Of a stretch of 64,000 bases of DNA, positions 1 to 64,000 are shown in pieces. The notes under the pieces were generated by a model. It did no database searches. It saw nothing but the letters and a program-made list of their open reading frames with translations, and was not told the DNA's origin. How positions within the stretch are numbered: the stretch's first letter is position 1; the number at the start of each line of letters is the position of its first letter. The DNA comes from Takakia lepidozioides (lineage: Eukaryota; Plantae; Bryophyta). Position numbers and translations under genes: made by a program. The stretch lies in the NCBI GenBank assembly GCA_030704615.1, contig CM060731.1:92008001-92072000 (forward strand), in the 5' to 3' direction.

Positions 1-64
1 TTACGGCAGCAAGAGGGAGATGACCAACAATTGTCACCTGAGACCGCTCCCCTCGGTCACGCTA

Positions 65-640
65 CACTATAGCAAATGGGGGGGGGGGGTTTGCGACGCC
101 AGCCGCGCCCCCACGCCCTACGCGGCACCGAGCCCGCGGCGTTTTTTTGCGACGCCCCGGCGTCGCAATCCCCCGCTGCGACACCATTACGATGCCCAGC
201 CGTCGTAAGGTGGCATGAAGGGGGAAATAGGGCCCTCGTTGCGACGGATTTTTTTTCTTGCGACGCCCCGGCGTCGGAAATCCAAGAAAAAAAATAAAAA
301 ATAAAAAAATTGGACGTTGCGACGCCTCGGCGTCGCAAAAATGTCACTAAGGGCGCCCCAGCGCCTCTGCGACGCCCTAACGTCGCAACAACATCACCAT
401 AGTGGGATTTTTTTTTTTTTTTTTTGGGCTTTGCGGCCCTCAACTTCACAAAAGCGTCGCTGGGGGCGCCCCACGCTGGGACGCCCAACGTTGCGACGTC
501 AGGGGGTCGCAACGGCGTCGTCACAGGGGATTGCAATGGTGTTGTGGTCAGTTTAGGTCCACATAAGGACGTCGCTTGGGGCGCCTGGCGGTGGGGGGGT
601 ACAACAACGGCGATGATGCTGGGGCTGGGGCTGGGGCTGG
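65..640 (+). mobile_element. CACTA-like terminal fragment with GCGACG/CGTCGC subterminal repeats
   Basis: Starts CACTATAGCAAATGGGGG at 65, followed by dense GCGACGCC/GGCGTCGC motifs in both orientations. The same architecture occurs at 42776 and 44607. No matching 3' TIR with a 3-bp TSD was found. Confidence 0.45.
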
Positions 641-2843
641 GCACTAAGGCTGTGGAGGTTGCAACTCCCCGGCGTCACAAGAGAGACCCCCTTAGAAGGA
701 ACTTGAAGGAACTTGAAGGAAATCTTTATATATATATATATATATATATATTGTTTTTTTATACATAGATGTAGCGTAGGTGTGTTGGTTAGTTTGTAGT
801 GTCTTAGAAATGTTATAACGTGGAGGTCTTAAGTTCAAGTATACGTTGCAATGAACATATCGCCATTAGATAGAACCGGAGTCAATGGTCCACGCCGGAG
901 TCAATGGTCAACAAGTTTTTGAAATTCAAATTTTCCCGCCTAAATTCAAATGTATCCCTTTAAATTGTGCATTGCAGAGTAGGTTTTTCTTTTTTCTTTT
1001 AAAAAATAAAATAAAAAATGACGAAGACCCCGAACACGACAGTCAGGATTCGCATCCGTGGCTCTATTTTGTGCCGCATTCTTCTTTCCCGCCATGTCCG
1101 ACGCAGCACTGGCCTTCCAGGTAGAGCCAGTACATATTGAAATATGTAGTCCCCCAATGACTCATTTTACACCTCAACAAATGTGCCCTGGAAATACGGG
1201 TGCAATCAATGCGCAGTGGTTCATGCAGTCGTTTCCTTGACTTAATATTCCACGTATGCAATAAATATCTTTATTCCATTAATTCGTCAGCAGGGATTGA
1301 TGCGTGGAACTGACGGTCTTCCTCACTTGATTGTCAATGGCGACCATGCCCATTTGGATAACATGTCAAAATCACTCTAAACCACCATAGATCCACCCAA
1401 CGAGCTAACTTATACAATTCAAGGGCAAACCAGGCTGAAACATATTGAAGAAGAGCCCTTACCACACTGTCCTTGACTTTGTGTCATGACCCGTTAGCCA
1501 ATGCAAAGGCTTAGCATTGCCGGCTCCCTCTGATCATCCGTCGCTTGGCAGCCGTGTCACAGGTACGTATGGTGCAATACGCTTCTATTTCATACTTCAA
1601 CCTGCGAAAACAATTGATCACATGTGAATGGCCTGGAAGTACTACAATTAACTCTGCGACCTTTTCTTTTGTGCACGGAAGAAGGGGACGAGCAGTGGAA
1701 GACAACGTTTCAAGAGTCTCATGGAGATCGACCATTGGTGAGAGTTTTCAAGACTCATTTGGGCAGCAACAACATGGTTCGTCCAGACCTGGAAAGTGGG
1801 AATATGAGGCTGGAGTCTGTGCTAGTGGTGGGAGAATCCATGAACCCAATGATGGAAAAACATGTCACCAGGTGACTCCCCCTTTCATTTCGTCATAGGA
1901 ATCGAATTCTCCTCTTTTGCTTAAGGAATGAATGAGTACAAAACTTCAGTGCCGTCAGCCACTGACAACTAGAGTTATAACTCATTTATGTCATCGTTTC
2001 AAGAACTCGCTTCAGATGGAAGATAAGCGACCCTGGGATGACGCCCCTCTCTTCCATAGGATCAGACAAAAACATTAAACGCAAACGCTTTAGCAGCATA
2101 CCTAGAGCCGTGCTATGGTAAGTGTTGACAAAAACGAATGCACAGGCCCACTTTACAAAGAATTTTGCCACGATGGCAAAATGGCCTTTTCAAAATCGCT
2201 GCCCACCTTGAGCGGCTGTAGGGGACATGAACGTTGGGACAGCCTTTCTTTGGCCTCTATTTTTTTCTAATGGTTTGAAGAAATAACCGTTGTGTAAGGG
2301 GGTAAGAAAAAAGATAGGTAGAAAGCCGTCAACTATTAAATGGGGGATGGTTCAGGTTTCAAATTGGGGTAAGTGCAGTACAAGTGTCAAGTGGTGGTTT
2401 CTAGGGGTGACATGTGCGAGGCAGCCTTCTAGAAAGGTCCCCCACCGCTTGACAGGGTGGGGGCCACGGCCCTAAGAGGGTATATAAAGGAGAAGCAAAC
2501 ATGAACCATAGTAGTATTAATTAATAGAACAGCAAGCTGAAATAAGCCCCCCAATGAATTAGGGTGGAAACCTCCGTATGTGTTGGATGTCATAAAGGTG
2601 TCCATCTTCCCATTGGAAGGCCCTTTGGAGTCAAGTGACACCATAAGCTATGCTTGCTCCAGCAAAAGTCCACAATTTTTTTGCTACCCCACATAATTTT
2701 GCATCAAAAGCAGTGCTCATGTGTCTGCATCAAATACTATCTCCCCCATAGTGAAGCTAAACTTGCTCTTTATAAAGATAGATAATTTAAGAAATGGGCT
2801 GACTTGGAGGTCTAGAATGCATAGTCCACACCAAAAGTCATCA

Positions 2844-5273
2844 CTAACTCGAGAATTTTACAACTTTTGGAGAGGTGATCGATTTGAACTTTGGCACACC
2901 CCTCACCCCACCTTCTGCCCGATCAACCCTCTGCCCTTCTTCATCATTCTCATCACTGGAGAGATTGAGCCTTGCAGCACGGCCGACGACTCCATCTTCC
3001 ACAAAGTCATCTTCTAGGTCATCCCCACTTTGAAACACAATATGCTTCCCTCCCTCACATGGTTGCGTGCCCGGTGTTGCATCTGTTGCTGTTTTCGAAT
3101 AAAGAAGAGATGAGAATAGTGAATCAATTTGACAAATAGACCTTCACAATCATCAATTGTAAGGTTACTAATATTAATGATATGAGCTACATAAAAACCA
3201 CATATAATTGGTGATATCTGTCTTTTTCACTGTATGCCTCACTGCTGTCTTTGTCTGCCTGTCATCCTATGACCTAGGCAACAATTTTCGATCTTAGGCT
3301 CCATCTATCTGCTGTGCATGCACACACAGTAACTCATAAAAAAATCCCAAGATGCTCTTTCAAGTGAATCTCAAGACAAACAGTGTATAGCACACCAGGG
3401 GCTAAAGCAAGACAATTTCGAAGAAAGCACTTACAAATCTTCAGCTTCACTCGACCATTTTCAGCAATTTTGACACTGGCTTTTGCAGGGCAGTCTTTAG
3501 CTAAATGCGTGACTCCTCCACACACTTTGCATGACCCTCCCTGCAAATGCATGATACATCAAATACATGGAGATTTGGGTGTTCCCCTTATGTACAAAGT
3601 GCACCCCCCCACCTCCTCCAACTTGCGGTGTCTGTGTGTGGAGCAAATACTTGCATCAAATTGACCTGGCGAGGACCGACACTATTATCTCTTCTCCCTC
3701 CCCACACAAAGCTTTTGACTAGATTCAAAAAGTGTCAGCAGACTTTCCTTTTCATCTTGAGAGCCCTACAAACTGCAGGCCACATATGTATAAGCTCTCT
3801 CATCCAGAAACTATTGGATAATAAAAGGGAGTTTCAAGCCTTGGCCAAAGGCATCAAACTACAACTTCCCACATGAACATAGGTTTGAGAATGGAAGCAA
3901 TATCTCCTTACCTTGGGGTAGATGCCAACTTTATTCGACGGGCAATTCTTACTGATGTGACCAAGCTCTTTACAAATGAAACACTCAGCAAAAGACGTAC
4001 CACCTGCACACACAACGAAACAGCTTCACTTTGCATGACTCCCAGTTAAAAATGGCCAAGATAACTGCAACGTCTCTTGTCAACAAGTCAACAGTGCAAT
4101 GGTGCAGAAATGAGGCTGTTGGAAACTTTCAAGAGACTTGCATGAGATCATTCAAATAAATTTGAAGAACAGACAGATGGTTACCATCCTTGAGAGGTTG
4201 ACTGCAATCAGCCAGCCTGTGACCCGTTTCACCGCAGTTGTAACAGATTTTTGCTTCCTGGGACTTTGCATCATTGGGACAGTTCTTTAAAGTATGGCCC
4301 CACTGCCGACAGAGCAGACACATCTGAATCCCGAAAAGGGCCAACAAGAAAATTGGACGTCAGTATAATCCAATGTTCTATTCCAAGTAAGCAAATGACA
4401 GGTCTTTCAGTGTACATGGGAAAGTAAAGGTCAGGGGTTAAATTAAATGCTAAAGGACATGGAATTCACTCTTGAACACACACCATACAGCCTTGGGTCC
4501 AATCAATACCACCATAGCAGCAAACCAAAACAGTTTGTAATCTCAATGCAAGCACCTGCGTGACCTATCCGGCTCTAAATCCAGCATTTGACTAAACCCG
4601 AGCCCTCACCTTTTTCAAGTCTCGGCCACATTTTTTGGGACAGTTTTTTGCAATATGATCTTTGGATTTACAGAGAAAACAGCCCTCTCCAGGTTTCATC
4701 CCCGCCACCCGCAGCGGATGCTTGCTTGCCTTTTCCAATTTCATCTTGCTGTCTCCTGGTCCTTCTACACTAGTTTGAGCCCCCCTTTTGCGTTTTTTCT
4801 CGCCCGAAACTCTCTGTGTTTCATGTGCTCCATTAGATTTTGTGGCCTCCGTTGATTTCTCAGCATTTGCATCCTCCTGGCCAGAGGACTCTGCGATCTC
4901 TCCCCCTGCGGACAGATTCAATTTACCCCTTTGGACATAATCATGTGCAATGAATATTTCCAAATCGTTCTAACCGGTAAGCACTGCCATAGTAGCACAC
5001 CCAAAACTATATTTTCAACAAACCCTACCGTGTCAGGTCGTCAAAACGTTGCCCCATTGACGATCGACCTATGCTGCATTCAAATCAATTGATTTGAAAC
5101 AAGATGCTCTATCCAACATGCTCAACCACATGATACTCTTCACCAGCCCCTTATAACATTGACTAAAATTTAGTTTGTCGTGGAATGTGTAAACGGATGT
5201 ATTGGGTTGAGATAAGCCGACCTGTGGACCTCTGGAAGCGCTTACGAGCCAATCGCTGCCGCTCGTTCCCCAT
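2844..5273 (-). CDS. Zinc knuckle (5x CCHC) protein, ZCCHC9-like; exons 5273-5222, 4905-4610, 4323-4185, 4003-3912, 3540-3435, 3088-2844 (309 aa)
   Basis: Spliced by hand with GT-AG introns in consistent phase: MGNERQRLARKRF...HPLRVAGMKPGEGCFLCKSKDHIAKNC...CLLCRQWGHTLKNC...CYNCGETGHRLADC...CFICKELGHISKNC..GIYPKGGSCKVCGGVTHLAKDC...SGDDLEDDF...PKVVKFSS*. This matches the conserved plant family layout. Confidence 0.92.
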
Positions 5274-5517
5274 CCCTGTGGAGGAGGACTATACCATGGC
5301 AACACCGGCTTCCTCCGCTGTATATATATTTCAATAGTCAGAGAACGAGACAGAACTTTATTGTCCGCATTGAGACGGATTTCCGACAAAACTTTGCAAC
5401 AAGTTTCCTGAAAGATAATTTCTTTTCAAAACGAAAGAATGGCTTCAAATCCAGCAAGATAAGACCAACAAATCTGTGAACAACAAGAGCGAAGGGAAAA
5501 TCGAAGGAGAGAAGAGG

Positions 5518-5526
5518 CTAGGGTTT
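5518..5526 (-). promoter_or_regulatory. Telo-box-like motif (AAACCCTAG) near the 5' end of the CCHC gene
   Basis: AAACCCTAG on the - strand, followed by a pyrimidine-rich 5' leader. Telo-boxes are typical of plant ribosome-biogenesis genes. Confidence 0.45.
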
Positions 5527-5627
5527 GGGGTTCATGGTTGACGACGATAACCAGGCAAACGCCCAGGCCGCATTCAACTTCCGTGCCTTTTCTATTACTT
5601 GGCATAAGGGAGACGAAAGTGTCTACG

Positions 5628-7260
5628 TCACAGACACTTACAGCTTCTCGTTGATCTTGCCTTCCTTCTATGCATGCAGGACCACACCTTGATCCTCCTA
5701 CACCATGGGATCTGCGAGGTCCTGTGCGGAGGTTCATATCCGCCCTCCATGAATGGTCGGCCTCGTCCTCCTCGGTAGTTCTCGAAAGTATCTTCCTCTT
5801 CGTTGTCCGTGTAAGGAGATCTCCTTCCAGGCCTTCCCGTCACGCAGTATGGACGAACGAACGTCCTTTTGACGAACGCTAAACAACGTATAGACGAAGA
5901 GAGGGTGCCCTTGCGTTTGAGAGAGTCTGCGAATGGTGACGCCACGTTCAGTTTGGCTACCGCAAGACGAAGGACGGAGGAATCCAATCTCAAATCTCCA
6001 AAGAAATTCTTAGTCAATACCAATGTCGACTGGGTGGAGATTTCCTCCCTTGTAACCCCACCTGCTATACTTCCGTGGCTGTCAATACCTTCTCTCCTTC
6101 ACTGTTCCGTCTTGAGAACTTGACCGGGGCGGGGCATTGACACTCGCTTCCCTTAAGTAACGCTCAAGGTGTGTCTCACTGTGGACTGTCAGTTCCGCGG
6201 GCGCCTGTCCTGATTCCGTTGTGAGGGTTTCGGACAGAGGCGTTCCTCCCAACGAACTTGGTGCCGACAGCTTGACCCCCTGCATTCGATCCACCACGCT
6301 GGAAGGTACCATGACTCCTGGTGAGGCTTCTCCTGCGTCGGCCCCACTTCGTATGCTCTGGGTGTCCTCGCTGTCGTTGGGCTTCAGCCCTTCGCCGATG
6401 CCTTGGTATTGTATTGTACCCGCCCCGAGTGAGACTCCCATCTCTGCTAGTTCTGCCGGCGTCATCTCCCTCCGTTGTTGTGATAAGGTGTTGTATGAGA
6501 GGGGCACCAGCGAATGGTTATGGACTTGGTGGGGTGGGGTCTCTCCTTGTTGGCCTCCCTCATCCCTCGCTGGAGTCCTTCAAGCAACACCTTTGCCCAA
6601 TTTACTTTCTCCGTTTCTGCCTTCACCACGCACTGCACAAGTGCCAGTTGGATCATGAGGCCCTGGGTTTGCTTACACTAGAGGATCTCTGACAATACCT
6701 CAATCCTTGTTCTGTAGGGCTTTGTGGATGCTTCCACGGAGTTAAAGCATCCCTGTGCCGCCTTAAAACCTACGTTCGGGAGGAAGTACGGCTGACAATC
6801 CATCTTCCCCGTGTTGGCGACGAGCTTTGGGACCTGAAACCCTTCTATTGGTAGCGCAAATGCCTTGGCGATGTATTCCTCCGTTAGCTCTATTGGCTGA
6901 CCCTTCCAAAATATTGCCTTCAACTCATCCTTGTAGGAGGAAATCATCCTTACAACGTCCACAAGTTCCACTTTCTTCCAGTCCACCTCGAGGAAGAAGT
7001 CCTCCAGGCCTACCTTGCTCTGCCGTATTATTTCTTCTCTCCGCGTATGCTGCAGTATCCGCAGTGACTCTGCAGAGAATGGGTGGAAGTCCCGTGTTTT
7101 CCAACAAAGTGAGCTCTTTGTCAAATGCCCTAGTCTTGGGAGCAGCTGCTCTCTTCGGCATCGTGTCGTCGCAACTGATTACCGCAACCGTTCCTTCTTC
7201 TGCGCTTGTGATTACTCCTTCCCTACCTGCTTGCGCTTGTGATTCCCTTACTGTTCCTTG
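5628..7260 (-). pseudogene. Degenerate transposon-associated accessory ORF (putative plant transposon protein-like)
   Basis: A chain of frameshifted - strand ORFs (6678-7124, 6462-6656, 6082-6507, 5628-6023) with the motifs IELTEEYIAKAFALPIEG and VNWAKVLL, which resemble plant TE accessory proteins. No introns. Adjacent to a palindromic repeat (7381-7500) shared with 41080 and 43228. Confidence 0.5.
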
Positions 7261-8645
7261 CCCGCTTCCCTGACTGGTCGTTCCCCCGCGCTCGTGTTGA
7301 TCTTGTGTGAAACAGGCGAGCTTACCTGCTTTGCTCTCGTCCTGCTGTGATACTCTGCCTCCTTCTTCTCTCTCACGCGGCGCTACCATGTGAGCAGAAT
7401 TTGGCGTGAGCAGAATTCTGCTCACGGTCCTCGGATTCAAAGTCGGTCATGGGGCCTATAACCGCGGCCCAGAAACTGCAGAAAACCTATTACCGCGGGG
7501 TCTAAAAAGGCAAAATGTGGGCATTTCTATTTGTATAGTTTCAAATAGCGAATTATAAGGTGTGCAAGTGGATGAGTACTGGATGAATGTTGGATGAAAT
7601 TTGGTAGATGAATGAAGGACGGATGAATGAAAACAATGCGATCTGCACAACAATATTTATGTCAATGAAGGGTTGTTGGGTGAACGAAGGGTTGTCAATG
7701 AAGGGTTGTTGAAGATTTCTCCCTGCAAGCAATTCCAAAGTTGGTTGGAATTTTTTCCTTGTCAATCTCTTGTGGACCATGTTAAGAAGCACCTAGAATG
7801 TAGTTGTGTGTATTGATGGATGAGGATGAATCTGCATTGACCAGTGCTGCCTATACCAGAATTACCCTTCAATGTCTGTTGTTTATTGAAGGATTGACGT
7901 GTCCCGTTGTCACTGTGGACATATGAAGAGACCAAAGAACTCAAAAATAATTTATGAGGATGAAAAGAGTACATTGTTTCTTCCATGCTAAGTCTGACTC
8001 TGAGCCATCATAATATGTCCCCACATCTTCTGCATCTAAGTCTAAGTACTTAAGAACTCCGGATCTGGGATGTTTACACCCGTGCCTAGACATACTGGGG
8101 TCAGGGGATGGAGCCTCGGACATTTGAACTGCCATTGCTTCCGCATACTCAGGAAGCACAAAAATGGGTGGGGGGCTGTTGAATACAGAAGCGTCCCACA
8201 ACATCGACCTCTCCTCACGATGTAGGACTGTTTACAGTTGTGAACTGAAAGGTACACCTTCCAATTAAAGTATTTTCTTTGACATCAAGTTCCTCGCAGA
8301 TGCCTTCATTGTAATCCACCATCTCAGTCTATCCGACAGAAACAATTTAATTTTTGGCTTTCATGGTTCATTACAGTCGAGAGGACAAATTTCCCAGATA
8401 CAATATAATGGTCTTTCAAGAGATAGGAATTGTTCAGCTAAACATCGTAGACATGGAAAAAACCTCTTAACTTTGCTTTATAATATCTCCACCACCAATC
8501 TGGATAAACACAATATCGGGACGCACACCTGCAGGATAAATTATACCACCAAGGTAACTAATGGTGAACTCTGCTGGAGAAAGCTACATGGTTACTGAGG
8601 CCTGTGTAGGATGAGGAAAGGTTAGAGGAGAATGGGTATGTCAAC

Positions 8646-11600
8646 TCAGATTGAAAAGCAAGTATACCATTTGCGGGGTGTGGGAATTGTGTTGTAGATT
8701 ATGTCACCATATTTTACCCCACTCATGAACTTGCCGATAACCAGCTGTGCCGATACTTCCACATCCTTATGTTCCACTTCCTTGTCATGATGGTCCTGTT
8801 GACACCAGTATGATGAGAGTGCAGATCTGAGATGAGGGAAACGAAGAGGCAAGAGAGGGGCTCAGAGAAAGGTAAGCTGTTGGCCAGTGTGACAGATGCT
8901 GTGGCCTTGCAGCCATGGACCGCCTGGGATACAACCCAGTAGGGTGACAATCCTTACCAGGAACTGCCACAGTTCTCACAACAATTAAGATCTTAAGTGC
9001 TGGTCCTCCAAAATGACTGCTAGAAAGGCTACTCATTTGGTAATACCACTGATCATGGCACCCCATCAAAATCAGTTTAACTCAGCTTTCTCTCTAACTT
9101 GCAATAGCCTTGGGGCTGTTATGTTCTGGTGGGAGCCCCTCATGTAAGAGGAGAAAGAGAGACACAGTCAGAAGGCATATTCGAGTGTTAGATGTAGGAG
9201 ATGGCATCGACACCAGGATAGAAATATGGAAGTGAGAGAAGGTAATTAGGTTGAGAAGAATACCTCAGGGTGATGGCTTTTGACTTGAACCAGGCCATAG
9301 TTACGTGCCCGTGTCCAATGGTGGTGTTTGAAGGCATACTCCTGGTCCAGCCTTCCAACCCGTCCTGCGGCTCTCATAAAATAGTAAGCAGATCTGGGAA
9401 GCGGCATATTGGCAATTGCACTTGTGGTCAGCTGTCGGAACACGACCCTGTGGTTCTTCAAAATGTCTGAGTGGCCCCCACAATGCACATCACCTACATG
9501 ACCACATCTTCTTCCTTAGCTTCTGCTTCTGACTAGGAAAAAGCACATGAGTGCCTGTGGGATGATTATGGATTTAATATGGACCTCATAAGGGACAGAA
9601 AGTCTAGCAACCCCTCGTTGCTGTTCCAGCCATGCAGATTCCAAGGTGGCATCACCAATAGAGCCATGAACTTATATCCAGAAGCTTTTCCTGGCAACCT
9701 CAGGATCCAAATGGTCATACTTTCCAACGAGAGGGAGTGCGAGGCAAGGCAGGGTGGAATAGCTCACCTCCAAGAAACAAGACTTCGCGTCTAGAGCGGG
9801 CCGACTTCCAATTAAGCAAACACTGAATCATCTGCAACTGCTCTTTCATGTGCAGGCGGGCCGACCAATGCCCCTTAAAATCTTCCAACCGATGGACGGT
9901 GTTGGCTGCTGTGTTGGTTATATTGGGTTCCAAAAACACAAGAGGGGCAGGTGAGCAAATTAGCAGAGCATGAACCTCATCAAATAAGCCTCCTGAGCCC
10001 AATGATTCTTTGATGTCACCCCATTGGAGGCTTCCCAGATAAGGTTTGTCATCCCCCTTGATACGGTGGAATGTCCGAGAGCCTCGAATGTCCAAAAACA
10101 TTAGCCCCACCCCTCCCACCACATGCAAATGATAGTCCTGTCATTGCCCCAATGTTTGCATACCTTTGTGAGGATGCTGCTTTGGTGCAAAGAAACCACC
10201 TTTCATAGACTGAACAGCAGAAGCACACGTCACCAAGATTGGACACTCCATATGCAAAAGCTGTTCCCTAAGATATGGTACATCCACAAATCAAGGTCAA
10301 TGGAACTCCTATGACATTTGTGATGTTCGATTAACCACGTTTGAAGAGCCTGCACAACCATACGGAATTTGGCAGACTCTCCCTGGAAGTTGCACAGGGA
10401 GGTGCAAAACCCATCATGCCCATGCCCAACCAGGTCCCATTAGGTTAAAAAGGTTAGAGAGTACTTTTAATTTAGTGTCTACTGCTGTCCCAGGTGTGCA
10501 GATGTAGTGCCATACCTGACACCATCCCTCTGGGCTGGATGAAGGACACATATGACCAGTGACAGCTCTTTTGCTGACAAAGAGGACTTCCTATTTTTGG
10601 AAATTGCATATTCAGTGGTCTCACTCTAAGGTCCACCTTCCTACTACAGTACCTTGTTAATTTCATTCAATTTCGAAAAGTCGACGTCCACATGCAGCTG
10701 ACGCTGATATTCCAGGTTCACAATCCAGGCACAACGGGCCACAAAAAACTCAAGGCTCTCTGCATCCCAGTCCTCAGGTACATCCCCCCAGTTATCACGC
10801 ACTTCATGATCATCGTATATCATAAAATTGGGACAGTTGGCAAGACACTTAGCAGTGGGAGGATGCTGCCATGTGTCCCTGTAAACTTCCCGGTATTTTT
10901 CACAGATAGCCTCTTGCTTCATTTTCCATTGGTCTCTAAGCACGCCCTCCAGCATAGCTTTGCCTACGCGAAATCGATCTGACCACTTATCTTGGTCTGC
11001 CCCGGCTTCGGCATCCTGGCGTTTATCCCCATCTCCATATATCTGTAGCCATATACAGGAACTGTGACTAAGAGAGAAAGTGTGTCTGGGTGTGAGAGTG
11101 TGAAGGACAATTGCAATTGCAGTAAAGAGACTATAAGTCAAATCAACGGCCAGGGGGGAAAGGGTAGCTTTTGCAGAAAACCCCTACTTACCTGGTCTCC
11201 AAGATGCACAAGCATGTCGATCTTTCCAGATTCCACAGACTTGGCAAGGTGTGCCCACAGATCTGAATGGATAGGAATGGCCTGTTGAGTGATAAAGATC
11301 TTGTTGCAGCTAATTACGCCGACATTGACAGTGTCAGCAGGCACTCCCGGAAAAGTCCAGAAGCTGCTAGTAATAGAACTTTTGCAGCCTTTCAACTCTA
11401 CATTGTATTTAACAGCTGGTTTCAGATCTGAAAATTGAAATACCCCTGGTCGCATTGCTTCCAGCTCCTTCAACGCTCTTTTTACATGGGGGCGGTGTCG
11501 CTGCTGCTTGGCTGGCCCATTAGAAGTCTGACCCTTTTGTCCCGGTGTTGTTACTAGACTCTCTTGCAGAATTACAGTGACAACACCAGGCTGGTCAATT

Positions 11601-11854
11601 TCAATGAGAATGCGGGCAGTGGTGCTTGTCACCTTGCCTATGACAGGTCCAACCAAAACCTGTGGCTCTATACCAGGTAGGTCCTTCCTCTCCAAACTTG
11701 AGGTCCCCATGATCTTGCTGACCGCACTGAGGATGGAAAGGCGTGCATGGCGCTTGGCAATTTTCCACTTTGAGGGACCAATCTCTCTGGAAGTCCCAAC
11801 ACTCGGAGATTCACTTGTTTCTTGAAATCCATGGTTTTTAGGGGATCTGGCCAT
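8646..11854 (-). CDS. PhoD-like (alkaline phosphatase D) metallophosphatase; exons 11854-11192, 11042-10653, 10137-9768, 9493-9264, 8795-8646 (600 aa)
   Basis: In-phase GT-AG splicing. N-domain motif VGPVIGKVTSTTARI; catalytic motifs ISCN, HLGDQIYGD, YDDHEVRDNWG, FLDIRG and LGGDVHCG match PhoD metal ligands. The choice of last exon is less certain. Confidence 0.88.
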
Positions 11855-14800
11855 GCGGATCCCAAAAACTGCCCTCCAAATTGGACTAGAGCTAATTCAT
11901 ATCTAGGAAGAATATAGACTAAGATCTATCTATATATCTACTACTGTTTTTCGATTTCTCTCATTCCCTTTCCTTACCACATAATACGATTTTAACTACA
12001 CGCGACGAGGTCCCATGAGACATAATCCCTCAAAAAGCTAAATTACAATGCCATACATACAAGGGCTCTCAGAATTCTAGAACTTTGCAAAGCTTTAAGT
12101 ACTAACCCTAAGCTCCCAAGAGAAAGGTTTCTTCAGCACAGCCTCCACTAACTGTACATTCAGTATAAGCAAGCTCTCCACAGCAATCTTTCTTGGAGGG
12201 AGATTCCTGCCAGATCAAGACAATGTTAGAGTATTATGGAGTCAACCGTCTCTTTAAGCTTTGAGTGCTATAGCCGTCTGCCCAGAGTTTGGAGAGCTCT
12301 GACCATGGGGAGGGGCACAGGCCGAGTCCGAATATGGCTGCTACCATCACGAAGTCTCCAGATGTGGCAGTATCTTTGAATGAAGCTGAATGTGGGATTC
12401 GAGATAGAAAGCAGAGAGAGAGGCAAATCATTCCATCTTTCTGGCGCATCATCTACAGGGAAATAAGTGGGGCGTATGTGGAGAAAGGTGGGGGGGCAGG
12501 ACAAGTGGGTCTTCAAGAAGACTGTCTGCAGCGACCACACTCTTCCTACTCACCCATAGCGAGCCCACGAGATCTACAAATATACTTACTGACCACGCTT
12601 CAAAATTGCCAAAGCGTCCTAGCCTCTATTCCCGACAAATGATCCTGTGAGAACAAGGGGGTCCTATCGTGATCAGAAAATGGTTGGCATTGTTTTGCAG
12701 GGGGTGGCAGTTGCTACATCTTACTCTCTCATTGAACGCGAGGGAGGGCCAGACATTACAGTTCTCTGCCAACATCTGCAACACTGCTTTTCCATAAACA
12801 GCTTGCAGCAACTCATCAAGGGGGTAGGGAATCAATGCAAACATTAGACATGGACTTGAAATAGACGAAGCCAAAGGCTGTACTCGACTGCACTTATGAA
12901 GATATTGGGAGGAAGATCACGTGATACGCAGGTGGTAGAAGAGTAGTAAGTGCGGTGACAAATTGAAGCCACCGGAGGAAGGTTGGGAAAAACAAAGCGA
13001 GATCGCAGTCTGTGTACGGTACCACAACTGTGACTAAGAGACAGAGTGAATTAGGCAACAACACATTCATTCATACTGCCATGTGCTGAGAGACGAAGAA
13101 TCACATTTGGAGGCCATATAGAAAGCATACCATCGCTAGACTTGATGATGTTGGGGAGCACGCGGCCTGCTGCAGATATTGCAATCAGATCCAAGAGAGT
13201 GGAACGAGAAGCACAAGGCGACAGAAAGAACCTGAATTTATGCAGAGACAAAATATGAACTTTTTCAAATTGTTCACCTTGCAGTTACAGAGATAGAGAG
13301 AGATACAGAAAAGAAACGAGAAAGATAATCCGATCTGCAGCAATGCCTACACAGGAGGGCAAGCTGGAGCCAACCAAAGTCCTAAGCAATTACATCAAAT
13401 CATCGGCAGAGAAGATTGGTCCTCCAACAAAGGTTCGGTCTGAAACGAGAGAGGGCTATAAAGATAGAAAAGGGGGCCCTACTAGGAATTAGACGGCAAG
13501 CAGCTCTAGCAGAGACACGTTCTACATAGCTCTCTCCCACCCATCATCAAAAACCAGTTTCTCCCAAACTCTGAGGACGAAGGGTTTGCTAACTCCGCGC
13601 GTCGTACTGGGATTCACCCTTAAACCCGCGGACTGCATACCCCTATTATGACACGCCAAAGGAGGTCTATGTCAGATCCTTTTATTCTGGAATAAACCCT
13701 GTGTCAGATCGATTGGCTCGTTGTCAGCTCCTTCCATCATTCAGCATGCACCTACGGTCCATGCATTTGCATTCATGATGGACGAGTCAACTACAGATAT
13801 CAGCACACGCGGCTAGAGGGTCCTTGGACAGTGTTCACAGATGCCATGTTCTCATTGGTTTCGTGAAAACTAGGAAATTTAGCAATAGTTTATGTTACCA
13901 AAAGATTCTCATTGCTGATTCACCATCCCTCAGCACTACGCCAGTCCTCAACTCGTCAGCAAAGTTGATGTTTGTGCAAAGAAGAAGCTTTGGTGCCACT
14001 CTACTTAATTGGAGCGAACGCAGTGGGTTTGCAATGCCCAAACGGGAAGCAACTCTCGACAGGCATATGCCAAGGGATTGGAGGTTTGGAACAGCGTACC
14101 GTGCCTTCACCAACCCCACGCCATCACCACCTGGCTACCTTGCAATGGCGGCTGCAGCGCGCAAGGTGGCATCTACGCGACAGTGGGCCCCGACATGGCT
14201 GTTCCCTATCTCCCTGCCAAACTCGGATTCTTGCCAGCCGTGTGTTATACTCATCGCTCACTTTTATTTGGTTTTCCAGTAAGTCTCGTTTTTGTCGTGA
14301 ACAACCAAGTCCGTAATAAGCGACCAAGCGATTGGAGGGATCGTGTCAGGGTTGTATGCTCAGAAGGTCGGGCCCACATCGCATGCATTTCATACATGTA
14401 TAATTTCAGAAAACCGCGAACCTTCTATGGACCTCCCTCACTTCATGGGACTCGCTAATTTTGGTCCAAGACGAAGTCTTTGCGTGGTCTAGGCAAGTAT
14501 AATTTGGATGAAACCTTATGAGTGACGTCCGACTACGAATTTCCAAAACTGTCTCATGATGGTAGTTAGAGCAGTGAATCATTACTGCCAGGGGAGGCCA
14601 AGCGTGTCATGCTACAGAGTGGAATCGTGGATCCAGGGAGAAAGGGATATCGTACATAACAGGCGTACACAAAATGTTGGAAAGTAACCAAGGACAGGGA
14701 GTCAAAGGGGCTGGGGAAATTGTCCAGAAAGCGGCCAACTTCTCTTCTCGAAGGATGTTAGCAAATTACAATAGGGAATGGTAGGCGTTTCAATGCACGC

Positions 14801-17800
14801 CTGACTGTTCCTCTTTTACACGCAATGTTCATGATGATGATGAAGCGTTGCTTGAACATGAGAGGACTGTCTCGGCACTACAGCCACCATCGTACATATG
14901 CTTCCACTATTTTTGTCTTCTTGTTGTGCTTTCGGGAACCTTCGTTTTATGGTTTGGTTCTATGTCATAAATATGGAAAATGTGGACATCTGTCCTCGAT
15001 AACGTCCTCTGCTTGTGATCCGTCATGATACGTTTAGCCCCTTCGTACTGCATCCCTCGTGAGAGCCTTCACAAGTTTAGTTCGTTAAAGGAACCCATGG
15101 GTAACATGGGCGCGAAAACGGCGGAAGCGTATGCACATGGGGGCGTGTATTGCAGATTTCGTATCGGACGATGGGACTGTTTATGTGACCAAGTATAGCG
15201 GCTTGCATCCTTCGTGTATAAGTTGTGGAAAAGGGTGGAGAATCTGAAGAAACCCAGCTTTGTGATGGATTCACATGGTATTATATAAGGGATGGCAGCA
15301 CAAAAAAACAATTCGAGTCGCCACGGAACACCATCCAGTCCTAAGGTCCTCAAACATCCACACGCACCTGCTGAAATGCAGATGTCCAAGCCACGACGGG
15401 AATAGGTGCAGAATCGGTACATTGTCGCATTTGCCAGGAGACGGACCAGGCTGAGACAATTGCATCTGCAAATGCGCGTGGATGTTTGAGGTCCGTTGTG
15501 CTGCGAATCTGTTCACAGTGGGTCCACTGGCCCGTCAGTGCTCCGGATATTCCCCTTATCACGTGCATAACAGTCAGTTTGGAGGCGGTCTGCTGGAAGT
15601 CCGTCTGTTGGGATATCAGTCTGGCGCACTTGTGAATTTGTCAGTCTGTTGTGTCGGAAATCTGTTGTAGTAAGTCTATTCGACTTCTTATTTTCCCTCC
15701 GGTCAGTCTTTTGGCTTGTTCTCCCGCCAGTCTGACGAAACATCCATCTGCTGGACAGTTCTCCTCTATGGATATCAGTCTGTTGGACTGTGCATGCATC
15801 AGTCTGTTGTGCCGCGAGTCTGTTCGACTTTTCTGTTCTCCCCTTACTCTCTTTTGTCTTCATTCCGCCCGCTTCTTTGCAAACCAGTCTGCTGAACTGG
15901 AGGTGTGCTCGACAATCATTCCCCGATGGATATCAGTCTGTTCGTCTGGTATTTTGTCAGTCTGTTTTGCTGCCAGTCTCTTTGCAGTGTGTCCGCTGGC
16001 AGGGAAGTGCCTCCAATATGAAGCCGCTTCGCCTCAGCAAAGCGAACAGTCCGCTGGACTGGCGGTCCGCTGGACTCTCGGCCCGATGGGAAATGAGAAG
16101 GACAAACTCTTCTGTCTCTTCTGTGAAGAGTTTATCAAGGACAAAATCCAACTAAATCGGCATTGTGTTGACACAGGTTGCAAGGAGACTGTTGCAACGA
16201 TTCCATGGGATTTCAAGCCTTGGCCGATACTGAAAGAAATGTCGATTGTCAAAGAGGCCACAATGCGCATGCGCGGATCAGTGCTTGACCCCCGCACTTT
16301 GGAATTAGACAAAGTGCGCGCACGGTATGGCGTCCATTCTGGTGGCCCGTCAATGGAGGATTTGCAAGTGCAGGGAACGCCAGATGCTGCCAGAAAACGT
16401 AAACTGAGTGATGGGGCCCAAAAAAAGGAGAGGCAAAAAAAGGAGGAGGCTGCAAGGTCTGCTCGCAAAGCAAGGGCAAAATCCACGCAGCAGACTGAAC
16501 CCCGTCCTGGGCGGCAGACCCACACCATCAGTACTGATACTGAAAGTGAATCTGCTCAGGGCGGGCAAACCATTATCCGGAATCATGACTTCAAAGGCCT
16601 GGAAGGGGTGACAAGTCCAGTGGACATTGACTTGCCTGACCAGACTGGGCAGCAGACTCACACAAATATCACAACCCATGCCAGAGGTTTAGGGTCAAAA
16701 CCAGAAACTCAACAGAGCACTGAAGGGCCAGTCTGCCCTGGCACATTGCGCCTCGTTGACTTTGGGCTTTTCCCACCAGAGTGCCCACCAATTGGGGATC
16801 CAGAATTCTTCCGTTATTTCTACAGAGTTGCCCAGTCAGGTCTGCTACGCACATTCATCCGACAGGCAGAACAGAACTGGTTGAACAGCTTTGAAGATGA
16901 AAATGACGACGAAGAAGTAGAGGAGGTAATGGTCAGTCTGACCGCCCAGTCTGTTCTCTGTGTTGTTTGAGTCCATCATGGGGATCACGTTGCCTATTCT
17001 GTTTGGTCAGTCCGATGCGTTCTCTCCTCAGTCCGCTGGCTCAATCCGCTCGTTAGTTAGTCTGTTTTATATCGATGCATTACTTACTGAGTCCGTTTGT
17101 CAGTCCGCTGGTTACTGGTACAGTCTACTAGTTGGCTCCACCCTACGTACGCACGTTACGTCTGTCAGTCTGCTGGTCTGTGAGTCCAGTCCGCTGCATG
17201 AGGTGAATATAGACTCCACGTCCAAGTTCTCTGCCGTGTACCAGGATGAACATGTTTCTATTCGTAGGGCCATTCAGGCTTGGCGGATACATAGCAATGA
17301 TGCTCCTTTTTAAGTGACTGTGGTGCGTACGGAAGTGGACCGCGTGCGGGAGTACATATTATTGAAGTATCCTGGGTCATCTGCTGCTATAGTGACATTA
17401 CATATTCAAGACGCGTCGGGGGGGAATGCGTCTGGGACAGCCGAGTCTGCCATCCAACAGACTCCCATTCAGCAAGCCGTCATCCAGCAGACTCCCATTC
17501 AGCAGCCTGACATCCAGCAGACTCCAACGGAGCAGACTCCCAACGAGCAGCCTGTTATCCTGCAGACTCCTCTCCAGGAGCCCATCATGCAGCCCATGCC
17601 AATGGGAAGACCTGTCATCCAACAGACTGCGGACCAGCAGACTGACATCCAATAGACTGACAGCCAGCAAACTGAACAACAGACTGTCTTTCTCCCACAT
17701 AGCACGACGCTTTTTGCAGTTTGGCGATCGTCATCACCGGTAATTGGACCCGGAGCTGAAGACCTCACCGTCGGTGGTCATTTGTACCCTTTCATTATTC

Positions 17801-20284
17801 CATGGAATTTTCTATTGAGGCAGATAGATGCAATTTGGCAATTTCCGCTTGTACAACAAGTTGATGAAGGATCTGCATAGTTTGAGGCTCCATGGAACAG
17901 ACCATTCACAGAAGTTTGTGGTGGATGATGCATTGCAGTGGTTTGCATTGGTGATGGAGCGAGCAGTATTCGACATTGTTTTGCAGAATCTCAATGTCTT
18001 CAAAGTCCTGTGGTGTGGGACCCCAACTGAAGACCGCATCGGCGCCATTGCGCATCTCGATGGAGCATGCCTATGCCGGCAAATCAAGGACATTGGCCTC
18101 GTCGGAAATCTCTTGGAAGGTAAAATGTTCTGGGCAACTTTCGTGTTTCAGCTCCATTTCTTTTGCCAACTTTTTTAGAAGTTCACATTTGCAGAAACAT
18201 GTGTTGCAGGGCGAGTTGATCTGGGAGACAAGCAAGTGCAGGCTGCTTTCGACTCTTTTGCCAGAGGTGCAAGGGACCTTGTCCTGGCTTTACAAAGAGT
18301 TCGGGAGACTGTCCAGCAGACTAGCCACGAAAATGTCCAACAACATATTCCCCACGACACATGTGGGTAGACTGCCCAAGTGCTGGAGACCGAGCACGTG
18401 CACCAGACCGTCCCGGGTAATAGGCCGGACCACTCCCAGCAGACTGCTCAGTATGTGCAAACAGTACTGAGCGGGCAGCGAACTTTGCAGACATTGCAGC
18501 AGACCGGCCAACAGACTGCCCCTCAGCCGACTGTGCAGCAGACCAGCGAACATGGCCAGCAGACTGCCCCTCAGCAGACTGTGCAGCACATTGGCGAACC
18601 CACTCAGCAGATGGCCGAGCAGACTGTCCAAGAGACTAACAGCCAGTTTGTTCTCTGGATTGTGCAACAGACTCGGATGCACTGGCCTCACCGGGACCCT
18701 TTCTGCTGAGTTCCCAACAACATGTTTTTGGATCTGCCAGTATGAGTGTTTTGAGCAAGTCCACTTTTCCCCCAGACACATTCACTGACAACATCATCAA
18801 GTCACTGGTAAAGCATTCTTATCCAGCTCCCCGTGGCCTACCTTCTATGACCTTCCAGCTCAGTCCCGTTTTCGTGCGCTCAGTGGCGAAAGCCATAGAT
18901 GAGTCTTACGTGATGACCGAACTCAATCTGGGAACGCAAAATCGTATCATAGATCTTACAGAAGAGTCTGAGGAAGCAATTACCGGTGGGTCTTCCATAC
19001 ATGTTCTTGATGTTTCTCAAGTCCATGGAGATCCGAACACCCAGCTGGCTGTCCACCAGACTGACCAACACACTGAACAGTCGACACATGGAAGGACTGC
19101 CGAGCAACCTGTGGCGGGGCAGCAGACTGTCTTAATTGATGAGCAGACTGAACTGCGGACTAACCAGCAGACTGTACAGGTTACAGAGGGAAGGACTGAC
19201 CAAGATGGCCCGGAGCGGCAGACTGCATAGCTCAGCTCCGACTGCACGACCTGACCAGCACACTGCATACTTCACAGAAGGAAGGACTGACGACCAACCT
19301 GCCACCGAGCACACTGCCCACATTGAGGAAGAGCCTGAACCGCAGAGTTGCCAGCAGACTGCACAATTCACAGACGAAAGGACTGACGAAGAACATGCGG
19401 CGCAGACACCGTCTGCTATAGCGTTGGATTACATGGAGTCTGCTCCCTCACCCCTTAGGCAGGTTGTGCCATTTCCTCTTTCAGCACTGTTGTTTATGTT
19501 TTAGCACATTGTGAAATTGGGCTAATTCACCATTTTGCTCGGTATTCTCACAGGATGTTCGTCCCTCCGTCGGCAAACTGTCTACTTCTGAGGACATAAC
19601 ATCTTCCGCCCATGCTGCAAACGTGGGATCGACAACCAAGAAAGGTGTGGGGGTGAGCACGCCCCTCGATGCGCGGGTCAGTTCTACGCATGCGACCCAC
19701 GAAGCTGCAAAGACAGGTCCAGCAAGTGTGGACAAACCTGCTGACCAGCCTGTAGAGTGTTTGGTACCATGTTGACGTCAGTCTGTTCAGTACATGAGGC
19801 TTCCCGAAGGATGGTCTGCTCTGTGCAGGATGGGTGCTCGGTTTGGCAAAGCACATGCTCTGCACGTCAAGGCGGGTAATTCCATGCTGATGTTTTTTGA
19901 AGGGGACCCACAGTTTGAATGCGGACTGTCGCCGGATGACATAAAGGCCTGGGGGGTGCACTCTTTATAAAATGTCCGTATCACGTGCGTTCGCCGCCTA
20001 ATAAAAAAACCCCCTGTATACGGGTCCTTGGATCATTTATACCCCCTCTGTACATACATTTTGAAGATTATAAAACCCCCTCCTGTAAATATATAGAAAT
20101 TTTTAATTTTTAAAAAGTACAGCCTTGTGTATGTATATTTTCATTTTCAATAATTAAAAAATACCCTCAAATATGTATATGTATGTTTTTATATTATATC
20201 AAGTTTATTCATTTAAAAATAGAATAAAATCTAATAAATTAATTAGAAAAAATCTGTTTGCCCTCGATAAAACTTGCTGTGGAA

Positions 20285-20560
20285 TCTCACTTTGAACAAT
20301 AATCAGATGCAGAGAGGAAAGGGACATTGTCAATGCCCGATGTGCAAGAGGCCTGAAGAAAGTTTCCATTTTCTGATATACAGTCCATCAAAGAGTGACC
20401 CTCTTGAAGACCATGAAGACCTAGTCACTGCACCTCTGTTCATCAACTAGGACAGTTTCTGAATTTGTTCTACAGTTTCAACCTTCGCAATGTCCAATTA
20501 TGTTCAAAACCTATTGTTGAGAATTCCTCTCCAAAAAGAGATTTCGTGCGCCTTTGCTGC
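20285..20560 (+). mobile_element. LINE 3'-region fragment (same family as 61372-63665)
   Basis: CTTTGAACAA...CAGAGAGGAAAGGGA...TGCCCG...CCTGAAGA...CATTTTCTGATA aligns by eye with 63230-63420. Confidence 0.75.
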
Positions 20561-20632
20561 CACTGTTGGAGTCCAACCTGACTCGCAGCTGACAGAGTTC
20601 AATACATTCAATTAGGTGACAAGCATTTCATT

Positions 20633-23600
20633 TCACCAATACTCCCCACAAGAACAAACACCATTTTGGAAGTGGTGAAAGCGGTTTGCATCCCGTACAA
20701 CAATCTCTTGCTTAGGTATCTTTGAGATGAATTTGGTGGCTGTGTGGCAATCACCACACATCCGAAGATTCCTGATGATCCCCAAAGACATCCCAGAGGG
20801 TGTGTTGATAAGCCCAAAAACATGGCCAGCTTCTCATTGTGGTGGCAAAGAGACGATTCTTTAAGCTCTTCCTCAACATCATGCAATGCAAAGCGGGCTT
20901 CACCCCTTCGCACATCATTTGCTCATAGGTCTCCAAAGCCTCCATCCCGCGCCCTTGCTGTGCATATCCTGCAATCATCGCACTCCACGATAGCGCATCT
21001 TGTTCAGCCATACCGTTGAACACTCCCTTCATACATGTCCACGAGGGTATTATTCAGAGTGACATTTGATACAATTGCAAATCTGACAATGTCGCCATGG
21101 TCCTCTTTGCCCTTTTCCAGAGCTGACAGGCTTGCACACACATTGCAAATGTACACAAACGTGATGTGGTCGGGCTTCACCCCTTCCCCCATCATTTGAT
21201 CATAGGTCTCCAAAGCCTCCATACCACGTCCATGCTGTGCATACCCTGCAAGCACCGCACTCCACGACACCACACCTCGTTCAGCCATGGAAACTCCCTT
21301 CGCATCCTTAATGCACCCACATTTGGCATACATGTCCACCAGGGGAGTGTTCAAAATGACATCTGGTACAATTCCAGCTTTGACAATGTCACCATGGACC
21401 TCTTTCCCCTTTTCCAGATCTCGCAGGCTTGGACACGCATTGCATTCTGCCAACATTATATTCCACGTGATCAAAGATCGTTGAGGCATTCTGTTGAACA
21501 CTTGGTGAGCATCAATGATGCTCCCGCACATAACATACATGTTGACAAGGGTGTTGAGTAGAAAAACATTGTGGACTCCCTCTCTTGATCCTCTTTCAGA
21601 AGCTGTGGTCATGGTTGAGGTGCCTGATTTTATCAACTGTGCCGCTGCAGTTGCTGCCTTTAGTTTACCATCTACCCATGCAGGTTTCTTGTAGCTACTG
21701 ACCCCCACATGGAATCAAGGTAATCTGGAGCTTGAAGTCCAGCCCTCTTGGATGAATCTGGACCCACACTCTATCCATGCTCATTCAGGAAAAAACAGGG
21801 AAAAACTTTGATAACAGGGAAAAACAAGCTGAAATGTGTTGAAGAATGTACCTTCATTAGCAGCGCCTTGTTCTATCAAATGCACTGCTGCCGCTGCTGT
21901 TTCCAGTTGACCATCTACCCACGCAGCTTTCTTGTAGCTATTGATCCGCAGGGAATCAGAAGTAATCTTGTGTTTAAAATTGACCTCTTGGATGAATCGT
22001 GTTCCTCGACACCACCTCGTTCAGCCATAGTGTTGAACAATCCCTCCGCATCCTCAATGCTCCCACAATGGCATACATGTCCACAAGGGTATGGTTCATA
22101 ATCACATCCGGTACAATTCCAGCTTTGGTGATGCAACCATGCACCTCTTTGCCCTTTTCCATGGCTGCAGGCTTGCACACGCACTGCAAAGCACACAAAC
22201 ATGATGTGGTCGAGCTTCACCCCTTCCCCCATCATCTGCTTTCAGGTCTCCAAAGCCCCATCTCGCGCTCCTGCTCTGCACACCCTGCAAGCATCGCATT
22301 CCACGACACCATGTCTCATTCAGCCATAGTGTTGAATACTCCCTTGACATCCTCAATGCTCACAAATTTGGCATACATGGCCACCAGAGCAATGTTCAGG
22401 ATGTCATCTGGTACAATTACAGATTTGATGATGTCACCAGGGATCTCTTTGCCCTGCCCTTTTCCAGGGCTGCCAGACGCATTGCAAACGCACACAAATG
22501 TTATGTGGGCGGTTTCACCCCTTCCCCCATCATTTGCTCATAGGTCTCCAAAGCCTCCATCCCGCACCCCTGCTGTGCATACCCTGCAAACATCACAATC
22601 CACGACATCGCATCTCGTTCAGCCATAGTGTTCAGAATGACAGGTAATCTGACAGGCATTCACCTTTTTGTATTCACCTTTTTGCCTCGGTTGTCCCACC
22701 ATTGACTGGGGTCAGAAAAGTATTCATTCCACAGCTTCTCCTCATCTCTGTTACCTCTTTTAGGATACTTTCATGTTGTCAGTTGGGAGTATCATGTCAA
22801 AGTCACTCCAAACTATCAAAGATTCACTCAACCAGCTAACTTGCAGAATTCAATATGGATATTTAGGGCCGATTCTGATAAGAGGGAAAAACAGGGTGAA
22901 ATGTGTTGAAGAAGGTGCTTTCATTAGCAACGCTTGATTTTATCAATTGTGCCGCCGCTGCTACAGCTTCCACTTGACCATCTATCCATGCAGGTTTCTT
23001 GTAGATAATCATAGGTAATCTGGAAAATGGCTCCTGGCAAATCACCTTCATCTTCCCAGACAATCTTCTCAGCTCAGCATGGATTTCCTTAATTCTGGGA
23101 TGCAACTTGTCATCTACAACGAAGGTGTGCACCCTGTTGCAAACCTCAATGCAGCAGCGACTTGGCTCCTTTACAACCCCTCTGACCTTCATCATTCTTC
23201 TCACCTTTACAGTATCAACCCACCTGCCAGCTACAGCATAGATGTTTGATAGCAACATAAGTCGCGGCATCCTGTTCATTCCACTTGAGGATAGATGTTG
23301 CCGCACGTTCAGGTCCACTGCCTCATCCAGTTGTCCCGCATGTCCAAGAAGGTCCACCATGCAGCCAAAGTGCTATACTGTCGGAGTGACACCATGATCT
23401 TGAATCAGGGAATCGAAGTAGCGTCTTCCTTCATTCAGAAGGCCAGTGTGGCTGCATGCAGAGAGAACACAAACTGCTTCAAGCCGTTCTTTTGCAATAG
23501 TTGCAGGACCTCCCTATGACAACCATGCTGTGCATATCCTGCGATCATTGCATTCCACGACACCACATCTCATTCAGCAATATTGTCAAACACTCCCTTT

Positions 23601-24662
23601 GCATCCTCCATGCACCCACATTTGGCATACACGTCCACCAGGGCAGTGTTCAGGATCACATTTGGTACAATTCCAGCTCTGACGATGTCGACATGCACCT
23701 CTTCGCCCTTTTCCAGGGCTGCCAGGCTTGCACACGCACTGCAAACGCACACAAACGTGATGTGGTCGGGCTTCACCCCGTCACACATCATTTGCTCATA
23801 GGTCTCCAAAGCCTCCATCCCACGTCCCTGCTGTGCATACCCTGCAAGCACCGCACTCCACGACACCACACCTCGTTCAGCCATAGTGTTGAACACTCCC
23901 TTTGACTTTGTAAATGAAGATAGGTCCCTTTGATGGGGCATGGATTGAAGTGGTTTCGCAGTCCTACTTGTTGTTTCCTCCTCGCCATGTCCATCTTCTG
24001 CTTTGGGGCGGGGTCTAGGGCTGGCAAGGTTTTAGCAACCAGTGTCATGACTCTCTCTCTCCTCCTCTTTGTTCTGCCCAATCAGGGTGCAGGGTCTATG
24101 GCCACAAGGCTATCATGAGTACTTTCTCCCTCACACACACCTCTCCCCGTTCCGCCCAAACTGGGCACGGACTGGGTAAATGGCCACAATGCAATGGCAA
24201 ACGTCATATGAGTACATTTCGCTCTCTCTACTCTTGGCAATAGACTGAAATTGAAATGCAGGTCGGGGAGTGTACCTTTGAACAAACAAACAGATGCAGA
24301 GATGAGAGGTAGCCTGTCAATGCCCGACGTGCGGGAAGCTTGAAGACTAAACATTTTCTGATACATTTCCGGTGTACACTCCCATCTGAGAGCGACCCTC
24401 TTCACTTACATCAAGAACAGATCCTTGCACGGTTGTTCGCCAAGATGCACCCACATTTTGCAAACATGTCCACCAGGGTATTGTTCAGAATGACAGCTGG
24501 TACAATTCCAGCTCTGAAGATGTCGCCATGGACCTCTTTCCCCTTTTCCAGAGCTGCCAGGGCAGTGTTTAGAATGACATTTGGTACAATTCCAGCTTTG
24601 ACGATATCCCCATGCACCTCTTTGCCCTTCTCTAGGACTGCCAGGCTTGCACGATGCCACAT
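20633..24662 (-). pseudogene. Scrambled, frameshifted fragments of PLS-class PPR-E-DYW RNA editing factor gene(s)
   Basis: Repeated PLS triplets (VVSWSAVLAGYAQHGRGMEAL...GVKPDHITFV...LVDMYAKCG), E/PG-box region (LLSNIYAVAGRW...GVVKEPSRCCIEV, 23040-23360) and a DYW domain (HHNEKLA, frameshift, [11 protein letters not shown]...[20 protein letters not shown], 20633-20895). Confidence 0.92.
23905..24405 (+). mobile_element. Head-to-tail stack of short 5'-truncated LINE copies
   Basis: Three successive 3' ends of the type GGGTC(T/A)ATGGCCACAAGGCTA...ATGAGTAC+(TC)-rich tail, ending near 24062, 24140 and 24229, each followed directly by another fragment of the same LINE. Confidence 0.75.
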
Positions 24663-26434
24663 CTTGTTCAGGCATCTTCGCGGAAGGGAAGGCGAACGCG
24701 GGAGAGGAGATGAGAGGAGGAGAGGGAAAAGAGAAAGCCGCTAGAGGGAAGGGGAGAAAGATCGCGGGGAGACAAAAACAAAAAACAAAAAACCAAACAA
24801 AAGGAATTGATCCCGCGGTGCATCGCAACCTAATCATCATTCTTACCACTACACTACCCCTGAAAACTCAACAACCCCCTCCTGTAATATTATATTTAAG
24901 GTGTTTTAAATTCCCCTCTATATGTATAATGTTGTACATGGGGGGGTTTAAAATACCCCCTCCTGTGCACGCACGTGGCTGGTACATTTAATGAGGAGTG
25001 CACCCCCCAGGCATAAAGGCGCTCCAGAAGGTTGAGTCGGAGTGCATAGATAGACTCCTGGAGCTGTGGTGTCGATTCTATGAGAAGTCAGTTGAGGCTG
25101 CGTTCACCAACACTATTGTTGTTCTTCCAACGTCGACGTGGACGGTGTTGAAGTCATTGGGGGTGGGGCAACGTGAAAGCCTTCTGGAGGTCTTCAAAGG
25201 TTGCCTCAGCACTGAACGACTGGGCAAAGACTTGAAAGAGTGCGATTTCATTTTGGTACCAATTGGGGACGAGTAAGAACTCTTCCGAGTCTGCTGAGAC
25301 TGTCTCCTGAGTCATAGTCTGGTTTCGCAGTGTCGTCTTGACTCTGAGCGATTAAGTTGACCTCTATATTTGTCTAGTGGACTGGGTTTGAAGATTGAGT
25401 CTGCTGAGTCAGCTGAGTGCTGAGTCTGCTGAGTGGTCGGTCTGCTGAGTGTCAGTCCGCTGAGTCTGCCCATCATGATTGTGCAATGATGTCATGTTGT
25501 TTGATACCATTGCAGGGGGCACTGGAGTGTTTGTATCATCGACCTCCGCAAGGGCTGTTACACTCACCTGACCTCTATCAGGGACTCACATAGTTGTCCC
25601 TTTGTTCTAGGGTGGATTCGGAAGCTTCATGCTGAGTGCTTAGGGTACTTGATGGACTCACTGGAGTGGCACGAGATTGTCCAAGCATTTCAGTTCCACG
25701 CGCCTGATGTGCCCCAGCAACCATTCAGCTGGGAGTGTGGCTTTTACGTCATGTCATTCATTCAAGTGTTTTATGAGTGGGCAAAAGTCAGAGGAAATGT
25801 CTCCAAGACTGCAAAGCCAGAGAGAGGAACACCTTTCACGAAGGACTGGTTTACTTTCAAGTTTGCACTTGGGCAGCGAATGCAGTGTGCCCAGTATATC
25901 GTGCGGGGGTTGGACAATCTAGAGAAACTGCTCTCATGAGTATGATGTACTTGTCATGTGAAGTCTATGTACCAAAATAAAAAATGCGAGTATTTTCGCT
26001 TACTATTCCAGTGGCGATGAGCACTTTTGTGTACTGTGGGTGCTGGCATGTTTTGTAATGTTGTCACTAAAGTCAATGGACACAATGGTGTCAATTTTTC
26101 CATGCACTGTGCACCCGAGTCTGCTGAGCTTGAATGTGCGAGCAGTATGCTGCCGAGGCTGGGACTCGTGGGTCTGGTAGGCACCATGTCCATGAGTCCA
26201 CTTGGACGCTGGATTGGCATGAGTCGTTAGGGAGGTAGTCCACTGGGACCCTGTCCATTTTGAGTCTACTATTGTGGATGAGTCTACTTGAGACTTAGTC
26301 TGTCTAGCAGTCTGCTGGGAGAGTTGCATGGATGAGGTGGGAGTGTGGTGAGCAGACGTTTGGAGTGGACAACAAACTAGGCAGCAGACTGACCAGCATA
26401 TTGGCTTACTGGCGTGCGCAGTCTGCTGACTGTG

Positions 26435-26565
26435 ACTCTGTTGGGAGACTGTGCGTGAGTCCGTTGGGAGACTATGCAGGAGTCTGTTGGGAGACTGTGT
26501 GGGAGTCAGTTGGGAGACTGGAAGAGTCCGTTGGGAGACTGGAAGAGTTCGTTGGGAGACTGTGC
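26435..26565. repeat. ~21-bp tandem repeat (GAGTCYGTTGGGAGACTG core)
   Basis: GTTGGGAGACT recurs six times at about 21-bp spacing. Confidence 0.85.
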
Positions 26566-26602
26566 ATGAGTCCATTGCGGACTTGTATTTCAGAAATGGA
26601 CA

Positions 26603-26977
26603 ATGCTACCAGAGGAATTGCAGACTTATATTGTCTTCTTCGTGACACCTACACGACCTGAAACCTTGCGAATTTTCGAGTATATATGTGCTGCAGGTGC
26701 AGGTGCAGACACCCTCTTGCTGGTTCTCCGCAAAACCCTAGGCCGGGTTTTCCAGGCCTCCACGAAATCTCGTCTCCTTTTCAGAGACATGTTGTTGTTG
26801 GTCGTTCAGAGGACGGAAAGCCTTCGCTGCCGCAGGGTGCAACATTCCAGCCGCACTTTTCGCCAGGATATCAACGAGCTGCCCTCTGCACATACGAAGA
26901 GCAGATCGGGCATGTGCCTCCAGGTATTTGTCATCACCTACAATGCAAAGTATGTCCGCGAATTCTTGTTCCATTGA
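26603..26977 (+). CDS. Small TE ORF beginning with an F-box-like motif
   Basis: The start MLPEELQTYIVFFV resembles the LPxEL...I F-box consensus. The remainder is unrecognised. Confidence 0.3.
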   Translation: MLPEELQTYIVFFVTPTRPETLRIFEYICAAGAGADTLLLVLRKTLGRVFQASTKSRLLFRDMLLLVVQRTESLRCRRVQHSSRTFRQDINELPSAHTKSRSGMCLQVFVITYNAKYVREFLFH

Positions 26978-27464
26978 GGCTGAGACCTCCAGAGGTGCCT
27001 CGTCGTAGGGGAAGTCGTCCGGAGGATGTCTTTCCATGAACTGACGGCGATGGGAACCATTCATGGAGGATTACCTAACTTGCTCTTGGGCAATGGTGCT
27101 GGCGTCAACGACGAATCCACGTGCCCATTGAAGACCCTATTATCTTAAAATGAGAGGCGTCTCAAGCAGCCCATATTTTTTAAGCGAAATAAAGCCAGAA
27201 AGCACTCAAACATTATGGGTTGGGACACGCCCTTGTAAAAAAACAGGGGGAAAAACGAAAAAATAGCCAGAAAACTTGCGTTCCCTGGCAGAGTTTCACC
27301 ATAAAGCACCAAAGGAACCACCCCTTGGCGCCTGGGAACTGGATCCCGTGGCAGCTGCAATCCAACGGCCAGCGCCTGTTGGCGTGGTAACCGTGGGGGA
27401 TCTCGCCACGTGAACCGCCCTGGGCCATCCGTTCACCAAGCGTTTTAGGGCTGGAGGGGGTGGC

Positions 27465-28175
27465 AGGGTACCAGACCAGGCGGGTATAAGAAACTGGCAA
27501 TACCCTGGGCAGAATATATTGGGGGAAATATAATAAAACAGTAATACCTGGGCTCCTATCAGACCAGCCTGGTATCACAATGAACGCAGCTTTGTCGATA
27601 CCAGTACCCTGTCTTCCGCCGTAGCTTGCACCCTAGGTAGCAATATGTGGAGCGTTAGGGATTTAGGGTGCAACAGCAATGGAGGGTTGCAGCTCTTTGA
27701 TTGAGGCGATCTGAATGGCGATTTTGGGGGCTATCAATATTGAGGAAGTTGCTGATATTGATGAGATACTCTAGGGTATGCCTCTCTTTCCCTTATGCTT
27801 CCCTTTCATTGTTGTTGACTTTACTCATGTAGGGTATAGGATGCATTATGGCTGAAGTGATCACCTCAGCAGTATAATTTGGACAGATTTTTATTTTATT
27901 TTGCGGCATTCAGCTTTTTAAAAAAAGAAAAAAAGAAAAAAGAAAAATCCTATATTGATACCAGTATTTTGATATACCCCCAGTGTAAGATTTGAAATTT
28001 GCAATACTGATACCATACCATACCAGGCCAAACAAAAACAATATACATACCAGACTGGTACATTAAAAGTATACCTACTTTGATACCATGACCTGCCAGG
28101 TATAAAGGAGGCCTCTTCACCGACATTACCATACCCTGGCTGGTATGAAATGTTGCTGATACCGGTCCAACACTG
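27465..28175. mobile_element. hAT-like non-autonomous element rich in ATACC/GGTAT repeats
   Basis: Many (G)ATACC/GGTAT motifs; ends CCAACACTG (reverse complement CAGTGTTGG, also seen at 48491). The left end is not resolved. Confidence 0.45.
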
Positions 28176-28207
28176 GTCTGAAGGAGAGGGAGTTTTCCAC
28201 TAATTAA

Positions 28208-29011
28208 CCCTTAACTTCCTACGCGACCCAATAAGGGTCGCACTGTTGGACCCAACATCGTAACATCTGCAGATGAAGTCTTTTGTCATCCATTTCTTCT
28301 AAGCATTTATTGCAGATGCGGTGGCTCCAATTTATTGCATGCCATTTGGAGCAGGCAGGCAATCTCCAGATTTTTTTGAAGGGACACGAATTAGAGAAGG
28401 ATGGGTGAAGGAGAGTGGACTAGTGACCCCCTCATTGGGCCACCCCAGATGCTACTCGACCTATATGAATTTAGGTTTTCTCCATTAGATTCTCTTGAAA
28501 ATTTGCCTAGTGCTTCAAGGTGTCCTAAGACAGCCCCTCACCATAGGGATGTGTTTAGTCACAGTTTTTGGGATGACATGTTTTGGAGGACATGTTCAGG
28601 TTTGTATATGCTTGTTATGGATGGACATGACAACCATACAAAGCAGCATATGTAGGAAAATGTTGGTTTGATGTGAAAGTTGGCATGCACTTTATACTTG
28701 TGCTATACATTAAAATTTGGGGTAGGCCTTTTGGAAAACTCAAAAAGCCCTCAACAAGCTTGGTCAAAGCAAATAAAGGTTTATTTCAAAGCAAAAATAA
28801 AAATAAAAACTTTCCCAAATAAACAATATAATCTCTCAAATTCAATGGTGGAATTGCTTAAAATTTGGGGAGATGGTGTAGAGGCCAAGTAGGTATATAG
28901 GTGTATGGTTCATTTTTGTGGATGAATCTTGGTAGGTAGGTAGCCTCCCATTAGTTCCAAGGGGTAGTACTTTTTGAGAGTGAAAATTTTTACCTTGTAA
29001 GAAGTTAAGGG
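28208..29011. mobile_element. Non-autonomous piggyBac-like element (804 bp)
   Basis: TTAA|CCCTTAACTTCCTAC ... GTAAGAAGTTAAGGG|TTAA: 14/15 TIR match, CCC/GGG termini, TTAA at 28204-28207 and 29012-29015. Confidence 0.8.
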
Positions 29012-30546
29012 TTAAACCACGTGCCTGCCCTCTTGAAAAGAAAGTAGTTAGAGAGAGACCCATCCAATGCAGTGCAAGCCCTGTGAAAGTCCTCTTATGC
29101 GTCTATGCTCGGTATAGAGGTTTAGAGCAGCCGGTGTCCACTCATTTTGCTTGCTTTCATGAGAGATCATGGGTACACACCACCATACAAAGTTAACCAG
29201 CGACAATGATGTGGTCACTTGGAAAATTAGGGGTTAGAAATCACAGACAACAGTGGGCCAAACAATGACCAGTAATCCAGGATCATCTTACAATGATCCT
29301 AAGAATGAAATTTAATATCAGGTATGTCATCACTTTACTAGCCTAGCCAACAGTCGGTAGTTTGTGTAATTGTTGGAAATTGGCCCTCTAACAGATTAGG
29401 CGACATTTTACTGCATCACTGGCCACATCCTCTCAAAGACCACATCTAGGTGGAACCAAACGGACTTGCAATGCAGAAAACAGGCATCATGGTCAACTGG
29501 TTGGAAAGGTCTGGAGAACAACTATCAATCACTCCAAATTACAGTTTACAAATTCCTGAAGAGAAGGCTCAGGAAGAGTTAAGAGTGATCCTTGAGGTCC
29601 AGCCTCATCACAAAATAGGTAAGAGTTACTAATTTTTGCCTTCCCTAAGGGCACCAATAAATCACAGGAACAAGCACCCTGACAGCTGACAAAGCTGGGG
29701 AAAAATGCCAAAGCCAGTCCTTGCATACCATCAACCCAGCTGGCACCTCATTGGGAAAAGGATGACATCAAAAAAATTCAGACTCATTATTGATTCCTTA
29801 TTGGTGAGAAATCATCATTGGACTTGACTTTGTCAGAACTGCCTCAGCCTAACTGTGATAACAAAAAACTCATGAGAGCTGTACTCAACCATCTAAAAAC
29901 ATACCCTTTGTCAGAACTGACTCAGCCTAACTGTGATAACAACGACATAGCTAGGGGTGTGATGGCCCAGGAAAATCTGTAGATATCCCATGAATTAGGC
30001 AATGTGGGTAAGTTTCTGATTCACCACTGGCACCATCCCAGAACCCACCCAACCTTTGCCTAAGGAAGGGGACAGTAGCTCCCCATGTGCATCCTAGTGA
30101 AAATGATCTACAGAAAACAAACCTTCAAAAGTACAACAACTTTTCTGAAAGTTATGCTCGAAGTTAAACCATATGCACTGACATAGTGGCAATTATTGCC
30201 TACACAAGAAGTCCCAAGGTTTTTCAGAATTTTGATTTGATGATTATGGAAGTTATCCTTTCCTTTCCTTGTAAGTTCATTCACACAGTGCATGAGATGT
30301 GACAGAAAGCAAGCACGGGCTTAAGAAATCAGCCTGAATAACACACATCCCGGCACATATCTCAAGATACAACTTGCTGACACCAGAAAGAATTAAGTGC
30401 CATAGATTAAGAGGCAATGCATAGTTACACCGAAGGAACAGCAGCTGCCAGGAACGTGGAGGGACCCATGATACCAGTTGGCCTGCAGCAGACAACTTCG
30501 AATTAGTGTCCATAGACTGCTATCTCAGCATACAACTGCAACGAGC

Positions 30547-32694
30547 CTAAGCAGACGATGAAGCACCACTTCGCAGACGAGCTTGCGGTTTCCGTGGCCT
30601 CCGTGGAGCAATCTCAGCCTCAGCCTGCCAAATGGAAACACCAAGAAATCGATTAAGCATTAAGATACATGACAAAAGAAAACACTACGTGAAACAAACA
30701 GAAAATTCTATCTTCATCTCTTGGCAATCTGCAACCACCCTATCTGCTAGTTCCCCTACTAACACTGACTGACTCAACAAGCTAAGAGAGCAGCTCTTCA
30801 AGTAAAGACAGATACTCCTTGTGAATAAAGCTTGCCATATCTTCCACAAACACCCACCCTATCTGCTAGTTCCCCTACTAACACTGACTGACTCAACAAG
30901 CTAAGAGAGCAGCTCTTCAAGTAAAGACAGATACTCCTTGTGAATAAAGCTTGCCATATCTTCCACAAACACCCCCCCCCCCCCCCCTGCGGCAATAAAT
31001 GGAGCCCGTTTGGCCACATATCAAACCACACCTCTAGAGTGAAATGTCAAAACTCACCTCTTTCTTTACCGAAACCTCCTTCTCAGAGAGAGTAAGCTCA
31101 ATGTGGCACGGGGAGGACATGTAAGCTGTTACCCCATATTACAAACACACAAGTCATATACGGTCTATACAGTTGCATACAACCATACACATTATCTCAT
31201 GAGAAAGAGTGGACATAGAATAGTTTCAATGCCTATTGCACCATCATTTTCCTAGACCACTCTTAAACTTAAGCATCCGAACACTCCCCAATTCAGACAT
31301 GAAATTGAAGCAAGACCCAGCCAGATTAAAAGACTAGGGAGAGCATTCGCACGATTGATTCGCCCATGGGCCCGGTATGTCCGCCGGCGTTGTTTCTGTG
31401 CCTTGTTGACCTGAATGTGAGAAACTATGAGGGTGTCTACATCCAGTCCCTTCACCTGCCCACCGGAAACCAGTACCACATACACAACCCCTTCAGGTCA
31501 CACCACACCAGTATGGAGAAGAGGCAAAATAGTCCTTATGCGAGAAAAGAGTAAATGTGAAAGTTGAGATGAACAAACCCAGAGAAAAACAGTGGCTCCA
31601 ACAATGACATGAATAAAGAGGATAGAAGTAACACCTCAGCATTGCTCTCTGCATTCTTCAACAAGCCAAGCAGAAAGGTAGCAGACTTCGCAGGCCACCG
31701 TCCCTGCCCATTAGAATGTCGCGACTTGGCCTGCGCAGTCCGCCCAACCCCACCACAAAATCGGCGGAAAGGAATGGCTTGCTTGCGAGCAAGCACATCC
31801 TCAAGGTAGTGCTTGGCCGTTGACAGCTCCAGCTTCTTAATTCCCTGCGCTGTCTCTCTCGTGTTCTGCAGCAACAACAGGGAAAAATATTATTCAGACT
31901 GAGGTGCATGAATGTCAATGTCACATTTACCACCCGGAAACAAGCTGGTTATAGGGCCCTAACAGTATCCCGGAGGAACTCCACAGATGCTACCAGGACA
32001 CAGCTCTCCAATCCTGCTACCTTTCAATGAGGAGTTTCCACTACCATGGGTAACTAACGTGGACCCTTAAAAGCCTGCCCAACTGCGTAATGAAAGATTC
32101 CGGTAACGTCCTCTTCTATTCGGGAGGCCCTGTTTCACCTTCAGTTTTGTAGCATCATACCTTGAAATGGACGCGGAGATCCGACCCTCTGGCTTTACAT
32201 GCTGCACAGTCAAGAAACCAACAAAGGCGAAATTAGATTCCAGACCGTTGAGTATGTATTTGACATGCAGCCGTGACAAACAAAGCATACCTGCCTTGAA
32301 AAAATTAACCCTACACTGTACACAAGACTCACACTTGGTGGGATTGTCAGGTTCCCTTGCGTACTTAACCTGCGCCATGCCACCACTACCGTCAATTCTC
32401 AACCAAAACTTCCCACTAGATCAAGACCTTCTCACATTGAAGAAGTCAGCGACAAAGAAGAGAGGCTGTTCATTTCCTTGTACGTCAAGACCAGATCGAC
32501 ACTTCACGTAGCAGTCCTGCACAGATACAGGACATCGAACAACGCACGTAGACACCAATACAACATCCAGAGAGCCAGTAAGAGGCGAACAATCGCTCAA
32601 AGCTGTTTCCAACGTGCAGCGCAGGTATGTACACCAACACAACGACGATCAGAAGCAGAAACCAAGCGTGAATACAAAGAAGGCAACGTACCAT
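30547..32694 (-). CDS. RPL17: 60S ribosomal protein L17 (uL22); exons 32694-32692, 32369-32333, 32201-32161, 31865-31635, 31455-31353, 31125-31058, 30624-30547
   Basis: Spliced product M|[13 protein letters not shown]|[13 protein letters not shown]|NTRETAQ...[10 protein letters not shown]...GRWPAKSA...NAESNAE|VKGLDVD...[13 protein letters not shown]|[10 protein letters not shown]...; all introns GT-AG and in phase. Confidence 0.97.
30735..30972. repeat. 119-bp near-perfect tandem duplication in the last RPL17 intron
   Basis: CCACCCTATCTGCTAG...TTCCACAAACACC occurs twice with period 119, followed by a C run. Confidence 0.9.
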
Positions 32695-33268
32695 GGCTGC
32701 AGGCGGCCGGGCGAAGGGCCGCTGAAAAGAGAGAGAGAGAGAGAGAGAGAGAGGGTGTTCAGTGTGCACAGCAGTTTTAGGTTTGTCCAGGCCAGATCAC
32801 GGGTAGGGTTAATACCTTGTTCGCAAGACGTTCTCACACTATGGGTACACCAAGCGCAAGTGAAAGTTTAGGTTCGTGATGTGGTACGGCTAAATTTCAA
32901 CTGGTTCGGTCCGAACCTCACGTTATGGCCATCGCCTTTTGTCAGCAGCTTCACGCTCTCTCCTCTGGCTGTTCGACGGATCGTGTTCCATTGAATTCTG
33001 TGAGTTGATGTTAGGTTGAGTCATTCACAGTACCCGTCTGGTACTCTTGGAAATCAGTAGAAAGGTGGTTTGTTTGCAACGTATGGCCGTGATTCTCGTT
33101 ACATGTCGAGGGAGTGTCCAATCGATTGTAAATTCTTTGAGGCGTCGGGAACAGGAGGAGAATTGCGTTCCGAAACACTAAACTGTTGACAGAATTCAGA
33201 TATAAATCTAGGCAGGATCATGTGAGTTGCGGAGAAGTAACGAAGCAACCCATTCTGCAAGCGGGGAT
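32695..33268. promoter_or_regulatory. Probable bidirectional promoter region between RPL17 and the RH18-like gene
   Basis: Divergent start codons are separated by 574 bp. A (TC)n leader lies on the RPL17 side and a telo-box-like TAGGGTT at about 32804. Confidence 0.55.
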
Positions 33269-36200
33269 ATGGGGAGACAGAAAGACATGGCGGTGAAAGG
33301 CACCATACCGTTCCGGGAGCTGGTGCCAGCGCTGTCGGAGGCGACAGTGGTGGTGCTGGACTCGTTTGGTTTTGAAACTGCCACGCCTGTGCAGGCTGCC
33401 ACCATCCCGTTGCTTTGCAGCTTCGAAGATGTGGCCGTGGACGCTGCTACAGGATCAGGCAAGACTCTGGCTTTTGTTGTGCCTCTTGTTGAAATAATGC
33501 GACGCTCCCTGAATCTCTGAAGCCTTATCAGGTGCCCCAACTCTTCGCGTACGGTTTCATCATCAATTGTGCACTTGCGATTTTTGACCATAATAAACTA
33601 TTCACCTTGCATTGGTCAGGATGTGACTATGTTCACAACAGAGTTCCCAAACAATCCTAGGGATTGCGTCAGTGCATTTCCTTAAACCCTAAACCCTGGA
33701 CCTGGTGATGGAATTCGAGACTCATGATGCAGGTTGGTGCTGTGATCGTGTCCCCGACCCGAGAGCTTGCCTCGCAGATATTCCACGTGCTGGAGCCCTT
33801 TCTAGAAACATTGTCTGGTATCAGAGCAATGCTTCTAGTGGGTGGAACTGATGTTGCTACGGAGTCAGCAAAGGTAAAGGACAGCGGGGCAAACTTGCTG
33901 ATTGGCACTCCTGGTCGTTTACATGACATCATGGAGCGAGTAGCTCTACTGGACTTCAGGAATCTTGAGGTTTTCTCTAAGTCTCTTATTTTTTCCTTGT
34001 TCAGATTGGGTGACAGGGCTGCATCAATAAGCGTCTCATGGAATTCTTGGACCATGTTGATTCATTGGAATATTTACATCTTCTAAGACAATTTACCTAT
34101 GCATCAGTGGTGATGTATTGCCTGCTGCAACAAAAGTACAGAAGGGTGTGTGTGTTGCAATGCACTTCCAACGTGGCTTCCTTCTCATAAGGAAAAATAT
34201 GCTATTCAGTGTACAGATGCTGGGTTTACTCTGTACTGTTCTGCTGGTGTCTTGGTGACTGGCAGTGAATGACATCATGTCACAAGTATTATGAAGTTGG
34301 ACTGCATGTAAGAACTGCAATGGTATGGTAGACTAGTGGTACATGAGTTCCCATCCTACAGGGACTGTCTGGATTGGGACGCAGGAATATCTCATTTTAC
34401 AACATAGGCCTTAGAAGTGGTGCATGTGTTGGGGTGTTCTGAAAGTGGACGGTTGCAGGTATTGATCCTGGATGAGGCAGACAAGCTCCTCGATATGGGT
34501 TTTCAGAGGCAGCTAACAGCAGTCATAGCACGGCTGCCCAAGCAGCGGCGTACGGGCCTTTTCTCAGCAACACAGACAGAGGCAGTAGAGGACCTGGCCC
34601 GAGCAGGGCTACGTAACCCCATGCATGTGGAGGTGCAAACCCAGGCCAAGCGGCTCACCTCCTCTTCCAACACATCTGTTTCTTCAAAGACACCAGCTGG
34701 ACTCACTCTGCAGGTGTGTTTTCGTTGAATAGCAGCAGTGTGGTTCCTCTCCTGACGTTTGCTTGCAAGTGTTTGATGGGTGGACAATAATATATGAACC
34801 GCCTTGTATTGTAGTGCCTCAAATTGGGGGTCAGCTGCTGCCAATATACTCATGTTGTATGTGCTCAGTTGAGTTTAAAGAAGCTAGAGTTGGGGCAAAG
34901 ACAGAGATTCAATGTAAAATGACAGTGAATAGGAGCTGTAAACGATGCACTGTATTGACTAGTCATGTGAAGTTGGCAGTACTTGGAGTGTGAAGCGGAC
35001 GAGAAGCCATCACAACTTGTACATTTCCTCTCTGAGCATTCGTCAAACAAGACCATCATGTAAGGTTTTGACACTGGGATGTTGACATCACCCACCCTTA
35101 ACCCAAATCCCTCACGTTCCACATCCTCGAGGAGTTGATTGATGAAAACATTGAAGAGCAGCTGAGCAGACATAGATTGAAACACGGCCTGCTAACACCA
35201 AGCTGACTCTCCCAAGAACCTTGTAAACATCGGTTTAGAGTCAGTAACAGGTACTGAGTAGCATTAGGTAAGGTCTATTGATTGACAAGTCCAGTGGATT
35301 TACACCTTCAAATATGTACACACTTCCTTGTTGCACCAAAAGCACTGTTGTATTGTACTATGTTCCACGGGGTTTTGACTTCAGACATTCATGTTCTCGT
35401 AGATTTTTTAGGTTACTGGGCTATGGGTAGTGTTTGAGACAGCCAGGTCTGATTAGTCCTGCTTGTGTGAAATAAATTGCTGTTAAATGATTGGTGAGCA
35501 TGTGTTTGAATATTTCGAGCACAATTCATTGGTGGTGTTGGATGGGACAGATACTTTATGACTTGTGTGTCGATTACTGGGGTACTATGCTTCCTCGATT
35601 GACCACTCTGTCTGGTGTATCTACTGTTGCACTCCATGGAAAAATGAAGCAGGTCTGTTTTTGGACTTTCTTGTCTGCTGTTTATTGATACTGATAGAGG
35701 TGAATATTGCAGAAATAATTCAGCAGATTTTGGAATACTCTTGTAGCAGCTGCAAGTATGACTTCTAGTAGCAGCTATCACAGTTAAGTTGTTTCTTAGC
35801 ATGCCAGTGCTCAGCCTAAATGACTGCAGTTTCTGGAGCTACAGTAGTGGGATTGTGAAGTGTAGTTTGTCGAGACTGCTTTTGCAGTCAACAAATCAAT
35901 GAGTTTAAGGTTATGTGTCTGTGTGGATAGAATCTGATATATTTTTGGATATTGGAATTGTGAGAATCTGAAATGTAGGTGCGCCTCATTGTGCAGTCAG
36001 CACGAGGAAAGGCACTTGCAACATTTGCAGGAATGGAGGCGGGCATGTACTGATGTAGCAGCACGGGGGCTGGACATTCCTGGAGTTGACTGGATAGTAC
36101 AGGTTGGATCCACAATTGTGACCTGTTCACTCCCACTTGGTCTTATACTCTGTTCTGTGAACAGTCATGGCTACCATCTTTAATAATGTTCAACCTCCAG

Positions 36201-38646
36201 CTGGGAGTAAGGTTGAGTAGAGAGAGAGATGAACTGACGTCCTGCTTTTATGCTTGGATTCACTTGTTGGGGAGGGGTTAACAGTATGACCCACCTCAGG
36301 ATCCAAACGTATTTGTGCATCGTGTAGGCCGCACCGCTCGTATGGGACAGTCGGGCAGTGCACTTGTATTCCTTCTTCCTAAGGTGTTTCTTTGGCTTCT
36401 TGCCTGCTATTTCTGAGGCCAAACTCTGATGCGCAACATATGCTTGTTCGACGGATGTGTGCAATTTCCTTCTTTTCCACTGACTTTGTTGTTAGGCAGT
36501 GATGGTCTCGTAGTTACATGGTTGTATTTGTCAGCCATAGTAAATTGTATATTTGTAGGTTAGTGTCTAATGAACACAAGCTATGATGTACACATTGCAG
36601 GCTATGTCGAGACAGGTTCTTGCTCCAATGCTGATTACATGTGTAGGCACTGGTCAGAGAGACAAAGTTGCAGTGTTTTAGATTCAAAGTGTCAGTGCTG
36701 TCAAGGAATAGGATCAAGATGTTTCGTCATCTATTATTTTGGAGTACATTTTGCTGCTGTTTGGAGCTAACTTGGATTCATATAAAGCACTGCATACGTT
36801 GGGGAATTGAAGAAAGCCAGAGTTCCTTGAGCTGGGGTCTGGTTGTCGCCATGTGTTGATGGTGACGAGCAGGGTGGTTTTGCTGCAGGAAGATGCATAT
36901 GTTGAATTGCTGCATGTCCGAAAAGTGCCGATTGAAGAGCGCCCCAAAGTTAGCTCTGTTCCTGACATTGTGCCACTGGTTGGTGTTAGACTATTTCCCC
37001 CTTGCTTTCCTGCATGATTTGTACTCTTGTAACCCTTTACAGTGGAGGTCTTGGTAGGCAGGCAGTTTTGTCCCATGTAACGACTTTGTATACCAGGAAC
37101 CTGTCTCTATATTCCTGACAGCTCAATGTGTGATCAACCTCTGTCAGACTCGACAACAGCGCTGATTTTTTGTTTGTACAAGGTTTGGAATTTGAACTAT
37201 CTTTCTGAGGGGATGGTGAGCCAAAATGATAATCCAGTGAAGGTTGGTGCAGTTACGTGCAGCTGCTCAGAAGGATAGAGATGTGATGGAGAAGGGGTTG
37301 AGGGCTTTTCTGTCCATAGGTGCCTACAAGGAGCACCAATGCACCTTCATTTTTCGGTAAGACTCCTCGTTGTAGCATGTATGCACTGCTGGACCTGTTA
37401 AATCGGAGGTTGTGAATTAGTTCGTTTTGCGAAATTTTGAATGGGACCCATCAGAATGATCCTACGATAGATGAAACAAATTTACAAGTGGAGAGGTAAT
37501 GGCGGCCAGGTGAAGACTCCAGGTGTAAGGGTTGTAGCTCTGAACCTTATTCAATCTACTTCATGCCCGGAATGTTGGATATCAAACCTAGCATATACAT
37601 GTCCTCTTCCTCTCTGTAATCCTGACAGTGGGACAGAATACACCATCTGTGTGGTGACACCTGTATGAGTTGGTCGCTGTGTCCCTTGGCCAGGTGGAAA
37701 GAACTAGAGGTGGGCCGAGCTGCTATGGGTTATGGACTGCTGCAGCTGCCCTCCATGCCCGAGTTGCGGCGAGGTTTGCTGTCTGTGGAAAATTTTGTAC
37801 CTGCTGAGGGTGTGGATGTGACCTCAATACCTTTCAAGTACTGTCCCACTTCATTGATTAAGCCACACCTTTTGTATCTTTTGATCATTTTCAATCCTTA
37901 TAATGTCGAAAGGGTGGCCATCTATTTGAGCAGGGATTGTGGTCTGATGCTGCATTCATGTTCTGAGTAGGTGCAATGCTGACAGACACTAGCCAGAAGT
38001 ATTTGCTGGATGTTCATGTTTCGTAAGCCAACTACTCTGATGTGCACGTGGGTGAGCTTCAGCTTAGAAGAAACTGCGTCTTTCTGCCTTCATTTTGAGG
38101 CATCTGCTTCTGTTTGCCAAGGTGTAACCCTTCATCAGTTGTATCACTTAGAAATCTGAAAGTGCTCTCACCTGCCTCTTCAACAGAGAAAAAGCTAGGG
38201 AGAAGCAACGTCAAAAGAACCTGACCAGCAAATTGCAAGGTCTATCTCAGAGAAGCAGTCTTGTCAGGAGCGAACGACCACCCAGTGGCAAGAAGGAACG
38301 GAGAGAGACTGCGGAGCAAAGAAGAGGAAGTCAAAGGATAGAGGATGAGGAGGAGATGGAGAGAGAGTATCGGCTAATGAAGAAGCTAAGGAAGGGCATT
38401 ATTAGTGAAATGGAATTTGCACAGGCTACAGACAATGCTGATGGCGATGGACCCTCAGTTTTGCCACACAGTTGTGAAAGTAAGGAGAAGTGCTCTCTAG
38501 ATTCACATTCTCTCTCTCAAAGGGGCCACCCTAGTGGCAGAAAATCTTTGAGCGGGAAATCTGGAAAAAAAAGGACCAGTGCACACTTCAATGATTGGTT
38601 AAACAACAGAACTGCAGTGTTGAAAGGCTCCAAGAAAAAGCAGTGA
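33269..38646 (+). pseudogene. RH18: DEAD-box RNA helicase RH18/DDX55/Spb4-like gene with three frameshifting microdeletions
   Basis: Motifs [62 protein letters not shown] and [12 protein letters not shown]. Frame breaks at ~33507, ~35567 and ~36045, plus a missing codon at ~37315. Splice sites are intact. Confidence 0.85.
35070..35200 (-). mobile_element. LINE reverse-transcriptase fragment in a helicase intron
   Basis: Translates SAQLLFNVFINQLLEDVEREGFGLRVGDVNI, the non-LTR RT segment between the QG and YADD motifs. Confidence 0.65.
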
Positions 38647-39228
38647 CGACGGGAAGTTTTGTAGATGAGACCCAGAATTGAGCTACATTCTGGGGTCCTC
38701 CTGGAACTAGACCAACTATGCTGCTTACAGTTGCATATTATGAGAAATGCTTTGTCTAGTATCCTACGCATTGGCTGCTGGCATGGAGTACTTCAAATCT
38801 TCCGATTTTATGGCTGTAAATCTCTCGGCTGTGCAAACATTGGGTGATTCTCTCCAATCCCAATGGCCTTATGCCCTCAAAGTTCCATGTCATATGTTAT
38901 TGTGGAATCTGACTGTAAACCTTGTTGTCAAAGCTGGTGATTCTCCATGGTGATGGAGTGCCCGGGGAGTTGAATGCTCTAACAGCCCCGTCAGCGCCCC
39001 CAGCCTTGGCCCACCCGGCCCTTGCCTGGGTGAGCCACTCGCCGCGGTCGCATTGCCGACCCCGGTGCAGTACATCACTACACGAGTAACATCGACCCTG
39101 ACCCCCTCCCAACTAAGTTTCAGCTTCTTCTTTTTTCTTTTCTTTTTTTAAACAAATTTAGAGAACAGGAGACAAAGGCCCTGGAAAATTTATTGGCTCT
39201 GTCCCTTCAGGGCAGAGACTTTGCATCG

Positions 39229-40392
39229 TGTTGAAGTCAATGGAGAAAATATGGTCAACAGACCTTACACCGTGTCAAGAATATGATTGGTCTAAAAAAG
39301 CTCTTACCCACGTGGCAGCTTGTCAAAATTGTTGCTTCAATGGACAGAGCCTCTCGCCGTTGTGGCTTGTTAAAAAAACAGAGTATACATAGAGGAGGAA
39401 AAAATAACCTCCTAAAAGGCCGTAAAAACTTGGCGCACGGGGAACACCCAGGACCAAGAAGGGAGGGCCGGGGGGGGCGGGGGGGATTGAATCAAAGAAA
39501 GGCCAAGAAAGGGAAAGGGGTACTAAGCAACGGAGGGCCGAGAACCGGAAATAGAGGCACAGAGCAATGTAAAGCCGAGAGAAATAGGGGCACTAAGCAA
39601 CTAAGGGCTTAGAGCAGAGAATAGCGGAGAAGAAATTTCTAGAGACCGCAATCGAGCTTGGACTTTGGATTTGGAGATGCGCATTTTCTAATGGCGCCAG
39701 TTGATCTCTGGAGCATCCGTCTCAGCAGGCGATTTGCCATTCCCCGGGGAGGTCGTTATTCCAAGAGACTCTAGATTCACAGATCTTGGTGCAGAGGAGG
39801 TCGCATTTTGCCAAGGTGAGGTCGAAGTTCGAGAGAAGCTGTTGACGCCTTCCTTCACTGCACCTGTTGGAAGCTGAAAGCATGGACACCCAAACCTTGT
39901 GCCCTCAGTCATCAGATCAGAGTACAATTTATAAAGAATCTATCTGATGTTGGGGCGCTTCCCCTCAAATAAGAAACTACATCTAGCCTTCCAAACCAGA
40001 GAGTATGAGCTCTGAGGCAAGCCAGGGATTGGATCAGAGCTCTGTGGGAGTTTAGGGATATGGTTCACGTGCAAGCATAGGGCCGGGGTGATAACAATAG
40101 ATCATCCTCCGCAGAGTCATCAGGCTCAACGGATAGCTATGATTCCGATGACTCCGAGGATGACTAGTCCTAGTCCCCCTGTAAGTACTAAGAGTTAGAG
40201 TGTAGATCACGGAGTCAGCCTACTTAACCCTTGTGAGCAAAATATTTCAGCTCATTGCTTGTAAATATACCATCTTTCACCTTGTATTTCATTTTGTGCC
40301 GTGCCATCACTATGCTTGCTCATACTCATGCAATAAACCAAACTTGTGTACCTGCCAAATCAGAGTGATGGAAGCTCTGAGGAATCCCAACA
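39229..40392 (+). mobile_element. Possible solo LTR
   Basis: TGTTG...CAACA termini about 1.16 kb apart, with a U5-like CTTGTA/AATAAA-containing 3' part. The flanks (CATCG / CCATA) do not form a clean TSD. Confidence 0.4.
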
Positions 40393-40394
40393 CC

Positions 40395-40765
40395 ATAAAC
40401 CCTAAAAACCCCCAAAAAAAAGAAAAAAAACCCTAAAAAGGGGTGTGCGGCACCGCATACCCCTTTCAGTGGCACTGCACACTAAAAACAAAACCCTAAA
40501 GAAACCCTAAAAAACAAAAAAAAAAAACTCTTGAAAAGGGGTGTGCGGTGCTGCACACCTCTTTTAGTGGCACCGCACACTAGAAAAAAAAACCCTAAAA
40601 AAACCCTAAAAACCCTTTAAAAACCTAAAAAACCCAAGAAAAAAAAAAAAAATCCTGAAAAGGGGTGTGCGGCACCGCACACCAGTTTCAGTGGCATCTG
40701 CAGGGAAAGTAAACCCCCCTAAGAACTCACTAAGAAAACCCTAGAAAACCCTAAAAAAACCCTAA
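40395..40765. repeat. Tandem ~100-120-bp repeat with GTGTGCGGCACCGCACAC palindrome and AAACCCTAAA motifs
   Basis: Three units with palindromes at ~40441, ~40539 and ~40663, separated by A-tracts and multiple telomere-like AAACCCT motifs. Confidence 0.8.
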
Positions 40766-41644
40766 TTACCCATCCACTATATCACCTTCCCCTTAATTAC
40801 TAATCTTCATTGTGCCCACTTTCAATATCGCACCAATTGGTTGGATCCTTGGCAACTGTGTTCTTCATATGAAATAGTCACTGACATGCCTACAAGGACA
40901 TCGTGTCCGCGGTTATGGGTGTCATCCGCGGAATTGCGTACAGTACCTTTTCGCAAAGTCTTGAGGCAGCACCGCTCATGTGAGCATAGGCTCACCGCTC
41001 ACGATCTAGCATCCCTCTTATGAGACCAATGGCTGGACCTCTACCCAGTTGGTCAGGTAGTCAGCAACGACGGAATGGCGTGAGCGCGCGAGCGTACGCT
41101 CACGCAGGAGTGACGTGGCGTGAGCATGATGTCAGCAGGCTGATATGACAACAAATGCTGATGTGGCACTGCGCCGTCATCTGCCACGTCAGCATGAACA
41201 TGCACCGCCTATAACCGAGGATGGTCCTATGACCATGGGATTAATGCAGGGAATCCTTGGCTGAATACAATGAAGACTACCATGGGGCCTACAATTGTAG
41301 CATCTAACATTGTGCAATTACAAATGTTTGTTTCACTTTTACAATTACAAGGACGAGAAAATATCCTCAAAAAATATGCGCCATAGAGGCTGTCACGGGA
41401 AGATCTTGCTCCCTCCCCAAATAACAATGAGAGTTAGGATCATCTTCAAAAGATGATTGCAGTGCATAGCGACAGGAAAACATATAGACTTCGAAAGGTG
41501 CAATGATACATGTGCTTTTAAAAGTTGTCACTCAGTATAGTTGGAAGCATAATGGAGGGATAAGAGACGTCATATCATTGCACCGCCGACGATGTTGCAA
41601 ACGAATTGATTTGAATTGAATTTCCATAATAATGTTGCAAATTG

Positions 41645-42455
41645 TCCATCCACCCAAATGTCGAATGTCAAAAGTCGAAAAAAAAAAAAAAAAAAAAAAA
41701 AACCAGAAAGTGATGATCGGTGATATTGACAGAAGTGATGGTCGGCACCGACCATCGCATCCGCCCTATCAAAAACCAAAAAAAAAGATCGGCGGCACTG
41801 ACAGAAGTGATGGTCGGCACCGACCATCACATCCACCCAAATGCCAAATGTCAAAAGCCAAAAAAATATATAAAATATAAAATATAAAAATGATGGTCGG
41901 CATCGACCATCGTATCCGCCCTAATGCCGAATGTCAAAAGCCAGAAAAAATGATCGGCGGCACTGACAGAAGTGATGGTCGGCACCGACCATCACATCCA
42001 CCCAAATGCCGAATGTCAAAAGCCAAAAAAAAAAAAAAAAAAAAAACAGAAAGTGATGATCGGCGATATTGACAGAAGTGATGGTCGGCACTGACCATCG
42101 CATCCGCCCAAATGCCGAATGTCAAAAAGCCAACTTAAATTTAAATTTAAAATTAAATAAGAAAAAAAAAATGATGATCAGCGGCACCGACAGAAGTGAT
42201 GGTCGGTGCTGACCATCACATCCACCCAAATGCCGAATGTCCCCCTAAAAAATAAAAAAATAAAAAAAACGGAGAGTGATGATCGGCGGCACCGACAGCT
42301 GTGATGGTCGGCACCCAAATGCCGAATGAAAAAAAAGTATTTATAATTTAATTTATTTTATTTTTTAAAAAGAAAAAAAAAAGATCGGCGGCACCGACAG
42401 AAGTGATGACCGGCACCGATCATCACATCCACCCAAATGCCAAATATCAAAAGCG

Positions 42456-42497
<42 letters not shown>
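41645..42497. repeat. Tandem array (~8 units) with GTGATGGTCGG-CA-CCGACCATCAC palindrome and poly-A spacers
   Basis: Unit GATCGGCGGCACYGACAGAAGTGATGGTCGGCACCGACCATCACATCCACCCAAATGCCGAATGTCAAAA; a perfect palindrome lies at 41807-41830. Confidence 0.88.
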
Positions 42498-42775
42498 AGT
42501 CTCCGGCTACCAATTCCGCGGCTGTAGGCTCATTTCTCCCTGTTCTGTCCGCGGTCATAGGTACGCCCGTGGAACTGATATGGCGAGGCGTGACGTGGCA
42601 TAAACCACACTGGCGAAGACTGCTGACATGGCGTCAAACCCTTGAGCCAATGTGACGAGAACCGGTGACGTGGCGTGAGCTTGGCCGCGCTCACACACTC
42701 ACGCAGCCAGGCTCACGCGGAGGCATCCCCGGGTAGTCAGTAGCAATAATGATGTAGCCATCCCCCTTGGACATG

Positions 42776-43233
42776 CACTAAAGGAAATTGTGGGGGGCGT
42801 CGGGGTTGCGCCCCCTTTTGGGGCGGGGTAGCAGCCCAAATGGACGTCGCACGCCCATCGCTGGGCCGCCGCACTCGAACGTCGCTAAAAAACGACGTCG
42901 GGGGGTCGCTGTGGGGGGGGGGACGCCCGACGTCGCTTTTTAGCGATCCCCAGCGTCGGCGGGGCCTCTGGCTAGCGAAGCCCGATCGTCGCTGCCCTCT
43001 AAGCGACGGCGTTGTCTGGGGCAACGGCTTGGCATCGTTGCTTGATTTTTTTTCAAAAACAAGGTGGAAACACGTGGCAGCAGCTCCGTTGCGACGCCCG
43101 GGCGTCGGCAGCCGACGGGGTGGGACCCAGGCTGCGACCCCGGGTGTCGCAGCCTGCCATTTTTGTCAAAATAAAAAGTAGAAACACGTGGCGCCACGGG
43201 GCGTTGCGACGCCCGAGTATCAGCGACGCTACC
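42776..43233 (+). mobile_element. CACTA-like terminal fragment (GCGACG family)
   Basis: Starts CACTAAAGGAAATTGTGGGGGG, followed by GCGACG/CGTCGC repeats as at 65-640. Confidence 0.45.
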
Positions 43234-43989
43234 ATGTGAGCATGCTCACGTGAGCATACTCACACGCCTATGGTTTAGTGATATGGATAATAGAGAAGGG
43301 TTTAGTGGTCAGCTATTCCAAGGGCCTATCACCACGGACACATATGCAAAGAAGGGCCTATAGGCGTGCGACCATAGGCGGTTGAATAGTTTACATTACA
43401 ATTAATGTACACATATGATGTTTCATTAGAACATCAATGCTCAAGGTGACTAACTACTTATAGATAAAGTTAATGATAAGAGGCAAAATGAGTCAGATTT
43501 TGTTCACAATGTTAAATCGCAAAGTGAAATGAGCACACAAAGATGAGATGCATGTTGCATGAACACAAAGTTTAGACACATGTCACATGTCTCCATGTTT
43601 CGTGGGATCACATTACCACTTTGCAGCGCGGACTGTCGGCTCTGGTGCAGACATCCATACTTCCCTTTTGTCTTCTTGCTACTCTTTGACCAATATGAGT
43701 TCACAAATTAGTTCAAGTTTAGGATTCACATATTTTCGGGAGTTCTCTCTTTTCCTCCTTGTTAAGTTCACTTTATGAGGTCTCATTTGCAAGTGTGAAT
43801 TGGCGCACACCTCCAGAACCATCGACTCAAAAAGAGTGAGGTGGCCATGTCCAGCCATGCATGTTGCACCAGATCTTTTCATATTTTTGCTTGTACTTCA
43901 TTTGGTTCCTTGGTGGAACTGTGCGCTGGACATGTGCGCCATTGTGCACCACCCCGAAACGCCAACGCACATTTGTTTCGCAGTGTTTA

Positions 43990-44549
43990 ATTATTATTTT
44001 TATCCCTAGTTTTGACGGGGGCTGCAAAACAACTGTGCGTTAACACATACTTGCTTTGCAATAGCCCAACTGGATTTTATTATTATTATTATTTTAATCT
44101 GGTTTTGACGGGGTCTTAAAAACAAGTGTCCGTTAACGCACACTTGCTTTGCAGCAGTCCAACGGTATATATATATATATACATATTGACGGGGGCTGGA
44201 AAACAACTATGTCTGAGCGTAGCGCGTCAATCGGTGGGACGTTGCTCCTTTCAAAAATGAGAATAAAATGAAAGTAAGATAAATATTTTTTTTCCTTAAA
44301 AAGAAAATAAAGTGACCGCACAATTGACGGTCGTTTCTTTTTTTAATTTCAACAACTCCTGCAATGTGAACACACTAGCTTTGCAGCAACCCAACGGGGA
44401 GGGGAGAGGAAAATAAATAAATAAAAATCGGTTTTGACAAAGGATGGAAAATAAAGTGTGCGTCAACACACACTTCTGTTGCAACAACCCAATATCTCTC
44501 CTATCGTTTTACATCCACGAATTATTTGCTATAGTTTTCTTTTGTAGTG
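43990..44549. repeat. Imperfect palindromic repeats ending in TTTGTAGTG (possible CACTA right end)
   Basis: TTTTGACGGGG...AAACAAGTGT.CGTTAAC.CACACTTGCTTTGCA occurs 3-4 times. TTTGTAGTG at 44541-44549 is the reverse complement of CACTACAAA. Confidence 0.5.
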
Positions 44550-44606
44550 TGAATTCATGAGGTGAAATTTTCTTGCCAAAAGAGTTTGTTTCAAAGTTGC
44601 TAGATG

Positions 44607-46800
44607 CACTACACCGTTCGGGGGGTTACCGACGCCAGGCGCGTCGCTAAACGCGGATTTCCGGCCCGGCGGAAATCGCAAATCTGTGTCGCCTCAGATG
44701 CGTTGTTACGGTGCCGTCGCAGAATCCGCGCTTAAGGCGACGCCTCAGCGTCGCAGATAGCGCCCCCCAGGACTCCCTGGATTGCACCTACGATATCCCC
44801 GGCGTCGTAACGGGCGGGAGCATGAGGTGCACGGAACGCAACGCTGGGAGCATCGTACTTCTAAGCGACGCTCCCGCACTGCATCGTCCCTGCCGTCGCC
44901 GTTTCCATGCGACTGTTTTTATTTTATATTTTTAAATAAATATTGTATATTAAAATTTATTTTTGTTTAATCCATTATTGTGACTTCTCCTGTGTCGCAA
45001 TAAAACTGCAACTTTTTTTACCTTTTTTTAATTGGTTTTTTTTTTTCAAGGTGCTCGCATCTGCGACGCCGTAATAGTCGGAGTATAACTGCGACGCCTT
45101 TCGAGTAATTGTTTTTTTTTTTTTAATTTTAAAAAAAAAATCGGGTTGTTGTTATTGTTTTCTTTTTCCTTTCGGGTGCCCCTCCTGCGACGGCATGGGC
45201 GTCGCAGTAAACCTGCTATGCTTTTGCGGGCCCCAATATGTGTCCCCTGTGCGACGGCATCAGTGTCGCAATAAACCTGCGATGCTTTTGGGGGGATCAG
45301 TATGTGTTCCTGGTGCGATGGCATGGGCATCGCAGTAAAACGGCGACGCTTTGGGGGGCCCAAATAAGTGTCCCCTCATGCGACCATGGCGTCGCAGTTA
45401 ATCTGCGACGCTTTTATTTGAAATCGAGCTAGAGCGGTGGTCCATATCTACGACGCCCAGACCTGCATCGTGTTTATATATATATATATATTTGGGTGGC
45501 CTCTATCTGCGATGCCCGGGGCGTCGCATTAAATCTGCAACGGATTTTTTTTCAAAATGCTTTTTAGGGCGGCCCCATCTGCGACGCCCAGGTGTCGCAG
45601 AGGGCCGGATTTCTTTTGTTTTGTAGATTTGCGACGCCTGGGAGGTCTCACCAGGCCCGAATTAGGATTGGGAGTTTAGGGTTAGGCTTAGGTTTGGGGA
45701 ATATGGGGATTGTGCATATTTAATATAAATGAGAGAGTACCACATCATGCGCATGCGTATATTATATATATATATGTAAAATTGACCTCAAAGATCGTGT
45801 ACATCATCCCTACTACTCACCCTAGCCCTCCGAACTCCCGGGGCTAGATCCTTCACTACTGTCATCACGGTCAGGGTCACCATCACCGTCGGTCTCACTC
45901 TCATTCACATGACTTTCATCACTCTCACTACCCTCACTATCGCCACTCTTCTTCCTCCTCCTGTTCTTGAGCATCTTACATGCCTTCATGCGTGTAATGA
46001 GGCCAGCGTACCCATGGAGCTTGGCGTACTCCACCTCCTCAACGGAGGGATGTCTCCCAAACTTTTTTGCCTACACAAGAGTAGAAACAAATAAAGATTA
46101 GCGAAGACATACACGAAGAAAAAAACATGTAAACAAAATTGATAGGGAATGAAGATCTTACAAAGCGGATGGCGAATGATTTGAGCCAAATTTATGCGTG
46201 GAATCCCCCTTCTCTAGGCGGAGGGTGGCTGCCTCACGACCCCGAGCAAACTTCGGCTTCTTCTCGTCATCGGTCTCCACAAACTCTCTACGACGCGCCC
46301 ATGGAATTTGGGTCCACTCCACATGCCAAGGGAACCACCTAGCTGTTTTTGGGAAGACATATTTCTTCATGACCTCCCAAAATTCTCCCACAGGATATCC
46401 AAGTCGATTCACCTCTAAAGGTGGGATCTGAAGTACAAATTCTCTCCTTTTTTTTTGCGCTTCTTTGTCTTCTCCCTTGCCACTACTGGGCGCTACCACA
46501 TCAGAGCTCTTCCCACTAATCCCCACTTGTATCTCTCGACACATTGGGCTGACCACTAGTGCCCTCCCCCACCCGTACATCTCGGGACTCTACGACATCC
46601 TTGCGATGCATCTTTTTCTTCTTTGGGGGTTCTAATGATGGGCCTTTTCCTTTCCAACAACAGCCTCACTATCTCTCTCTCTCTCTGCATGCGTCTCTCT
46701 CTAGCTCTCTCATCAATGACAAGAGGGACCTCAAAGGGCTATGCCCCCATCGTGTGACTCTGCATTGAGCTAAAGGAGGCCGCACCCTGCAAATTAAACA
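44607..46800. mobile_element. CACTA/EnSpm element end with decayed TnpA-like exons on the - strand
   Basis: CACTACACC terminus and ~1 kb of GCGACGCC subterminal repeats. ORF 46158-46580(-) contains LEVNRLGYPVG...W..EWTQIP, resembling Ptta/En-Spm ORF2 proteins, and an acidic C-terminal piece lies at 45822-46034(-). Confidence 0.6.
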
Positions 46801-47264
46801 CATGCCAGTAGAATCAACCACCTCTATTCATCTTGTAAAGTTTACAAATTCAAAAAAGACGAGAAAAACTAAAAGCAAATTTGAATAAGATATATTTATC
46901 TGGTAGTCAAAGCAACGGCCGCCGCAAGGGGAATGCCCAATTGCGCCAAGAGCGCCGCCTTCTCGGTGGGAGAGGCGGCATTCCAAGTTGGCAAGAGGTT
47001 GCCGGCATCCACCAAACGACGCCTAGTCGAGGTGGAGACACCCCTGGTGCTGCCATGAACATGTGGAAGAGAGGGCGCTGCATCACCGGGGGGATAAAGT
47101 TAACATAGCCGCCGTCGCAGCCTCGGTGGTGGCGTCATGTTGCCATGATGAACTCTCCCTGGCATCACCACCCCCCTCCACCTCTGACCCCAACCCATGG
47201 CTCAAATTACGTGAGGTATTCCGCTCCACCCTCTCCCTCTCTCTTACCTCAAGCATGGCTGCCT

Positions 47265-47705
47265 AATGCATCTCCTATGTCCAGGCCCATCTAAGCCCAA
47301 GTGCAATCTTTTATGTATCCAAGTGCATCTCCCGTGTAGAGGCCCAAGCGTCCACTGTCATTTAAGCCCAAGTGCAATCTCCTATGTATCTAAGTGCGTC
47401 TCATATGTATCCAATGACATCTCCTATATCAAGGCCTATCTAAGCCCCGTGTGCAATCTTTTATGTATCCAAGTGCATCTCCCGTGTAGAGGCTAAGACC
47501 AAGTGCAATTTCTTATATATCCCAATGCGTCTCCTATGTCGAGGCCCAAGTGCGACCTCTAGTGTAGCCTATGCCATTGGCCCATGTGTGAAAAATTGAA
47601 ATCTAAGCCCAAGTGCAATCTTCTATTCATGTATCCAAGTGCATCTCCCATGTAGAGGCCCAAGTGTGACCTCCAGTGTCCACTGCAATCCCCAATGTAT
47701 CCAAA
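47265..47705. repeat. Degenerate minisatellite (CCAAGTGCA(A)TCTCC / TATGTATCC)
   Basis: CCAAGTGC recurs many times at irregular short spacing. Confidence 0.75.
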
Positions 47706-48109
47706 GACCTACTGTTTGGGAGATCTCTATGTCATTGCCCACTTTGCTATTTTTGCAATCTCCCTTGTCGAGGCTTAATATATATTGATATATCCACTTT
47801 GCTGTTTTTCGCGAAATTTCTGACGACCAAAAGTACTTGAAATTCCAAATCTCCCATGTGAAAGGCCAATCACTGCTTTAGGAAAGCCCATTTTGCTATT
47901 TTTCACGAATTTCCAGCGACCCAAAGTACTTGAAATTCCATATCTCCCACACCGCGGGTCCCAAAATCATGAGACCAAGCCGGTGCACCCCTCCTCATCG
48001 AGGGCTCTCCAACGGCACCAAGCACTGGGGCTGGGGCCCGCGGTTTGGGAGATCTCAACGACGCTACAAACAAACAAAACAAAACAATACTCACAGGTGT
48101 GCTCACGTT

Positions 48110-48860
48110 CTATCAACCCCCTCAATACCAGGTGTTCCGGTTATTAACCCTAATATTACAAAAGTAGATACCGACCTGATCAATTTTTTGATACCCTGGT
48201 TGATATCCTTGTACAGATCCTATATACCAGTGTACTAGTGTTGGGTAGTATAGAGCCATCATGATATCAACAGCGGGATATCAAAATTCTATTCTCGGCG
48301 AATACCCGTAAATACTGGGTTAATATCCGCCCCAAACTTAATAACTGGATACATACCCGGACCCACATTTGTTGTAGTTCTGAGAACTGGCAAATATTTA
48401 AAACCAAAAAAAACTTCATACCGAGAACTGGCAGATATTAATTATTAATAATAATACTAATACTAATATCCAACCAACATTGGTACATACCAGTGTTGGA
48501 TTGGTATATAGATGAAGGAAGTTGGTATACGTATTAGATACCAGACCAGTCTGGTATCATTTGGGAGAATACTTGGTCATATACCAGGCTGATATCAGTT
48601 TTTTCATACCAATCACAATACCAGTACTGTCCCCTGTCTTCCTCATTTACTCTGGTATGTGTACTATATTAATTTATGTGTACATGTGCCTACATACTTG
48701 TACTTATATATATTTACTTCTTTATGTATATTTTATTTGTTTTCACTTGATACTTGTTATTTGATAACCTTGTAATTCAAGATGGCTTGGTCTGGTTGTT
48801 GATATCTCATACCAGCTGGTATTGTGGTCATGATACTCATACTTACACCAATATCTGGAA
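48110..48860. mobile_element. ATACC/GGTAT-rich hAT-like non-autonomous element(s), related to 27465-28175
   Basis: CAGTGTTGG at 48491 and TAGTGTTGG at 48236, with dense ATACC(A/C) motifs. Confidence 0.4.
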
Positions 48861-49699
48861 AAATAAAATAAAATACATCCGCCTCTCTTACCAACCCACT
48901 ATCAACATAAAATACGCAGCTCACCATACCATACACTACTTAAAGTTCGCAATTGGATTCAAAGCCACATAGGTGTATATTCAATATTGGCACCTATTAT
49001 GGCCAACCTAGCTATAACAAGGAGGTACCTAGTTCAACTTGTTACTTCAATTTGTGGATACATATGGACTTTTGAGTCCCTGGAGAAGGATGGACAATTG
49101 CATTGTCTCAGTTACAGCTCATATAAGATGTCCGCTTTTCAAACATAAGGTAGTGGGCTCAAAGAATATGTCCACTTTTTTAAACATAAGGTATTGGACC
49201 TTGTGATGCCAGGATCCTGCCATTTGGTTCTGACATACCTTTTATGGTGCCGCCGGATATAATGTAGAGAATGTTGGAAGCTACTCTCTCCTTATATTCT
49301 AGACATACCGTTACAATACCCTTCAATGCTTTATATCGTTAACTCTTGGCCCCATGCCTAGCTGTGCCTGCCTGACGATGGGCCAATAGCGCCTCGCCAG
49401 GTGGTGATGACTTGGATATGACGTGGCTGCTCAATAAAAGGCTTTCGGGAAAAGGAATGCGGGCGGTATTTTGGTGGACAGACTGTATACAAGGGTGACA
49501 AGGGAGAGCGCTATAGGCATACTGGTGTAGCAGAGTCAGGGACGGATGTGTTGTGTTGCGTGTATGCCATACGTTCGTGGCGTCTGTCTGTCGGTCCTCT
49601 GCCAGTGATGCCCTCCTCATTGTGAAGTTCACTTACTCGAGTTACATCCCCCCATTTTGTGCTTACTGTTCTCTCCCGCTTTTTTTTGCTTGAAAATGA

Positions 49700-50450
49700 G
49701 AATTCTTAAGGTCTTGAGAAGGAACAATTACATGATGCTCACAAACAGCAGCTCTACCAAATGCAAGTTCAGCACGAGGAAGCACTTGCAACAGAGAAAA
49801 CAGTTAATGTTGGGTTGGCAGCAACCAACCAAAAACTTGCCACTGCAATTCGCCACCCTAACGGCTAACCTGGAACTAGCTGATGAGGAAATCAAGAAGA
49901 AAATTGGGCTCTGTGCATGGGTAGAGGCAGAGGCACAAGAACAGGGAAGACTCATTGCTGACATGAAAAATACTCTTTGTCGCAATGAGGATACCATCCA
50001 GCAGTTGAAGCGCCTCAATGAGGGAAAAGACCAACAACTTTTAGAGTTGCATCAAAAGGTCACAGTGAAGGACAACGAACTCTCTGTAACTGGAAGAGCA
50101 TGGATGGAAGCCAACAACATGTCAGCTGCCTATGCAGCCCTAGTAGATCCTCATATGAAGAGAATGGAGAGTTTACAACAACAGTTGGAGGCATACGAGC
50201 TCAAGGAGGAGCAGGATATGCGGAGTGCTACACAGAAATTGTCTTGACGACCATCTCTTACAGGTGTGGTTGACACAAGGACTAGTGGAGGGAAAAGCAC
50301 CTAGGAAGTTGATTCAGGATGAGATGAAGGATCTCAGACAACGGGTGCAAAATATTGCCACGGTAACCCAGTGGCTGTATAAGCTGGGTGAGGTTCGTGA
50401 TGTGTCGTCCTTTAAAGTAGTTGATGATGGGCGTCAAACATTATTATAAC
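49700..50450 (+). pseudogene. Decayed coiled-coil ORF fragments, probably TE-derived
   Basis: E/Q/K/L-rich heptad-like ORFs (49657-50247, 50225-50449), broken by frame changes and embedded among repeats. Confidence 0.3.
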
Positions 50451-51544
50451 AGTCATCATTCCAAGCATCTCCAAGTTTTTCTTCTCACATTCGAAAAAAA
50501 ACAAAAGCCGCAACGTGAAGTGGCTTTTAATTACGTCGGCTATGGCCGAAGTCTTTTCTTTCTGTCCCTCTTCAACACATATATATTTTGCATACATAAT
50601 CACCAAGGCAATAAATAGGTCAATATACTCAATATAACATCAGTCAAGATACACATAATATATATATATATCAAAATAAATGGTATACAAAGAAAAAACA
50701 ATTACAAATGAGATTTCATGTGTACCTATATGTAATTAATCAAGTTATAGAAAGCAACATAGACAACCACTGTTGGTAAAACAATGTATTTTCATTCAAT
50801 CTATGAATTATTATGCGATTTTCTTTTGCATATGGAGAGTCATCATTTATATTTAGGTCACCATAAGCAAAGAGAGAGCACTTTAGCGTAAGTAAGAGCC
50901 ACTTCGCCTTGCAGCTAGTGTCTCCTTGTAGGGGTGGGCCCTATGAAGAAAGTGGGCCCGTATCCAAGGTACGTAGGATACCAAGGGTGGATATGCCACC
51001 ATAAAATAGTTTTGTATCCAACCATACCAAATTATTATAGTATACAAATTTTCAGTCAATACTCTTACAGAGGTATCATCTAGAAGTAGAAACTATGTTT
51101 GTGGGTATGCCAAAGGCATGTCACACTCTTATCAATCAATATTCTTATAGAGGTATCATCTTGAAAATGAATCAATGTTTGTTTCCCCTCTCCTGGAGGT
51201 ATATCAAACTCATATCCATTAACACTCCAATAGAGGTACCATATCATACAATTTGCTCGATTATACATAACGTTTCATATCATGCCCCATCAGAAGTGAT
51301 TTGACAACGTCAAGAAATAGGATGGTAAGCATAGGCGGTCTCGATTTTTTTTCTCACATTATATATTAGTGTGTCATTGAACCGTTCGCTTTTATTTCTT
51401 CAATAACAGCCGCCAGGGCTGACTGTTCTATCTTTTTAGTTTCTATTTTTATGTATCAAGAATAAATAGATAAGACAAAATAAAGAAAACAAAACGACAG
51501 AAGTTAAATTAAAAATAAAACAGAATATTCAGTAAAACAATAAA

Positions 51545-52625
51545 ATCCAGGATGACCGTTGTGACAACTGTCTCCCGGGAAAGAGCCCACGGGAAAGAAA
51601 TCATTTAAATATTATAAGCTGAAAAAGCAAATCAGGGCGACCGGGAAAGAGCGGCGGCTACTACGGTCGCTTGGAAAAAAAGAGAGACAAAAACAAAAAG
51701 GATTTAAATAGAGTACTAAATCTGAGCGACCGCTGCCCGAGAAAGAGCGTCTGCTGTGCCGCGGTCGCACGAGAAAACAAAAATTAAAAAAATAATTAAA
51801 AAGTAAACAGTAAAATTAAAACAAAAACAAAAACAAAAAATCCGAGCGACCGCTGTACCACAGCGGTCGCCTGGGAAGGTGCGTCTGCCACTGCAAAGTC
51901 GCATGGGGAAACCAAAAAAAAAAAAAAAAAAAAAAGAAGAGAAAAACACGAAATTAAATTTAAAATAAGGGACCGCTGGGGGACCGTTGTGGCAACTGTA
52001 ACCTGGGATAAAGCGTCTGCTGCGCCTGACAAAATAAAAAAATAAAAAATATTATTCGAAATTAAATAGTAAAAATAAAATAAAAACAAAAACAAGAAAT
52101 CCAGGCGACCGCTGTGACAGCGGTCGCCTCGGAAAGTGCGTCTGCCGCTGCAAAGTCGCATGGGGAAACCAAAAAAAGAAAAAAAAAGAAAGAAAGAGAA
52201 AAACACGAAATTAAATTTAAAATAAGGGACCGCTGCGGGACTGCTGTGGACCGCTGGGGGACCGTTGTGGCAACTGTCACCTGGGATAAAGCGTCTGCTG
52301 CGCCTGACAAAATAAAAAAATAAAAAATATTATTCGAAGTTAAATAGTAAAATAAAAATAAAAACAAAAACAAGAAATCCAGGCGACCGCTGTTACAGCG
52401 GTCGCCTCGGAAAGTGCGTCTGCTGCTGCAGAGTCGCATGGGGAAATAAGAAAAAAAACAAAAACGAAATTAAAATTAAAATAAGGGACCGCTGTCGGAC
52501 CGATGTGGACCGCTGGGGGACGGCTGAGAAAAACAGCATATAAAAAATATTATTCAAAATTAAGTAGTAAGATTAAAATAAAAACAAAAAAAATCCCAGG
52601 CGACCGCTGTGGCGATAGCCTGGGA
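51545..52625. repeat. ~260-280-bp tandem repeat with GGCGACCGCTGT-N-ACAGCGGTCGCC palindromes and A-tracts
   Basis: Palindromes at 52103-52129 and ~52381-52407. Near-identical blocks run ~51950-52200 and ~52200-52480. Confidence 0.85.
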
Positions 52626-54283
52626 AATAATAATAATAAGTTAAATAATTTTTTAACTAAATAATTCATAAAAACAGATAAAAAGAATTAAAATAAAAAA
52701 AACAAAATGAATGTTCAGGAAAAATAAAACAAAATTATAAAATGTTCTGGTACATGTTTATGTTCCATGTATATGCCTGAATGTACATGTATATACAAGT
52801 GGGTTTTTATTTTTATTAGTGGATGTTATGAATAACAACGTGTTAACAACCAGTAGTGGTTGTTAAACAAGTATGAAAGCATATTTGGAAGATGCTTTAA
52901 AGAGAAGCATATTTGGGAAGATGCTTTGGTTTGAAGCATCTTTTGGCGCGTGGCGTTGATGTATTGAAGGGTGTAGATGTGGTCAAATGGTACACACTTA
53001 GTGAATACTTTCTTACCACATCTACACCCATAACAAACCCTGTCACACTCATAACAACTCGTTGTGAAGAACATCGCGTTGATGTTGTTATGGGTGTGAG
53101 AGGGTTTGTTAGGGGTGTGACAGGGACAGCGACGGGGCGGAACAGGGACAGGGTTTGTGGTCAAAAAGTACAGCGGTACTTCCAAACAATCATGAAGATT
53201 GGTGGTGTGAATAATTTTCTCCTCTCAGTATAATTAAGGGGCCTGCCTTGTGAGCCGTCGCTCCCAGGTGTTTCCCTTTCTCATAAAAATTTTCAAAAAA
53301 AAGTTTTAAGTCACTTTTCAGTTGGCAATGGCTCAGCTATGCTTCTACATATCAACTACCATCCAGTTATCGTCAATCATGACAAAGATTACATATGTGT
53401 GATGACATCCATCCACTGCGTATGTGAGATTACACTTGTGCGTTGACCAGGGAGACACCAACGAGCATTATAGATGAGAAGCTAATGTGAGGTGCAGAAA
53501 ATTGGGATTAGTCCTATGGAATGGAAAGCTAGAAATATCAAACTTGGTGCACTAGATTTGCAACAACCATGGCATGCTCAACCAACTCTTCAAATGCTGC
53601 ATGTTTACCTTAAGTTCAAGGAAGAGTTTTTCCCCACCATACTACTTGCAACACCAGTGCTTCATTAGATTTATACACCAGTCTCTCAATATAATTAGTC
53701 TTTGACTCTGATTATTAGCAGATGGAAGATGCAGATGCATTATAGGATGTGTGTGCTGACAGGAAACTTGATACTCGGCATCATCCAATTCTCTCTATAC
53801 ATCGAAAGACAGTATTTTTTTATTATCAGGAATTGGAGAAGCATGACATTCCACACTCAAAGCACATCAACAAAGCACATCAACAAAGCTGTTTTTACTC
53901 AATAGAGCAACTTTGCTGCATTTTGTCAGTTGTCTCATCCATGGATAAAAGTTTTCCCGTTAAAAGTCTTAGTGATCCATGGTGATGGGAGCTGTCCAAA
54001 GCTTCTATCTAACTCTGATAGCTCTGAAATTTCCATACCCATAGCTCCCTCACCACAGATGTTCCACTTGATGACTTTAAAACACAACACCTTGATGTAA
54101 TTCATTGCCAACCCCAGACACCTTAATCTGGATGCAAACCAATGAACAAGAAAGCCTGGCCATCTCTCTCATTTACACGCGCCAATCATGCTTCTCCAAG
54201 CAACTTTATGCCCCAAAAAGATGGAAGAGAGCGACTGAAGGGCAGAAAAATTAGACAAAAATTCAGCAAGACAAATAGATCTC

Positions 54284-56652
54284 TCAGTAAGGAACCACAT
54301 ACGGCAAGGCGTATATGTCGACCGATGGCAAATAAACTGCCTCAGCCCAAACCTGCAAATTGGGCCCCTCTGGCCCCCCGTCCACCTCCGCCTTTGGCTT
54401 CGAGTGGGACTGGAGGGGCTTTCGAGCAAACAACCAATCCTCGTCTGCTGTAGCTGACCAGGTGTCAGGCTGCGGAAGCACGGGCATCTCACAAGCAGAA
54501 GAAGAAGGCAAATTGGGTGCCTTTTGCTGTCTTTGTGAGACTACATTATTGCTAGGCAATGAAGGGGGAATGATATTACTAGGTTTACTCGGTGCAGGTG
54601 GAGCAGGAAGGCTACTGCTAATCTTGGGTTGCAAAACTATGGGCGGCTTGGGATCAACCTTGCCATTGGATTCTTGTTTAATATTGTACAATTGATGGCC
54701 GGAAACAGTGAGGGGCCTCTCAGACAAGCCCCTGGCTGGGGTCTTCCCTCCATCCCTGGCCTCCCCCTTGGCTAGAGGGCGCTCAACAGCAGCTGATGCC
54801 TGTAACTCCCCCCGCACTCTCCCATTCTGTTTCTCTTCTTTGGAGTGGTGGTGGAGCAGGTCGTTGACCAGAGCAGTCCGCTGGAGCTTACTGGACCGCA
54901 AGGAGTCCTTGTCTGTAATCACAGGCAAGCGTGGATCCATGCCCAGCCCCAATCACGCCGTAGTTTGTTAAGAACGCGCAGGAAGGCAGGTGTCATTACG
55001 GACTTGCAGAGGGAGGGAGGGGGAGAGGGAGAACACTCTCCTTGTCTGAAGTGCCAACACTGTTTTCCAAACAAAGATGGAGAAGAAGAGAAAGAAAGAA
55101 AGAAGAGAGAGAGAGAGAGTGTCTGCTGCATGGCTTGTCAAAATTGATTTGACCTGGAAAGACCAAAGACAGAGTGCTTTGCTCAAAGCACAAACATTCC
55201 TTTGCAGAAGACAGTGCACCACAATCTGGGAAGAAAAACCTTAGAAATAACGCTAAAGCTGACCCTGATGCGACAGTGGGTATGTAGTGAGCATGATAGG
55301 AGATGCAGAGATGGCAGGTGGACCACCTTGTTACAGACCAAACTGAGACACCCCACATTTCTTTTCTGTGCAACAATTATAATTGGGCAAAACTCAGTTG
55401 GAGGGCAAACTCTCCCTCCCCCTCCCTTTGTAGCTGAAAGGCAGGACAAGAGAGCGCAAGGCTCACCCACTTGGCCACTAAAATGGCACAAGACTTTTTT
55501 ATTCCCTCGAGAAAACCTCCCCAAAAGCAAAAAAGAACATGCACCATTCCTCACCACAATGGAGCTACATGCTTGGACACACCAGGCAAGAGCCCACGTT
55601 GCAGCCTTTGAATGACACCACCTTAAAACCCATCAAGATCCTAAGTGGACAAGTCCTAAAGAGAGGACAGAAGGAAGCAGAAAGGGTAGGAGGGTAGCAG
55701 GAGTAACTTACCATGGGCATCCCCATTTGTATCACCCTCCTTTTTCTTCTTCTTCTTCTTGTCTTTGTGTTTGTGCCGATCTTTCTGGATGACCTTTTCA
55801 AAAAGAAGAATCGTCAACATCATTTCGGGTGTGTGTATGGGACACAAAAAGAAAACTCACAAAAAATATCACGTATCCCTGCGAAGCTTCAAACTAGTAA
55901 ACCAAGCAAAATGCTCTACCTATTCAAATTGCTAACTGAATATGTTCAAACGATGGCCTTCTATGAAGGTTACAACTCTTTCTGAAGAAAACACCCTTGT
56001 GAAGCAGGTGGGAGATGTACGCATTCCAGTTTTAGGCTCTCATATTAACACCTCACACTGCAATTGAAGAGGTAGGCCACAGTTTCTAACCAAGGCATCG
56101 TGAGCTGAAACCAAAACCACGCTCTGCATAGTACGCGACTCTGGTCAGGAGGAGCTATAACTCAGACCACTGTCCCTTTTGGTGCCAGAAATTCAAAGTT
56201 GGGGATGGAAAGACCGGAAGAGGACTGCGTAGTTTGACATGGAGATGTCTACCGACTGAATGAGAGAAGATAGAGGACTGTCAATCGAGTGGTAAAAGAG
56301 CTGAGTTCTAAGTAGGGGTTCCACTTCACAGAATAATCAAGGCTCTCCTTGTTTTCAGAGAGTTTCAAAGCCATACTGAAGCTGCAAAGTACTGGAGTTT
56401 CAGAAAGAGCCCCAATTCACCCATGAACATTTCACCATGTCAACGGTATGGCATAGCAGGCGAGTTGCAGGATGCCCAATTAGCCCGTCCCAAAAACATA
56501 CATCTGGACAAGGCGTTGAAGAAAGCCCAAACTAAGATTTTTACACCAACGGGGAGATGAAGAGGACAAACCTTGGTGGGCACCACAAGATCAGGGAGTT
56601 GTTGTGGCTTCTTCTCGTATCCCGGAGGTGGATATGGAAAGCAGCGTGACAT
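54284..56652 (-). CDS. Plant-specific uncharacterised protein (MSRCFP(F/Y)PPPGY...EDWLF...ALPYVVPY family); exons 56652-56572, 55793-55712, 54912-54284
   Basis: Conserved N-terminus MSRCFPYPPPGYEKK, a lysine-rich segment, and C-terminus DEDWLF...QVWAEAVYLPSVDIYALPYVVPY*. GT-AG introns are in phase. Confidence 0.88.
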
Positions 56653-58398
56653 AGCGCTGAACACTTTGGCGAGTGAGTGCGTGTGCAGGCAGAAAAGATG
56701 TCAGAGGTTCACGGCAGCAAGCAGAGCGCCACGACCCGGTGAAGGGAGGCGTACCCCGCCACCACCGCTGCACCATGTCACTGCATTCAACCCCGCTCCT
56801 TGGCTCTCTCTTCCTTGCTAACCACCCTTTCTCTGTGTCGTCTTTTTCCCAACTTATTTCTCTCACCCTTTACTCCCCCTCTTTCACAATGTCGGACAGC
56901 TCAGGCTTGGTAGGCGACTCGTACCTAGATGACAAATCTCTTCTCGAATTTGATCTCCTCTCTCTCTCCTACCTGTCTTTCCACCATCTATCCCATTACC
57001 AAAGCATCGCTTCACAACATTGTCTCTTTCGACATTCAATTGACCTCTAAGTAAACCCTATTCCAGCAACAAACCTTCTTTAGGGTACTCAATGATCATC
57101 CACAAATAGATCCGAAGTATGAGAAACCTTACAGCTTAGCTATGGCCACATAATTGCTGCAAACAGAACCAGATTCGAGGAGCCTACATTGCTCGATCGT
57201 GGTATCATACTCTTTCCCCAGTGCGTAAGGCTGTTTCTGTGGCAAACCAATGACTGCAGAGGAGCAATACTGTTCCTGTAATTCTTTTGTCAAACCTTGT
57301 GATCCCGCTCACAGATTCAGTCCGCGAACTAGAAATTTTCCGCGTTTCCTACAAACATCAAAATTGTCTACAACCACACTGCCTGAACGGCTTCTGCAAA
57401 ACCTGCAGCAAAATGACAGCTTGAGGCTACTTGAGGGCCGATTTTGATGCTCTTCTCCAGCCCGCCCAAACCACACCGGGCTTGATGAATTCAACTAGTT
57501 TGATGGAGCTAACAAAAGGCTTTAGAGTGCTACGATGACCGCTCAACCTGAAACCGACCGAGGATCTAGCATGGTGTGGTACTCCTGAGATAAACTTCAA
57601 TCCGTCTTACATTCGCAGACAGCGGGATACCACTGCATCGCATATCCTATGAAAAACCCAGGCGTCTTGTCCTTCTTTGCAGAAAACAGAATTCTCATCA
57701 ACCCCACTCCACCCCCAAAAACTAGGGTTGATCAAACTGCTTCTGCACACCTTGATACAAGAGCGGGATTGTGACATATATATGTGTACATATATTCCTA
57801 AGCAACCCGCTTGAGCAACCCGCTTGATTGCTCAAGCTGGACGCACAATCAGGTTGCAATCTGTCCTCGGTGCAAGGGATCACAACCCAACCTGGAGCGC
57901 TGGCTTTGGCGCTGGCCCAGAGAGATTCCGCGGGGCTCCAAGCAACGCAGCGGACAAGCCCGGCATACAACACTACATAGGGCAAGGCCCTCTCCTTGCC
58001 ATCCTCGCTCCACCCCTCCTCTTCTCCGGGTCGAGTCACAGCCTTTTGACTATACCCGTTTATTCACCGGGTTTCTCCTGTCCCAACTAATGTTAACACG
58101 TTAACACTCCCAGGACCCGTGAAACACAGGCTTGCGAAGAGCCGGTGGATTGAACACAGGCCGAGTAAACGGAGGGTCTCAGCGGCTCGGGCCGGCCGAA
58201 GCACATGCCTGGCGGGAATGCAACAGCCCTCGCTGCCCTAATTCCGGCCCAGCCGAAGCCCATTTTCCTAATTTGTTTCTTCCAATTAATTTGTCTGCAT
58301 AAATTATTTGCAATTAATAATATTTGAAGATTTTCTGAATATGTATATGTATATTGTCTTCTAAACGATAATATCTGAGTCGGATAAATTTCGCACAT

Positions 58399-58629
58399 CG
58401 GCTGGTAGCTCAGCTGGTAAGTGCACAGTGTGTCGCCCTGGTGGTTCAGGGTTCAAACCCGCTGCCCTGCGCCGTGTGTGGGATTGTTTGTGATGGTATG
58501 TCTGGGCGTTGATCGTCCTGTAGGCCTCATGGCCCATAAATGAAAGGGGGTTAATTTTTCCCCCTCCTCAAGGGCCTGAATTGAGGGCTGTCGCTCCCAG
58601 GTTTCCTTTAAAAAAAATATAAAAAAAAA
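58399..58629 (+). mobile_element. tRNA-derived SINE
   Basis: A box TAGCTCAGCTGG (58406-58417), B box GGTTCAAAC (58450-58458) and an A-rich tail. Its 3' segment GGGCCTG...GTCGCTCCCAG recurs at ~53238-53278 and ~58712-58751. Confidence 0.75.
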
Positions 58630-59573
58630 TTGATTATCCTAAAATGAGATTTGTTATTTTTTCCTCTTTTTTTTCTGTTTTTTCAAAAAAGGGAAACACC
58701 TCTCACTATCAAGGGGCCTGATTTGTGAGCTGTCGCTCCCAGTTGTTTCCCATTTTTGTTTTAAGGAGAGATTTAATCAATAAATCAAATTACAGGTGAG
58801 TTTGAGCTGTATGTAACGGCCGCATTGTCGGCGCACTGATGGGCGCCTCATACTTGGGCGCACGCTTTCTTATGCTTTTTACTTTTGTCGCACACAGTTC
58901 TCCGATAGCCAGGATTTGAACCCAGGATCACCTGGGTGGCGCTTTGTACTTTGTACCCTGGTGACTAAGAACAGATGAGGACTTTAATTCTTTTCCTGCA
59001 ATAATTCTTCCACCGCCCCCTTTGGAACGAAAGGAAAAAGAGAGAAAGAAAATATACTTAAAGTATAAATTATTCTGTAAATATCGAAGGTCCAATACAT
59101 TTTTGTTTTTTCAAAAGATCGTATTTCATCAGGTCAGAGCGACGGGTCCGACGGGCGAGGGTGACCCGGCCCGCTATTCCCAGACTCCCCCCTATCAAAA
59201 TGAAAGCGCGCCACGATCTTGGCGGGCCTGCGGGGGAGAATGGAGGAGGCGAGAGCGTCGTGGTCGTCCAGTGCAGGAGAGACATTTAGCGCTGGGTCGC
59301 TGGAAAAGTTTTGATGCGGGATCTATCGAAAGAAGCATCGCCAGATGCTCTGTTTAGCCAGTTTGAGTGTGACCTGCAATTTTATGGTCAAGTGGGTTGT
59401 GGAGCGGAGTGTAAAGGATGCTGGTGAAGTAGATCTGGATGCATCGATCTGGTCGAGTGTGACTAGGTCATCAAGTTTTGTGTTGGTGTTTGTATCGATG
59501 GCTTGTGAGGAAGCTCCAGTGTAGATCGTGGCTAGCTCTCTCCCACGTGTGCAAATTTGTGGGTTTAAGAAGA

Positions 59574-60341
59574 ATGAGTTCGGGGGCATTGAGAAGAAGA
59601 CTTCATCATGGAGATGTTGGTGGCAAGAAGTACGATAGAGTGGATGCAACAGGCTCGCCCGCTTTAAACGAGCCGCTTCTCGAACATGACGCCTATGAAG
59701 ACTCTCGCCAATCATCTGTGAGTCAATTGTTGTTACAACTTCCTCTGAACTCCCAAAAGCCGAACGAGTGGTGGTGCAAACCAAACAGAGTTTCTCTTGT
59801 TGGGGGGTGGGGTAACTGTATTTCTGAAGTTGCTGCAAAATTCTGAAGTTTCCCACCGCCGAGATTTTAGGGTTTCATTTGAACTGCTCAGTGAAGATGA
59901 ACAGAGCGATAGAGATGATTTTTCAGAAGATGGATACAGAATGAGTATTCTTCCTTCCAATTATGTGGAGGTTTCGATGTTTACTGGCACTGAACAATTT
60001 AGTCCTCAACCTAATCTCTATGAACACCCCAGCTGGCCCTGTCCTCTTGGGAATGATAATAATACGGAGATTGCTAGTCAAGAGAAAGAAATGCTGGCAG
60101 GTGGAAGAAGGCAGGGTGGCTCACTTTTTGGCGCTGGCGCGATGTTGTCTACTATGGACTATGGCGATGGCCCAGCTGTGTACACCAAGGCTTTGGTCCA
60201 CCCTCTGGTTTTTCGTAAATCTGGTTCCCTCTGCTGTTCAGGTTGATGAAGATGATGACGACTGGAGGGACAGAAGAAGGGAAGAGCAAGCCTGGTCAGA
60301 GATCTTCTCGAGGTTGATTACACAGTGGGCTCAGTGGTGCT
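59574..60341 (+). CDS. ELMO/CED-12 domain protein (ELMOD-like), first two coding exons (59574-59717, 60242-60341); the gene continues beyond the window
   Basis: MSSGALRRRLHHGDVGGKK...LNEPLL|...W..IFSRLITQWAQW matches my recollection of the N-terminus of one plant ELMOD clade. The ELMO domain itself is not in the window. Confidence 0.7.
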
Positions 60342-60744
60342 GTAAGTACCTTTAACATGCTCCCATGGACAATCACCATGAGGGAGAAACAAAAAACATT
60401 GCTGTAGCTTGGTTAGTGGTACAGCAATAGATAGCAGAAAATGAAGTGTGTCAGCATTTTAAGTACTAGTAACTGCTATCAGTGTGGGATCTTCCATGTT
60501 GAGGACACAAAAGCCCCACACGGAGTTTCTTTAGAATTTTATAGATTCTTAGGCACTTTCTTACAACTTGTATAAGTCGAATGTTGCAGCCAATGCATTC
60601 GTGGGCGGAGGGGCATGGGTGTGTACCAGACTCTTTCGAGTGCTGCTTCACCGTCAACTTAACAGCAGTGGGAGATCGGAGATTTACCTGTCCCCTGTTC
60701 AAGTATGCAGACTGTCCGATGAACATGAATTATGGGATTAAACT

Positions 60745-63659
60745 TCCCTGAACTTGTTTCCAGTCTTCAACATGGACCTTAAGGATGATCCGAGGCTTAC
60801 CCACCCTTGGTACTAGACTGAAATTTAAACTCAGGGCGGGGAGCATACCTTTGAACCTAAACAGATGCAGAGAGGAAAAGGAGATTAAAATTGCCCGATG
60901 TGGCAACCTGAAGACAGCCATTTTCTAATACATTGTCCCGGGTATTCTCACCAGAGAGTGACCCTCTTCAGGACATCAAGAACATGGTTCCTGCAGCTCT
61001 GTTCACCAACTTTCAAAATCTCTAGGATGAGCCTGAAGCCCTGGCACTGTTGCGGTGTAACTGTTGGGCTGCTTACACACACCAGATTGATGTTTGTGTG
61101 AAGGTTTTCTAGCGGATATCTGGAAAGCCCGAACTGATTGGTTATGTCAAGGTAAGTCACACTACTGGAGTGAGCCCCTCACAAAGGTAGTGTCTATTCC
61201 CTATGTTTATGTCCAAACTGGGCGCAGGGTCTATGGCCACAAGGCTATGGCAGACAAATTCTTATTAGTACATTTTTTCTCTCTCTGTGTTCCACCCAAA
61301 CTGGGCACTGGGTCTATGGCCACAGAGACACTGCAAACAATGTCTTACGAGGACATTCTCTCTCTCTCTCTCCTTGCCAAAGGTCAGGTGGTGCTATTGG
61401 GTGACTTCAATGCCCGGGTGGGCAAAGGGCTCCATCAGGACGATGTCATTGGGCCTTTTGGTGAGGACGAGCTGAATTCTAATGGCAGACGGTTAATTAA
61501 CTGTCTGGAAGAGCTTCAGCTTTTGCAGGACAAGAGGTGACCAAGTGCAGTGGACTCGTGAGAAATCACAAACTGGGGAACGTTCCATTGTGGACTATAT
61601 CATGATGGACAAAAATTTGTTCCCCCAGTGTGCCAATGTGTTGATCGACAGAACTGATATTGGTACCTCTGACCACTTCCTGGTTTGGACTGAGATCAAA
61701 AGGTGTTTTCCCAACACCAAGAGATCTGTGAAACGTTCGATTCGGAAGTGGTGCATAGAAAAATTCCATAATGAGGAGGTCAAGGCTGAGTACGTCCAGG
61801 CCTTGCAAGAGGCTCTCCCTCATTTTGTCCAATCGCTCCAAGAACTTCAGTCTCGCTCTGACAACGCAAGAAATGAAGTCGAAAGAGCAGTGGACTCTTG
61901 GGAGAGTTTCGTTTCCTCCGTGGCTGACAAGATCATTGGGAGGAAACTAGAGCTGTTAATTGGTGGACCAATGAGATTAAACTCCAAGATAGCTGAGAGA
62001 CGAGCCCTCTATAAAGAGTGCTGCAATTTGAAAACCAACAGAGAATTGTGGGCGAGGTACTACCAGCTCCGTAAAGATATCAATCAGCTTGTTAGGTCTC
62101 AGAAGAAATTATACTGGGACAAGTTATACAGTGAAATAAACTCAAACCACCATGGTGGTAATGACAAGAAATTCTGGTTGGCCCTTCAACGTTTGTACAA
62201 GCCGAAAAACGGTCAGCAAGTACAAGCGCAGAAGACTACGAAAGGTGCAGTGGTGACTTCATCGGTTGACATTGTCAAAACCTTTGAAACTCACTATAGT
62301 ATCCTTGGCAGAACTTCTAGGTCTAACAGTGAGGGGTCTTCTGTTGAATGGAGGGACACAGTTGGAAAAACTGTTCCTATGATTCAAAACAGCCCTGATG
62401 AACTGGAGTATATTTCAATGGCTTATAACGCAGTGGTAGCATTCAACGACAGAGGAGAGGGAGGAAGTGATCTTAAGTGGCAGTGGGGTAGCCAAGAGAT
62501 GCCGGTCCTCCCTTCCTACACTTACTTGGGCGTTGAGATTTCCTCCAATTGTAATTGGGATGCACATATCCGGAAAGTTGTTCAACTGGCAAGGGCAAAG
62601 CTCTGGGGCTCACTAATTTTTTCCACTGCAGAGGGGTCAACTCTGAGGTTAAGAAAACCATGCTTTGTCGCGTTATTAGACCTGCCTTGGAGTACGGATC
62701 TGCAATATGGGTTGATAACTCCAACCAGGCTAAGTCTCTAGAATCCATTCAAGTGGGGGTGCTTAAGGAGTGTATGTCAGCATGCTCCAAAACAGCCAAT
62801 GTGGCTGTTTGGGGTGAGTTTGGCATTCCGTCCTTAAGCTCCCGACAAGATGAATTCAAGGTCAGATGGTGGGGTCAGCTGCAACATATGTCGAACACCA
62901 GATATCCTAAGTTAATCGACTCTATATCTTGGAAACAGGACTGCCCTGTCAAACAGGCTAAGTCCTGGCAGAAGAGAGTAGAAGAGATTCTCAAGGACCT
63001 GGACCTGGATCTGCAAGTCTTGACCCTGCTGGATAAATCTGACTTAGAGGCTGTAGTGTCCAAAGCCATGTCTGTTGCCATGAGATTGTCTGATGAAAAT
63101 GAAGTTAGGCAGAAAACTTCCCTGAACTTGTTTCCAGTCAGTGACATGGGGGAGGACATCTTGGATGACCTCAAGGGTCTACCCACTCTCGGCACTAGAC
63201 TGAAATTTAAACTCAGGGCAGGAAGCCTACCTTTGAACAGCAAACAGAAGCAGAGAGGAAAGGGAGAGTGCAATTGCCCGTTGTGTGGGCAACCTGAAGA
63301 CAGTATTCATTTTCTGATACACTGTCCGGGGTTCTCTCACCAAAGAGACGCTCTCTTCAAATCTATCAAGGGAATTGTGCCTGTACCCCTGTTTACCAAC
63401 TTTGAAAGTCTAGAGGCTGAGCCAAAAGCCCAGGCCCTCCTGAGGCCTAGTTTTTGGGCAAATCACACACAGCAGATTGATGCTTGTGTGAAGGGATTTC
63501 TAGAGGATATTTGGAAAACCCGGATTAATTCTATATATGAAGGTAAGTCTTACTACCAACGTCAGCCCCTGACAGAGGTAGGTTCTGTCCCTTTTGTTCC
63601 CGCTCAAACTGGGCGCGGGGTCAATGGCCACAAGGCTACGGCAAACAACGTCTTATGAG

Positions 63660-63709
<50 letters not shown>

Positions 63710-64000
63710 ATGGTCAGAAGGCGACGGCAAACGAAGTCTTATGAGTACATTTCTCTCTCGATAATATATGACGTCTTATGAGTACATTCTCTCTTGATAG
63801 TCCAAAGGGCTATAAAATCTGGTGGGTGTGATGGTATTGCGAATGACCTTTTTAAGCATGGTGGCGATCCTATGGTAGAGGCCCTTGCCCTCCTCTTTAA
63901 CCTTATTTGGAAGACTGAAATGATATCCTTTTGCTGGAGAGGGGATGTCATTGTCATTGTCAGAGAAGAGCCTGGGAACTACCGTGGCATTACACTTCTT
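60745..64000 (+). mobile_element. Head-to-tail stack of at least six copies of one LINE family (RTE-X-like) in the ELMOD intron
   Basis: 3' ends of the type GTCTTATGAGTACA+(TC)n at ~61270, ~61355, 63651-63707, 63736-63759 and 63773-63794. A further copy starts at 63795 with the RT N-terminus (GCDGIANDLFK...LFNLIW...GNYRGITLL). Confidence 0.88.
61372..63665 (+). pseudogene. LINE ORF remnant: APE endonuclease C-half, RT core deleted, thumb and C-terminal CCHC
   Basis: LLGDFNARVG, NSNG, IVDYI and SDH (APE); YTYLGV and IRPALEYGSAIW (thumb); CPLC...EDSIHFLIHC. No NYRGI, QG or YADD segment lies between ~62410 and ~62430. Confidence 0.88.

Follow-up and report, generated by a model that had tools for sequence, protein, structure and literature searches.

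Pack-TYPE transposons (Pack-MULE, Pack-CACTA and Pack-hAT; Gisby and Catoni 2022, PMC8903248) are non-autonomous, multicopy elements, bounded by TIRs and a TSD, that carry captured gene fragments. Their published description covers Arabidopsis, rice and maize, and its text does not mention PPR cargo. hAT elements are recognised by a short TIR (5-27 bp), an 8-bp TSD and subterminal repeats (PMC10741241, PMC3260210). In the maize hAT elements Ds2 and Ds-l4 filler DNA replaces the transposase, and the elements often lie within repetitive DNA; gene-derived filler is rare in Ds (PMC3260210). A PPR gene part is carried, in more than one copy, by the grapevine TIR transposon Cactavine-5, which is of CACTA type, has a transposase ORF of its own and holds a single PPR piece (PMC2528002). 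Finally, the FoSTeST multicopy Pack-TIRs, known from animals, arise by template switching followed by transposition, and share chimeric interiors with short homology at the breakpoints (PMC8277862).

Here we describe an element of about 5 kb (positions 19948-25011) in a 64,000-nt window of the Takakia genome; the window is the whole stretch of DNA that was analysed. Like the Pack-TYPE elements, it has TIRs and a TSD, no transposase gene and an interior of host gene fragments. Unlike them, it draws its recognisable gene cargo from a single expanded family, all in one orientation, together with LINE snippets. It resembles Ds2 and Ds-l4 in its short TIR, 8-bp TSD and repeated subterminal motif, in the filler that stands where a transposase would be and in its location within repetitive DNA; its TIR and motif are different. 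It differs from Cactavine-5 in having no transposase and, in place of one PPR piece, a large number of PLS, E, DYW and PDF fragments, and its cargo is broken, whereas the FoSTeST element Ssk-FB4 holds a near-complete gene. We consider it probable (about 0.78) that this is a non-autonomous, multicopy Pack-TYPE DNA transposon of hAT-like anatomy, which shuffles PDF-PLS-E-DYW pieces at the DNA level.

Ends, empty site and target of the element

The element and its surroundings comprise the following features:

15600..19939, plus strand: host repeat to the left of the insertion, studded with the 8-mer AGCAGACT and containing decayed orphan ORFs (8-mer mapping)
19940..19947, plus strand: left copy of the 8-bp TSD (direct-repeat search; empty-site joint)
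19948..19963, plus strand: left 16-bp TIR, a perfect match to the right TIR
20006..20087, plus strand: left subterminal motifs, three C-run/TGTA copies (motif search)
24873..24967, plus strand: right subterminal C-run/TGTA motif copies (motif search)
24996..25011, minus strand: right 16-bp TIR, perfect; an X6 contig matches to 25011 and then enters another flank
25012..25019, plus strand: right copy of the 8-bp TSD (direct repeat)
25020..26650, plus strand: host repeat to the right of the insertion; positions 25505-25936 hold the catalytic exon of Ulp1 (peptidase C48; Pfam PF02902, E 1.9e-10)

By a rough estimate, such a TIR and TSD would be expected by chance about 1e-5 times in 64 kb, and no further copy of the 16-bp TIR occurs elsewhere in the window with up to two mismatches allowed. 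The TIR arms are 82% complementary over 44 nt; past about 44 nt the alignment of the ends fails, which rules out a long TIR of the MULE type (often >100 bp). The boundaries had been called well fixed in the first-pass annotation. In support of this, the TIRs and TSD are perfect, and the reading frame quoted there reappears once the element and one repeat are removed. The locus alone, though, permits an equally good parse with a 17-bp TIR and a 6-bp TSD. The 16+8 parse is favoured because the X6 contig, which comes from a different insertion, matches up to 25011 and diverges beyond it.

Uninterrupted host sequence had been proposed as a check, and it was found when public contigs from two independent sequencing studies were compared (X1 and X5 belong to different studies). 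Two contigs of run X1 and one of X5 (347 nt, 4 differences) join 19939 to 25012 and skip 5072 nt, giving an exact empty site in both studies. The insertion, by a staggered 8-bp cut, hit a single copy of a Ulp1-carrying repeat that is older than the element.

The target had been described as a Ulp1 gene. This does not hold: the surrounding DNA belongs to that multicopy, motif-painted repeat and is itself decayed, and therefore no host gene was knocked out. The left part of this repeat is 3-4% diverged from locus L001, with deletions. In being multicopy and in carrying a peptidase C48 exon it is like the Ulp1-carrying MULE and CACTA elements (PMC2528002); unlike them, the copy in the window showed no TIR, termini or transposase. 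The Atlas matches for its orphan ORF were uninformative, as was a length-limited search with the Ulp1 exon, which returned nothing.

Composition and coding capacity of the cargo

The interior of the element reads as follows:

20290..20448, plus strand: LINE fragment (ORF end with a Cys/His motif), opposite to the PPR cargo; similarity of 73-78% to the LINE copies located at 60.8 and 63.2 kb
20449..20635, minus strand: sequence that follows the DYW stop codon, being 3' flank of the donor (by position; joined to the LINE piece and the DYW end in an X5 contig)
20636..20895, minus strand: DYW deaminase core with HxE and CxxC and an EYW end (Pfam PF14432 in two frames; PDB matches)
20896..21633, minus strand: pieces of PLS repeats, among them a block of 507 bp by which a P motif is interrupted (Pfam; contig joints)
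21622..22020, minus strand: two second halves of the PDF motif, with linker (PDF profile)
22017..22632, minus strand: two degenerate PLS triplets with several frameshifts or stops (translation, PLS motif comparison)
22666..23040, minus strand: PDF first half (22666-22740), a degenerate half motif and a third PDF second half (22932-23007) (profile)
23050..23498, minus strand: C-terminal PPR extension, with E, E+, a degenerate PG box and the first gating-domain helix (Pfam PF20431, PF20430)
23489..23902, minus strand: best-kept PLS run, about 1.3 triplets with one stop (Pfam, PLS motif comparison)
23903..24071, no strand: unassigned segment, with an exact match to a high-depth contig (X1, X5)
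24072..24443, plus strand: LINE 3' tail repeat, then a second LINE ORF-end piece (comparison with the LINE copies of the window)
24438..24652, minus strand: two tandem L/S motif fragments with an 84-nt period (PLS motif comparison)

PLS repeats make up about 41% of the interior, in 14 pieces and three frames; the remainder consists of E/E+, three snippets of LINE, the DYW core, PDF motifs of putative OSB type and about 0.35 kb of unassigned DNA. The PPR, E, E+ and DYW pieces pass the Pfam cut-offs. An earlier description of the interior as PLS repeats, E/PG box and DYW was therefore right for what it named, and has to be extended by the PDF motifs, the LINE 3' pieces and the other DNA. It had also reported no recognisable transposase, and we agree: the PPR, PDF and LINE pieces together with the 0.35 kb account for the interior, and the interior ORFs, of which the longest is 236 aa, showed no part of a transposase (Pfam, translations).

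The OSB-type PDF motif is about 50 aa long and has a Pro-Asp-Phe signature (PMC6963530), which PDF-PPR proteins share. Pfam and Atlas searches returned no name for the PDF pieces of the element, which match a profile made from Diphasiastrum and Sphagnum PDF-PPR proteins (iE 6e-11; no OSB protein was aligned directly). When the cargo pieces were taken singly, as separate protein queries, no donor from the same species appeared, and the closest matches, from Diphasiastrum, were 40-48% identical. The closest database relatives are Diphasiastrum KAJ7517631.1 and the cluster of KAJ7542975.1, and Sphagnum KAH8950713.1. As in the cargo, these PDF-bearing PLS-E-DYW editing factors have a PDF motif before the PLS repeats, then E or E-DYW; they are long intact frames, whereas the element holds fragments in scrambled order. 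The best reading of these similarities is that the pieces derive from a native PDF-PPR-DYW subfamily. The existence of intact PDF-PLS proteins in both Sphagnum and Diphasiastrum rules out the element as creator of the PDF-PPR fusion. Mutual identity among the internal PPR repeats is at most 89%, which rules out a fresh internal duplication as their source.

The copy in the window encodes no working editor, and all of its cargo is broken, because E+ and DYW lie 2.15 kb apart, the DYW frame is shifted and no ORF is long enough. The HxE and CxxC zinc ligands and the C-terminal DYW-type motif are present but split over two frames (cf. PMC7611903). The DYW core lacks the first half of the gating domain and carries a frameshift at about 20821, the PPR-to-DYW joint is out of frame, and the E/E+ piece has an internal stop and a deletion. 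No single frame in this copy joins the PLS array, E1/E2 and the whole DYW domain.

Separately, the cargo retains a candidate splice donor (21851-21850, minus strand), followed by a pyrimidine-rich tract, which we count in favour of assembly at the DNA level. Site 21847 is far rarer than nearby sites in two runs presumed to be of RNA type.

Sister copies, classification and origin

The first-pass annotation would have been undermined had this cargo been confined to one locus. This appears not to be so: contigs with alleles other than those of the window cross several cargo junctions, strong if indirect support for sister copies that share the mosaic interior. In X5, such contigs cross 20278-20695 (LINE piece, 3' flank and DYW end) and 23875-24472 (PPR, unique segment, LINE and PPR); in X1, a contig about 90% alike crosses 20214-20386, from the subterminal region into the LINE piece. 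Past the loose ends at 20290, the sequence of related contigs continues as LINE. Note that no complete sister copy is readable in the contigs, and that TIR and cargo are linked in other copies by a chain of overlapping short contigs. Depth in X1, which does not equal copy number, is 60-150 for alleles private to the window; the interior contigs stand at about 700-770 and the empty site at 1624. Divergence from the X5 relatives is 0.9% in the element and 2.2% in the host (Fisher p 0.02).

Copies also differ in content. The 507-bp PLS block (20940-21446) is absent from the relatives, in which X1, X5 and X6 contigs join 20939 to 21447 and an in-frame P motif stands in its place. On its right side the block is joined in register within a P motif. 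At the PPR-to-DYW joint a short CCC is shared, as judged against the expected DYW sequence in place of a known donor. Hence, with the empty site, the second flank and the shared junctions, the proposal of a TIR transposon that mobilises and shuffles editing-factor modules is supported.

The main reading has to be weighed against other accounts of the locus. Neither filled junction is bridged by any contig among those listed, and PPR repeats are difficult to assemble; even so, we give almost no credence to an assembly artefact, since perfect TIRs directly flanked by a perfect TSD, at an empty site that is in frame, are not what a misjoin would yield, and contigs of an independent study cross the interior junctions. 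It is also very improbable that PPR and LINE pieces were added at this site to a TIR element that had arrived small or empty, or that two small elements bracket an immobile PPR pseudogene. Single-copy Pack-TIRs in animals do mostly come from gap filling (PMC8277862), and the want of a full, readable sister copy fits this idea. Yet the 5 kb as a whole lie within a single TSD pair and are missing from an exact empty site, the interior lacks the host 8-mer, and the junction-crossing contigs with other alleles reach several times single-copy depth, depth again not being copy number. The superfamily is a more delicate matter. The 8-bp TSD (favoured over the 6- and 9-bp parses), the 16-bp TIR and the C-run/TGTA motifs at both ends are hAT features; by analogy with Ac/Ds, these motifs may be transposase-binding sites. 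The usual hAT TIR starts with (C/T)A. The element ends CC..GG, a start that is atypical for hAT. The same Pack element could therefore belong elsewhere, to a short-TIR MULE with a 9-bp duplication and uneven ends, to a KDZ/Zisupton-type family with an 8-bp TSD, or to a family with a 17-bp TIR and a 6-bp TSD. Nine letters do fit either side of the empty-site joint, the 17+6 parse fits the locus, MULE TSDs measure 7-12 bp (PMC10741241) and Zisupton produces 8-bp TSDs (PMC12730594). With no long TIR, and with the X6 match ending at 25011, we hold such an assignment to be possible, though less likely than not. No partner transposase was found in a JGI metagenome scan with the TIR, which gave 0 matches at 20 nt and 119 single matches at 16 nt; the latter are chance, as their next 29 bases match at background level.

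Under the Pack-TYPE reading, a transposase made elsewhere would bind the TIRs and subterminal motifs and move the element. Gap repair or replication with repeated switches of template may have built the cargo at the DNA level. The likeness of PPR repeats to one another would have favoured this, a first PPR piece inside drawing in more of the same family. The order of the pieces suggests nesting, in which the end of a PLS-E-E+-DYW gene was split within its gating domain by 2.15 kb of PDF and PLS pieces; the copy in the window would later have gained the further 507-bp block. The usual product would be pseudogene-like PPR sequence.

Transposon-borne PPR sequence and the expansion of the family

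The expansion of PPR genes in seed-free plants is currently explained by dispersed duplication through retroposition, an account that Takakia fits least (PMC13386178). A mechanism for this expansion and for new target specificities had been read into the locus; the copy in the window, with no complete PPR-DYW protein, does not bear this out, and no intact gene was seen within these TIRs. The family could still be an engine of PPR gene birth, of which this copy is a dead member. TIR transposons in Takakia would then yield new editing factors, with PPR-repeat homology swapping PLS blocks in register and some copies keeping a PDF-PLS-DYW frame that is intact and transcribed and whose new order of repeats gives it a new RNA target. 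Relatives in all four runs have one extra base at 20821 that leaves the DYW frame intact, and the in-frame P motif they carry at the site of the 507-bp block points the same way. A contig of RNA type (run type presumed) is 99% identical to 20718-20895 with the frame intact, and an RNA-type run reaches a depth of about 80-145 over the DYW, 3' flank and LINE stretch, with the host repeat near zero. At 52%, the share of intron loss in Takakia is lower than in any other PPR-rich species, which would allow for a route through DNA (PMC13386178). Against this, the RNA-type contig diverges at 20895 and may stem from the donor gene, the separation of E+ from DYW and the out-of-frame joint disable the copy in the window, and captured fragments are usually pseudogenes (PMC13317346). 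On balance, we think it unlikely that the family gives rise to functional editors.

DNA transposons probably copy and reshuffle PPR-DYW gene material in Takakia, though the copy in the window makes no working editor. PPR counts for this species may consequently take in fragments borne by transposons. Gene capture in maize offers an analogy for what dead copies could still do, namely act as sources of small RNA or methylation against real editing genes. A DNA transposon that is multicopy and packed with pieces of PPR-DYW genes is also a possible second route to PPR expansion; were some copies to yield editing factors, this would be a DNA-level route alongside the published retroposition model.

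The element and the repeat that it entered

The transposon at 19948-25011, 5064 bp long, is a real element. It is bounded by perfect 16-bp TIRs that have no other match in the window, even with 2 mismatches allowed, and an 8-bp direct repeat adjoins each end; the chance expectation for this TIR and TSD combination is roughly estimated at 1e-5. In support of this, the public sequencing run X1 contains two contigs of the empty site, joining 19939 to 25012 and skipping 5072 nt. The same joint is present in run X5 (347-nt contig, 4 differences), which comes from a different study and is an independent check.

Features at the insertion (window coordinates)
15600-26650, outside the insertion: host repeat
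19940-19947 and 25012-25019: TSD copies
19948-19963 and 24996-25011: TIRs
20940-21446: 507-bp PLS block
25505-25936: Ulp1 catalytic exon

These results bear out the TIRs and TSD of the first-pass annotation, and deletion in silico of the element plus one 8-bp repeat regained the reading frame that it had quoted. Its view that the boundaries are well fixed holds in part: a parse of 17-bp TIR and 6-bp TSD is equally good at this locus, where nine letters are assignable to either side of the empty-site joint, but a contig from X6 (like X7, RNA-type by guess) matches 24848-25011 and then runs into 76 unrelated letters. This contig points to 25011 as the probable end of the element and to a putative second insertion site. 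None of the contigs listed bridges a filled junction.

The element had been placed in a Ulp1 gene. The Ulp1 exon is indeed at the target, but the target itself is one copy, now decayed, of a multicopy repeat that carries Ulp1: a second copy (locus L001, 3-4% diverged) is free of the window's deletions, and there are several sites in the flanks where almost no contig agrees with the window. The 8-mer AGCAGACT occurs 25 times in the 6.7 kb of host repeat (15.6-26.6 kb without the insertion), has no copy in the element and is found just twice in the remaining 52 kb. Ulp1-carrying repeats are known among MULE and CACTA elements (PMC2528002), and the host repeat is likewise multicopy with Ulp1; its ends and a transposase were looked for and not found. 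Note that AGCAGACT lies on both strands of 15600-26650, in coding and non-coding DNA alike, a painting that resembles a VANDAL-like self-motif layout, and that the repeat also has orphan ORFs beside Ulp1, one with a Cys/His motif. Divergence from X5 relatives was 0.9% for the element vs 2.2% for the host (p 0.02), which fits an insertion that would be younger than the host repeat.

A mosaic of editing-factor pieces

Pfam confirmed PPR, E, E+ and DYW in the interior, and a PLS profile found 14 pieces in three frames, totalling 2079 bp (41% of the element). On the minus strand, the series opens at the right TIR with L/S fragments, followed by LINE pieces (opposite strand), a stretch left unassigned, some 1.3 PLS triplets and the E and E+ motifs; then come PDF pieces, two broken triplets, two further PDF halves and further PLS; the DYW core with its 3' flank and one more LINE piece close the series. 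The annotated PLS, E and DYW modules and the lack of a transposase within the element stand, but the PDF motifs and the LINE snippets (70-78% similar to the LINEs at 60.8 and 63.2 kb) had been missed. Between the end of E+ (near 23040) and the start of the DYW core (near 20895) lie 2.15 kb of other pieces; the split falls inside the gating domain (PMC7611903). The zinc ligands of the DYW core are present, but a frameshift interrupts the core at about 20821 and the core joins the preceding P motif out of frame; the longest ORF is 236 aa. This copy cannot yield an editor protein.

Database searches place the cargo closest to Diphasiastrum proteins in which a PDF motif is followed by PLS repeats and by E or E-DYW ends. 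A PDF profile built from such motifs of Diphasiastrum and Sphagnum proteins matches 22666-22740 (iE 6e-11) and 21898-21981. In its signature the motif resembles the single-stranded-DNA-binding PDF motif of OSB proteins (PMC6963530). Since Sphagnum species also conserve this arrangement, the PDF-PPR layout is native and old, and the element as its maker is ruled out. Our literature search found no published description of PDF-PPR proteins; the database proteins P0001, P0175 and P0200 are intact examples of the layout.

Other features of the window
1359-1422: 64 nt resembling (81%) the degenerate PDF half 22790-22853, remote from other PPR sequence
10600-11900, 31500-32400, 33200-39600, 54170-54950: putative host genes by eye (in order phosphatase/PhoD-like, ribosomal protein L17-like, DEAD-box helicase-like, proline-rich ORF)
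28210-29015: segment of about 800 bp, inverted ends with ttaacccttaacttc on each side; possibly a small non-autonomous TIR element, TA/TTAA-type site
30735-30978: tandem duplication of 119 nt, 99% identical
40400-42500, 43990-45420, 51700-52630: tandem arrays (64-278 nt units, short palindromes, A-runs) resembling subterminal arrays of other DNA transposons
60700-64000: LINE pieces in a chain, their 3' tail an 83-nt repeat ending (TC)n; successive truncated copies begin directly after a TC run, suggesting a LINE inserting into its own TC tail; same arrangement inside the element, 24072-24443

Shuffling and sister copies

In related contigs of X1, X5 and X6, 29 other letters stand between 20939 and 21447; by calculation, they make up the rest of an in-frame P motif that has the normal length. 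The window copy has the 507-bp block there instead, with its right joint in register within another P motif. The simplest reading would be that the block was gained through template switching between similar repeats and that this gain broke the frame. Contigs without the block, from Pack copies or ordinary genes, have an X5 depth of 11.5, close to the 12.6 of the DYW-LINE contig.

A candidate splice donor lies at 21851-21850, with a pyrimidine-rich tract after it. X6/X5 depth is 130/579 at 21847, just inside the donor, 1130/147 at 21884 and 12979/591 at 21948, and X7 shows the X6 pattern. The RNA label is a guess and contigs gauge level poorly, but the pattern hints that the element has retained an intron, and hence that the cargo was captured at the DNA level.

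The mosaic is very probably shared with other copies. One X5 contig (20278-20695) covers the LINE piece, the 3' flank and the end of DYW with non-window alleles; another (23875-24472) crosses PPR, unassigned segment, LINE and PPR with a non-window allele; and an X1 contig about 90% alike connects the left subterminal region with the LINE piece. In X1, the empty site has a depth of 1624 and the interior contigs about 700-770, compared with 60-150 for window-private alleles; depth not being copy number, we take this only as several copies.

Mobilisation and the expansion of PPR genes

The element has no transposase of its own and inserted with a target duplication. It would have been moved by an enzyme supplied in trans, probably a transposase of hAT type, which we propose because of the short TIR, 8-bp TSD and subterminal motifs (PMC10741241, PMC3260210); the CC start of the element is atypical for hAT, and we do not file it as a member. 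Pack-TYPE elements have been described in different TIR superfamilies (PMC8903248). The cargo may have been assembled by one template switch after another, a process suggested for multicopy Pack-TIRs (PMC8277862) and one that likeness among PPR repeats would favour here. A grape CACTA element carries a PPR fragment (PMC2528002), whereas this one is loaded with many PPR-DYW pieces; we found no publication on such a TIR family in a PPR-rich seed-free plant, in a search mostly outside subscription literature.

The current model credits PPR expansion to retroposition (PMC13386178). That the family yields working editing factors seems unlikely to us; in its favour are intact frames in relatives and an RNA-type contig 99% identical to the DYW piece, a contig that may derive from the donor gene. 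As for the proposal that the element mobilises and shuffles editing modules, the frames of this copy are dead, but the 507-bp block and the mosaic that several copies probably share speak for it, and a multicopy family that moved together with its mosaic is strongly indicated.
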